Positions 1 through 64,000 of a stretch of 64,000 nt of DNA are shown piece by piece. The notes under the pieces were generated by a model that saw only the letters and a list, made by a program, of their open reading frames with translations, had not been told where the DNA came from and made no database searches. Every line of letters begins with the position of its first letter. Within the stretch, counting starts at the first letter, position 1. Location: positions 38,077 to 102,076 of the forward strand of contig NIVC01001788.1 in assembly GCA_002269645.1 (NCBI GenBank), written 5' to 3'. The DNA comes from Macrostomum lignano. Its lineage: Eukaryota. Both the position numbers and the translations under genes were made by a program.

Positions 1-699
1 AGCCTGGTCGGTAGCAATCGACTGAGCATTTTGAACGGCGCAAAAGCACTGCAAGAATCTGTGTATCTCCGACAGCGAGTATTCGTAGCTGTCCTCAAAT
101 AGATTCAATTCCTCAGCTTTGTCTGTTCGTGATAATTTAAATAATCGAAAATATGTCTGCGCCTGATCGCTGCCGATTACGTAATAATGAGACGCTGTCT
201 CATAGACTGAGAACAGCTCTAGGCTGGACCAGCGCTGAGCGCTTAGCAACGGTGACGAACTGGCGGCCTGAAGTAATTCAGTTATCAATTAGGCAGGATG
301 TAACAGTATTAAATACCTCGCAAGTAAAACAAATCTTTCCCTAGTAAGCGACCATCGCCAAATGTCAGATATAGATCAACTAGGTGCTTTTTAGCCTAGA
401 TTTTTTGTGCCAGTTTAGCGCTTGTGTCATGCCTAACACGCCAATTTGAGTTCCTATCAATAATAGCTTTGTATGTTTTTAATCTACGTATAGTAGCTAC
501 TCACAATTGTAAAAAAGCAAAGAAAACAAAGCTTGCAATTATTTTTTTGATCCAGGAAGAGCCAAAAAGTTTTATTTTGACCTGCTTTATAGTTCAAGCC
601 GCTCAGAAAAGTACTGCGGGGGTAATCGGGCCCTATGCTGCAAGCATTCAGTTTGAAAACAACCCCAGTTCTTAACAGTGGCACTGATATTCAATGTCA

Positions 700-1047
700 T
701 TAGCCGAACAGGTCGAAGCCCATGTCATCGTCGGATTCGGACTCCGGCTCCGGCTCCTTGGCTTTGCCCTTGGCCGCTGCCGGCTCTGCAGCGGCGGCGG
801 CGGCTTCCGGAGCGGCGGCTCCAGCGGCCGGAGCGGCGCCAACAGAGGAGCCGACATTGGACAGCAGGTCCTTGACCTTCACGCCGCTAAGGGCCCGAGC
901 GAACATGTTGGGCCAGAACGGCTCCACGGTGACGCCGGCGGCCTTCAGGATGGCGGAGATCTTGTCGCCGGTGACCTCAACGTCGTCATCGGCCAGAATG
1001 AGGGCCGCGTATGTGCAGGCCATCTCGCTCAGGTTCTCTGCTGACAT
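700..1047 (-). CDS. RPLP1: 60S acidic ribosomal protein P1, copy 1 (115 aa, intronless CDS)
   Basis: N-terminal [44 protein letters not shown], Ala/Pro hinge and acidic tail [12 protein letters not shown]. Splice acceptor ttttcag lies 14 nt upstream of the ATG. Confidence 0.96.
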
Positions 1048-1260
1048 TGTGGACTCTCCGTCTGAAAAGTGTCAAAAAGTTGGAATGAGTAAAAAATATG
1101 AAACAACTACTTCAAGTAGCAATAGCGTGGGAATGGCCGAAAGCATATCTAAGATATTGGCACGAAACAGAACTGAATAAATTATATCAAATTTAACAGT
1201 CGCTCAAGGCTAAGCTACAATCCATGCTAGTTTTCATGTCAAAAATAATATCACCAGTAC

Positions 1261-1722
1261 CTGTCAAGGCTTACTGGGGGGGATTGCTGAGATGTCAAGG
1301 CTTACTGGGGGAATTCCTGAGATGTCAAGGCTTACTGGGGAATTGCTGAGCTGTCAAGGTTTACTGGGGGAATCGCTGAGATGTCAAGGCTTACACTGGG
1401 GGAATCGCTGAGATGTCAAGGCTTACACTGGGGGAATCGCTGAGATGTCAAGGCTTACTGGGGAATTGCTGAGCTGTCAAGGTTTACTGGGGGAATCGCT
1501 GAGATGTCAAGGCTTACACTGGGGGAATCGCTGAGATGTCAAGGCTTACTGGGGAATTGCTGAGCTGTCAAGGTTTACTGGGGGAATCGCTGAGATGTCA
1601 AGGCTTACACTGGGGGAATCGCTGAGATGTCAAGGCTTACTGGGGAATTGCTGAGCTGTCAAGGTTTACTGGGGGAATCGCTGAGATGTCAAAGTTTACG
1701 GGGGGATGCTTAGATGTCAAGG
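1261..1722. repeat. ~30-bp minisatellite (ctgagatgtcaaggcttactgggggaatcg) with 29-32 bp variants
   Basis: About 15 tandem units directly visible between the two RPLP1 copies. Confidence 0.95.
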
Positions 1723-2278
1723 CAAATAGGACTCACATAATTTTCGTTCCTTGCTTATTGGTCGACCCTAAGGGGGGCACTAGATTGCTAGTAATTCCTA
1801 AACCTCACCTGTGGCGTTTAATATTGCACAGTAATATATTTTTACGCGAATTGCTACACTGCCGCTTAAATACTGCTGTCAAAAAACCTTCTGTCACTCT
1901 TTTGAAAGGAATAGAGCTCCATGGACCATGGTACCTATGTGATAGAAGTAGAACTGGTGAATTCAATTTGTTCGTCTGTTATATATAATTTCCATTGAAG
2001 CTTTCATTTCGGCATCAAAGTTTCAGACCTAGGATTACTAAGAAAAATTAATATCCATAGGTAAAATCAATATTATACTACCCTCAGCTCAAAATTAGCA
2101 CACAAAAACAATAAAAAGGAACAAGTTAAACCAAATTCTTCAATCTATATTGCCATCAAGCCATTGCATCTCCAAGCATTTATTAACTACTTAACAACTG
2201 TCGCTAAGGAAGTACAGCGGAATTCAGTCAGTTACACAATGCGGCACCCAGACAGATTGGCACTGATATCAAATGTCA

Positions 2279-2626
2279 TTAGCCGAACAGGTCGAAGCCC
2301 ATGTCATCGTCAGATTCGGACTCCGGCTCCGGCTCCTTGGCTTTGCCCTTGGCCGCTGCCGGCTCTGCAGCGGCGGCGGCGGCTTCCGGAGCGGCGGCTC
2401 CAGCGGCCGGAGCGGCGCCAACAGAGGAGCCGACATTGGACAGCAGGTCCTTGACCTTCACGCCGCTGAGGGCCCGAGCGAACATGTTGGGCCAGAACGG
2501 CTCCACGGTGACGCCGGCGGCCTTCAGGATGGCGGAGATCTTGTCGCCGGTGACCTCAACGTCGTCATCGGCCAGAATGAGGGCCGCGTAGGTGCAGGCC
2601 ATCTCGCTCAGGTTCTCTGCTGACAT
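2279..2626 (-). CDS. RPLP1: 60S acidic ribosomal protein P1, copy 2 (115 aa, same protein as copy 1)
   Basis: Differs from copy 1 at three synonymous sites by eye. ATG at 2626, with acceptor tttccag 14 nt upstream. The longer ORF-track start at 2695 runs through intron-like AT-rich sequence. Confidence 0.95.
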
Positions 2627-3467
2627 TGTGGACTCGCTGACTGGAAATATATCATAATGGACATGAATATTATCTGATAGCCAAATGCAGATCAATACAG
2701 TGGAATGCTAATATCTTAGGTTAGAAATTTTTATATCAAGGACTAACACTTTTCTGCTTTGATCACTTTAACCCATAACAAACAAGAATAAAATAATAGC
2801 CAGTGTATAATGTTTTGGTGGGGGCTAATGTTAAGATGAATGTTTTCACTTTCAATGCAGGGGAGCCCTAAGTGATAAGTCCCTGGAGTTAGAGACAGGG
2901 ATAGGGTTGGGATGTTAGGGACTAAATTTAAAATGATGTAACATTCATAAAATTTACACATTTATAAAATTTATTAAACATTATAAATGTTATGAAAATA
3001 TTTTGTACTAAAAAGTAACTTTTTTTCATTAACTAGAAAGCAATGCAACACAATAGTTTTATGATTGATTTAGAGGTATTGTAAGCATGGGATACAGACT
3101 ATTGAATTGAATCAGTTGATGATAGACCTATTATTAAATAAATAATGCAAATAAATTTTACTTATTACCCATATTAAAAATACACAAGCCTATTTTTATA
3201 CAACTGGCTAATCATTGTACCTTCAATATAGACCCTTTTTAATGACATGTATCTATCCAACTTTGAAATTTCACCTAGCTGATGCAACCTAGTTGCTTTT
3301 GGCTGCAACATAGTCTTTGTTTTCATTTTTCATTGTTTTTTCTCTTTTTTTGGTTTTCCCCTTTTTTATCTAAATTATTTCTTTCAAGTTGGTATTATAT
3401 ACAAAGGGAAATCAAAAAGTAATGATAATTTTGTTCTCATAAGTATCAAACTTTACAAATGGGAATA

Positions 3468-4497
3468 TACTTTTTTACATAGTCTCCCTTCCAAGGTCAG
3501 GCACCTCTCCATGTGGTGTTGCCATCTCTCTAGGCCATACACATAGAACTCAGGAGGCTGTGCAGCAAGCCACTGTATAGTAGCCTTTTGGCAGCCTCTT
3601 TGTCCTTATGTTGGACTCCTTTGATTGCTTCCTTTAGCTTAGTAAACAAAAAAATCCAAAGGAGCTAAATCAAGGCTATATGGAGGATGCTGGAGGTTTT
3701 CCCAGCAGAAATCTTGCAGGGCTTCATGGTAGAGCCAAGAAGTCTGGGTTGGTATATCATCATGGTGAAAGAGAATCCAAGATTACAACTTCCCAGGTCA
3801 CTTTTTGGCCAGTTTAGAGCAGAGCTTTCGCAGAAGCAACTCATATTAGGTGGCATTAATAGTCTTCTGGCTTTTCAAGAAGTCTACCATCACTACTCTT
3901 TTAACTTCCTAGAAGATGGTTGCCAAGACCTTTGCTGTAAACCCTTCGATACAGAACTTCTTGGGGCCTACTAAACCTTGTGGCAGCCAACCCTTGGATT
4001 GGACCTTGAACTTGGGATTGTACTAAAATATCCATGTTTTATCCCCAGTCACTAAGCATTGACATAAGTTTTCTAAATCAGCATCTAAGCAGTTCAATAG
4101 GTTGATGGCGCTCTCAGTGCACTGAACCCAGTGTTCAGGCCATAATAGCTGCGAGACCCAGGGAGCACTCAGTTTGCTTAGACCAAGACAGTCTATCATA
4201 GTAAAGTGAGAACTGCCATGAGAAATACCCACTTGGTCAACAATATTGTCTATGGTCACATATCAATCCTACTCAAGTACCTACTACATAGCTACCATAT
4301 TTTACTTTTGTGCACAATGTTATGTGCCTTTTAGACCACTGGGAGTCTTCCACAGACTTTTGGCCTTTCTTGAAAGTCTGAATCTAATAGTAAACATTTG
4401 GATCTGGTAGAGCAATGTCCCCATAGACCTTTTTCAAAGCATCAATGATTTAGGCTGGCTTCCAACCAAGTTTTAAAAGAAACTTCATGTTAATGCA
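3468..4497 (-). pseudogene. Degraded mariner-family transposase
   Basis: Fragments MKFLLKLGWKP, VGISHGSSH..LSKLSAPWVSQLL..LVTGDKTW, ILFHHDD, HPPYSLDLAPLDF and WLAAQPPEFY..ERCLTLEGDYV match the mariner WVP, D,D34D and YSPDLAP motifs; many stops and frameshifts. Confidence 0.88.
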
Positions 4498-6662
4498 AGC
4501 TTTGATTTTTTAATTTTCCATTGCTAAAAGGGTATACTATGATTAGAGCATTACCATGCAAATATCAATCACTTAAGAACCAAAACTGTCAAATAAAGAG
4601 CAAAAGATGTTTTTCAAATGAAACCAGTTGCAGTTCAATAGGCCCTTACCTCTTATATTTAAGGTGTTACAACAAAATTATTATTACTGTTTTACTTCCC
4701 CTCATCAATAACCTTGGGCCTTGGCTGGACTAGCCTAGACTTTTACCACCTAGCTAAATTGGCTAGGTACTAGGTTGGCTAAGTTTTAATAAGCATGTAT
4801 AATAGCATAGCATAGCATGTTTAAATAAAAGAAAGTAGTTGTTTTTATTATTTGTTAGTGACTATTACTAATAGGCTTACTAACTATAAGAATAGCAGAG
4901 ATTATTGAAGAAAAAATGCAGAACCCAACCAAACATTCCTAAATAAGAAGTGGTGCACTGGTGCAATGTGCCAGTTTAAATATGTCTGTCTGTCGTCTGT
5001 GTATCTCAAGTGGCTATTGAGTCTGCAGTTCAACATTTATTCCAAGAGGGAGAACTCATTTAAAGTTATCAGAAAGGACATAGAGACAAGGCAAAAAATA
5101 AGCTACAATGCAATGAATCAATAATTAGGCCTATTTATTAATTGTCGACTATCGAGTGACTTGAGTTTACAATCTACATACACACTTAACTATATATTTT
5201 ACAACAACAAGCGAACTTATATTGTAAAGTTGTAGCATATGCCCCAGGCGCCTGACTAAAGTTGCTAGATAACTTAGTTAATATCGAAAAGAAAACTTTC
5301 AGTTGTGATGATAATTTTTTAGATTTTAGTTGATTGTCCTGATTCCAAATTTTCAAATTGTAGCTAGCTAAACAAAATTATAATAGCTTATGCTAATAAC
5401 TAAATCTGAAGATAATAAGCTTACATTTGCTGTCTTGAATATTCTTTTTTGTGAGTAAATTAAAAGACAAATGGAATCTACAGTCGTTGGACTGAGCCTT
5501 AGACAATATTTTTAAATGTCAATTATTTTTCGTGTATCGGACGAATCCGTCTACTTTTAACCTCATTCTACACTACTGCAATTTTCCATGAATAACTTTA
5601 TATTAAACACGTTAAATGTAAAAGAAGTTGTACTTACTTGACTCCTTTATGAGGCATTTCTGGATCGACATATTGTATTCAATGTATTTTAACATCAAAG
5701 ATACGGTTTAGATGCTGTGTTTTCCATTCGAACACTGACTTCTGCTTCAGTGCTTCAGTCAGTTCAGCTGATCTTCTAATCCACGATTTTTAATAGGATT
5801 TAATATTGCTAGTACTAATACCGAGCTTTCTTTTATTATCTACCTCAAATAAGTCTAGGCCCGTTTGAGAACTTGTGACTGTTTTTGTTTGTTATCAAAA
5901 CAAAGTATCTGTGGCAATAATAATCATTGAAAATATGGCTAGTAATAGAAATACGTTTTGTCTCAATTTGACAATTTGTTATGCAGCAATGCGTAAGCCA
6001 GCGCTTAGTACTCGTAGTATACTGACAGTACAAGGTCAAAACCTACATTTAGTTAATTCAAAATAGTTATTTATTTATTTGTTGCCTCCTAAATAGGGGG
6101 CATAAATAGCTAGTTTCTTTCTTTATAGGTCAAGTTTTTATATTTATTGATACTTTCTATTTTGTTAATATCATTTCTAAAACTAGACTGTATAGTAGAG
6201 TTTTTTTATGCCTATCTGTGGCCCATAAATATTATAATAATACCAATATATAGTAGCATCTTGCATGCTATTATTAATTATAGGGCTTTATCTAAATGCC
6301 AATGATGTCTATTTTTTTATTTCATAAAACCTTGGCTTAATATTTGATTAGTTTGATCTTTGATTTGAGTATGATCTTTAAAAAAGAGTTTTAAAGAAAA
6401 TAATTTATAAAATTTAATGATTGCTTAATGATAATTAAACTGAAACAATCAAAACTAAAACTAAAATATTAGTTAATCTAGTTGTCTTGTATAATAGGAT
6501 AATCCTGTCTAAACAAAAAATTTTGATAGGATTTCAATATCTTTGACTCTTTTAAAGTTGCTAGATATTTTTTAATTTAAATATAATTTGCTATTAAGCT
6601 AATTTAATTATTAAAATAGAGTCTAACCTAGCGTAAGTTTTAATAGTTTGCTATTTGTATAC

Positions 6663-7171
6663 CACACTCCGGATCATGTAGTATATGCCCAAAAATTTGG
6701 GCGTGCATTGCCCTTGCATGCCAAAATTAGGTGTGCACAGTTGGCGTGCATCACTCCTGAGAAAATAGTATGTGTACATACCTGGTATGCACTTTATAGA
6801 ATCACAATTTTTAGTATTAGAATCACATATAAGAGTTATTGTGAAGTAAATAAAAATGAAAAAAAGTTAATTTTTAAGGGTAAATTTCAAGCTTTCCAGT
6901 TTTTCAAGCTCATAAAAAAGCATATAAACAAATCTTTGCATGCATTGCTCTAAATAATATTGCCAAAAAAGCATAAAAATCAACCAAATTATGTGCTAAT
7001 AAGGGTCTATTAGGCAATTTAAAAAAGGTCATTTATTATCACAACATAAAAAATGTCATTTATTGTCGCAACAACAGCATATTTTTTAGAATGGGCATGC
7101 ACTAAATTTTTTTGGCATGTTTTTGAAACTATTCATTTTTTTAGGCATGCACCAGCATGATCCAGACTATG
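6663..7171. mobile_element. ~510-bp MITE-like interspersed repeat, copy A
   Basis: Imperfect 16-bp TIRs (cacactccggatcatg / catagtctggatcatg, 13/16 identical); alignable inverted copy at 55213-55746. Confidence 0.7.
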
Positions 7172-7719
7172 GTGTATACATAGACTAGGTCTTTTAGTTT
7201 TAGAATATATAATTAAAAATCTTACTCTTAGCCTCAATCCTAACTATGGCTATAGCTAAAAGGCCTTACATTGTTAGTTCCTTTGAGATTTATATCTTTT
7301 AGGTAGAGAAAGCCTAGCTAGCTTTTGGATAATTTTTTTAGCCTAGGATATCAATAATAGTATGATATAGTTAAATAATTAATAATTAATAATTAATCAA
7401 TAATATTTATACTTTGATTAGCATCTTAGCAATGCTTTGGCATTTAAAAAACTACCCTTGAGCCTTAGTATCTTTACAACATTCACTTGAACCTTAGCAT
7501 CTTAGCACTTTTCTTTAAGCCTTGGCATCAAAAATTTCTATTTGCACCTTAGTATTTTAATAGTTTTCTTTGAGCATTGGCATCAGTAGCTTCCACTTGA
7601 GCCTTAGTATCTTAATTCAAACATACAAACAAACCTTAGAGATTTAGTATATTTAGATTAGATAGTTTTCTTTCAGCATTGGCATCAGGAACCTTCACTT
7701 GAGCCTTAGTATCTTAATA

Positions 7720-8436
7720 TTGGTTTTTGCATGCTAAGTGAGACATTTTTCAAGCAATCTGAGACTGAATAGCAAAAACACTATTGTCTATGGCCACCCC
7801 TCGCTGCAGCCCAGCTTTTTGGGCGCGCCTTGCAAGTAAAGTGAGACATTTTTTTCAAGCTAAGTGAGAACCATATTGAAAACAAAGGGGTGGTTTTACG
7901 AAATTACAAAATTATGTTCATCGCTCTAGCAATGGTGGATTCAGAGATAGCCGGCTTTTGTGGCAACTCCAAAGTCAGTTTTCTCTGCACATCCGTCAGA
8001 GGAACATAGGGATTTTGCTCAACTATCTGCTCAACGGCGTTCCGCATTTCAGCATCCATTTTTGTTGACCCCGGCTTGCGGCCACCGCGTTGCAACGCAT
8101 GGAATTCACCAGTAGCTGCGTAGCGACTCCATATCCGATAGGCCGTCTTCTTGTTCAGATTAAGGATTTTGGACGCAGTCGAAATTGAGTAACCATCTTC
8201 GACGGCATTGACCAGGCGCTCTCTATCCTCGTTGCTTGTTAGACGCAGTTGATTTTGCCATAGCCCAGCCTTTGTTTTCAATATGGTTCTCACTTAGCTT
8301 TAAAAAATTTCTCACTTTGCTTGCAAGGCGATCCCAAAAAGCTGGGCTGCAGCGAGGGGTGGCCATAGACAATAGTGTTTTTGCTATTCAGCCTCAGATT
8401 GCTTGAAAAATGTCTCACTTAGCATGCAAAAACCAA
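7720..8436 (-). mobile_element. 717-bp non-autonomous IS630-Tc1-mariner element with ~168-bp TIRs and TA TSD
   Basis: TIRs at 7720-7888 and 8269-8436 are near-perfect reverse complements. TA at 7718-7719 and 8437-8438; removing the element restores the host repeat unit atcttaatagttttc. Confidence 0.92.
7904..8293 (-). CDS. Transposase N-terminal paired-like double-HTH DNA-binding domain (129 aa, no DDE domain)
   Basis: RERLVNAVEDGYSISTASKILNLNKKTAYRIWSRY..RGGRKP..SESTIARA follows the HTH-linker-HTH pattern of Tc1/IS630 transposases; lies inside the TIR element. Confidence 0.75.
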   Translation of the reverse strand: MRTILKTKAGLWQNQLRLTSNEDRERLVNAVEDGYSISTASKILNLNKKTAYRIWSRYAATGEFHALQRGGRKPGSTKMDAEMRNAVEQIVEQNPYVPLTDVQRKLTLELPQKPAISESTIARAMNIIL

Positions 8437-8624
8437 TAGTTTTCTTTGAGCATTGCATATCAGCAACCTCCACTTGAGCCTTAGCATCTTATAAACTTCG
8501 CACTTGAGACCATAGAATCTTCGCATTTTTAGCATTCCACATTTATCATGGAAATCTCAGCAACTTTCCCTTAAGTCAGGAGCTAATCCTAACCCTTAAC
8601 TCTCCTTATCACTATAATGCTAGT

Positions 8625-8922
8625 CATACATGCGCAACAGTCGGCCGAGTCGGCCGATCCGGCCGACCGATTTGGCGGCCAATCAAGGAAGTCGCAAAAA
8701 TGCCCACCCAAAAAATAACCTGAAGAGTAGTACTAAGTAGCTGACGAGGCATTTTAGCTTAATAAAACAGTCATAGTTACTCCTGCCGTTTACCCAAAGT
8801 TGCGTTAATTTTGCTTTCGGGTTTTTTTATATGTAAGTCGCATTTTTGGCCAAAAACTACGTCGAATTTTTGTTAAAACTAAGTCGCACGGCTGACCGAA
8901 TTTTGGAGGTTGCACATGTATG
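8625..8922. mobile_element. 298-bp hAT-type MITE
   Basis: TIRs CATACATGCGCAAC / CATACATGTGCAAC; perfect 8-bp TSD ATGCTAGT at 8617-8624 and 8923-8930. An 8-bp TSD is typical of hAT. Confidence 0.88.
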
Positions 8923-9689
8923 ATGCTAGTTCCATACCCTAGTGATATCTGCACTAGACCACAGAATGTCTCCTGAGACTAAACAGACGATAGTACAATG
9001 TCAAAAGCTATTTATAGTCTCTGTATTGCAATTCCTTTTCAGAATCTTCATGCTTCAGTCTAGCATTACAGATGTAGGTTCGGGTGTTGCCTGAATGATT
9101 CGTGGAACTTGAACTCATTGCAAAATTCCTTTGAGGATTCTTACTACTTGAGCACTTCTCTTTGCGCTGCACACCGAACTTAATCTCCAAGCTTGAATTA
9201 GAGCCACTAAGGAGAGCCACTCTCCTCTAATCCAGTCTTGTCGCTTTAATCAGTTTGCTCCTCATCCAACTTGAGTGGATTAAATTTTGCTGAATTATCT
9301 CCATTTGCATTCGTCAGCTCTTCCTCCTTACCAGCCCATGCAGAGTCTCTCAGAAGTTGGACTCGACTCTCCCTTCACTGGGTGGCTCCTAAGATATGCT
9401 GCTTTTGTGTGTGCGCAAATGGCGGCCTTTTGTATGCATGTATCTTGTTTGAATACATAAATATTCTATTTTATAATAACTTATGCTGTCATGATTTCCA
9501 AATTTCAGTTATTACCGGTCTGAAATAAACTTAAAATCTAAAAATGCCTAAAACGGCTGAGTAACTATTGGCACTACAAACTGCAGCATTAGTTGCTGGG
9601 CGCTTCTTTGACAGCTTCGAAGGAGAGAAGACAGTCTTTGTTGGTTAGTATTTATGCATTCAATTTGTGTTTTGACTCTTTTAGACATA

Positions 9690-10262
9690 GAGGATCCACG
9701 GGTTGATGTACAGTAGCCATGAGGACACACGGGTTGATGTACAGTAGCCAGAGAAGATGCACGGGTTGATATACAATAGTCAGAGGACACAGGTTGATGT
9801 ATAGTAGCCAGAGAAAATGCACTGGTTGATGTACAGTAGCCATAGAGGACACGGGTTGATGTACAGTAGCCATAGAAGACACGGGTTGATGTACAGTAGC
9901 CATAGAGGACACGGGTTGATGTACAGTAGCCATAGAAGACACGGGTTGATGTACAGTAGCCATAGAGGACACGGGTTGATGTACAGTAGCCATAGAGGAC
10001 ACGGGTTGATGTACAATAGCCATAGAGGACACGAGTTGATGTATAGTAGCCAGAGAAGATGCACGGGTTGATATACAATAGTCAGAGGACACAGGTTGAT
10101 GTACAGTAGTCCTAGAGGACACGGGTTGATGTGCAGTAGCCATAGAAGATACACGGGTTAATGTAAAATAGTCTGAGGACACAGGTTGATGTATAGTAGC
10201 CAGAGAAGATACACGGGTTGATGTACAATAGTCATAGAAGATGCATGGGTTGATGTACAGTA
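9690..10262. repeat. 30-bp minisatellite (catagaggacacgggttgatgtacagtagc)
   Basis: Tandem units visible; explains the periodic ORFs at 9548-10182. Confidence 0.95.
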
Positions 10263-11224
10263 TCCAGAGAGGAAGTCGCCACTGTGACTGTGCAAATGAC
10301 CGGAGCGGACAGCAGCAGTGGTTTAGATTGTGACCAAATGACGGGACACTGGGATGTGAGGCGTCGAGCAGCTAAATGCATGTCACGCATAGCAACACTA
10401 GCAATCAGCAGCAGCAGTAAGCTGAAATACTTGCTAACAGGACCAGCGAATCCTTCGGGCTGCCGGTCAGATTCAGTTCAGATATAAAAAGGACTACGGA
10501 GGACGCTTGGCAAAACTTGGCCAGTTATGCAAATCAGAGCCTGGCGCTTTCACTTGGCCCCCGCCCTCTTTCCTTCCTCTAATCACGCTGAGCTGCGTCC
10601 TGGAAATTCCCCCCCCCTATATAATTCAGTCGGTTGGTTAGTCGGTCCGGCAGAGTTCGCCACTCCGAGGTTCGGGTAGGGTTGGGATGGACAGGGGGTT
10701 CTGTCCCAATTCCGGCACTCGGGGGAAAATTTCTAGTCCAATTGGGGATAGCTTGTTCTGGGATTGCAGTGGATCTACTTTATTTAGTATTATTACAAAT
10801 ATGACTGTTTACTATGGTGATGACGAATAATAATAGGTCCGCGCAATCTAGATCCTTGCCTTTGATTTGGCAGGACTCTTCAATTTCCTGGGCAATTTGG
10901 GGGGGGGGGTTGTTATATAATTTGCTATCAATGCAAGGTTGCATTAGGGTGTTTTTTCTCCCGCATTTAGCAGTAAATCTATCGCGCTATTCCGACTCAT
11001 CGAACTGAGCCGGCTAAAAAAGATATTCGCTATCTTATAGAGGGCACATTTAGAGAGCAAATCGTATTTTTGTTTCCTTCGCTCTTCCTCTAGAAGAGAT
11101 ATATAGGAGGTGTACTATCAGTGCATAGAGCAAATATTTGCTCTCGGGAACAGATAAGAGTAAGAGATGAATGACTGCTCTAGTAGTTACAAGTCCTTCA
11201 AATTTGTGTTCAAAAGCTTCAAAC

Positions 11225-12335
11225 CCAGATCCCCAGTTGCTGGGCCACCCTACCAGATCCTCAGTTGCTGGGCCACCCTCCCAGACACTCAGTTGCTGGG
11301 CCAGCCTCCCAGATTCTCAGTTGCTGAGCCAGCCTCCCAGATCCTCAGTTGCTGAGCCAGCCTCCCAGATCCTCAGTTGCTGGGCCAGCCTCCCAGATCG
11401 TCAGTTGCTGGGCTAACATCCCAGATCCTCAGTTTCTGGGCCAGCCTCCCAGATCGTCAGTTGCTGGGCTAACATCCCAGATCCTCAGTTTCTGAGCCAC
11501 ACTCCCATATCGTCAGTTGCTGAACCAGCCTCCCAAATCCTCAGTTGCTGAGCCACACTCCCAGATCGTCAGTTGCTGAGCCAGCCTCCCAGATCCTCAG
11601 TTGCTGGGCCAGCATCTCAGATCCTCAGTTGCTGGGCCAGCCTCCCAGATCCTCAGTTGCTGGGCCAGCCTCCCAGATCTTCAGTTGCTGAGCCAGCCTC
11701 CCAGATCCTCAGTTGCTGGGCCACCCTCGCAGATCCTCAGTTGCTGGGCCAGCATCTCAGATCCTCAGTTGCTGGGCCACCCTCGCAGATCCTCAGTTGC
11801 TGGGTCAGCATCTCAGATCCTCAGTTGCTGAGCCAGCCTCCCAGATCCTCAGTTGCTGGGCCACCCTCGCAGATCCTCAGTTGCTGGGCCAGCCTCCCAG
11901 ATCCTCAGCTGCTGGGCCAGCCTCCCAGATCCTCAGCTTCTGGGCCAGCCTCCCAGATCCTCAGTTGCTGGGCCAGCCTCCCAGATCCTCAGTTGCTGAG
12001 CCAGACTCCCAGATCCTCAGTTGCTGAGCCAGCCTCCCAGATCCTCAGCTTCTGGGCCAGCCTCCCAGATCCTCAGTTGCTGAGCCACACTCCCAGATCC
12101 TCAGTTGCTGAGCCAGCCTCCCAGATCCTCAGCTGCTGGGCCAGCCTCCCAGATCCTCAGCTTCTGGGCCAGCCTCCCAGATCCTCAGTTGCTGAGCCAC
12201 ACTCCCAGATCCTCAGTTGCTGAGCCAGCCTCCCAGATCCTCAGCTGCTGGGCCAGCCTCCCAGATCCTCAGCTTCTGGGCCAGCCTCCCAGGTCCTCAG
12301 TTGCTGAGTCAGATCTGTTGCTGGGCCAGCCTCCT
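11225..12335. repeat. 28-bp minisatellite (ggccagcctcccagatcctcagttgctg)
   Basis: About 39 units; the 28-aa periodicity of overlapping ORFs equals three units. Confidence 0.96.
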
Positions 12336-12824
12336 GGATTCTTGCATCAAGCTGACTTCTTGTTAGAGGGTGCGGCTATCCAGGCAGAACGTATTTACAC
12401 TGCAAGCTAATTGAACAGTCAAAGGCTATCTAAAAAACAAGCTGGCGGATAGAAAAAAACTTTCTTGAGCTACTGCACTGTAATTACTTGGCGAATTGGC
12501 TAATCCCATGGGCTAATTAGCTATGCTCTAATAGTCGTTGAAGCTGCAAGAAATCCTATTTCTCTCTCTCTTTCTGTCTTGCGAGTAGGTGAGGCCTTCT
12601 TTCTTTAACTTCACAGGAGAGATGGTCGGGTAGGGGGGGGGGGTAGAGGTGAGTCCGCATTGAGCATGTTGCATTCCCCCTGTATATGCGACCCGCGACT
12701 TCGGCTACTTTGCTACTTTTCCCCCAATAGCAATCCCAAATTTTTTTCTCTATGCGCGCCGCGTTTCGTGCAGCCCCCTCGGCGTAGACTGGTCCGGTTA
12801 GTGGGATAGAATTTGTGCAGTAGA

Positions 12825-13011
12825 TATATATATAAGGCTAAGACTCTAAAGGCTCAGCTCGTTCAACCTGCTAATTAAGCTGCTACTGCTGCTGCTGCTG
12901 TATCTTATTGACGCTGCTTTGAAGATTTCCCAGTGCTGCCTGTCTTCAGCTACCCCTGATTGGATGATTCGACTGACTTCAGTGATGAAGGAGAGGGTGG
13001 GTGGGGGTAGG
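12825..13011 (+). promoter_or_regulatory. Candidate TATA box and first exon of the FAM53-like gene
   Basis: tatatatataagg at ~12825-12837 after a GC-rich stretch. ATG at 12964 gives MIRLTSVMKERVGGGR, ending at donor agg|gtaagc (phase 0), compatible with the phase-0 acceptor at 14296. Inference only. Confidence 0.35.
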
Positions 13012-13289
13012 GTAAGCTTTTGAATAGACAAAATGCTTGGGCAAAAAGTTGCTAAGCTGAACTGATTCTCATAGATGAGGAAGGTTGACGTTTCTATCTG
13101 AGTGGAGACTGTTTCCCTATTCTTTTTCGGTTTTTTTTGCTGCTTCTAGAGTTGTAAGTGCCAGATTTTGTCTATTGCTTTTACCTGTCACAATACTGTC
13201 TAGAGAGTAGCTTGCATCTCACAGAGCGAGCAGGAATTCTCAGGTATAGATGGGGAGAGAGTGTCTCACAGAGAGGAATTCTCAGGAAT

Positions 13290-14170
13290 AGGTAGGGAAG
13301 AGAGTGTCTTACAGAAAGGGGAATTCTCAGGCACAGGTGATAGAGCAGCAGAAGGGGAATTCTCAGGCACAGGTGATAGAGCAGCAGAAGGGGAATTCTC
13401 AGGCACAGGTGATAGAGCAGTAGAGGGAATTCTCAGGCACAGGTGATAGAGCAGCAGAGGGAATTCTCAGGCACAGGTGATAGAGCAGCAGAAGGGGAAT
13501 TCTCAGGCACAGATGATAGAGCAGCATAAGGGGAATTCTCAGGCACAGGTGATAGAGCAGCAGAGGGGAATTCTCAGGCACAGGTGATAGAGCAGCATAA
13601 GGGGAATTCTCAGGCACAGGTGATAGAGCAGCAGAGGGGAATTCTCAGGCACAGGTGATAGAGCAGCATAAGGGGAATTCTCAGGCACAGGTGATAGAGC
13701 AGCAGAGGGGAATTCTCAGGCACAGGTGATAGAGCAGCAGAGGGGAATTCTCAGGCACAGGTGATAGAGCAGCATAAGGGGAATTCTCAGGCACAGGTGA
13801 TAGAGCAGCAGAGGGAAATTCTCAGGCACAGGTGATAGAGCAGCAGAGGGGAATTCTCAGGCACAGGTGATAGAGCAGCAGAGGGGAATTCTCAGGCACA
13901 GGTGATAGAGCAGTAGAGGGAAATTCTCAGGCACAGGTGATAGAGCAGTAGAGGGAATTCTCAGGCACAGGTGATAGAGCAGCATAAGGGGAATTCTCAG
14001 GCACAGGTGATAGAGCAGCAGAGGGGAATTCTCAGGCACAGGTGATAGAGCAGCAGAGGGGAATTCTCAGGCACAGGTGATAGAGCAGTAGAGGGAAATT
14101 CTCAGGCACAGGTGATAGAGCAGCAGAAGGGGAATTCTCAGGCACAGGTGATAGAGCAGCAGAGGGGAAT
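13290..14170. repeat. 33-35-bp minisatellite (ggaattctcaggcacaggtgatagagcagcagag)
   Basis: About 25 tandem units visible. Confidence 0.96.
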
Positions 14171-14295
14171 TAAGGTCAGGTGAGACAGTATTTAGCCCAG
14201 GCTAACGCAGGCGGGCGGATATGAGCAGGTTATCTGGGCATCTGATACGGAAAAACCGCAACCATTATTCTCTCTCTCTTTCCTGTCCCCTCCAG

Positions 14296-15012
14296 CCAGC
14301 CCGCCGCCCAGCCGGAACCCTGTCGAATTTGTCGCCAAAGTCTCTGGACGCCGCCGCTGTTAGCGGCGGTTCAAGCGGCGCCCAAAGCGACGGCGCCGCT
14401 TCGTCCGCCAGCCCGCCGCTGATGCCGCCGAAACGTCAGTGCCGGTCCCTGTCGCTGCGCGGCGGCCAAGCGCTGGTCCGCCCGGTGCCGCTCCGGCCGG
14501 CCTGCCAGCGGCTCGCCGCAGGCCTCGACGCCATCAGCCTTCGAGTCGACTCGCCGACTGCGGCCACCGCCGCCTCCTCTCGTCGTCGGCGAACCCCCAG
14601 CGGAAGCGGCGGCAGCGGTGTCGGAGACGTCATCGGCGGTGTCCGGCCCAGCGCGTCGGACACGCGGCTCAGCGAGTCCTCGGACGAAGCCTTGGCGGCG
14701 GCTGCGGCGGCCAGCGCCACGGCCCGGCTGCAGGCCGAACTGCATCCGCTGCCCAGCACCGGGCGCAGCTTCCTTGTTGGCCTGCCGCGCATCGCCGACA
14801 CGTCGCTGCCGGCAACGCCGACAACGCCGGCGTCCGGAGTCTGCGGCTTCGGCTTCGCTGCTGCCGGCAGCCGCGGTCGGGACTCGCCGACCTCCTGGTC
14901 GGATCGGGCACCGTCCGAGAGCAGCTGCGGCGCGGAAGACCCAGACGATGCCGAGGACAGAACAGGGGGAGGCGGCGAGCTCGATGTTGATGAAATTGAG
15001 CAGGACTTGTAG
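14296..15012 (+). CDS. FAM53/simplet-like low-complexity protein, terminal coding exon
   Basis: Strong pyrimidine tract and ccag acceptor at 14295. Motifs PPKRQCRSLS and C-terminal ELDVDEIEQ resemble FAM53 (PxKRxCRSLS ... ELD[IL]EQIE). GC-rich codon usage. Confidence 0.55.
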   Translation, partial: PARRPAGTLSNLSPKSLDAAAVSGGSSGAQSDGAASSASPPLMPPKRQCRSLSLRGGQALVRPVPLRPACQRLAAGLDAISLRVDSPTAATAASSRRRRTPSGSGGSGVGDVIGGVRPSASDTRLSESSDEALAAAAAASATARLQAELHPLPSTGRSFLVGLPRIADTSLPATPTTPASGVCGFGFAAAGSRGRDSPTSWSDRAPSESSCGAEDPDDAEDRTGGGGELDVDEIEQDL

Positions 15013-15199
15013 TGAGCTTGAGAGCTCGCCAAGCATCGGTCCTTCATCCCTCCTCAACTCCAGCCTCTGCGCTTCTTCAGCCTGTTCCGCTGCATTCCTT
15101 TGCTTGGACTTGGAGCCAGACCAAGAGCTCAGATACAATATGTTTATAAATAACTTGTCAGTATATTTTAGTGTAAAGTCGGCCTTGAAAAATTTCTAA

Positions 15200-15458
15200 A
15201 GTGACTTGCAGACTGCAAACGGCTTGCTATTGGTGCAGCCGTTAATGTACACCAGCCAGCATCGCTGAGAATGTACATGACAGGCAGCTTATAGGCTGGA
15301 ACACACCGAGAAAGGCAATAAAAAATTTGCTGTTGGGTGTGGGCAGAGATTTAAGCGATTGGAGTCAGAGAGCCTATAAATGAGTGTTGCCTTGAAAATA
15401 CATTTAAATGCTTCAATTTAACTTACTACTGAACTGTAAGTAGATTACACGCAAATGT
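15200..15458 (+). repeat. ~260-bp interspersed repeat, copy A
   Basis: Aligns by eye to 59150-59412 (agtgacttgcagac ... ctgagaatgtacatg ... ctactgaactgtaagtag ... acacgcaaatgt). Confidence 0.85.
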
Positions 15459-15714
15459 TCTGAGTGGCCCATCTTTAGTTATTATAATATAGTCATTACA
15501 GAAATCTGTAATTGCCAGTGTTGCTTTCTATTGTTGGCTATTTGTCCATAAAGTCTGTATTGCTGTTTATTGCTAGCATTCGATTTTACAGATGCTTTGC
15601 CTGCTCTGCCGGTTCTTCATTTGTTTGCCTGTTGTTTATGAGGAATTGAGGCGCTACTGTTTATGACTGCTGTTAGTAGCCATGACTGCTGTTTCAGAGC
15701 TTTTTTAGTTTTAA

Positions 15715-17115
<1,401 letters not shown>

Positions 17116-17726
17116 TGAATTCTAGTTGGAGAAACCAGCTAAACTTATCAACTGTTTCCATATTTGTTTTAGTTTGAAGATTTTTTTTAAATTCATATTT
17201 GCTTCACTCAGTTGGCAGTTTGCTGATACAGAATGCACTTTAATAACAAATTACCTGTGCACTGCGTCATCAGTTTTAGTCCGCTCAAAAGTTCAAGCTG
17301 CAAGTGTTCCAGTGTTAACTAAGATTACTCCTGTTGCATTTCAAAGCGACTGTCTGGTCTCTGCCCCCATCAATGTTGAACAATTATAAATAGCAGTAAC
17401 TATGCTTTCATGACTACTCACTCCAGTAGCATGACTCGGTAAATGCTTATTGTTTATTTGTTTCATTTATTTATTTCTAGTTATTTCCGGCTAATTTTCG
17501 TAATTTTTTATGACTATTTATATACTACTGACTACTGACTACTGTCATATTTGCCTATACAAGTCTGGCATAGTTATTGTCATAAACGGCAGGGTTAATT
17601 AGCAGATACTCTCTGATCTATTCGTAAATGGTGTTCCATGCAACTTTGCTGATTAAAACTGCACCCAGAGTAATCAACTTTGAGAAAATTATTTATCACC
17701 TTATTGACAGTCCTATCTTATGTACA

Positions 17727-20700
17727 TCCCTGAGAAATCGCCACTCTATATTACACACCCCTGAGAAATCGCCACTCTATATTACACAGTCCTGAGAAAT
17801 CGCCACTCTATATTACACACCCCTGAGAAATCGCCACTCTATATTACACAGTCCTGAGAAATCGCCACTCTATATTACACACCCCTGAGAAATCGCCACT
17901 CTATATTACACAGTCCTGAGAAATCGCCACTCTATATTACACAGTCCTGAGAAATCGCCACTCTATATTACACAGTCCTGAGAAATCGCCACTCTATATT
18001 ACACAGTCCTGAGAAATCGCCACTCTATATTACACAGTCCTGAGAAATCGCCACTCTATATTACACAGTCCTGAGAAATCGCCACTCTATATTACACACC
18101 CCTGAGAAATCGCCACTCTATATTACACACCCCTGAGAAATCGCCACTCTATATTACACAGTCCTGAGAAATCGCCACTCTATATTACACACCTGAGAAA
18201 TCGCCACTCTATATTACACACCTGAGAAATCGCCACTCTATATTACACAGTCCTGAGAAATCGCCACTCTATATTACACAGTCCTGAGAAATCGCCACTC
18301 TATATTACACACCCCTGAGAAATCGCCACTCTATATTACACAGTCCTGAGAAATCGCCACTCTATATTACACACCCCTGAGAAATCGCCACTCTATATTA
18401 CACAGTCCTGAGAAATCGCCACTCTATATTACACACCCCTGAGAAATCGCCACTCTATATTACACACCCCTGAGAAATCGCCACTCTATATTACACAGTC
18501 CTGAGAAATCGCCACTCTATATTACACAGTCCTGAGAAATCGCCACTCTATATTACACACCCCTGAGAAATCGCCACTCTATATTACACACCCCTGAGAA
18601 ATCGCCACTCTATATTACACAGTCCTGAGAAATCGCCACTCTATATTACACACCCCTGAGAAATCGCCACTCTATATTACACACGCCCTGAGAAATCGCC
18701 ACTCTATATTACACACCCCTGAGAAATCGCCACTCTATATTACACACCCCTGAGAAATCGCCACTCTATATTACACAGTCCTGAGAAATCGCCACTCTAT
18801 ATTACACACCCCTGAGAAATCGCCACTCTATATTACACACCCCTGAGAAATCGCCACTCTATATTACACAGTCCTGAGAAATCGCCACTCTATATTACAC
18901 ACCTGAGAAATCGCCACTCTATATTACACACCTGAGAAATCGCCACTCTATATTACACACCTGAGAAATCGCCACTCTATATTACACACCTGAGAAATCG
19001 CCACTCTATATTACACACCCCTGAGAAATCGCCACTCTATATTACACACCCCTGAGAAATCGCCACTCTATATTACACACCCTGAGAAATCGCCACTCTA
19101 TATTACACACCCTGAGAAATCGCCACTCTATATTACACACCCCTGAGAAATCGCCACTCTATATTACACACCCCTGAGAAATCGCCACTCTATATTACAC
19201 ACCCTGAGAAATCGCCACTCTATATTACACAGTCCTGAGAAATCGCCACTCTATATTACACACCTGAGAAATCGCCACTCTATATTACACACCCCTGAGA
19301 AATCGCCACTCTATATTACACACCCCTGAGAAATCGCCACTCTATATTACACACCCTGAGAAATCGCCACTCTATATTACACACCCCTGAGAAATCGCCA
19401 CTCTATATTACACACCCCTGAGAAATCGCCACTCTATATTACACACCCCTGAGAAATCGCCACTCTATATTACACACCCCTGAGAAATCGCCACTCTATA
19501 TTACACACCCCTGAGAAATCGCCACTCTATATTACACACCCCTGAGAAATCGCCACTCTATATTACACACCCCTGAGAAATCGCCACTCTATATTACACA
19601 CCCCTGAGAAATCGCCACTCTATATTACACACCCCTGAGAAATCGCCACTCTATATTACACACCCCTGAGAAATCGCCACTCTATATTACACACCCCTGA
19701 GAAATCGCCACTCTATATTACACACCCCTGAGAAATCGCCACTCTATATTACACACCCTGAGAAATCGCCACTCTATATTACACACCCCTGAGAAATCGC
19801 CACTCTATATTACACACCCCTGAGAAATCGCCACTCTATATTACACACCCCTGAGAAATCGCCACTCTATATTACACACCCCTGAGAAATCGCCACTCTA
19901 TATTACACACCCCTGAGAAATCGCCACTCTATATTACACACCCCTGAGAAATCGCCACTCTATATTACACACCCCTGAGAAATCGCCACTCTATATTACA
20001 CACCCCTGAGAAATCGCCACTCTATATTACACACCCCTGAGAAATCGCCACTCTATATTACACACCCCTGAGAAATCGCCACTCTATATTACACACCCCT
20101 GAGAAATCGCCACTCTATATTACACACCCCTGAGAAATCGCCACTCTATATTACACACCCTGAGAAATCGCCACTCTATATTACACACCCCTGAGAAATC
20201 GCCACTCTATATTACACACCCCTGAGAAATCGCCACTCTATATTACACACCCCTGAGAAATCGCCACTCTATATTACACACCCCTGAGAAATCGCCACTC
20301 TATATTACACACCCCTGAGAAATCGCCACTCTATATTACACACCCCTGAGAAATCGCCACTCTATATTACACACCCCTGAGAAATCGCCACTCTATATTA
20401 CACACCCCTGAGAAATCGCCACTCTATATTACACACCCCTGAGAAATCGCCACTCTATATTACACACCCTGAGAAATCGCCACTCTATATTACACACCCC
20501 TGAGAAATCGCCACTCTATATTACACACCCTGAGAAATCGCCACTCTATATTACACACCCCTGAGAAATCGCCACTCTATATTACACACCCCTGAGAAAT
20601 CGCCACTCTATATTACACACCCCTGAGAAATCGCCACTCTATATTACACACCCCTGAGAAATCGCCACTCTATATTACACACCCCTGAGAAATCGCCACT

Positions 20701-21217
20701 CTATATTACACACCCCTGAGAAATCGCCACTCTATATTACACACCCTGAGAAATCGCCACTCTATATTACACACCCCTGAGAAATCGCCACTCTATATTA
20801 CACACCCCTGAGAAATCGCCACTCTATATTACACACCCTGAGAAATCGCCACTCTATTACACACCCCTGAGAAATCGCCACTCTATATTACACGCCCTGA
20901 GAAATCGCCACTCTATATTACACACCCCTGAGAACTCTGAGAAATCGCCACTCTATATTACACACCCCTGAGAAATCGCCACTCTATATTACACACCCTG
21001 AGAAATCGCCACTCTATATTACACACCCCTGAGAAATCGCCACTCTATATTACACACCCTGAGAAATCGCCACTCTATATTACACACCCTGAGAAATCGC
21101 CACTCTATATTACACATGAGAAATCGCCACTCTATATTACACACCCTGAGAAATCGCCACTCTATATTACACACCCCTGAGAAATCGCCACTCTATATTA
21201 CACACCCCTGAGAAATC
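17727..21217. repeat. ~3.5-kb 31-bp satellite (cctgagaaatcgccactctatattacacacc)
   Basis: More than 100 near-identical head-to-tail units with no spacers. Confidence 0.98.
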
Positions 21218-22324
21218 TATATTCAAGTCTGGAAAATAAACCTTTTACCTAAGGGTATTTACAAGCAACCGCCTCAACTACATAAAGCAATTCTTGTAAA
21301 GCTATTGGCAGTTTGCACGAAGTCACTCTTTAGAAAATACACGATGTTAAAACGCTTTTGTTATCTTTTAATTTTTTCTCTGTTTGATTTGACTGCAAAA
21401 AAATTGCGTTTAGACTCTGATGAAGACTTTGATTCTAGCAACTGGCAGGTCAAGTGGCTTGGCAGTGGCTTGGCATTGTTGTTGCGCAATTTTCTAGGAA
21501 AGACAATAATTGTCAGTCTGATGTTGAATTCGAGATAATAATAATAACGGCAGGTATGAGAGGCTCGGAGGCAGATGGTCACCCTTTTGACCACTTGTTA
21601 TTGGTTGTCAAGCGGATTCTGCTCAAGGTGTGCAATTAGCGCAGTTTAGTGGGCACCTGAGCTCTGGCTCAGATTTTTTCTTGTTTCCGATTATTCGATA
21701 GAGAGAGAGACTTTCACCATTCCTCACGAAAAAATCTGAGAATGATAACTCGTGCTCCCCTGCTGAGTTCAAACCTGACTCGCCTCATCCACTGCTCAAC
21801 CCCTAGCGAGTCTCCATGCTGCTCAATAGGAGGTCTGTCTTTTGCAATCGACTTTTCTTGTAGGTTTTTTAGGAAAGTCGATCGTTTTAAGATCGTGTTA
21901 AACGATGCCCCGAGGCTGTGGCGCAGCCAAGGTAATAAAAGGCATCGGACTGGAAAATAACTAAATTGATGGGCAAGTCGGCTTAGGGACTGGCTGACTG
22001 GGAAAAGGGAAACGAATAGTAAGAATTAAATTACAGTCCCGCAGACTGTGACATTACTTCTGTGCCGCGTGACTGCATTTCTATGGCTAAAACTGTTAAA
22101 TAATGGAACTGCTAAAGCTAAGCTAGCATTCTTATTCTTGATAGTTTTTACCCTTTGGTGGCATTTTGGTGTCACCTCATGCGTATAAGCTTGTACATGT
22201 ACGTGTTCTCGAGATGTACAGGATAATAAAAGCCTACGAGCTGATTGTACGCTCATACCAACTGACATTCAATGGTGCAGCATTGAAGCATTTTTTGTTG
22301 AGTGGCGCCATTGTGTGATGCTTT

Positions 22325-22632
22325 TGCCTGGCAAGGGGCGCCAGCACCAAGGGGCGCCAGCACCAAGGGGCGCCAGCACCAAGGGGCGCCAGCACCAAGG
22401 GGCGCCAGCACCAAGGGGCGCCAGCACCAAGGGGCGCCAGCACCAAGGGGCGCCAGCACCAAGGGGCGCCAGCACCAAGGGGCGCCAGCACCAAGGGGCG
22501 CCAGCACCAAGGGGCGCCAGCACCAAGGGGCGCCAGCACCAAGGGGCGCCAGCACCAAGGGGCGCCAGCACCAAGGGGCGCCAGCACCAAGGGGCGCCAG
22601 CACCAAGGGACGCCAGCACCAAAGGGGCGCCA
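22325..22632. repeat. 16-bp minisatellite (gccagcaccaaggggc)
   Basis: About 19 tandem units. Confidence 0.96.
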
Positions 22633-23044
22633 AAATTTTTAATCGGCCCATTGCTTGAGGCGGAGATGCCCAATTTTCAAATTGTTTATCGAAGCTGAAT
22701 ACGAAAATGTATGCAAAAGAGTTCAGCAGACACTTGCCGCGCGCGCGCATGTCATCACATCATTCCCGATGTGCACCATATAGTGAGAGCCATTTGTCAG
22801 GACTGTCAAAAAATTCCACACAAACCTGCTGTTTTTCACCGCTCCGTTGCGTTTCAACTTGAATCACATAAAAAGGTGTTAAACTTATGCAGCCCATGCT
22901 GTTGGTTTATGCTTGTCTGGTTCTGACACGCCTTAGTGCAGATCTTTTGAATTTATTAATTTATTCTGCTATTTTGTTCCAGTTTTTATTTAATTTAGCA
23001 TATCTTGCATTTAGGAATTTCTTTGAAAAACTATTGTACATGTA

Positions 23045-23295
23045 CCTGAGCAGCTCACTCAGTGACCCGGGTGAGGATAGCTGAGCAGCTCACTCATTGA
23101 CCCGGGTGAGGATAGCTGAGCAGCTCACTCATTGACCCGGGTGAGGATAGCTGAGCAGCTCACTCATTGACCCGGGTGAGGATAGCTGAGCAGCTCACTC
23201 ATTGACCCGGGTGAGGATAGCTGAGCAGCTCACTCATTGACCCGGGTGAGGATAGCTGAGCAGCTCACTCAATGACCCGGGAGTCAGTAGCTGAG
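23045..23295. repeat. 35-bp minisatellite (gacccgggtgaggatagctgagcagctcactcatt), array A
   Basis: About 7 units; same family as 26610-27172. Confidence 0.93.
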
Positions 23296-24116
23296 TACCT
23301 ACCCTCTCCTACTGTCTTAATTCTTGTCTCAACTTTCTAGAAAAAATCGGCCTTCAAAAATCCCCTAACGTTTCACGAGTGCTTTGGCTCTCTTTTCATT
23401 GCCCATTTTACTAGCAAAATATGAGCGCGGACTTCAGGCTCCGTTGAATCGATATCCATCCCTTCTTCACGGTGTCTAGCAATTATGTCATCAACAGTTG
23501 TCGTACAAGAGGCTCGAACCTGATCCCTTTTGAAATTGAGTTGGCGAGTGGCGAACCCTGTGTTGTGGCGTGATCTCTTGAACCTCATCTAACAACAGCT
23601 CTGATAAGCAAAAGTGACATTCGATATAGATAAAACGGACAAATCACTCAATTATGTCATTGATAGTGTGCTCATGTTCTGTATTTTATACTCAATCATG
23701 ACGTCATCTGTATGGGCACTTTTTATCTTTTGTCTCAGCTTCCGCTTTTGCGTTCCCTTGTGTAAACAAGCTTCTCAAATTACTTTCTTGAACAACTGTT
23801 GACTCAAGCAGATAAAGCGATTAGTTATTTTAAACACATTTGAAAGTAATTGAGTTGGTCAGAATAGTTTATTATTAGCAAATAAGTATACTAGTAAGTT
23901 TTTTGGATATTTACAGAATAGCATTGAACAAACACGCAATTGATAGACATGCAAATCTCTACAACGGTGTGTATAGCAAGCATTAATTTAATGTACATTT
24001 GAATGTCAAAACTATTTATTTACAGGCTTATCACAGACGTCGCTTTCAACGCAAAAAAATAACTTCGCTACAAAACAATGATTGAGATTAAACGAGTAGA
24101 GAGATAGAGTTGCCTT

Positions 24117-24581
24117 CTACCAGGGTCGCCAGATCGAACCTTGACAGTTGTGGGACTGCGCCTGCTGCGGATGTTGATGCTGCTGTGATGCAGCCGCTGG
24201 TTGACGGTTGCCAACATCAGCCAAAGCTGGTCGCTGCTGCTTCTGCTGCTGTTGCTGCTGCTGCTGCCCAGTCCTGGCTCCCAGGTAAGCCAGCGTCATC
24301 TCCAAGATGTCCAGCTTCTCCAGCTTCTGCGCCTGAGCTGGCGACATGTCTCGGCCTAGTTCGCTTGCTAGCAGCACAGTCTTGAGCTGCTCCAGGCAGT
24401 CGTTGATCCTCGCTCGCCGTTTGCGCTCCATCAGCTGTTTGGCCAATCGCCGATCCCCAATCTGTGAGTCCTCTGTAGCAGCTGCGAGAGAGTGCAGCAT
24501 GTCTGCTGACTCCTTTTCTGCTTTTCGACTGCGAAGATTGCTCCGATGCGATTTCTGCTTCTGCTGTTGCTGCTGTTGCAT
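24117..24581 (-). CDS. Hes/hairy/E(spl)-family bHLH repressor with C-terminal WRPW (154 aa, intronless)
   Basis: bHLH RRLAKQLMERKRRARINDCLEQLKTVLL..KLEKLDILEMTLAYL and terminal WRPW Groucho-binding motif. Confidence 0.93.
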   Translation of the reverse strand: MQQQQQQKQKSHRSNLRSRKAEKESADMLHSLAAATEDSQIGDRRLAKQLMERKRRARINDCLEQLKTVLLASELGRDMSPAQAQKLEKLDILEMTLAYLGARTGQQQQQQQQKQQRPALADVGNRQPAAASQQHQHPQQAQSHNCQGSIWRPW

Positions 24582-24664
24582 GATGTAGTAATTTAATAAA
24601 GAACAATAAGTATTATAGAATATAGAAGTTTTTCAAGATTTATCCAAGTCTTTTGATTTGGAGT

Positions 24665-24885
24665 GTTCTATATATAGCATCGGACCCACTCCAGGCCCCA
24701 ACCCCCCGCCCTCCCACCCAACCCAGCGGGGGTCCGCATTCTTTGGCGCGAGTTTTGCCACCCCCCACTCTCTCTCTCGCCAATAGCAGCCAATAGGAAT
24801 CGAGGAGACGAATTGGCCCCACCGCGGCTCCGCGCGCCAGTTGCGTCACACTGCCACCGGCAGGCAAGACAGAAACACGCGCGGT
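24665..24885 (-). promoter_or_regulatory. Candidate Hes promoter
   Basis: TATATATAG on the minus strand at ~24668-24677, about 90 nt upstream of the ATG. CCAAT boxes near 24780-24797 and a CACGCG class-C site at 24876-24881. Confidence 0.45.
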
Positions 24886-25419
24886 TCTCCATTCCACTAA
24901 CTCTCTTGCCTATAATCCCTATTTCTATTCTCTTCCCAAGCCTCGAGGCAAATCCAATGATGACATCGGGGTTCAGCGTCAGCTCCTGCAAACACCTATG
25001 TTATACATTTTCACCTATTATTATATACTGTTTGACTTGACTTGGGTGTCATCGACCGGACAGGAAGGGAATGAGAAATTAACACTTGAGGGATTAAAAC
25101 TGGCCCTGCAAGAATTAAGAGACAGGGTTTGTCTCATCAGACAGGCGAAACAATGCGAGGACCGGATCGTAGCGCGCGTTTTTTATCCCAAAATTGATGG
25201 CCTTCAGTCAGAGCTGCTATACTTCTCTTAAATGCCCCCACCCACCCACGTCTCACAGTGGTCCCGCTGTGAGCAGGGTAATTGTTGGCCCTGCTTAAGT
25301 GATTCCTTTCTTGGATATTTTGTTAGTTCAATCGATTCTCGTTGAAATTCAATTGTAAACACTTGGAGCTTCATGGTAGAACTTGGCCATTGGGTGTTTT
25401 AACATCCATGACTTAGATT

Positions 25420-26100
25420 CTTGTGTCTCAGCTATGACCCATCGGATTATTTTGTCTCAGTTATGACCCATTGGATTATTGTGTCTCAACTATGACCCAT
25501 CGGATTATTGTGTCTCAGCTATGACCCATTGGATTATTGTGTCTCAACTATGACCCATCGGATTATTGTGTCTCAGCTATGACCCATCGGATTATTGTGT
25601 CTCAGCTATGACCCATCGGATTATTTTGTCTCAGCTATGACCCATTGGATTATTGTGTCTCAGCTATGACCCATCGGATTATTTTGTCTCAGCTATGACC
25701 CATTGGATTATTGTGTCTCAACTATGACCCATCGGATTATTGTGTCTCAGCTATGACCCATCGGATTATTGTGTCTCAGCTATGACCCATCGGATTATTG
25801 TGTCTCATCTATGACCCATCGGATTATTGTGTCTCAGCTATGACCCATCGGATTATTGTGTCTCAGCTATGACCCATCGGATTATTGTGTCTCATCTATG
25901 ACCCTTTGGATTATTGTGTCTCATCTATGACCCATCGGATTATTGTGTCTCATCTATGACCCATCGGATTCTTGTGTCTTAACTATGACCCTTTGGATTA
26001 TTGTCTCAACTATGACCCTTTGGATTATTGTGTCTCAACTATGACCCATTGAAATATTGAGTCTCATCTATGATCCATTTTACTCTTGAGTCTCATATAT
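25420..26100. repeat. 29-bp minisatellite (tgtgtctcagctatgacccatcggattat)
   Basis: About 23 tandem units. Confidence 0.95.
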
Positions 26101-26609
26101 GAGCGACCTAAGGTTCTGCAGTTTATAATTTAATTTAGTATGACAAGTTTCGACTGGAAATCTCAGTATTATCACTCGTAATAATCTCAGAACTAACAAA
26201 TAATAGTAATAATAATAATAATAAAAATGCGCTAAAACCTTTGACATGGCGCGTTTACTTACAACAAATTTTCACAGGGAACCCGGCTCGTTGGCGGCTA
26301 GCTTTGATTTCAGCAGCTAATTGTTCCTAAATATCTAGAATGGCTGCAATATTTAATCGCGCGATCAACGCATTTAGCCTAACTTATGCTCAGCGGGGGG
26401 GCGGGGGGTTGCATGGCTGATGGCTGTTACGAGCTATCAACAGGCGCCGCGTCTCTTTGATGATGCCGACGCCAAAACCAACTCTTTTACTTAAAGTTGA
26501 TTCTGTTTAATATCGGATTTTTGGTGGCACGATGACGCTTGGAGGGAAAACATCAAAGGAGTTGTTTTGCAGAGTAATAAACAGCCCCCACTGATGGCTC
26601 TATGACAGA

Positions 26610-27172
26610 GTGACCCGGTAGAGGGTAGCTGAGCAGCTCACTCAATAACCCGGGAGAGGGTAGCTGAGCAGCTCACTCAATGACCCGGGAGAGGGTAGCT
26701 GAGCAGCTCACTCAGTGACCCGGGAGTCAGTAGCTAAGCAGCTCACTCAGTGACCCGGTAGAGGGTAGCTGAGCAGCTCACTCAATAACCCGGGAGAGGG
26801 TAGCTGAGCAGCTCACTCAATGACCCGGGAGAGGGTAGCTGAGCAGCTCACTCAATAACCCGGGAGAGGGTAGCTGAGCAGCTCACTCAATGACCCGGAA
26901 GAGGGTAGCTGAGCAGCTCACTCAATGACCCGGGAGTCAGTAGCTGAGCAGCTCACTCAATGACCCGGGAGAGGGTAGCTGAGCAGCTCACTCAATAACC
27001 CGGGAGAGGGTAGCTGAGCAGCTCACTCAATGACCCGGAAGAGGGTAGCTGAGCAGCTCACTCAATGACCCGGGAGTCAGTAGCTGAGCAGCTCACTCAA
27101 TGACCCGGGAGTCAGCAGCTGAGCAGCTCACTCAATGACCCGGGAGAGGGTAGCTGAGCAGCTCACTCAATA
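26610..27172. repeat. 35-bp minisatellite (gacccgggagagggtagctgagcagctcactcaat), array B
   Basis: About 16 units; same family and orientation as 23045-23295. Confidence 0.94.
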
Positions 27173-27689
27173 ACAGAGCCGGAGAATTAGAGGGGAGTGA
27201 GCAGCACTTAATTGAACATGTTCTGGGGCTGTATATTTTGTGTGTTTCAGTTTGATCCTGGGACAAAATAACATTACATAGCAAGCCATCAAAAACACGC
27301 AGCAAAGAACTGCGCCTCAAGTTGCGTCATCTCCCGCCGACTGACGCAACTTCGCTCCCCTCGAACCTACCCCGAATCCCCGCGGGTCGAACTAGACGGG
27401 AGCTGCTTTGGCGAACAAACTCTCCAACTCTCGATTCTACGAAGTATTGAGAGATTTAAAAAGAGGGTGGGAAAGCTGCCCAATGAAATGCCAGATTTTG
27501 GCTTACGAGGGCCAGTTATCTCTTATCTAACTATTTGCCTTGACTGCCATTAAATACCCGTGTCATTTTCCTTCTATTGCGATGCGCGTGTGTTTGGTTA
27601 TGCCATTAGTACTGAGTACCTGTCTAGGCCTCTGATATGCTATGAGTTCTCTTCTCTAACCCCATTCCTGCCTATCTCACTCTGCTGAT

Positions 27690-27866
27690 GTCTCTCCTTC
27701 TCACCCTCACTCTCACTCTCACTCTCACTCTGTCTCTCACTCTCACTCTCCCCCTCTCACTCTCCGCCTCTCAATCTCACTCCCACTCTCACTCTCACTC
27801 TCACTCTCTCCCTCTCACTCTCTGTCTCTCACTCTCACTCTCCCCCTCTCACTCTCCGCCTCTCAA

Positions 27867-27912
<46 letters not shown>

Positions 27913-28325
27913 TCCCTCTCAATCTCTGTCTCTCACTCTCACTCTCCCGCTCTCACTCTCCGCCTCTCACTCTCACTCTCCCCCTCTCACTCTCTGTCTC
28001 TCACTCTCACTCTCCCCCTCTCACTCCCCCCTCTCACTCTTTCCCTCTCACTCTCCCCCTCTCACTCTCACTCTCCCCCTCTCACTCTCCGCCTCTCCCT
28101 CTCGCTATCTCCCTCTTCCTCTCTCCCTCTCCCTCTCTCCCTCTCCCTCTCTCCCTCTCCCTCTCTCCTTCTCCCTCTCTCCCTCTCACTCTCTCCCTCT
28201 CACTCTCTCCCTTTCGCTCTCTCCTTCTCGCTCTCTCCTTCTCGCTCTCTCTATCTCTCTCTCCCTCTCTCTCTTCCTCTCTCCCTCTCGCTCTCTCCCT
28301 CTCCCTCTCTCCCGCCTACTCTCTT
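27690..28325. repeat. CT-rich low-complexity tract ((tctcac)n grading to (tctccc)n)
   Basis: Directly visible; source of spurious Leu/Ser/Thr ORFs. Confidence 0.93.
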
Positions 28326-28934
28326 TCTCCCAGGTGTTTCTCCCACCAGCTCTATCGAAATTAAAGGAGATCATAACCCTGCCCCAGAAAGTCACCATGC
28401 CTTCGATTGCAAGCCAAGCCACACAATTAAAAATGGACAAATATTAATTTGACCGGGATTATAAACTGGAACTCAAAAACATCACAGGACAAATGGGTTA
28501 AACGAAAACTCAGCGTATTGACAACTGCAAACCCAAGGTCACGTGACCCTCAATTGCCTCTGTCAAGCTACTCATTATAGCTAGCCAGCCACCGGACAAT
28601 CCGTCTTATTTTAATCTGGCAGAGTCAGAGAGCCAGTCGAATGTGGGCTGACTTGCACGTGTTCATCTTAATTAGCTTGAGTAGTTTAAGCTAGTTTGAG
28701 CTCGACTTACCTGTGCTGTTTGTTTACTTACCTTTATCCCCACCGCTAAGATCTCAAAAATAATCAATAGTTCCGTATCCTGGCAATTAAAATTGAATTA
28801 GGAAGCCAGGGCATTAGTATGAAAACTGACGCGTTTTGAGTGGACACAAATCAATCAAGCTGACCTCAGTGAATCTTCCAATCGGTTTGTGGCTTTAGTG
28901 GCAGTTGTTCCATGACTCTTGATTAGTTTATAAC

Positions 28935-30115
28935 TCTCGCAATGATTCTATGACCCTCATAATGATTCTATGACAGTCGCAATGATTCAATGACACTCAC
29001 AATGATTATATGACCCTCCCAATGATTATATGACTCCCGCAATGATTCGATGACCCTCACAATGATTATAAGACCCTTACATTGATTCTATGACTCCCGC
29101 AATGATTCTATGAGCCTCACAATGATTATATGACCCTCACAATGATTATATGACTCCCGCAATGATTCTATGACCCTCATAATGATTATATGACCCTCAC
29201 AATGATTATATGACTCCCGCAATGATTCGATGACCCTCACATTGATTCTATGACCCTCACAATGATTCTATGACCCTCACAATGATTATATGACCCTCCC
29301 AATGATTCTATGACCCTCAAAATGATTATATGACCCTCCCAATGATTCTATGACCCTCACAATGATTTTATGACCCTCACAACGATTATATGGCTCCCGC
29401 AATGATTCTATGACCTCACAATGATTATATGACCCTCACAATGATTATATGACCCTTACATTGATTCTATGACTCCCGCAATGATTCTATGACCCTCATA
29501 ATGATTATATGACCCTCACAATGATTCTATGACTCCCGCAATGATTCGATGACCCTCACAATGATTATAAGACCCTTACATTGATTCTATGACTCCCGCA
29601 ATGATTCTATGAGCCTCACAATGATTATATGACTCCCGCAATGATTCTATGACCCTCATAATGATTATATGACCCTCACAATGATTATATGACTCCCGCA
29701 ATGATTCGATGACCCTCACAATGATTCTATGACCCTCACAATGATTCTATGACCCTCACAATGATTATATGACCCTCCCAATGATTCTATGACCCTCACA
29801 ATGATTATATGACCCTCCCAATGATTCTATGACCCTCACAATGATTTTATGACCCTCACAACGATTATATGGCTCCCGCAATGATTCTATGACCTCACAA
29901 TGATTATATGACCCTCACAATGATTATATGACCCTTACATTGATTCTATGACTCCCGCAATGATTCGATGACCCTCACAATGATTCTATGACCCTCACAA
30001 CGATTAGATGACTCCCGCAATGATTCCATGACCTCACAATGATTATATGACCCTCACAATGATTATATCACTCCCGCAATGATTATATGACTCCCGCAAT
30101 GATTCTATGACCTCC
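28935..30115. repeat. 20-bp minisatellite (aatgattctatgaccctcac) with higher-order structure
   Basis: About 59 units with recurring blocks of variants. Confidence 0.95.
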
Positions 30116-30344
30116 TCGATTGCAATTTTTTTACTCTCTCAATGACCCCTTCTATCATTATCAAGTCATTTTCTGTATTATTCTGTTGGATAAATCGATG
30201 CTACGTTAATATTTTATAATTCCCAACATAAATGTTACTGCCAAGTAGTGGGAAGCGCCTATTTTCTGTTCTTTACTGCCATTCAATGTCACAATATAAG
30301 CCCATTCCCTTCGAGCCTCGGCATCTCAGCTTTCCCCACTTGAG

Positions 30345-30947
<603 letters not shown>

Positions 30948-30948
<1 letters not shown>

Positions 30949-31276
30949 ACTTGGCATCTCAGAATTCCCCACTTGGCATCTCAGAATTCCCCACTTGGCA
31001 TCTCAGAATTCCCCACTTGGCATCTCAGAATTCCCCACTTGGCATCTCAGAATTCCCCACTTGGCATCTCAGAATTCCCCACTTGGCATCTCAGAATTCC
31101 CCACTTGGCATCTCAGAATTCCCCACTTGGCATCTCAGAATTCCCCACTTGGCATCTCAGAATTCCCCACTTGGCATCTCGAAATTCCCCACTTGGCATC
31201 TCAGAATTCCCCACTTGGCATCTCAGAATTCCCCACTTGGCATCTCAGAATTCCCCACTTGGCATCTCAGAATTCA
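30948..31276. repeat. 22-bp minisatellite (cacttggcatctcagaattccc)
   Basis: About 15 near-perfect units abutting the LINE 5' end. Confidence 0.96.
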
Positions 31277-31942
31277 CCAATCAGTTTTGGTGCAAATATT
31301 TAGCACTAATTCCCTGTCACACAAATTCTAAACATCAATATTCGGGAATAGAGCTTAGTACTGAGTCTGTTTAGTGATAATAATACTCAGTCTGTATGAA
31401 TTTGACAGTTTAATTACACTCAAAACCACTTGAAAGTCTACTAATAGCAATAGAATTGGCATTTCGTATGGGGAGGTGGAAAATATTGAGTAATAAAAGC
31501 AGAAATTATTGTTTGACAAGGCCTCTTCAATCAATTATGAGTGGCTTATACTAGCTAGAGAAGTTATATGCCAGCCTATTTTGCTTGCTTTTAGCTGAAG
31601 TCGCCATCAACTGTTTGCCAATTCCCAATAATATGGCACTGTGTTTTTTCTATTGACTGACTGACGCGAACTTTTTCAGCATCTGAAATGGGAAAACTAA
31701 TTAATAGAAAAGCGGTTGCTAAACACTGAGTGGCCCTGGCGCCACGGCTCCTCTGCCGGCCGTGTGTGTTTGATTAAACATTACTTAGCCATCAAGCACT
31801 TCCAGTTAGTCAATGTTTCTAACATAAACATTACAGCCGGTGCGTTTGTATGCCTTCAAGAGTCTGTGTTCGATATTTTATAGAGCTATTTTTATCACAA
31901 GCTGATGGAGGCTACAAACAAGTTTTTAATGTGCAGAATATA

Positions 31943-32745
31943 GCTTACCTGAGTTCACACAGTCTGTCTAGGCTTACCTGAGTTCACACAGTCTGTCTAG
32001 GCTTACCTGAGTTCACACAGTCTGTCTAGGCTTACCTGAGTTCACACAGTCTGTCTAGGCTTACCTGAGTTCACACAGTCTGTCTAGGCTTACCTGAGTT
32101 CACACAGTCTGTCTAGGCTTACCTGAGTTCACACAGTCTGTCTAGGCTTACCTGAGTTCACACAGTCTGTCTAGGCTTACCTGAGTTCACACAGTCTGTC
32201 TAGGCTTACCTGAGTTCACACAGTCTGTCTAGGCTTACCTGAGTTCACACAGTCTGTCTAGGCTTACCTGAGTTCACACAGTCTGTCTAGGCTTACCTGA
32301 GTTCACACAGTCTGTCTAGGCTTACCTGAGTTCACACAGTCTGTCTAGGCTTACCTGAGTTCACACAGTCTGTCTAGGCTTACCTGAGTTCACACAGTCT
32401 GTCTAGGCTTACCTGAGTTCACACAGTCTGTCTAGGCTTACCTGAGTTCACACAGTCTGTCTAGGCTTACCTGTATCCACTCAGTCTGTAATAAGTAAGC
32501 TTACCTGGATTCACAGAGACTTGTGAAATAAGCTACCTGGAGTCACACAGACTGTGAAATAAGCTACCTGGAGTCACACAGACTGTGAAATAAGCTACCT
32601 GGAGTCACACAGACTGTGAAATAAGCTACCTGGGTTCACACAGACTGTGAAATAAGCTACCTGGAGTCACACAGACTGTGAAATAAGCTACCTGGGTTCA
32701 CACAGACTGTGAAATAAGCTAGCTGGAGTCACACAGGCTGTAATA
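31943..32745. repeat. 29-bp minisatellite (ctaggcttacctgagttcacacagtctgt) followed by a related 31-bp array (agctacctggagtcacacagactgtgaaata)
   Basis: About 18 perfect units (31943-32472), then about 8 related units (32500-32745). Confidence 0.95.
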
Positions 32746-32829
32746 AATTGCCCTAAATTAGAACTTGTACCTCTGGCTAAGGAGAAGGGTGGCTGGGATC
32801 GAGTCCGCGAGGATTTTGAGCCCGATATA

Positions 32830-33280
32830 CTCCTCGAGAGTCTTGAGGCACAGTTCGCAAATGCTTCTTGAAAGACGCCGGGAAGATCCAGGGGACACCG
32901 GATGTTCTTAGCAGCAGGCTCTGCCATAAACTCTATAGAGGGCATCGAGGTTACTCTTGACGTTCAGACCGCTAGCCCATACCGAGGCTTAGTTGTGTGG
33001 GGTCCAGTTAAACCTGTGATCTAGAGTGAGGCCCAGACAACGGACCTAGCTGTTTCATCATAGAAATGTCCTTTGCATAATGGGTGAGGCACTTCATGGT
33101 CCAGGGCAGTTTGTTGGTGAGCGTGACCGCTGTGGTTTTCGACTCTGAGAGCCCGAGGCAGGCGTCGGCAAACTCCTGCTCGTAAAGCCACTCTATCCGG
33201 ACCTCGGGTTCTTTGAAACTTTACAAGAGCAACCCGGCCCGCTCAGGGTTTGTGTCTCTTCTCAGCTCTCTTCTCTCTCA
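32830..33280 (-). pseudogene. Degraded non-LTR reverse transcriptase fragment
   Basis: Broken frames read LGLSESKTTAVTLTNK and VRCLGLTLDHRFNWTPH, matching the late RT motifs LxxxKT and LGxxLDxxLxWxxH. The 33190-33280 segment recurs at ~62370-62460. Confidence 0.6.
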
Positions 33281-33514
33281 TCTCCTCTCTCTTCTCTCTC
33301 TTCCCTCCTCTCCTTTCTCCTCTCCTTTCTTTCCTTTCCTCTCCCTTCTCTCCTCTCCCTTCTTTCCTCCTGTTCAAGGACGCTTCAAGTTAGGCTAACT
33401 GGACTGGAGACTGAACTCCGTCCTTTCTCGTTTTATTAATAGCTATGAGCTTTAATGTGAGTGACTTTTGTAGTAGTAGCACTTCTGTAGCTTGCACCTC
33501 AGTACATCCCCCCT

Positions 33515-35830
33515 TGGTAGTTAGCGCCCCCATCTGCAGCTGGGGCCCTCTCATTAGCTGGTGCCCTCTCAGTAGCTGGCGTCTCCTCTGTAGCTGGGAC
33601 CCTCTCAGTAGCTGGCGCCCCTGTGTTGCTGGCACCCTCTCAGTAGCTGGAGCCCCCTCTGTAGTTGGCGCCCCCTCTGTAGCTGGGACCCTCTCAGTAG
33701 CTGGCGCCCTCTCATTAGCTGGCGCCCTCTCAGTAGCTGGCGTCTCCTCTATAGCTGGCGCCCCTTTGTAGCTGGCGTCTCCTCTGTAGCTGGCGCCCCT
33801 TTGTAGCTGGCGTCTCCTCTGTAGCTGGCGCCCTCTCAGTAGCTGGCGCCCCTGTATTGCTGGCACCCTCTCAGTAGCTGGAGCCCCCTCTGTAGTTGGC
33901 GCCCCCTCTGTAGCTGGGACCCTCTCAGTAGCTGGCGCCATCTCATTAGCTGGCGCCCCCTCTGTTGCTGGCGCCCCTCTGTAGCTGGCGCCCCCTCTGT
34001 AGCTGACGCCCCTTTGTAGCTGGCGCCCCCTCTGTAGCTGGCGCCCCTCTGTAGCTGGCGCCCCCTCTGTAGCTGGCGCCCCCTCTGTAGCTGGCGCCCC
34101 TCTGTAGCTGGCGCCCCCTCTGTAGCTGGCGTCTCCTCTGTAGCTGGCGCCCCCTCTGTAGCTGGCGCCCCCTCTGTAGCTGGCGTCTCCTCTGTAGCTG
34201 GCGCCCCCTCTGTAGCTGGCGCCCCCTCTGTAGCTGGCGTCTCCTCTGTAGCTGACGCCCCTGTATTGCTGGCACCCTCTCAGTAGCTGGAGCCCCCTCT
34301 GTAGTTGGCGCCCCCTCTGTAGCTGGGACCCTCTCAGTAGCTGGCGCCATCTCATTAGCTGGCGCCCCCTCTGTTGCTGGCGCCCCTCTGTAGCTGGCGC
34401 CCCCTCTGTAGCTGACGCCCCTTTGTAGCTGGCGCCCCCTCTGTAGCTGGCGCCCCTCTGTAGCTGGCGCCCCCTCTGTAGCTGGCGCCCCCTCTGTAGC
34501 TGGCGTCTCCTCTGTAGCTGACGCCCCTCTGTAGCTGGCGCCCCCTCTGTAGCTGGCGCCCCTCTGTAGCTGGCGCCCCCTCTGTAGCTGGCGTCTCCTC
34601 TGTAGCTGGCGCCCCCTCTGTAGCTGGCGCCCCCTCTGTAGCTGGCGTCTCCTCTGTAGCTGACGCCCCTCTGTAGCTGGCGCCCCCTCTGTAGCTGGCG
34701 CCCCTCTGTAGCTGGCGCCCCCTCTGTAGCTGGCGCCCCCTCTGTAGCTGGCGTCTCCTCTGTAGCTGGCGCCCCTTTGTAGCTGGCGTCTCCTCTGTAG
34801 CTGGCGCCCTCTCAGTAGCTGGCGCCCCTGTATAGCTGGCGCCCTCTCAGTAGCTGGCGTCTCCTCTGTAGCTGGCGCCCCCTCTGTAGCTGACGCCCCT
34901 TTGTAGCTGGCGCCCCTCTGTAGCTGGCGCCCCCTCTGTAGCTGGCGCCCCCTCTGTAGCTGGCGTCTCCTCTGTAGCTGGCGCCCCCTCTGTAGCTGGC
35001 GCCCCCTCTGTAGCTGGCGTCTCCTCTGTAGCTGGCGCCCCCTCTGTAGCTGGCGCCCCCTCTGTAGCTGGCGTCTCCTCTGTAGCTGACGCCCCTGTAT
35101 TGCTGGCACCCTCTCAGTAGCTGGAGCCCCCTCTGTAGTTGGCGCCCCCTCTGTAGCTGGGACCCTCTCAGTAGCTGGCGCCATCTCATTAGCTGGCGCC
35201 CCCTCTGTTGCTGGCGCCCCTCTGTAGCTGGCGCCCCCTCTGTAGCTGACGCCCCTTTGTAGCTGGCGCCCCCTCTGTAGCTGGCGCCCCTCTGTAGCTG
35301 GCGCCCCCTCTGTAGCTGGCGCCCCCTCTGTAGCTGGCGTCTCCTCTGTAGCTGACGCCCCTCTGTAGCTGGCGCCCCCTCTGTAGCTGGCGCCCCTCTG
35401 TAGCTGGCGCCCCCTCTGTAGCTGGCGTCTCCTCTGTAGCTGGCGCCCCCTCTGTAGCTGGCGCCCCCTCTGTAGCTGGCGTCTCCTCTGTAGCTGACGC
35501 CCCTCTGTAGCTGGCGCCCCCTCTGTAGCTGGCGCCCCTCTGTAGCTGGCGCCCCCTCTGTAGCTGGCGCCCCCTCTGTAGCTGGCGTCTCCTCTGTAGC
35601 TGGCGCCCCTTTGTAGCTGGCGTCTCCTCTGTAGCTGGCGCCCTCTCAGTAGCTGGCGCCCCTGTATAGCTGGCGCCCTCTCAGTAGCTGGCGTCTCCTC
35701 TGTAGCTGGCGCCCCCTCTGTAGCTGACGCCCCTTTGTAGCTGGCGCCCCCTCTGTAGCTGGCGCCCCCTCTGTAGCTGGCGCCCCCTCTGTAGCTGGCG
35801 TCTCCTCTGTAGCTGACGCCCCTCTGTAGC
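33515..35830. repeat. 18-19-bp minisatellite (tagctggcgccccctctg) with higher-order block duplications
   Basis: About 125 units; the diagnostic variant block recurs at ~33850, 34260 and 35095. Source of the spurious 321- and 642-aa ORFs. Confidence 0.96.
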
Positions 35831-36034
35831 TGTAGCCCCGTCCTTCTACTTGATTCGACCCTGATAATTCGCACCTTGGTGGTTGACCAATCCGAGAAAT
35901 GCCTTTATGAGATACCCAATTGAGGGCCAGAGAATTTAAACTTTACCACCCCGTCCAGAATTAATCAGTCACACAAGCACCCAAGTCGGTGAGCTGCTGA
36001 GCTACTCAACAAAACAAATAGCGACTCTCACACG

Positions 36035-39000
36035 ATGTCGCAAGCCGGACCGGACAGCTCCAGCGCAGAGTTGAGGGTGAAACGGGCCAAACTTCGGGTG
36101 CTGCAGTTCGCCACGTCAACCAGCGGTCACGGATACAAGAATGTGGCCGAGTCTGAGTCCAGAATCAAAACCATTTTGTGGTCCCTGCTGCTCACTGGAG
36201 CTATCTGCGGCCTGTCCTACCACCTGGCCCTGATCTCAGTCAAGTACTTCGCCTACCAGAAGCGGGTGATCACCAACAACGTGCTGGAGCCGCTGCACTT
36301 TCCTAAAGTGGCCATCTGTCCCACCAGCTACTTTTCCAGCTACCTGATGACCCAGCCGGGTAACTGGGTAGTGCGCGACCTGCACAATCAGCTGTTCAAC
36401 TTGACCTCGCCGTATTTTGGCGTAGCCGAAGAAGATCGTCGAGAGGCGGTGGCGGACAAGGCTCTGCTGGACGCCTACCTGGAGGGCCGTCTGCCAGAGC
36501 TGGCCAATGTGACCACCGCTCTGGACTCGGTGATGCTCACCTGCAGCTTCAACTGGCGCTCGTGCAGCGCGGCGAATTTCACTGCGGTGGCCTCGGATCG
36601 GTACGGCATCTGCTTCGTGTTCGAGCCGACTGGATCCAGCGCCTGGGTGAGCTGAGCAGTTCTAAAGGGTGTCAGAGGGGGCTGCTGGTAGATTGACCGA
36701 TGTTTGGTGTCACTGTGACTCACTTTTTGGGCATTAAAGTGATTCATTTGTCATTACCATGACTCATTCTCAGTATCATCGGTGTGATTCATTCTCAGCA
36801 TCATCGGTGTGATTCATTCTCAGCATCATCGGTGTGATTCATTCTCAGCATCATCGGTGTGATTCATTCTCAGCATCATCGGTGTGACTCATTCTCAGCA
36901 TCATCGGTGTGACTCATTCTCAGTATCATCAGTGTGACTAATTCTCAGTATCATCGGTGTGACCTATTTTCAGTATCATCTACCCTGACTCATTTTCAGT
37001 ATCATCTACCCTAGCTGACTCATTTTCAGTTATCATCTACCCTGACTCATTTTCAGTATCATCTACCCTAGCTGACTCATTTTCAGTTATCATCTACCCT
37101 GAATCATTTTCAGTATCATCTACCCTAGCTGACTCATTTTCAGTTATCATCTACCCTGACTCATTTTCAGTATCATCTACCCTAGCTGACTCATTTTCAG
37201 TTATCATCTACCCTGACTCATTTTCAGTTATCATCTACCCTGACTCATTTTCAGTTATCATCTACCCTGACTCATTTTCAGTTATCATCTACCCTGAATA
37301 ATTTACAGTTATCATCTACCCTGACTCATTTTCAGTTATCATCTACCCTGAATAATTTACAGTTATCATCTACCCTGACTCATTTTCAGTTATCATCTAC
37401 CCTGACTCATTTTCAGTTATCATCTACCCTGACTCATTTTCAGTTATCATCTACCCTGACTCATTTTCAGTTATCATCTACCCTGACTCATTTTCAGTTA
37501 TCATCTACCCTGACTCATTTTCAGTTATCATCTACCCTGAATAATTTACAGTTATCATCTACCCTGACTCATTTTCAGTTATCATCTACCCTGAATAATT
37601 TACAGTTATCATCTACCCTGACTCATTTTCAGTTAACATCTACCCTAGCTGACTCATTTTCAGTTATCATCTAACCCTGACTCATTTTCAGTTATCATCT
37701 ACCCTGACTCATTTTCAGTTATCATCTACCCTGACTCATTTTCAGTTATCATCTACCCTGACTCATTTTCAGTTATCATCTACCCTGACTCATTTTCAGT
37801 TATCATCTACCCTGACTCATTTTCAGTTATCATCTACCCTGACTCATTTTCAGTTATCATCTACCCTGACTCATTTTCAGCATCACCACAGCTCATTTTC
37901 CCTACCATAGCCATTCCATAGCATCAGCATTCCGAATACACCGATAGTCAAATTTAAACGAGAAAAGATTTCCTGTCTCAGAAAATCTCCCACACATTGA
38001 AAAAGCGCTCATCGTCAGAAATTCTCATTAATCCATAGGGATAATGTAGAGTCATGACGAAAGTCAACTGCAGCCCGTTTGTGTATTCAAAACCCCTGCT
38101 GCAAACACAGGTGTAGCTCAGGATCTGGGCTAGCTAGCTATATCGTACTATATTGATCGTTGAGCAGGGAGCTATATGAGCAAATATTTTTGTTCAGCTG
38201 GTCCGGAGCCCGGACCAAAGTTTGCTTTAAAGTGCATAAGTTTATAGTAATAATTATTATTTATGAATATTGAGAGTTCCTTTGCGTCTCGACTGAGCCA
38301 TTTCATACGAAGTTTTTGTCTGGCGCGTCATTTGCATCGATTATGTCTATTTTCATACAGAGTGCGCCTTATTTTCATAGACGGTGACTCATTTTACTAG
38401 ATGGCGCCTCATTTTACTAGATGGCGCCTCATTTTATTAGATGGCGCCTCATTTTCGTAGATGGCATCTCATTTTCATAGATAGCGCCTCATTTTACTGG
38501 ATGGCGCCTTATTTTACTAGATGGCGCCTCATTTTCGTAGGTAGCGCCTCATTTTACTGGATGGCGCCTGATTTTACTAGATGGCGCCTCATTTTATTAG
38601 ATGAAGTCACATTTTCATAGATGGCGCCTCATTTTACTAGATGGTGTCTCATTTTCGTAGATGGCAACTCATTTTACTGGATGGCGCCTCATTTTCGTAG
38701 ATGGCGCTTCATTTTCGTAGATGGATTCCTCATTTTACTAGATGACGCCTCATTTTCGTAGATGGCGCCTGATTTTACTACATGGCGCCTCACTTTACTA
38801 GATGAAGTCATATTTTTTTAGATGGCGCCTCATTTTATTAGATGAAGTCTCATTTTCGTAGATGATGATTTCGTAGATAGCGCCTCAATTTGATACAGAG
38901 GGCGCCCCATCTTCATAGGCCTTGCGAACCCGCCCGCAGGCCTACGGCGGCTACGACAACGGCCTGACCCTCTCGCTGGCCTACGAAGGCCTGAAGGACA

Positions 39001-40880
39001 GCTACTTCAGCACCTCGACACGGTACACTCGGGGCTACGCCTTCCTGCTGACCCCTTACGACAAGTTCACCAACTTCTTTCGGGCGGCGCCAGTGCCGGC
39101 GCCCGCTGGCCACCGCACGGACATCGGCCTGATGGTCGAGCGCACCAAACGGATGACCACCATCAACGACCCGTGCACCAAGCACCATCAGGCTGTCAAC
39201 TTTGACGGCTCCTCCGAGAACTACGACTACGACACGGTGAACTGCGTCGACATGGCGTTGAACTCGGCGATCAAAACCGCCTGCGGCTGCGTCACGGACA
39301 ACCTGCCGATTCCGCTGCCGCTGCAGCGGGACAGACGCTGCAGCCGGTTGAATTTCACCCAACTGGCCGGGGCGCCGCCGCGGATCAACTCCTTCGACCG
39401 GATGATGCTGGACAAAGCTTGCGTCGACAATCAGCTACGATTTAACGACGATCTGACAGTCTACGGACGGCTGGTGTCCGCCTGTCAGAAGGCCTGCAAA
39501 GAGGAGGGCATTGTGGCCCACGCCGCCACAACGGCTCTGCCAACAACCTCTGCGGGCAGCGGCGGCACTGCTGGCAGTCAGTGGACCGGCGACGTTGAGC
39601 GACTGCTGCTGCAGACCTGGCAGAGGGCGCCCGACCGGTCCTTCATTCCAGCGCTGATCAACGTCAGCTCAGCAGGCGGCAAGATGCTCAGCGGTATATC
39701 GGCCAGCGACCACGTGGTTCAAGCCAACATCTACTTCCTGTCCTCTAGGGTTACCCTGTTCGAGGAGGACTGGCAATATCCATTGAGAGCTTCCTGTCTG
39801 AGGCTGGCGGAGTGATTGGTGAGCTGACCAGGCCGGGAAGTTGGTTGGGGATATGTACAGTTGGTTGAGGATATGTACAGTTGGTTGGGGACATGTACAG
39901 TTGGTTGAGGATATGTACAGTTGGTTGGGGATATGTACAATTGGTTGAGGATATGTACAGTTGGTTGGGGATATGTACAGTTGGTTGGGGACATGTACAG
40001 TTGGTTAAGGATATGTACAGTTGGTTGGGGATATGTACAGTTGGTTGGGGACATGTACAGTTGGTTGAGGATATGTACAGTGGGTTGGGGTTATGCACAG
40101 TTGGTCGGGGATATGTACAGTTGGTTGGGGATATGTACAGTTGGTTGGGGACATGTACAGTTGTTTGGGGATATGTACAGTTGGTTGGGGATATGTACAG
40201 TTGGTTGGGGACATGTACAGTTGGTTGAGGATATGTACAGTGGGTTGGGGTTATGCACAGTTGGTCGGGGATATGTACAGTTGGTTGGGGATATGTACAG
40301 TTGGTTGGGGACATGTACAGTTGGTTGGGGACATGTACAGTTGGTTGAGGATATGTACAGTGGGTTGGGGTTATGCACAGTTGGTCGGGGATATGTACAG
40401 TTGGTTGGGGATATGTACAGTTGGTTGGGGACATGTACAGTTGGTTGGGGACATGTACAGTTGGTTGAGGATATGTACAGTGGGTTGGGGTTATGCACAG
40501 TTGGTCGGGGATATGTACAGTGTTGGCTGTGGTCAAAGAACACAATCGAAACACAAAATTGGCCCGATGCTTGTCGTGCGATTATCCAAGGCAGTGCATG
40601 ACAGAGAACGTCAAGGTTGCTGTGCATACCTTTCGTGCCCGTTCAGGGGACAGTCTGGTAAACTAATTTAGCATCAACTACACTTGGTTGAATAACTAAT
40701 TCTGCCTCGCCAGGTCTCTGGGTCGGAGCCTCCGTCCTAACCATGCTGGAATTCGTAGAACTACTCGTTGGCCTAATCGCGATAGGGTTCAACATCCGAT
40801 CCGCTAAATGCCACGCTGCTGGCCGAGCTGACAGCACGGAGCTGGTGGAAGCTACTGCCGCAGTGAACAAGGCGGCCTAA
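36035..40880 (+). CDS. DEG/ENaC-family ion channel, exons 36035-36646, 38919-39818 and 40714-40880 (~559 aa), with an apparent 1-nt deletion at ~39780
   Basis: FATSTSGHG, TM1, FPKVAICP, CSFNWRSC..YGICFVF, GLTLSL, Cys-rich thumb, and TM2 FLSEAGGVIGLWVGASVLTMLEF with the GxS filter. GT-AG junctions are in phase once one C is restored at 39780-39781. Confidence 0.9.
36770..37890. repeat. Intronic minisatellites: 25-bp (tgattcattctcagcatcatcggtg) then 27-bp (ctgactcattttcagttatcatctacc)
   Basis: Tandem units in DEG/ENaC intron 1. Confidence 0.94.
38390..38918. repeat. Intronic 20-bp minisatellite (atggcgcctcattttactag)
   Basis: About 24 degenerate units ending at the exon-2 acceptor. Confidence 0.9.
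39840..40520. repeat. Intronic 20-bp minisatellite (tgtacagttggttggggata)
   Basis: About 34 units in DEG/ENaC intron 2. Confidence 0.95.
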
Positions 40881-40997
40881 CTTTCTGAGAATAAATGAAC
40901 CCGATTCAGCGGGTGATCCGATTAAACGGGGTGAAATTTACAGTGCTGGTACTCCTAGCAGGGGTTTAATCATGATTTTTTCTTTCATTTGAATGCT

Positions 40998-41998
40998 GCG
41001 CCAGCACCAGGGGCTTTAGCACCAGGGGCTTTAGCACCAGGGGCTTTAGCACCAGGGGCTTTAGCAACAGGGGCTTTAGCAACAGGGGCACCAGCACTAG
41101 GGGCGCCAGCACCAGGGGCGCCAGCACCAGGGGCACCAGCACCAGGGGCGCCAGCACCAGGGGCGCCAGCACCAGGGGCGCCAGCACCAGGGGCGCCAGC
41201 ACCAGGGGCGCCAGCAACAGGGGCGCCAGCACCAGGGGCGCCAGCACCAGGGGCGCCAGCACCAGGGGCGCCAGCACCAGGGGCGCCAGCACCAGGGGCG
41301 CCAGCACCAGGGGCGCCAGCAACAGGGGCGCCAGCACCAGGGGCGCCAGCACCAGGGGCGCCAGCACCAGGGGCGCCAGCACCAGGGGCGCCAGCAACAG
41401 GGGCGCCAGCACCAGGGGCGCCAGCACCAGGGGCTTTAGCACCAGGGGCTTTAGCAACAGGGGCGCCAGCAACAGGGGCACCAGCACTAGGGGCGCCAGC
41501 ACCAGGGGCGCCAGCACCAGGGGCACCAGCACCAGGGGCGCCAGCACCAGGGGCGCCAGCACCAGGGGCGCCAGCACCAGGGGCGCCAGCACCAGGGGCG
41601 CCAGCACCAGGGGCGCCAGCACCAGGGGCGCCAGCACCAGGGGCGCCAGCACCAGGGGCGCCAGCACCAGGGGCGCCAGCACCAGGGGCGCCAGCACCAG
41701 GGGCGCCAGCACCAGGGGCGCCAGCACCAGGGGCGCCAGCACCAGGGGCGCCAGCACCAGGGGCGCCAGCACCAGGGGCGCCAGCACCAGGGGCGCCAGC
41801 ACCAGGGGCGCCAGCACCAGGGGCGCCAGCACCAGGGGCGCCAGCACCAGGGCGCCAGCACCAGGGGCGCCAGCACCAGGGGCGCCAGCACCAGGGGCGC
41901 CAGCACCAGGGGCGCCAGCACCAGGGGCGCCAGCACCAGGGGCGCCAGCACCAGGGGCGCCAGCACCAGGGGCGCCAGCACCAGGGGCGCCAGCAACA
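40998..41998. repeat. 15-bp minisatellite (ccagcaccaggggcg)
   Basis: About 66 units; source of the spurious GAPAP and VLAPL ORFs. Confidence 0.97.
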
Positions 41999-42499
41999 GG
42001 ACAAGCCCCTTAACAGTTTCTAACAAATATTCTTGAGACATAGCTGAGCAGTAGCACTGTAAAGTCACTTTTTATTGCATCACCCAGTTTTAATTTTTCT
42101 TTCAACATTAAATGATGAATAAAAATAAAATATTATTAATAATAATAAGCTAATAATTGACACATTAAATACAGTCTTTTATGCAGTTAATTGAGCTATA
42201 AAACTATTTATTACTATTCAATGATTTCTACCGTGTTAATGAGAAACGGACTCAAATTTGAAAAAAAAACATGGCTACTTTTTCTTGTTAACAAAATTGA
42301 AAATTGAAAATTAAATTTCCAAACTGTGACTCAAATATCTATTTATTAATAAACTAAACAAAATGCAGAATACTAGTACACTAGTACAAAAACCCGAGTT
42401 TAAAAATGCGCTTTTGAAGTAATAAAGCATTTACCAAATTAAATGTCTTCACATTTGGTCTTTGTCACTCCTGCATAACCTTTCATAATATGTCACTCC

Positions 42500-42970
42500 A
42501 TTGGTCCCTGTCACTCCAACCGCGTCAGTCTATCAGCGTCACTCCAAACGAGTGTCTGACACGGAGTGACTAGAGAGTGATTGGAGAGTGACGGACACGG
42601 AGTGACTGGTTAATGATATACACGAAGTGACTAGGAAGTGATTGAGGAGTTCCGGGCGGGACACGGGTGACTGGGGAGTGACCGACACAGAGTGACTGAC
42701 ACTGAGTGACTGGAGTGACGGACTTAGGTGACTGGGGTGTGAGCGACACGAAGTAACCAACACGGAGTGACAGACACGGTGTGAGAGAGTGACCGACACG
42801 GAGTGACAGGCACGGAGTGACGGACACGGGTGACTGGGGAGTGACCAACACGACGTGACTGGAGAGTGACGGACTTAGGTGACTAGGGTGTGAGCGACAC
42901 GAAGTAACCAACACGGAGTGACAGACACGGTGTGAGAGAGTGACCGACACGGAGTGACAGGCACGGAGTT
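42500..42970. repeat. Degenerate (gagtgac)-rich repeat with an internal duplication
   Basis: Repeated cacggagtgac motifs; the 42720-42830 block recurs at 42870-42970. Confidence 0.8.
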
Positions 42971-42985
42971 TTGCAACAGCATCAG

Positions 42986-43465
42986 TCAGCAGCAGAGTGC
43001 CAGCTCAGGCGGGTCGCGGTCGGGCTCAGGCCAGCCGCAGTCGCCGAGGTAAATAAGGCGCAGACAGACGTCAACCCGTCCGAACCGATCTCGCACCCGG
43101 CGCATTCTTTCAATGTCGCAGCTCAAAACGTCGGCATCGTCTTGAGGAGTCCAGACCGGCAGGCCCGTGGAGCGAAGGGCGCCGCCAGACGCCAGCACGA
43201 ACAGCGCCTCGGCTAGAACACCGTGACAGGCGTGCAATACAAAAACGGCGTGCTCCAAGTTGATGTCGAAGGTGAACATCAGGCTGAGCAGCGGGCCGCT
43301 GGCCGGGACAGCGCCGCCTGAGCCTGTCTCAGACCTGCGGCTGTGATTGAGATCATCCACCACTTGGAGAGCTGAATAAGAGTAGCTCTGGCTGTTGGTG
43401 CTGGCGATGCTGTTGTTGTTGTTGTTGACTTGGCAGAGTCGGCTGCGGCGGCTACCGGTTGAGGC
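42986..43465 (-). CDS. Rap1/TERF2IP C-terminal (RCT) domain-like coding exon
   Basis: LMFTFDINLEHAVFVLHACHGVLAEALFVLASG..TGLPVWTPQDDADVL..RVRDRFGRVDVCLRLIYL resembles the human RAP1 RCT as recalled (LMEKFNLDLSTVTQAFLKNSGELEAT..GYPIWSRQDDIDL..KKFGAQNVARRIEF). The frame is open back to acceptor cacacag at 43466 (phase 0). Confidence 0.65.
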   Translation of the reverse strand, partial: ASTGSRRSRLCQVNNNNNSIASTNSQSYSYSALQVVDDLNHSRRSETGSGGAVPASGPLLSLMFTFDINLEHAVFVLHACHGVLAEALFVLASGGALRSTGLPVWTPQDDADVLSCDIERMRRVRDRFGRVDVCLRLIYLGDCGWPEPDRDPPELALCC

Positions 43466-43499
43466 CTGTGTGGTGAAGGGTTCAGGATGAAAGGTGATG

Positions 43500-43850
43500 G
43501 CTTACAGGCTCTGCGATGAAAGCTTACAGACTCTGCGATGAAAGCTTACAGACTCTGCGATGATAGCTTACAGACTATGCGATGAAAGCTTACAGGCTCT
43601 GCGGTGATAGCTTACAGGCTCTGCGATGATAGCTTACAGGCTCTGCGATGAAAGCTTACAGGCTCTGTGATGATAGCTTACAGGCTCTGTGATGATAGCT
43701 TACAGGCTCTGCGATGATAGCTTACAGACTATGCGATGAAAGCTTACAGACTATGCGATGAAAGCTTACAGGCTCTGCGGTGATAGCTTACAGGCTCTGC
43801 GATGAAAGCTTACAGGCTCTGCGATGATAGCTTACAGGCTCTGCGATGAG
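43500..43850. repeat. 22-bp minisatellite (gcttacaggctctgcgatgaaa)
   Basis: About 16 tandem units. Confidence 0.93.
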
Positions 43851-44531
43851 CTGACTGACAGGATTTGCAGTGAAAGGATCAGGAGCTGACTGACAGGATC
43901 AGGAGCTGACAGGATAAGGAGTAAGGTTCAGGATGTGTTACTATGGAAACGCATTCTATTAAATCAATGCAACACTGTAGAACAGCTCCAGTGACAGACA
44001 GACAAACAGAGCTACTCAAATGAACTGAATTACTAGAGTGACAGGTACGTTGCCCATAGCAACACGTCCGTCGCCTGATAATGTGGGTAGAATTGACTGC
44101 GCACGCCATAGGCGAACCTAAATGAATATTGACTGAATCTTTTATGCGTTTGACTAAGAATGCATTAAATTAATTAACTTGACAATAGAATAACCAGATG
44201 AAATTAATAATTTCCGTGTTTGTATCATATATTTATGCAGAAAATATTTGCAATCCAAATCGAGTCTATTATATTAGGTGGGTATATTTAATGTTGGGTT
44301 GCACTAAACTTGTTTAAAGGCACATGAAAATAAAGTAACTACGAAATTTTCATGCTTTCTTAGAATGAAATTTAGACGAAAGTATTACTGTAATATTTCT
44401 TTTGGCAATTAAAACTTCTTGAACTTGTTGGATTGCATGGAATCAGACATAAAGAACCGAACAATGACAGCAAGAGATAAGTAAAATTTAACTAAGGATA
44501 ATTGGGCACATTTACAGAACAGATAGACAAG

Positions 44532-44565
<34 letters not shown>

Positions 44566-45581
44566 AAAGATGAACAGAGAAAGACAGACATACAGACAGG
44601 TCAACAGAATAATCTGATATCACTACTTGCACACCCGACAGTAATTCGAGAATAGGTACGGGAGAAAAAGAATTATCTAGCAAACAAGAACCCACCCACA
44701 CACACACCTAAGAGAAGCCAACAGGCATGTCACCTGTTTCCTAGTCCTCGCCTTCATGACAAACAGTTCTCGAATTGTATTACAATATTTGCACAGGACG
44801 CTTACAGAAAAGGCGCACAAACATTTACTACGAGTATATAGCAGATATATAGGTACAGGTAATTCAATACATTCAATATGAGTAATTCCTCTATTTTCTA
44901 ATATCCTCTATTAAGCATTGAGAACAAATTAAAATAAGTCACCGGTTAAAACTTAGGGGCATCACGTAGAGGAAAAAAACTATATATGGCACTCGCAATT
45001 AAAGTTGTGAAAACTCTACTCTGTTTTCAGTAGTTTGTCTGCGCAGCGGCACTTAAATTCAATGTGGGAGCTAAAATGTCCTTTCCTTACTCGGCCAGGG
45101 TTTGCGCCTCAGGAGCATATGGGGTTGAGAATGAATAACGAGCATTTAACTCGGTGTACACAAGTGACTATGAGGCCCAATCTGGCTCAGCCAATGAGAG
45201 AGCAGTAAGAAGAGAGGCAAAAGTTAGACGGACGAAACTTCAGCCTGGGGAGACAGACCCAATTTGGCTCAGCCAATGAGAGAGCAGTAAAGAGAGAGGT
45301 CAAAATTAGCTAACCGGTTATCGGCCTGACTGGGGGCTGGGTCACCACCAACTTTTCTCTCTTGCCCGCTGTGAACACGCACTAGATTTGGGTGCAGCTT
45401 CAACCAGGGTGAAGATGCTAATTTAGTGGGTCTGCTTGTAAAAAGCCAGAGACGATCGTTGCAGCTTAAAAAACTTTAATAATCCTGTAGGATTGAAAAC
45501 TTACTGAAGGAGTAGATAAATGCATTTTTGCGGGTGACATATCCAGTTATTGTTTTATCTGTGGGGTACACACTCATAAAA

Positions 45582-46034
45582 TCAAGTGGGCCGCAGACCG
45601 CCAGTAGCCCTGTGAACCCAGTCCAGGTATTTTGACAAGCCGCCAATCACTGGAACAGCCAGCACTTCCGGTACACTATACGGATGATTTGACGCAACAT
45701 AGTCAGCCAGTTCCGGCAACAGAGCTAACCGGGTTTTTACAATCATTAACGATTCCGGATCCTTGCGCACCTGACCTTCCCAGCCGTACACGGAGGTGAC
45801 GCTGGGCAGCACGTTAACGCAGGCGGCCAATTCTTTAGCCACTAGAGCGCTAGCTAAACTTTCGGCTTCGTCAGATGAGGGTGTTGTAATGTAAACAACT
45901 GAATAGTTGCCATGGTGACTGGAGACGGTGGCAAAACTATAGGTGGCGCGTCTGCCCACAATGAGGCAGAGCAGATACCAAAAGCCTACAAAGGCCAGAA
46001 ACGTTGGTAGCCAGCGGATTGCTTGTCTCGTCTC
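45582..46034 (-). CDS. CUTA: CutA homolog with an N-terminal hydrophobic segment; start codon not within this exon
   Basis: YSVVYITTPSSDEAESLASALVAKELAACVNVLPSVTSVYGWEGQV..ESLMIVKT..HPYSVPEVLAVPV..YLDWV. Acceptor tttttattacag ends at 46035 (phase 0). Confidence 0.93.
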   Translation of the reverse strand, partial: ETRQAIRWLPTFLAFVGFWYLLCLIVGRRATYSFATVSSHHGNYSVVYITTPSSDEAESLASALVAKELAACVNVLPSVTSVYGWEGQVRKDPESLMIVKTRLALLPELADYVASNHPYSVPEVLAVPVIGGLSKYLDWVHRATGGLRPT

Positions 46035-46639
46035 CTGTAATAAAAAATACCGAGAAAACGATTTGCACAACTTTTTTTTCAAAGTAGCAAGTATGAGCTT
46101 TTATATAGTCTATTTTTTACAGAAAAAAACACGAAGGAATTCGGCAATACACTACTTAATTTTCAACAGTAGATAGAAAAGGTTTTTGATACTGAAATTG
46201 ACAAAACTATTACAATTAAAATGTATTTACAAGCATAACTAATAATGGTGTAAATATTCCGTATATATTTGTTTAGTTAGAGATTAATTATGCACACAAT
46301 CAGCGATATACACAAGTCTGTAAATGTTAGGAGTTACAAAATGGCACAAATCTAAAATGAACTATAGTTATCATCAAAATGGCTAAACGAAGTTCTATGT
46401 GATTAGTAATTCTAGACACACACATTGAGCTGCAAGCGGCAATAATGACCATAAAATGCATGACTTTTTTGTTATCGTTTTAACGCAAATGAAGTGATGA
46501 GCCAATGAGAGAATATTCAAGGTAAATAGGAAAATGCCAAAGAATGGGTTAATAATTAATAGCCTATATTATAGAATACGCTAAACACAACAGAGTAGCA
46601 GATTGTGACGATAAAATTTCCTATTTTAAAAACCCTTAA

Positions 46640-47995
46640 GAATCTTATTTTCCATACGCATCTCAATCCAAATCTTAATCACCAGATCCCCATCTCAATC
46701 CCAATCCCAATCATCACCTCAATATTAATCCCAATCACCACCCTTATCCTGATCCCACCTCATTCTGATCCCCACTTCATTATGCTCTCCATCCCAATTC
46801 TGATCCCTATCTCAATCCTGATCCCCCATCTCAATCCTGATCCCCATCTCAATCCTGATCCCCATCTCAATCCTGATCCCCATCTCAATCCTGATCCCCA
46901 TCTCAATCTTGAATCCCATCTCAATCCTGATCCCCATCTCAATCTTGAATCCCATCTCAATCCTGATACCTATCTTAATCTTGATTCCCATCTCAATCCT
47001 GATACCTATCTTAATCTTGATTCCCATCTCAATCCTGATACCTATCTTAATCTTGATTCCCATCTCAATCCTGATACCTATCTTAATTTTGATTCCCATC
47101 TCAATCTTGAATCCCATCTCAATCCTGATACCTATCTTAATCTTGATTCCCATCTCAATCCTGATCCCTATCTTAATCTTGATTCCCATCTCAATCCTGA
47201 TACCTATCTTAATCTTGATTCCCATCTCAATCCTGATACCTATCTTAATTTTGATTCCCATCTCAATCCTGATCCCTATCTTAGTTTTGATTCCCATCTC
47301 AATCTTGAATCCCATCTCAATCCTGATCCCTATCTTAATTTTGATTCCCATCTCAATCTTGAATCCCATCTCAATCCTGATCCCTATCTTAATTTTGATT
47401 CCCATCTCAATCTTGAATCCCATCTCAATCCTGATCCCTATCTTAATTTTGATTCCCATCTCAATCTTGAATCCCATCTCAATCCTGATCCCTATCTTAA
47501 TTTTGATTCCCATCTCAATCTTGAATCCCATCTCAATCCTGATCCCTATCTTAATTTTGATTCACATCTCAATCTTGAATCCCATCTCAATCCTGATCCC
47601 TATCTTAATTTTGATTCCCATCTCAATCCTGATCCCTATCTTAATCTTGAATCCCATCTCAATCCTGATCCCTATCTTAGTTTTGATTCCCATCTCAATC
47701 TTGAATCCCATCTCAATCCTGATCCCTATCTTAATTTTGATTCCCATCTCAATCTTGAATCCCATCTCAATCCTGATCCCTATCTTAATTTTGATTCCCA
47801 TCTCAATCTTGAATCCCATCTCAATCCTGATCCCTATCTTAATTTTGATTCACATTCTAATTCTGATCTCCATTCCAATATTTATCCCCATCCCCAACCC
47901 TGATCCCCTTCGCAATCCCCATCCCAATCCTGTTCCCCATCCCAATCCTGTTCCCCATCCCAATCCTGATCCCCATCCCAAACCTGATCACACCC
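46640..47995. repeat. 18-bp minisatellite (cccatctcaatcctgatc) with higher-order repeats
   Basis: Tandem variants in 36/54-bp periods; source of the spurious HLNPD and ILIP ORFs. Confidence 0.95.
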
Positions 47996-48142
47996 CAAGA
48001 CTATGGGCTGATCCTAAAATCCTAATACGCTCGTACCAATCTTGAACCCCAATATACGAGAGTACTGATTCCTTTCAGGCCTTCCCAATCATGATCCTGA
48101 TCTCCATTCAAGCAGATCCTGTCATCAAGTCAGCTTCATCAC

Positions 48143-49645
48143 TCAGTGCGGCAGCAGGCGCAGCAGCCGCAGGCACTCCTTGGCCTGCTGGGCGCCGCTC
48201 CTGGCGCAGTCGGGCACGGAGACGCCGTCGTAGGACGCGCCAGCCAGTAGAATCGGCGCTCCAGCCCCGGCCAGTCCGTCTCGCCAATTGACCACCTGTC
48301 CGACGTGTCCGACCGGGTACTGCGGTATGCAGTTCGTTAGCAGGCGACAGTCGGCCGCGACAGGCCTGGAGGCCGAGGGGCCCAGACAGGCGGTCACGTG
48401 ATTAACAGCCAATCGGATGAGACTGTCCGAGCTCAGCCCGGCTATTCGATGGTACCAGGCGCCGCCGAGCATGCAGGTGAGCCTGGCCGATCCGGCCGGC
48501 TGCCTGTCCGGGAACAGGCACGAATCGTACACCACACCGAGCACAGCGGGCTCCCCGCCGGAGGCACCCGAAGGCACCAGATGACCGAAAGCGGGCTCCG
48601 GCACCGGGTTGCCATTGTAAAGCAGGCTGACAATGGCCAGACTGACCCAGGGCAGGCTGGACAGCTCCGGAGTCAGCCGGCCGAGCCGCTCCGGCCACAG
48701 TCTGGCGGCGGAGAAGGCAGGCACGCAGAGGATGACGCCATCGAAGCTGGCCTCGCCAGATACGTCCTTCGTGGTGCTCAGCCGGAGTCCGATTCGACCG
48801 TCGGCCAATCGGCGAAGGCTTTCAACGGCCGAGCCGAAACGGCAGCGAACGTTGGCGTCCTGACGGAGCTTGTCTAGGCACGCCTCGGCCAGGGATCCGA
48901 GGCCGCGTTTCAGCGACCAGACAGCGCACCGGTCGCCTAGCAACGGGTCCGGCGGCGATTTGGATGCGCCCGGAGCTAGCAAGCCCAGCAGGAGGCTGCC
49001 GCGGCGTCGTTCAGCTTCGGGCAGATGCGGGAAAGCGGCAGCGACGCCCAGGTCGGAGAGTCGGCCGGCAAACACGCCGCGGGTCAGCGGGTCGAGCAGA
49101 TAGTCGGTCAGGTCGGGCCCTAGCCGGGACCTGGCGAATTCGTCTAATGATTGGTCCGTGCCTTCGGCTAGAGGCTTAGGCGGCCATTGGCCAGCTAGCC
49201 ATTGGCTGGCCGTCCAGCCAATCAGAGAGCGCTGAAATGGCGGCTTAGATGATACCAAATTCTTAGCCAATAGCTGACCGACAGTTGTCAGCTGGTTGTC
49301 AATGGCAACCAGACGCCTAGCGGCTGCCGGATGGCTAGTAGTCAGGGTCACCAGTTCGTCCTTCAAGCCGGACTGCCTCACCAAGTCCAGCAAGTAGCTG
49401 CCAGACGGAGACGCCCCGCGTATAGTCCTGGGTCCCAGTTCGTACACGCAGCCGGCCGAGTCAGTGGCGGTGCGCACCCAACCGCCTGGCCGGTCGGACT
49501 TGTCCAACAGCCAGATCTCTAGCGGCTGACGGTTGGCGGCCGCTGCCAGCCGAGCCAGGGTGCTGGCGGCTGACAGGCCTGCAATGCCAGCGCCTACAAT
49601 TGCGATGCGAGCGGCTGGTCTGGCGGCGGCTGCTGTAAAAGGCAT
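48143..49645 (-). CDS. PPOX: Protoporphyrinogen oxidase (500 aa, intronless)
   Basis: GAGIAGL FAD motif, GGWVRT, YELGPRTIR, GVFAG, FGHLVP..LGVVYDS, CIPQYPVGH and LAGASYDGVSVPDC. Acceptor tttgcag lies 13 nt upstream of the ATG. Confidence 0.96.
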   Translation of the reverse strand: MPFTAAAARPAARIAIVGAGIAGLSAASTLARLAAAANRQPLEIWLLDKSDRPGGWVRTATDSAGCVYELGPRTIRGASPSGSYLLDLVRQSGLKDELVTLTTSHPAAARRLVAIDNQLTTVGQLLAKNLVSSKPPFQRSLIGWTASQWLAGQWPPKPLAEGTDQSLDEFARSRLGPDLTDYLLDPLTRGVFAGRLSDLGVAAAFPHLPEAERRRGSLLLGLLAPGASKSPPDPLLGDRCAVWSLKRGLGSLAEACLDKLRQDANVRCRFGSAVESLRRLADGRIGLRLSTTKDVSGEASFDGVILCVPAFSAARLWPERLGRLTPELSSLPWVSLAIVSLLYNGNPVPEPAFGHLVPSGASGGEPAVLGVVYDSCLFPDRQPAGSARLTCMLGGAWYHRIAGLSSDSLIRLAVNHVTACLGPSASRPVAADCRLLTNCIPQYPVGHVGQVVNWRDGLAGAGAPILLAGASYDGVSVPDCARSGAQQAKECLRLLRLLPH

Positions 49646-49774
49646 GGCTGGTTAGCCGCTGCAAATTTGGAAAGGGAAACTGGCCTTTTTCAAATTGCCG
49701 TGAAGTTCTTATTAGCTGTAACCTAGGATACGCCATTCACTACTGGCTTATGTGGCATGCGGATGCAGACTTTT

Positions 49775-49910
49775 TATACGGATCTATCTTTCTATCTGTC
49801 TGTCTGTCTATCTATCTATCTGTCTATCTGTCTATCTATCTGTCTATCTATCTGTCTATCTGTCTATCTGTCCGTCTATCTATCTGTCTATCTATCTATT
49901 TGTTATCTAT
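49775..49910. repeat. (TCTA/TCTG)n microsatellite
   Basis: Directly visible between HDDC2-like and PPOX. Confidence 0.95.
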
Positions 49911-50085
49911 CAATATTAATTAAATTGTGTCAACTAAAAATAAAAACCAAGAAAAAACTCGTGCAAACTAAAACGAACTTCCTGACTCATTCTAGTAGTG
50001 GTAGAGTGAATAGTCATCAGACAATAATAGCAAGCCATTCAAATTTAATGCAAACAGAAATTCGCTAGAAACTGAAAAGCTTTAA

Positions 50086-51192
50086 CTAGTGCAACACGTG
50101 TTCGCACACCTGCCGCAGGTAAGACAGACTAATCCGACTAGGCAGTCCGCTAGCCGCGGCAGCAGCTGATGCGCCAGCGCTGCGCGCAGTCAAAGCTACA
50201 TCTAACCAAACTAAATCGCTAAGCAACTGTCCGCTAGCCGAAGCGTCCTTAGCAACCGAATTGGCGGAGTCGAACGGACAGGCCAGGCTATCAGAATCGA
50301 GCAGATCCAGTTTGCTGAAGGCTACAGAGCCGTCATCATAGAAGTTAGCGGAGCCTACAGTGCGAACAAGTTCGGCTGCTCCGGTGTCTGCAAGCATCGG
50401 CAAACAATGCTTAGGCAGGGTCAGCGCTATCAGGCACACCATGTACTGATGACAGCCTAGCGGAACTGGTCCCGGTTGCCAACTGGCTGTGGACGGCAGC
50501 TGTAATGGCATTAATCTCATCTCTTTGTACCTGGAGAACAGAGTCAACTGTTCGAATGGAATCTCAGCACTGTCAGTCTCGCTAGACTTGGCGGATTCAA
50601 CAAAAACATTTGCCGAACGAATTCGACTGGACACACCGCTAATGCTGGTTTTTGACAGACAGGATCGGGTGAACTCGGACAGATTCGGACAGTTTGGCCG
50701 GGTCAATTGGTAATAAGCCGCCTGGCAGCACATGTCTAATCTATCTAATTCTTTAGCTAGACGGGCCTCTACTGTAGCCTGAGCATTGTACTCAGCGAAC
50801 AGGCTAATTAGCTTAGCCGATGACTCCCGGCTCAAATTGGCGGCCATGCTATTCAGTGCGGCCTGTTCGCGTCTGAGCTTCTCGTCCGGCGGCACACCGC
50901 AGTGTGGCGTCAGGTCGCCTACAACAGCTTCGGCCAGATCGTGTACAATGCAGAGCTCTACTAGGCGGTCCTGGTTGGCTCCGGAGCAGCCGGGCCAGGC
51001 TGGCAAGCGGACTGCAGCTTCAGCAGCCATGGACCACATGTGGCTGGCAACAGTTTCCACATTGTTCAGGCCTCGAAGCTGCCAGCCAGTACGCGTGGTA
51101 CGCTTGATATTATCGGCTATGATTAGAAATTTGGCATAGGCGGAGGCTGATGCCTCCTCATCTGTTGTTGAGGGCAGTTGCAGTGAGGTAGA
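50086..51192 (-). CDS. HDDC2: HD-domain 5'-deoxynucleotidase (HDDC2/YGK1-like) with a long C-terminal extension; start codon not within this exon
   Basis: IKRTTRTGW..ETVASHMWSM..LCIVHDLAEAVVGDLTP..EKLRREQAA..EARLAKELDRLDM. The ORF-track N-terminus is AT-rich intron-like sequence; acceptor ccttcag ends at 51193 (phase 0). Confidence 0.88.
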   Translation of the reverse strand, partial: STSLQLPSTTDEEASASAYAKFLIIADNIKRTTRTGWQLRGLNNVETVASHMWSMAAEAAVRLPAWPGCSGANQDRLVELCIVHDLAEAVVGDLTPHCGVPPDEKLRREQAALNSMAANLSRESSAKLISLFAEYNAQATVEARLAKELDRLDMCCQAAYYQLTRPNCPNLSEFTRSCLSKTSISGVSSRIRSANVFVESAKSSETDSAEIPFEQLTLFSRYKEMRLMPLQLPSTASWQPGPVPLGCHQYMVCLIALTLPKHCLPMLADTGAAELVRTVGSANFYDDGSVAFSKLDLLDSDSLACPFDSANSVAKDASASGQLLSDLVWLDVALTARSAGASAAAAASGLPSRISLSYLRQVCEHVLH

Positions 51193-54100
51193 CTGAAGGT
51201 AAATATTTTTGTATGCATATATATAGTTAAAGTCATTGTCACAATCAAAATCCAGTTGGGTAAATTTAATGGTTTTTATGCTTAACATTGGATCTAATCA
51301 AAGATCCAAGCTGTAATTTATGTAGTATTATATTGGGTAGATAATTTGCACAAATATCTATCCTAATTTATATAATTAACAGAATAAAGAGCTTGCAAAA
51401 ACTTTTATTGCCTAGACTTCAGTTTTCTAAGAGATTTCTAATACATCTAAGAGACTTTTAATTCTACCTTAAAGCTGATACCAAAGTTATAATAGCTATT
51501 TGTCTTGTCTTTTAGTCTTTTGATAAATTCTTATGTCCTTTTGCTAACACAAAAATTTTCTACAGTAGGGCTCATGACTAATTCACTAAATACCCTTGAA
51601 GTTGTTACAAGACTAGTCTAAGCATAGATTTTTTAACCTCAATTCTTTAGATTAAATTTTGAGAATAATTATTACATACACTAAGTCTAAATATTAGTCT
51701 GAGAATACGTTTTTGGTGTTTCTAACTTGTTACCTATTAGCATTATTATTTATTGTGACTTCTATCTTATCTCATCTCATCTCTTCCTATAAATATTTTA
51801 GTTATCTAACTATTCAATTTAGATATTGCCAAGATTAGAGAGGGTTATGGCCTTTTTTAACACTATATATATATATAAATATATCTTATTTCATTTTACT
51901 TGGTTTCTCTTGGTAAGTTACTAACAATCTTTGCCCCCCAATGGGGGGGGCATTTGGATAGAATCCTTGTTCTTTACAAATAACAAATAGACAGCAAAAT
52001 AAATCCTATAAATAACTGTACATTCTGTGCATATCTTCAGCTTTATATTTGATTGTGACCTTTGTGGTGGCCTTTGTGCTTTTTGTGATTTTGTGCAATG
52101 CATTATTCTTTTTTTACCATGCAAACTGCATTTTTGTGGCAGTAACTCTGCCATTGTCTGGTCCCAAGCCTGAGAGGGCTGCATTAAGAAAGGAAGAGGA
52201 CTGCATTAAGAAAGGAAGAGGACTGCATTGAATAAACATGCAACTGAATACAGTGGTTGTGGTTTTAAAGACTAAAACAACATGTAGTTTTAGAGATACT
52301 GTGTCAATCATTGCAGCCTCTAAGAATACAAGTCGGAAGGGAAAAAAGTTTCATGCAGGGCATGTATTATTGGCAATTGAGGAAGTGACCAAAAGTTGAC
52401 ATTGTCCCATTGAATAGTTGATGAAATAACCAAGCTTTAAAAGTATCTTATTGGTTGGTTGACAAAACAACCAATATGGGGAACAGGTTGACAATGTGTC
52501 CAGTTAACAAAATGGCAGTTGACGAAATGAATAGGATCTATACCAAATGCCATAACAATGAAATATAGTTCTATAGCACTAAGCTAAGAAGCCAGAGCAA
52601 TATACCTTACCACTAGTTTTTATACTTCATTCCACTGCTTTTTTCTTAGTTGTAGCATATGTTACAAGTAAGAAAGTTTAATTTTAAAAATGTTAAAATG
52701 ATTTACAAAGTATCACAAAATAAAATTTACCACAAAAGTTAAATTGATCACAAAAGTAGATAGTAGCTCCACCCCCTTTTTGTTAATTACAAACTTCAAT
52801 TAAGCATTTTCAACTTCTATTAATTATATATAGTGTCCTAATAGTACAAAATGTGATAGACCTGCAACATTTTTTGTTTTATGTGGCCATTCTGTCAAGT
52901 GGCTGTTCTATATGTGGCTGTTTTGATGGTACCCCTACCAAATTGCTAGGCACCAAAAAGCATAGGCATTGAAAAGTGTAGATACTACTTGCCCCTCCCT
53001 CCCTTTCAAAAATTTTCTAGATCTTTACTTAAGATCTAAGATCTTAACTTAAGATCACTTGAGAAGTTTCTACAAAGGTAGGCCCCCTAAGGAAAAAAAC
53101 AAAGGCAAAAGCAAGTTTAGCTAATTTTTAATTCAAATTTAAATGAGAATTATTTTCATTTGTTATTGTTTCAATAGAACTAAATTTTAGTGTTTTAGGT
53201 AAAACTAAAACTAAAACTTAGGGCCTAAGTAGGTCAAAAGCTCAAAGCTCAAAGATCAAATTAAAAGATGACAATGCTTGATTTGTCAACATTACAAGAT
53301 GGAACATGGTCAAATAAATAGACAAAGTTACCACTTTTATAAAAACAAGTTTTATTTTTTATTTAAATGATTTTATAATTAATTATAATTAATGTTTAAG
53401 TAATAGTAGTAAGAGAAGAGTTAGCTTAAGCAAAATTTTCGAGTCCTGGACACTTCGTCATCTTACCAGTTCGTCATCCAGATGACGAAGTGACCATGGT
53501 TTTTGGACACTTCGTCATCGCAAGATTTCGCAAAGCTGTAAAATTGTTATTCGATTGTTTTTTATACATGTAAATTGTTTCTCAATCAATAGTATGTAAA
53601 ATATAGGATTAAATACACGTTTAGGGATTCAACTTCTCGCTATAATTGGCATCTAAATGCACGCTATATGTGTACAAGTGTTGATTGTAATTTTATTATA
53701 GCTTCGCTTCCACAACCATGTGTGGAGTTGTAACGATGTAGATTTAATTGCGCGTGATATTTCAAAGCGTGAAGAACGAGCATAAACACACTTCGAACGA
53801 ACTTAACGTCTAGCGATTAACGACGATTTAAATAGGGAATTAAAAAAGACAGTAAACGAATAAACAACTGAAAACCGGATTTATTAAACTGCTGATGTAT
53901 CTGTTTTAGTTTGCATAACTGTTATAGCTATTGATGACTTCATATAGTTTAGCTATATTCACTTAGTGAGAAGTTTCAGGGAGACCCCAATTTAAATTAG
54001 GCCCCTATTATTATTCTTTCTTTTCGTAGAACTGGACATCAGGTAAAACGATATTTTAATATAAGTTTTAAAAACAAACCAAAATCTTGCCCAATTAGCT

Positions 54101-54568
54101 TTTTTAAAATACAAAAAGTAATTCTTTATTACTTTCATCGTTATTAATTTAATTTTTTTGTTCCGAAAACTGTGCTGAGTAGATTTAAAATGAGGAAGTA
54201 AATTCTTAATTTTTTTCAAAATTGTTTTAGCCTGACTTTATTTTCCGATGGCATTGTCTTCTAAAATTCAAAAATAATTATTTTGCTGAAATTTACTAAC
54301 ATTATAATTTATCACTGATTCACTCTCGCTTTGATATATTTCCTTTTAATTTCCGTCTGCTTATAGAAAAAAATTAATGGTCAGTATAAATTGTTCACTT
54401 AAGGTCTTAATAAACTGTAAGAGGTTTATCAGAGCTTTTTGATTCAATAAACTATATAGAAGTGATAAAACACTTTTCCTTTTGAGCTACTAATATCAAA
54501 TCGTCTGTTAAACAAATTGTTTCTAATTAGATTGTTTTCTATATCTATACTAGCCATATTTTGATAAT

Positions 54569-55010
54569 GGCAGTTGTTATTGTTACGGTGACCATGACCA
54601 TATAAATAATAAAATGGTTATTTTTATGGTTACTGCAAAAGACACTATCTGGGCCTATGGTCTTTACTTAATGTGACTGTATAAATAGCAAAACTGTTAT
54701 TTTTACCCTCACCATAATAGGTAAGAAAAGCAAAATGGCTATTTTTAATGGTCATCAATCATGTGGAAGAAATTTCAGTTTAATAACAATGTAATAGTTA
54801 ACAATTAGCTAAAGCTAGCTACCATGACAAGAACCACTAGAAGTTACCATTGTATTTATTCATAACACATTTCTTTATTTTTTTAATTCAACCATCTTAA
54901 TATTTGGATAGCAAGTTTGTCACTTCATTTATATGTATTTGTTTTTAAGTGTTGACTGTAAAAATAACTGTCTTTCTATTTAAATGGTCACCGTAACAAT
55001 AACAGCTGCC
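54569..55010. mobile_element. 442-bp Mutator-type MITE
   Basis: ~29-bp TIRs GGCAG(T/C)TGTTATTGTTACGGTGACCAT; perfect 9-bp TSD TTTGATAAT at 54560-54568 and 55011-55019. A 9-bp TSD is typical of MULEs. Confidence 0.88.
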
Positions 55011-55212
55011 TTTGATAATAATTTAAAAATAATAAGAATATACTTATACTTATAATACATTCATTTCCTAGAATCTATTATAAAGGGGTATTTAAATCCA
55101 ACAGCTAGTAAGGTCTTGTACTCAAATAATGATAAAACTTTCTAGATATCTAAGTTTGTATTTGTGGTGTAAATACTTTTAGGGCATACTTAGCCTGTGA
55201 TTTTAGTTAGTC

Positions 55213-55746
55213 CATAGTCTGGATCATGCTGGCTGCACACCTAAGCAAAAATTAAATAATTACAATTTAAATTATTAATTACAGCTATCAAGGATAAATG
55301 CCAAAAAATTCTAAGTGCATGTCTACACTCTCAAATCTAGGCCAGTGTTGCAACAATAAATCATAAATGACCTATTTACATTGTGACCAAAAATGATTTT
55401 TTTGCATTGCGTAATAGACCCTTTTTAATTGATAATTTGGTTGATTATTTATCATTCTTGCCTTTATTACTTTAGGGGAAATATATATGCACAACAATTT
55501 GTTTAAATGCTTTATTACAAATACAAGGTTAAAAATTGGAAAATATGAAATTTACAATTAAAAATGAACTTTTCAATCTTTTTTCCACTTTATACTAACT
55601 CTTTCACATGATACTACAAAGTGTATGCTTAGTATGCTTGCATATTATTTTCTTAGGAGTAATGCACCAACTATATAGGCCTAACTTTTGGCATGCAATT
55701 CCAATGCACACCCAAATTTTTGGCATATACTATATGATCTGGAGTC
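55213..55746. mobile_element. MITE-like interspersed repeat, copy B (inverted relative to 6663-7171)
   Basis: Reverse complement aligns to 6663-6800 (gatcat.tagtatatgcc.aaaaatttggg.gtgcatt) and to 7145-7171. Confidence 0.72.
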
Positions 55747-55749
55747 ATC

Positions 55750-56850
55750 AGGTCTCTAATCATTAAGGTCTTTGATCCTATAGGTCTAATCCTTTAAGGG
55801 CATGATCCTTCAGGTCTAATCCTTCAGGTCTCTAATTGTTCAGGTCTCTGACTCTTCAGGTCTAATCCTTCAGGTCTCTGATCCTTAAGGTCTAATAACT
55901 CAGGTGCATGATCCTTCAGGTGCATGATCCTTTAGGTCTAATCCTTTAGGTCTCTCAGTCCCTGATCCTACAGGCCTCTGATCTTTCAGGTGCATGATCC
56001 TTTAGGTCTAATCCTTTAGGTCTCTCAGTCCCTGATCCTACAGGCCTCTGATCTTTCAGGTCTGATCCTTCAGGTCCAATACTTCACGTTTATTCTTTCA
56101 GGTCCCTGATCCTTCAGGTTTCTGATCTTTCAGCTCCTTTATACTTCAGGTCCCTGATCCTTCAGGTCCCTGATCCTTCAGGTCCCTGATCCTTCAGGTC
56201 CCTGATCCTTCAGGTCCCTGATCCTTCAGGTCCCTGATCCTTCAGGTCCCTGATCCTTCAGGTCCCTGATCCTTCGGTCCCTGATCCTTCAGGTCCCTGA
56301 TCCTTCAGGTCCCTGATCCTTCAGGTCCCTGATCCTTCAGGTCCCTGATCCTTCAGGTCCCTGATCCTTCAGGTCCCTGATCCTTCAGGTCCCTGATCCT
56401 TCAGGTCCCTGATCCTTCAGGTCCCTGATCCTTCAGTCCCTGATCCTTCAGGTCCCTGATCCTTCAGGTCCCTGATCCTTCAGGTCCCTGATCCTTCAGG
56501 TCCCTGATCCTTCAGGTCCCTGATCCTTCAGGTCCCTGATCCTTCAGGTCCCTGATCCTTCAGGTCCCTGATCCTTCAGGTCCCTGATCCTTCAGGTCCC
56601 TGATCCTTCAGGTCCCTGATCCTTCAGGTCCCTGATCCTTCAGGTCCCTGATCCTTCAGGTCCCTGATCCTTCAGGTCCCTGATCCTTCAGGTCCCTGAT
56701 CCTTCAGGTCCCTGATCCTTCAGGTCCCTGATCCTTTAGGTCTCTTATTCTTCAGGTCTCTGATCCTTCAGGTCTATAATCCTTTAGGTCTATTCACTCA
56801 GGTGCATGATCCTTCAGGTCTTTGATCCTTCAGGTGCATGATCCTTTAGG
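55750..56850. repeat. 16-bp minisatellite (ccttcaggtccctgat) with a homogeneous core and degenerate flanks
   Basis: Near-perfect units at 56150-56730. Confidence 0.96.
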
Positions 56851-56969
56851 GCAGAGTGTGGTGATTAGTATAACGCTTTTAATTCCCTTGTTTATAATAT
56901 TGTGACTTCTTTTAGTTAACCAAGTTGACAATCAAATAGATTTTATAAACATGTCTGTCCATACATGCA

Positions 56970-57119
56970 CAACCTTGGGAATTACTCGGCCGTTTCTATT
57001 GGCAACACACACATGTAAGTCGCTATTGGCTGAGAGCAGTTACATGACTACTATTTCGTCCAATAGCGATAATGATGTGTGTGTTGCCAATAGAAACGGC
57101 CGGGTGACTCCCTAGGTTG
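56970..57119. mobile_element. 150-bp foldback or MITE-like inverted repeat
   Basis: ~46-bp arms (caaccttgggaattactcggccgtttctattggcaacacacacat and its reverse complement) plus inner arms tcgctattgg/ccaatagcga; no clear TSD. Confidence 0.75.
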
Positions 57120-57432
57120 CGACCAAGCATGTGTCTGTCAAATATTATTTATAAAATGAATAATATGTTTTAATTATAAACAATATATTATAATTAAACT
57201 AGACTAGACTACGTATACTAGACCTTTCTATTTCATAGAAATAACATAGAAAAGAAATTACATTGAAATTTAAAACAATTTATGTTGCTTAAAATATGGC
57301 TTTTATTTAGTAATACATCCAATCCGACTCAAGCTTCTTTTAGACAGGCTGCCCTTTTGTATTTGCATAAGTTATAATGTTTATAATGTATAATGTTGAC
57401 TCCTTACACTGCATACTCCAGAGCTCCAGCTA

Positions 57433-58245
57433 ATGCACAGCTATCAAGGATATGACCAGCAGCCAGTCCAGTATGGCCAGCTGCCGCGCGATCTGCCATT
57501 CCGCTGCAGCCTAGTCAGCTCAGTGGTTGGCTCCATACTCTACCTTGTCGCCTTTGTCACGCCCTATTGGATTGAGTCCGATCCAGCTATGAAAAGTACA
57601 TTCACTAGGCTAGGCCTGTGGGTGTCGTGCTTCAATAACTATATTCACCCAGAGGACTACGTGTCCAAGGCCTATTCTGGCTGCTGGTATATCTACTATC
57701 CTGAGTACTATTACATTCGATCCTGGTTGAATCCGCCATGGTTCTACGCTGTGCAAATGATGGGCATTGTGGCCCTTATCTGCATGCTGCTGGCCACTCT
57801 GATCATCAGCCGGCTGGCCTGTCGCCGATTCATCAACAAGCAGGTACTGCGAGAGCCCGCCGACTGGAAACTGCTGCGCGTCTGCGCCATCTGCCAGTCG
57901 CTCGCCACCTTCTGCGTGCTGCTTCAGCTAATCTTGGTCGGAGTGAAAAGCCTGGATAGAGAATGGATGCCCAAGCCGGACCACAATAGGCTGGGCTTCT
58001 CCTATGGCCTCGCCTGCGTGGCCAACTTTGCCAGCCTGTTCACCGTGGCATTCATTGTGATTCGCTACCTGGACCAGGACGAGCTGGACTACCTGCTGGC
58101 CGACCAGGAGGACAAGGGACTGTCCGGTCTGCCTGGCCCGTCCACTGTGGCCAAGGGACCGGGCAGTTATTATGATCCGACTAGCGGAGACTACAAGGCC
58201 AGCACGGCTCGGTCTGGTGGCCCGTTTGGCGACAGCACCGTGTAA
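57433..58245 (+). CDS. Invertebrate claudin (PMP22/claudin superfamily, septate-junction type; 270 aa, intronless)
   Basis: Four hydrophobic segments, W..GLWVSC..C in loop 1, EYYYIRSWLNPPWFYAVQ similar to Drosophila Megatrachea/Sinuous-type claudins, and C-terminal DSTV class I PDZ-binding motif. Confidence 0.88.
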   Translation: MHSYQGYDQQPVQYGQLPRDLPFRCSLVSSVVGSILYLVAFVTPYWIESDPAMKSTFTRLGLWVSCFNNYIHPEDYVSKAYSGCWYIYYPEYYYIRSWLNPPWFYAVQMMGIVALICMLLATLIISRLACRRFINKQVLREPADWKLLRVCAICQSLATFCVLLQLILVGVKSLDREWMPKPDHNRLGFSYGLACVANFASLFTVAFIVIRYLDQDELDYLLADQEDKGLSGLPGPSTVAKGPGSYYDPTSGDYKASTARSGGPFGDSTV

Positions 58246-58384
58246 GACACAGGCATAGGGTGTGCGTTTTCGAGTAGCTGATTTACTATTAGTAAGTTTT
58301 ATTATATACTGTGGCTTCTTGTGTTGCCACAGCGCGTGTCTTAACTATTTGAAATATCAATAACTCTATAATTAGTGGGATTCT

Positions 58385-58625
58385 TAGAATTGTTAGCCTA
58401 GTGGTTAGAGCGTCGGACTCACTACTTGAAGGTCGGGGGTTCGATTCTCGATTCCACTGGAACAATTTGTGTCCTTGAGCAAGACACTTAACTCTGAATT
58501 GCTTCAGTTCTCCCAGCTGTAAAATGGGTGCCAGAATTAGCTGGGGTAATTGAGGCTGTGTGTGGCGACCCCCCAGTCCTTGGACTGAACAGCCGTACGC
58601 AGCCTTCAGATGCGCCGCGCATGGA
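58385..58625 (+). mobile_element. tRNA-derived CORE-type SINE
   Basis: A-box tagcctagtggttagagc and B-box ggttcgattc, then tgtgtccttgagcaagacacttaactc..cttcagttctcccagctgtaaaatggg, which closely matches the MIR/CORE consensus. Confidence 0.8.
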
Positions 58626-58978
58626 TTTACATGTGCATAGCTGTACATGTGTATGGATGTACATGTGCATAGATGTACATGTACATAGATGTACATGTGT
58701 ATGAATGTACATATGCATAGATGTACATGTGTATGGATGTACATGTGCATAGATGTGCATGTGCATAGCTGTACATGTGTATGGATGTACATGTGTATGG
58801 ATGTACATGTGCATAGATGTGCATGTGTATAGATGTACATGTGCATAGATGTGCCTTGTATGCATGTACATGTGCATAGATGTGCATGTGCATGGATGTA
58901 CATGTGCATAGATGTGCATGTGTATGGATGTACATGTGCATAGATGTGCATGTGTATGGATGTACATGTGTATGTAAA
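58626..58978. repeat. (atgtac/atgtgc)n simple repeat at the SINE 3' end
   Basis: Directly visible; source of the spurious His/Met-rich ORFs. Confidence 0.93.
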
Positions 58979-59149
58979 TCATATGCCAACATGAAATAGT
59001 CAAACGATAATAAATCTTATACTTAAATGGGCCACTTGGGCATATTATATTAGCTTTTTATAAGTGTTTCTCTCTACTTTAGCTTTCAGTTCAGTAGTAT
59101 GGTAAGTTATAATGCGTAAGCTATTTTATGAAAAGAGAAAGCCAGTTGG

Positions 59150-59412
59150 AGTGACTTGCAGACCTTAATAAACAGCTTGCTATTGGCGGCGCAAGCCGTC
59201 ATAATGTACATCAGCCAGTGCCACTGAGAATGTACATGGCAGGTTAGAAAACACAGCGAGGAACGCAATAAAAATTTTCAGTGGGACGGGAGTAGAGATT
59301 CAAGCTATGGGGGTCAGAGAGCCAATAAATGAGACTTTTACCCTAAAAATACATTTAAAATGCTTCTTAATTTAGCCTGCTACTGAACTGTAAGTAGCTT
59401 ACACGCAAATGT
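59150..59412 (+). repeat. ~260-bp interspersed repeat, copy B
   Basis: Aligns to 15200-15458 in the same orientation. Confidence 0.85.
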
Positions 59413-60335
59413 GGTTTTATTTTGTCAATAATTGTGTAACACGGGTACTATTGATAATTAATAATCGGGTTGTCGTCGAGGGGAATTTAAATTAAGTTCG
59501 TGTGTACTTATTGCAATAGTAAAAGTGCAATTTTGCTTTGCATATCTGATTTTTGCTGTGCAATACACCTTACATAATATATATTTGGACTTTTACAGTT
59601 AATTTTATTTGCTAAAAAAGTACAATTTTGCGCACAGTTTTACCTTTAATAAATATTCTAATCATTTTTTCATGGCACACTATATAAATTATTAATATTT
59701 ATTAATTCAACAAATTAGTCTGTAAATAAAGTAATTATTCTAATGAATAGTTCTGTCATTTCGTAGTGTTTATTTAATACATTCCAAACACGATGTTTCT
59801 TTATCGAAGTCATGTCGCACAAAATAATTCCAATTTGTTTTACTCTGTGCGTTTGTATTTTATTTTTTTTTAAATCAACTTTTAATAGTAAGATTCTAAC
59901 TGTATTACTGTTAAATAGTAGTCAGTCTGGCTGTTTTATATTTGCTACGCGCTGCTGGTTTTTTGTCAAATTTATAATTTATTAATATAACAGTAAACCA
60001 TAAATAAATATGGGACGCTACAGAACTGGCGCATTGTTATAAATCAACTTGAAGGGGATTCTAAAGTCTCCAGAAACCAATAAGGAGTTTTCATTTCTTT
60101 TAAACTTTCAAGTCACCCAGTGGAGGGATTGGCTGGCCACTCATCACGGCCAATCCCTAATTGATGCAGCTGGGGGAGGAGGCTGGCTGCCAGCTGGGGG
60201 GTGTCCTGATAAAGGCTGCTGAACATTTTTCTGAGGGATCAACGGAGCGCTTAATTGTCAGGTATTTAGGCTCCAGTCTCCTGCTGCTGCTGCTGGTGCC
60301 TGGGTGCTGGCCGGGTCAGCTTTTCGGACAGCGAG

Positions 60336-60473
60336 ATGCAGTGTCCGAGACTGTCCGCAATGGTCTGTTTGTCTCTGCTGCTCATGATCAGCCTGCGGTT
60401 TCACAGTCTGGCAGCTTTCAGGTGCTCAGGTGAGTGTCATATCCATCTATCTATGTGTCTATCTATCTATCTG

Positions 60474-60516
<43 letters not shown>

Positions 60517-60535
60517 GTCTGTCTATCTATCTATC

Positions 60536-60596
<61 letters not shown>

Positions 60597-60705
60597 GTCT
60601 GTATATCTATTTATCTATCTATCTGTATATCTATTTATCTATCTATCTGTCTATCTATTTATCTATCTATCTGTCTATCTATATCTGTCTATCAATCTGT
60701 CTATC

Positions 60706-60736
<31 letters not shown>

Positions 60737-60860
60737 CTGTCTATCTATTTATCTATCTATCTGTCTATCTATTTATCTATCTGTCTATCTATCTGTCTAT
60801 CTATTTATCTATCTATCTGTCTATCTATCTATCTATCTGTATATCTATCTGTCTATCTAT

Positions 60861-60906
<46 letters not shown>

Positions 60907-62968
60907 GTCTATCTATCTGTCTATCTATTTATCTATCTATCTATCTATCTATCTATCTGTCTATCCATCAATTTAGATATTTTGATCAATCTACATTCGC
61001 TAATATCTCACAGAAGTGCTAGAATACAGTGCACTTTTATACAGTAGCAATGGATTTGAAGATCTTAATATACTTTCGCAGCATTCGCAGAACAGACCTG
61101 TTCATGCCAAAATCGGAAAGCAGGGTGTCTAGTAATTGAAAGAAAATCTTTTTGAAAATCTGCATCAAACAGCTTCCTTGTAGTTAGGCAATTAGGCCTC
61201 TTTAAACTTATCATGCTTGGTATGCTTGTACTTTTACATCTATTGCTTTTATTCTTGAAAAACGCGTCTAATAGAAGTTTAAGTTTGTGCGCGTCTGTCC
61301 AGTTAAAAATCTACACTAATTTAGGCGAAATGCGCGTTCAGGAGTTGGGGAGGGGCGAGTCGCCAATCCCCAGTAATAGGGATCCTCACTGAATGTGCAT
61401 AAGGTGCCAAATACCAGAGGGTGTGCGAGAGGCCAGCATTGATCCCTCGCCTAAGCTGTCAATATTACTATTGCTATAAGCATGCGCAGCGAGCTACCCC
61501 TACCCCCTCTCGATCTCGCTTTTTCGACGATAGAAAGGCAGGGCAGAGGTTCTCGATGCCCCAGCTGCAGCAGAGAAAATCCAGTGCATAAAAGAGCGTA
61601 TTGCCTCTCCTGCAGAGCCACTTTACCATTTCCTCCGGTTCTTGGCTGCGTATCGATCTGCTCTGGCAAAGAAGCTCTGCTCCTAGTAGCTAGGAGCTAA
61701 GAGTTATAAAGCATAATGATGAGACTGGGCTGTCAAAGTCAGCTCGAGAGCGGACCAGGCATGGGAGATGAAAAACTGAGTTCCCGTATCGCTAAAATTA
61801 AAGCTATAGCTGGGGCGAAAATAACCCCCCCTCTAGGGCCATGCAGCCCCTTAGGCGCACTAGGACTATTAATCCATCGAGGGAATGATGTTAAGACGGG
61901 AGATTTTCGACTGCCAGGCTTAAGTTTTTACGAGCGTTATTCAGTTCGTTTTGCACGCAGCTATACAAAAAACACTCGAAGATTTACAATCTGCACATGA
62001 ACACAATACGAATGAATGCTCAATACAATGATTGATGGGTTGGCTCATCGATTTTTCTGAGTATAGCTTCATGAAGTTGGCGACAGAGTCAGCAGGTGAG
62101 ACACAGGGACACTGAAAACAGAGAAAGGCTCATAGCTGAGTACTTATATAACAAGCAGGCGCTCGCTAACCCAGTTATTACAAAAACTATAGCTGACAGC
62201 ACCTTCTATTTGCTAAATGAATGCCTGTTCCACCTGGTTGAACTTCTGCCCACCTTCCCTTATTCCCTTAGGGAATAAGCCTTAGGGAGCTGGTACTCCG
62301 CTCTGCTGCTCCCTTAGACTGCCAATCTAATCAAAACCAGTAGGTTTTCTCCTGAGCCAGGGGGTTGGCAAACTCTCGATCCGGACCTCGGGTCCTTCAA
62401 AAAACTTCACAATGCCGATCCGGCCTGCTCAATGTCTGTGTTGCTTCTCAGCTCACTTCTCTCCCCTCTTATCTCCTCCCCCTCATCTCTAGTCTCTCCC
62501 CTCATCTCCTCTTCCATCTCATTTCCTCTCCCTCTCAGCTCCCCTCTCATCTCCTCTCCATTCTCATCTCCTCTCCCCTCTCATCTCTTATCTCTCCCCT
62601 CTCGTCTTTTCTCCTTCCTCATCTCTTCTCCTATTTCATCTCCTCTCATCCACCTTTTCATCTCCTCACCCCTCTGATGTCTCTAACTCTCTTATCCCCT
62701 TCTTCCCTCTCTCTCCTCGCTGCTTTAGAAACATGAGCACTTGCGGCGCTAAAATGACTGCTTATTCCCTCAACACCTTCAGCTGCCAGATCTGACACCG
62801 TGCTCAGCAATGCCAGTCGATTTGGAGAGCTCAAGTCACCGAATTTCGGTCAGCCCGGCGGCTACCCCGGGGGGTCTGCTTTGTCTACAACCTGCTGGCC
62901 GGCCCCAACCAGCTGGTGCTGCTGCGGCTGCTGCACTTCTCCATTGGCTCCCGGCCTGGAAACAAAGG
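60336..62968 (+). CDS. Secreted CUB-domain protein, first two exons (60336-60429 and 62783-62968); gene continues beyond the window; apparent 1-nt deletion in the G run at 62869-62874
   Basis: Exon 1 encodes a signal-peptide-like [23 protein letters not shown], and phase-1 donor and acceptor match. Exon 2 reads [12 protein letters not shown] then, shifted, [25 protein letters not shown], aligning without gaps to the CUB consensus. Confidence 0.68.
60440..60970. repeat. (TCTA)n microsatellite, ~130 units, intronic
   Basis: Directly visible. Confidence 0.97.
62370..62700 (-). repeat. Second copy of the LINE-RT-remnant/CT-tract junction seen at 33190-33365
   Basis: Shared atccggacctcgggt..gaaa..ccggcc.gctca..cttctcagctc followed by a CT-rich tract. 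Confidence 0.6.
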
Positions 62969-63104
62969 GTGAGCAGACTGCGCGTGCTCACTCACCCGTC
63001 TGCCTGGCTCCCTTCACCCTAATCTCCCACACTCCCTCACTCTCGCCCCATTTTCCCTCTACCACTATTTCTCTCTATCCCCATCCCTCTACCCCACCTG
63101 CCTC

Positions 63105-63960
63105 TACCCATCCACTCTAACTCCATCTCCCTCTGCCGCATTTCCCTCTGGCCCACCTCCCTCCGCCCCACCTTCCTCTACCCCACCTCCCTCTGCCCCA
63201 TCTCCCTCTGCCCACCTTCCTCTACCCCACCTCCCTCTACCCACATCTCGAACCTCACTTTCCTCTACCCCACCTTCCTCTACCCCACCTCCCTCTACCC
63301 ACCTCCCTCTGCCCCATCTCCCTCTGCCCACCTTCCTCTACCCCACCTCCCTCTACCCACATCCTCGAACCTCACTTTCCTCTACCCCACCTTCCTCTAC
63401 CCCACCTCCCTCTGCCCCATCTCCCTCTGCCCACCTTCCTCTACCCCACCTCCCTCTACCCACATCCTCGAACCTCACTTTCCTCTACCCCACCTTCCTC
63501 TACCCACTTCCCTCTGCCCCACCTTCCTCTACCCCACCTCCCTCTACCCACATCCTCGAACCTCATTTTCCTCTACCCCACCTTCCTCTACCCCACCTCC
63601 CTCTACCCACATCCTCGAACCTCACTTTCCTCTACCCCACCTTCCTCTACCCACTTCCCTCTGCCCCACCTTCCTCTACCCCACCTCCCTCTACCCACAT
63701 CCTCGAACCTCATTTTCCTCTACCCCACCTTCCTCTACCCCACCTCCCTCTACCCACATCGTCGAACCTCACTTTCCTCTACCCACCTTCCTCTACCCCA
63801 CTTCCCTCTACCCCACTTCCCTCTGCCCCACCTTCCTCTACCCCACCTCCCTCTACCCCACTTCCCTCTGCCCCACCTTCCTCTACCCCACCTCCCTCTA
63901 CCCCACTTCCCTCTGCCCCACCTTCCTCAACCCCATCTCTCCAGCTCTACCCCACCTCCC
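63105..63960. repeat. C-rich 14-15-bp repeat (cccaccttcctctac) with higher-order units
   Basis: Directly visible; intronic to the CUB gene. Confidence 0.93.
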
Positions 63961-64000
63961 TGGCCGCTTTTTAAACTATCTCCAACCTGCACTCAATTCG

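What the first reader, a model, noticed from the sequence alone, without database searches (positions are those of the whole stretch)
42986..51192. Candidate trans-spliced operon with AUG-less, phase-0 ORFs (HDDC2-like, PPOX, CUTA, Rap1-RCT)
Seen: four co-oriented single-exon ORFs, each preceded by a splice acceptor. In HDDC2-like (51192), CUTA (46034) and the RCT exon (43465) the frame begins exactly at the acceptor, and the first in-frame Met lies inside the conserved domain. PPOX has its own ATG 13 nt after the acceptor. HDDC2-like and PPOX are only ~440 nt apart. Known: flatworm spliced leaders end in AUG, which can serve as the initiator, and SL trans-splicing resolves operons. Inference: a polycistronic unit where the leader supplies the start codon. 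Alternatives exist: ATG|GTAAAA at 52120-52113 and an MKARTRKQ|gtgaca exon at 44757-44734 could be cis first exons.
Basis: partly seen in the sequence, partly recalled or inferred. Interest (0 to 1): 0.72.

Follow-up and report, generated by a model that had tools for sequence, protein, structure and literature searches.

The report
Flatworm genes started by spliced leader
Four neighbouring Macrostomum lignano genes begin at trans-splice acceptor sites, and at least two have no start codon of their own, so they must take the AUG at the end of the spliced leader; this mechanism is already known in flatworms and the locus is already annotated.

Summary
The window is contig NIVC01001788.1 of the published Macrostomum lignano Mlig_3_7 assembly (100% identity over 21.5 kb). 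Four co-oriented single-exon ORFs lie on the minus strand: HDDC2-like, PPOX, CutA and a stand-alone Rap1-RCT-like protein. Each follows a 3' splice site. Three of these sites fit the published M. lignano trans-acceptor motif and coincide with a sharp GC step.

HDDC2 and CutA have no usable ATG of their own, and both acceptors are in phase 0. The published M. lignano leader ends in ...TTGCATG. In two paralogous copies from the same assembly, which was polished with RNA-seq reads, NCAG is replaced by CATG exactly at the HDDC2 and CutA junctions. I read this as an imprint of leader-junction reads.

GenBank annotates all four CDSs as lacking a start codon. In one paralog they are named g4-g7 of a single transcriptional-unit cluster.

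The leader-supplied AUG is well supported for HDDC2 and CutA and plausible for RCT. PPOX uses its own ATG. Co-transcription is supported only indirectly. Both the leader AUG as initiator (Cheng et al. 2006) and M. lignano operons are published, so this is an ordinary new instance of a known kind.

The parts
50086..51192 (-). HDDC2-like ORF with no AUG of its own (368 codons plus stop). It begins at the first base after the acceptor CTTCAG (51198-51193).
   Evidence: Pfam HD_3 E 1.9e-32. Human HDDC2 4DMB E 1.5e-26, with ORF residue 13 aligned to human residue 11. First in-frame Met at residue 52. GC change point -7 nt. The CDS annotated on this contig is 5'-partial, 51180-50086. Paralog L002 has CATG in place of TCAG at the junction.
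51286..51288 (-). In-frame ATG in the presumed outron, 32 codons upstream of the HDDC2 acceptor (rival start).
   Evidence: The surrounding 150 nt are 27% GC, against 51% downstream.
52113..52120 (-). Candidate cis donor ATG|GTAAAA. [quoted passage not shown]
   Evidence: There are two out-of-frame ATGs within the 34 nt upstream. It lacks the +5 G of the published donor motif GT[G/A]AG. It is not part of the annotated 5'-partial CDS.
49646..49664 (-). PPOX acceptor TTGCAG (49664-49659) and 13-nt 5' UTR (49658-49646).
   Evidence: An in-frame TAA lies inside the 13 nt. GC change point -4 nt.
48143..49645 (-). PPOX CDS with its own ATG (500 codons plus stop). The leader AUG would be out of frame and would open a 66-codon overlapping uORF.
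   Evidence: Pfam Amino_oxidase E 1.5e-39. uORF computed. The paralog protein is named protoporphyrinogen oxidase in UniRef.
45582..46034 (-). CutA ORF with no AUG of its own (150 codons plus stop). It begins after the acceptor TTACAG (46040-46035). With the leader AUG it reads METRQAIRW followed by a hydrophobic helix and then the CutA1 domain.
   Evidence: Pfam CutA1 E 8.8e-35, residues 46-142. No in-frame ATG between the upstream stop at 46103 and Met97. GC change point -3 nt. Paralog L001 has CATG in place of ACAG at the junction. The only CATG|GT on this strand between 46035 and 51191 lies inside the HDDC2 coding sequence, at 50443.
42986..43465 (-). Stand-alone Rap1-RCT-like ORF (159 codons plus stop) after the acceptor ACACAG (43471-43466).
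   Evidence: Pfam Rap1_C E 1.3e-4, below threshold. 3K6G E 4.4e-4. Homolog P0130 passes Rap1_C. The CDS annotated in paralog L001 starts exactly at the base equivalent to the acceptor. The CDS on this contig is 43438-42986.
44734..44757 (-). Candidate cis first exon MKARTRKQ|GTGACA for the RCT gene (rival).
   Evidence: It is identical in L001 and L002. The donor lacks the +5 G. It is not included in either annotated RCT CDS; both are 5'-partial.
49659..50085 (-). HDDC2-PPOX spacer, 427 nt, including an (ATCT)n array at 49782-49911. About 297 nt after removing the repeat. ATTAAA lies 36 nt after the HDDC2 stop.
46035..48142 (-). PPOX-CutA spacer, 2108 nt, of which 1244 nt are a 54/36-nt satellite (46746-47989). 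About 864 nt after removing the repeat.
   Evidence: Paralog L002 carries an antisense LINE in this spacer.
43466..45581 (-). CutA-RCT spacer, 2116 nt, with a 22-nt x16 array (43495-43849), further repeats to 43921 and 44514-44599. About 1600 nt after removing the repeats.

Best explanation
This is a run of four ordinary M. lignano housekeeping-type genes: an HDDC2-like HD phosphohydrolase, protoporphyrinogen oxidase, CutA and a small Rap1-RCT-like protein. The 5' end of each mRNA is made by trans-splicing the 35-nt spliced leader (...TTGCATG) onto the acceptors at 51192, 49658, 46034 and 43465.

For HDDC2-like and CutA, and probably RCT, the leader's terminal AUG is joined in phase 0 to an exon that has no usable ATG. 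The leader AUG is then the initiation codon, giving MSTSLQ..., METRQAIRW... and MASTGS.... PPOX has its own ATG 13 nt downstream, so the leader AUG is out of frame there and must be bypassed by leaky scanning. The leader AUG has a weak context (U at -3).

The genes are most likely cut out of one polycistronic primary transcript. This is most secure for HDDC2-PPOX, likely for CutA and less certain for RCT.

Shown: the gene identities, acceptor positions, phases, the absence of ATGs, identity with the published contig, and the CATG variants in the paralogs.

Inferred: that the leader is actually joined at these sites, that its AUG is used, and that the genes are co-transcribed.
For: Organism and leader:
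- The window is 100% identical to M. lignano NIVC01001788.1.
- The published single leader ends in ATG.

Sites:
- Three acceptors match [T/C]TNCAG, with a GC change point within 7 nt.
- The three ORFs without an ATG are all in phase 0.

Need for an upstream start:
- The first Met is next to the HD histidine in HDDC2 (residue 52) and at residue 97 of 150 in CutA.
- Human HDDC2 residue 11 aligns with ORF residue 13.

Junction imprint:
- L002 has ...CCTCATG|TCTACC where three copies have ...CCTTCAG|TCTACC.
- L001 has ...ATTCATG|GAGACG where three copies have ...ATTACAG|GAGACG.
- Apart from satellite margins and one homopolymer palindrome, these are the only runs of three consecutive substitutions in about 24.8 kb of aligned positions left after masking tandem repeats in the paralogs.
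- The assembly was Pilon-polished with RNA-seq reads.

Annotation:
- All four CDSs on this contig and in L001 lack a start codon.
- The L001 RCT CDS starts exactly at the acceptor.
- The L001 genes are Mlig011821.g4-g7, and L002 PPOX and CutA are Mlig029022.g1 and g3. The naming scheme derives genes by cutting RNA-seq transcriptional units at trans-splice and poly(A) sites.

Literature and spacing:
- Use of the leader AUG as initiator is established in flatworms (Cheng et al. 2006, cited).
- Repeat-adjusted spacers of 297 and 864 nt pass the published 1-kb operon rule.
Against: - No RNA-seq, 5'-end or proteomic data could be read here, so every RNA-level statement is indirect.
- The name prefix marks a 95%-identity cluster of transcriptional units, not strictly a single unit.
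- The CutA-RCT spacer is about 1.6 kb after repeat removal, above the 1-kb rule. The PPOX-CutA spacer tolerates a 5.6-kb antisense LINE in L002.
- The RCT acceptor lacks the motif and a GC step. Its first 62 codons carry all six differences between the copies (2 synonymous, 4 nonsynonymous).
- For HDDC2, the candidate cis exon at 52120 also ends in TTGCATG, so the CATG imprint does not separate cis from trans for that gene.
- The annotated CDS starts on this contig lie 12-27 nt downstream of the acceptors. I could not explain this offset.
Confidence: 0.72

Rival explanations
1. All four genes are trans-spliced and the leader AUG is used as described. However, they are separate monocistronic units, each with its own promoter in the 0.4-2.1 kb spacers. 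In that case it is a gene cluster, not an operon.
For: About 60% of leader-trans-spliced M. lignano genes are not in operons. Two spacers are about 2.1 kb. The CutA-RCT spacer stays at about 1.6 kb after repeat removal. L002 tolerates a LINE insertion between PPOX and CutA. The name prefix is a cluster label.
Against: Four unrelated genes share one transcriptional-unit prefix with consecutive numbers g4-g7 in L001. PPOX and CutA also share a prefix in L002. The HDDC2-PPOX gap is only 427 nt.
Confidence: 0.22
2. Cis-spliced first exons supply the start codons. The exon ending ...TTGCATG|GTAAAA at 52120 would serve HDDC2 and give the same protein. The exon MKARTRKQ|GTGACA at 44757-44734 would serve RCT.
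For: Both sites exist, are in phase 0 and are conserved in the paralogs. For HDDC2 the CATG imprint would fit equally well.
Against: Both donors lack the +5 G of the published donor motif. The 52120 exon has two out-of-frame ATGs within 34 nt upstream. RNA-seq-based gene models in two copies give 5'-partial CDSs without these exons, and the L001 RCT CDS starts exactly at the acceptor. No such exon exists for CutA.
Confidence: 0.07
3. The leader plays no role in translation. HDDC2 starts at the genomic ATG 51288 on an unspliced transcript, and RCT starts at its internal Met63.
For: The HDDC2 frame is open from 51288. RCT Met63 lies only about one residue inside the Rap1_C profile, and the upstream 62 codons look weakly constrained.
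Against: The 32 extra HDDC2 codons lie in 27%-GC sequence upstream of a motif-perfect acceptor. They are not needed to match the N-terminus of human HDDC2. This cannot apply to CutA, which has no upstream ATG. Homolog P0130 and human RAP1 both extend N-terminal of the position equivalent to Met63.
Confidence: 0.04

Closest known systems
[quoted passage not shown]
   Same: The leader ends in AUG. The acceptor is in phase 0 with an ORF that lacks its own start. The conserved N-terminal residues can only be translated from the leader AUG.
   Different: That work was done in Schistosoma mansoni, where the AUG was in frame in 28% of trans-spliced transcripts and more than 40 cDNAs required it. I found no open-access paper that analyses leader-AUG use in M. 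lignano. Here the evidence is genomic and indirect.
M. lignano spliced-leader operons and transcriptional units (Wudarski et al. 2017, PMC5730564; Ustyantsev & Berezikov 2021, PMC8629364)
   Same: Same organism and same assembly. The genes are co-oriented and trans-spliced, and repeats inflate the spacers. The paralog's genes are numbered inside one transcriptional-unit cluster.
   Different: The typical repeat-adjusted spacer is about 100 bp. Here the spacers are 297, 864 and about 1600 nt, so the last junction falls outside the published rule.
C. elegans SL2-type operons
   Same: Polycistronic pre-mRNA is resolved by trans-splicing at the downstream genes.
   Different: M. lignano has a single leader and no specialised SL2. 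The nematode leaders do not donate an AUG.

Membership tests
mRNA initiated at the spliced-leader AUG (flatworm type) | The organism's leader ends in AUG directly before the donor site. | tested here: met
   The window is M. lignano Mlig_3_7. The published leader is CGGTCTCTTACTGCGAAGACTCAATTTATTGCATG followed by GTAAG. The leader gene itself is not in the window.
mRNA initiated at the spliced-leader AUG (flatworm type) | A trans-splice acceptor lies at the 5' boundary of the ORF. | tested here: met
   Motif and GC change point for HDDC2, PPOX and CutA. The L001 RCT CDS starts at the acceptor. All of this is indirect, because no reads were examined.
mRNA initiated at the spliced-leader AUG (flatworm type) | The acceptor is in phase 0 and no in-frame stop separates the junction from the conserved domain. 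| tested here: met
   The leader-AUG ORFs are 369, 151 and 160 aa for HDDC2, CutA and RCT. PPOX is out of frame, with a 66-aa uORF.
mRNA initiated at the spliced-leader AUG (flatworm type) | The exon has no AUG of its own upstream of essential domain residues. | tested here: met
   HDDC2 Met52 and CutA Met97 are inside the domains. RCT Met63 is at the domain edge, so this feature is only borderline for RCT.
mRNA initiated at the spliced-leader AUG (flatworm type) | Leader-to-exon junctions are seen in RNA, and the protein N-terminus starts at the leader Met. | not testable with these tools
   There is only a proxy: CATG replaces NCAG at the HDDC2 (L002) and CutA (L001) junctions in an assembly polished with RNA-seq reads.
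Spliced-leader-resolved operon | Adjacent genes on the same strand, with the downstream genes trans-spliced. | tested here: met
   Trans-splicing is inferred as described above.
Spliced-leader-resolved operon | Repeat-adjusted intergenic distance below 1 kb (the rule in PMC8629364). | tested here: inconclusive
   Spacers of 297 nt and 864 nt pass. The spacer of about 1600 nt (CutA-RCT) fails. Only tandem repeats were subtracted, not transposons.
Spliced-leader-resolved operon | One promoter and a polycistronic precursor RNA. | not testable with these tools
   Indirect evidence only: the names Mlig011821.g4-g7 and Mlig029022.g1/g3 on the paralogs.
HDDC2 / HD_3 phosphohydrolase | HD_3 domain with the H...HD...D metal ligands. 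| tested here: met
   Pfam E 1.9e-32. 4DMB E 1.5e-26, with SHM, VHDLAE and D aligned. There is an extra 187-aa C-terminal extension with no Pfam match.
Protoporphyrinogen oxidase | Full-length flavin amine-oxidase fold with an N-terminal GxGxxG motif. | tested here: met
   Amino_oxidase covers residues 21-492 (E 1.5e-39) and NAD_binding_8 also matches. UniRef names the paralog PPOX.
CutA1 | CutA1 domain. | tested here: met
   Profile positions 2-98 of 99 matched, E 8.8e-35. 187 homologs found with E <= 1e-10.
Rap1 C-terminal (RCT) domain | Pfam Rap1_C match at or above the gathering score. | tested here: not met
   22.4 bits against a 24.2-bit cut-off. Weak but consistent support comes from 3K6G (E 4.4e-4) and from homolog P0130, which scores 30 bits. 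The AlphaFold2 model was unusable (pLDDT 35). I call it RCT-like.

The most novel reading that the evidence does not exclude
The CATG variants at the HDDC2 (L002) and CutA (L001) junctions might be real genomic alleles rather than polishing artefacts. In that case the acceptor has been overwritten by the last four bases of the leader, which hard-wires the leader's AUG into the genome. That would point to RNA-templated conversion of trans-splice sites and to interconversion between leader-donated and genome-encoded start codons among the copies of this hidden polyploid.
Probability: 0.1. Interest if true: 0.7.

Novelty: new member of a known kind. Interest (0 to 1): 0.3.

Why it matters
For biology, this is a clean worked example rather than a discovery. 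Some M. lignano genes cannot be translated as encoded in the genome, because they depend on the leader's AUG. That dependence explains why GenBank lists them as 5'-partial proteins.

For users of the genome there are two practical points. First, gene models of trans-spliced genes should have the leader Met added when the acceptor is in phase 0. Second, the RNA-seq-polished Mlig_3_7 assembly appears to carry leader-derived CATG at some acceptors. These create false genomic start codons and destroy true splice sites.

Tried and rejected
- Exact-protein look-ups of the window's PPOX and RPLP1 found nothing, because the annotated products have different ends.
- The HDDC2 protein search was swamped by low-complexity candidates and returned only the paralog.
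- The CutA search returned no transcriptome-derived Macrostomum protein that could have shown the leader sequence.
- Rfam and tRNA scans of the window gave nothing.
- No leader RNA gene is in the window or the loci. The best ungapped matches, at 17 of 40 mismatches, are at chance level.
- The element at 52150-52113 is only TTACTGC-N14-TTGCATG|GTAA. It has 19 of 40 mismatches to the leader, and L002 has TTATTGC. I did not accept it as a leader gene.
- AlphaFold2 on the RCT ORF alone gave pLDDT 35, so no fold search was run.
- The Mlig gene ids were not found in paper texts or in the supplements of PMC5816591.
- Cheng et al. 2006 is not held and is cited through.
- A third apparent GCATG variant near 56758 turned out to be a misalignment inside a 16-nt tandem repeat.
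- dN/dS between the copies is uninformative because there are too few differences.
Full report
**Origin of the window.** A protein search with the HDDC2-like ORF returned one hit, a partial protein of Macrostomum lignano. Fetching its contig and two others gave three loci from the Mlig_3_7 assembly, GCA_002269645.1. L003 (NIVC01001788.1, reversed) is 100% identical to the window over 21,497 bases. The window is therefore that published contig, and L003 position = 59640 minus window position. L001 and L002 are paralogous or haplotype copies. They are 95-99% identical in unique sequence, as expected for this hidden polyploid.

**The observation.**
- The minus strand carries four single-exon ORFs.
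- Pfam assigns HD_3 (1.9e-32), Amino_oxidase with NAD_binding_8 (1.5e-39) and CutA1 (8.8e-35).
- The fourth ORF gets a sub-threshold Rap1_C match (1.3e-4; 22.4 bits against a 24.2-bit cut-off).
- The RCT assignment is weak but consistent:
  - The human RAP1 RCT structure 3K6G matches at E 4.4e-4.
  - An exhaustive search of 1.84 billion representatives found only two other relatives.
  - One of them, P0130, is a 110-aa stand-alone protein that passes the Rap1_C threshold.
- The sequences before the four ORFs are CTTCAG|51192, TTGCAG|49658, TTACAG|46034 and ACACAG|43465.
- The published motif at M. lignano trans-splice acceptors is [T/C]TNCAG. The first three sites fit it and the RCT site does not.
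- A likelihood change point for GC content falls 7, 4 and 3 nt from the first three acceptors. For RCT it falls 124 nt downstream.

**Start codons.**
- From the acceptor, the first in-frame Met is residue 52 in HDDC2-like. It directly follows the conserved histidine of the HD motif.
- In CutA the first Met is residue 97 of 150, deep in the domain. In RCT it is residue 63.
- CutA and RCT have no in-frame ATG between the upstream stop and the acceptor.
- HDDC2 has one, at 51288, 32 codons upstream in 27%-GC sequence.
- Human HDDC2 (4DMB) aligns its residue 11 with ORF residue 13. A Met placed at the junction therefore gives an N-terminus of normal length.
- With a junction Met, CutA reads METRQAIRW, then a hydrophobic helix, then the domain. 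That is a plausible signal-anchor N-terminus.
- RCT Met63 aligns with a Met in the first helix of human RAP1 RCT. The homolog P0130 extends about ten residues further N-terminal. An upstream start is therefore likely but not compulsory.

**The leader.**
- M. lignano has a single 35-nt spliced leader, CGGTCTCTTACTGCGAAGACTCAATTTATTGCATG, followed by GTAAG in the leader RNA gene. About 30% of its genes are trans-spliced and about 15% lie in operons.
- Joining the leader in silico gives ORFs of 369, 151 and 160 aa for HDDC2, CutA and RCT.
- For PPOX it gives a 66-codon out-of-frame uORF that overlaps the true ATG. For the two RPLP1 copies elsewhere in the window it gives 11-aa (10 sense codons after the AUG) uORFs.
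- The leader AUG has U at -3, a weak context. Leaky scanning to a gene's own ATG is therefore plausible. This last point is my inference from general knowledge of initiation contexts.

**An unexpected proxy for RNA evidence.**
- I aligned the four junctions across the four copies.
- L002 has ...ACCTCATG|TCTACC at the HDDC2 junction, where the window, L001 and L003 have ...ACCTTCAG|TCTACC.
- L001 has ...TATTCATG|GAGACG at the CutA junction, where the other three have ...TATTACAG|GAGACG.
- In both cases positions -4 to -2 are changed, so that the four bases before the exon become CATG, the last four bases of the leader.
- About 24.8 kb of aligned positions remain after masking tandem repeats. 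In these, the only other runs of three or more consecutive substitutions lie at satellite margins and at one homopolymer palindrome.
- The methods of the genome paper state that the assembly was polished with Pilon using Illumina DNA reads and RNA-seq reads mapped with STAR.
- My inference, at roughly 85-90%, is that reads carrying a short remnant of the leader overwrote the acceptor in these copies.
- Whether this is an artefact or a real allele, it shows that a sequence with CATG immediately before TCTACC... and GAGACG... exists. This is what trans-splicing at 51192 and 46034 predicts.
- For CutA, the only CATG|GT on this strand back to the HDDC2 acceptor lies inside the HDDC2 coding sequence. 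The leader is therefore the only sensible source.
- For HDDC2, the candidate cis exon at 52120 also ends in TTGCATG, so the imprint alone does not exclude it.

**Published gene models.**
- On this contig the annotated CDSs are window 51180-50086, 49639-48143, 46007-45582 and 43438-42986. They start with Q, F, P and L, so none has a start codon.
- In L001 the RCT CDS begins exactly at the base after ACACAG.
- None of the models includes the candidate cis exons at 52120 or 44757-44734. If those exons were included, the ORFs would be complete.
- Both candidate donors lack the +5 G of the published donor motif GT[G/A]AG. The 52120 exon also has two out-of-frame ATGs just upstream.
- I could not explain why the annotated CDS starts on this contig lie 12-27 nt downstream of the acceptors.

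**Operon question.**
- The L001 proteins are named BOX15_Mlig011821g4, g5, g6 and g7. The L002 PPOX and CutA proteins are Mlig029022g1 and g3.
- In this annotation, RNA-seq-assembled transcriptional units were cut into genes at mapped trans-splice and poly(A) sites. Units that are at least 95% identical share a prefix.
- Four unrelated genes with one prefix and consecutive numbers imply that at least one assembled unit spans them.
- This is good indirect evidence for co-transcription but not proof, because assemblers can merge neighbouring genes.
- The spacers are 427, 2108 and 2116 nt. After subtracting tandem repeats they are about 297, 864 and 1600 nt.
- The published rule is below 1 kb after repeat adjustment. 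The first two junctions pass and CutA-RCT does not, although transposon fragments were not subtracted.
- L002 has a complete antisense LINE (endonuclease, RT and RNase H) in the PPOX-CutA spacer. The spacer is therefore not tightly constrained.
- No minus-strand gene lies upstream of HDDC2. A claudin-like gene is divergent at 57433-58245. HDDC2 would therefore be the first gene of the unit.

**Comparison with what is known.**
- Use of the flatworm leader's terminal AUG as initiator methionine was demonstrated in 2006. In S. mansoni it was in frame in 28% of trans-spliced transcripts and more than 40 cDNAs needed it. It is now a recognised class, slORFs.
- Leader trans-splicing and operons in M. 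lignano are published.
- I found no open-access analysis of leader-AUG use in M. lignano itself.
- The locus is therefore a new, clear instance of a known mechanism in an already annotated genome.

**Verdict.**
The leader-supplied AUG is strongly supported for HDDC2 and CutA and plausible for RCT. The operon has only indirect support.
- Interest is modest. The CATG imprint is the one point that goes beyond the expected, and it mainly matters as a caveat about the assembly.

Noticed in passing
L002 8118-8121 and L001 14842-14845 (equivalent to window 51196-51193 and 46038-46035): In these paralogous copies the acceptor NCAG is replaced by CATG, the last four bases of the spliced leader, exactly at the HDDC2 and CutA junctions. 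Mlig_3_7 was Pilon-polished with RNA-seq reads, so this is probably a polishing artefact. It creates false genomic ATGs and destroys real acceptors. If so, it is likely to occur genome-wide.
   Followed up: partly
window 52124-52113 and 4561-4550, minus strand: The 12-mer TTTGCATGGTAA occurs twice on the minus strand, against about 0.04 expected. Its last 11 bases equal the leader's 3' end plus donor (TTGCATG|GTAA). At 52150 there is also TTACTGC exactly 14 nt upstream, as in the leader. No further similarity to the leader or between the two sites was found. It also resembles the octamer ATTTGCAT. Unexplained.
   Followed up: partly
window 49658-49461 (minus); RPLP1 acceptors at 1061 and 2640 (minus): For genes with their own ATG 13-14 nt after the acceptor, the leader AUG is out of frame and opens an overlapping uORF. 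The uORF is 66 codons for PPOX and 11 aa (10 sense codons after the AUG) for both copies of the 60S acidic ribosomal protein (700-1047 and 2279-2626). Frequent bypass of the leader AUG is therefore implied.
   Followed up: partly
window 50505-50499, minus strand, inside the HDDC2-like ORF: An internal TTACAG| in phase 0 precedes LPSTASWQ.... The peptide around it (PLQLPSTA) echoes the N-terminus (SLQLPSTT). The 187-aa C-terminal extension after the HD domain has no Pfam match. An internal trans-splice site that yields a separate C-terminal protein is conceivable but was not tested.
   Followed up: no
L001 about 9940 (equivalent to window about 50987): A 1-nt deletion in a GGCCCGG run breaks the HDDC2 ORF after 76 codons in the L001 copy. 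This explains the 279-aa 'partial' GenBank protein. It could be a homopolymer assembly error or a real pseudogene.
   Followed up: partly
L002 13855-19195: A complete non-LTR retrotransposon is inserted antisense between PPOX and CutA in this copy only. It has a 535-aa ORF1 and a 1246-aa ORF2 with endonuclease, RT and RNase H domains.
   Followed up: partly
window 43357-43277, minus strand: In the RCT leader region an out-of-frame ATG opens a 25-codon uORF. Its TGA stop overlaps the ATG of Met63 (TGATG), an arrangement typical of termination-reinitiation. It may be chance.
   Followed up: no
window 46746-47989; 43495-43849; 40966-42023; 33390-35874; 56680-56840: Large tandem arrays fill much of the intergenic space: a 54/36-nt satellite, a 22-nt x16 array abutting the RCT acceptor, GC-rich arrays that produce long artefactual ORFs, and a 16-nt array. 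About 24.6 kb of the 64-kb window is tandem repeat by TRF.
   Followed up: partly
window 24117-24581 (-); 36035-36655 and 38922-39815 (+); 57433-58245 (+); 7904-8293 (-): Other genes in the window are a bHLH protein (HLH 3.3e-14), two exons of an amiloride-sensitive sodium channel (ASC), a claudin-like protein divergent from the HDDC2 unit, and an HTH fragment of transposase type.
   Followed up: partly
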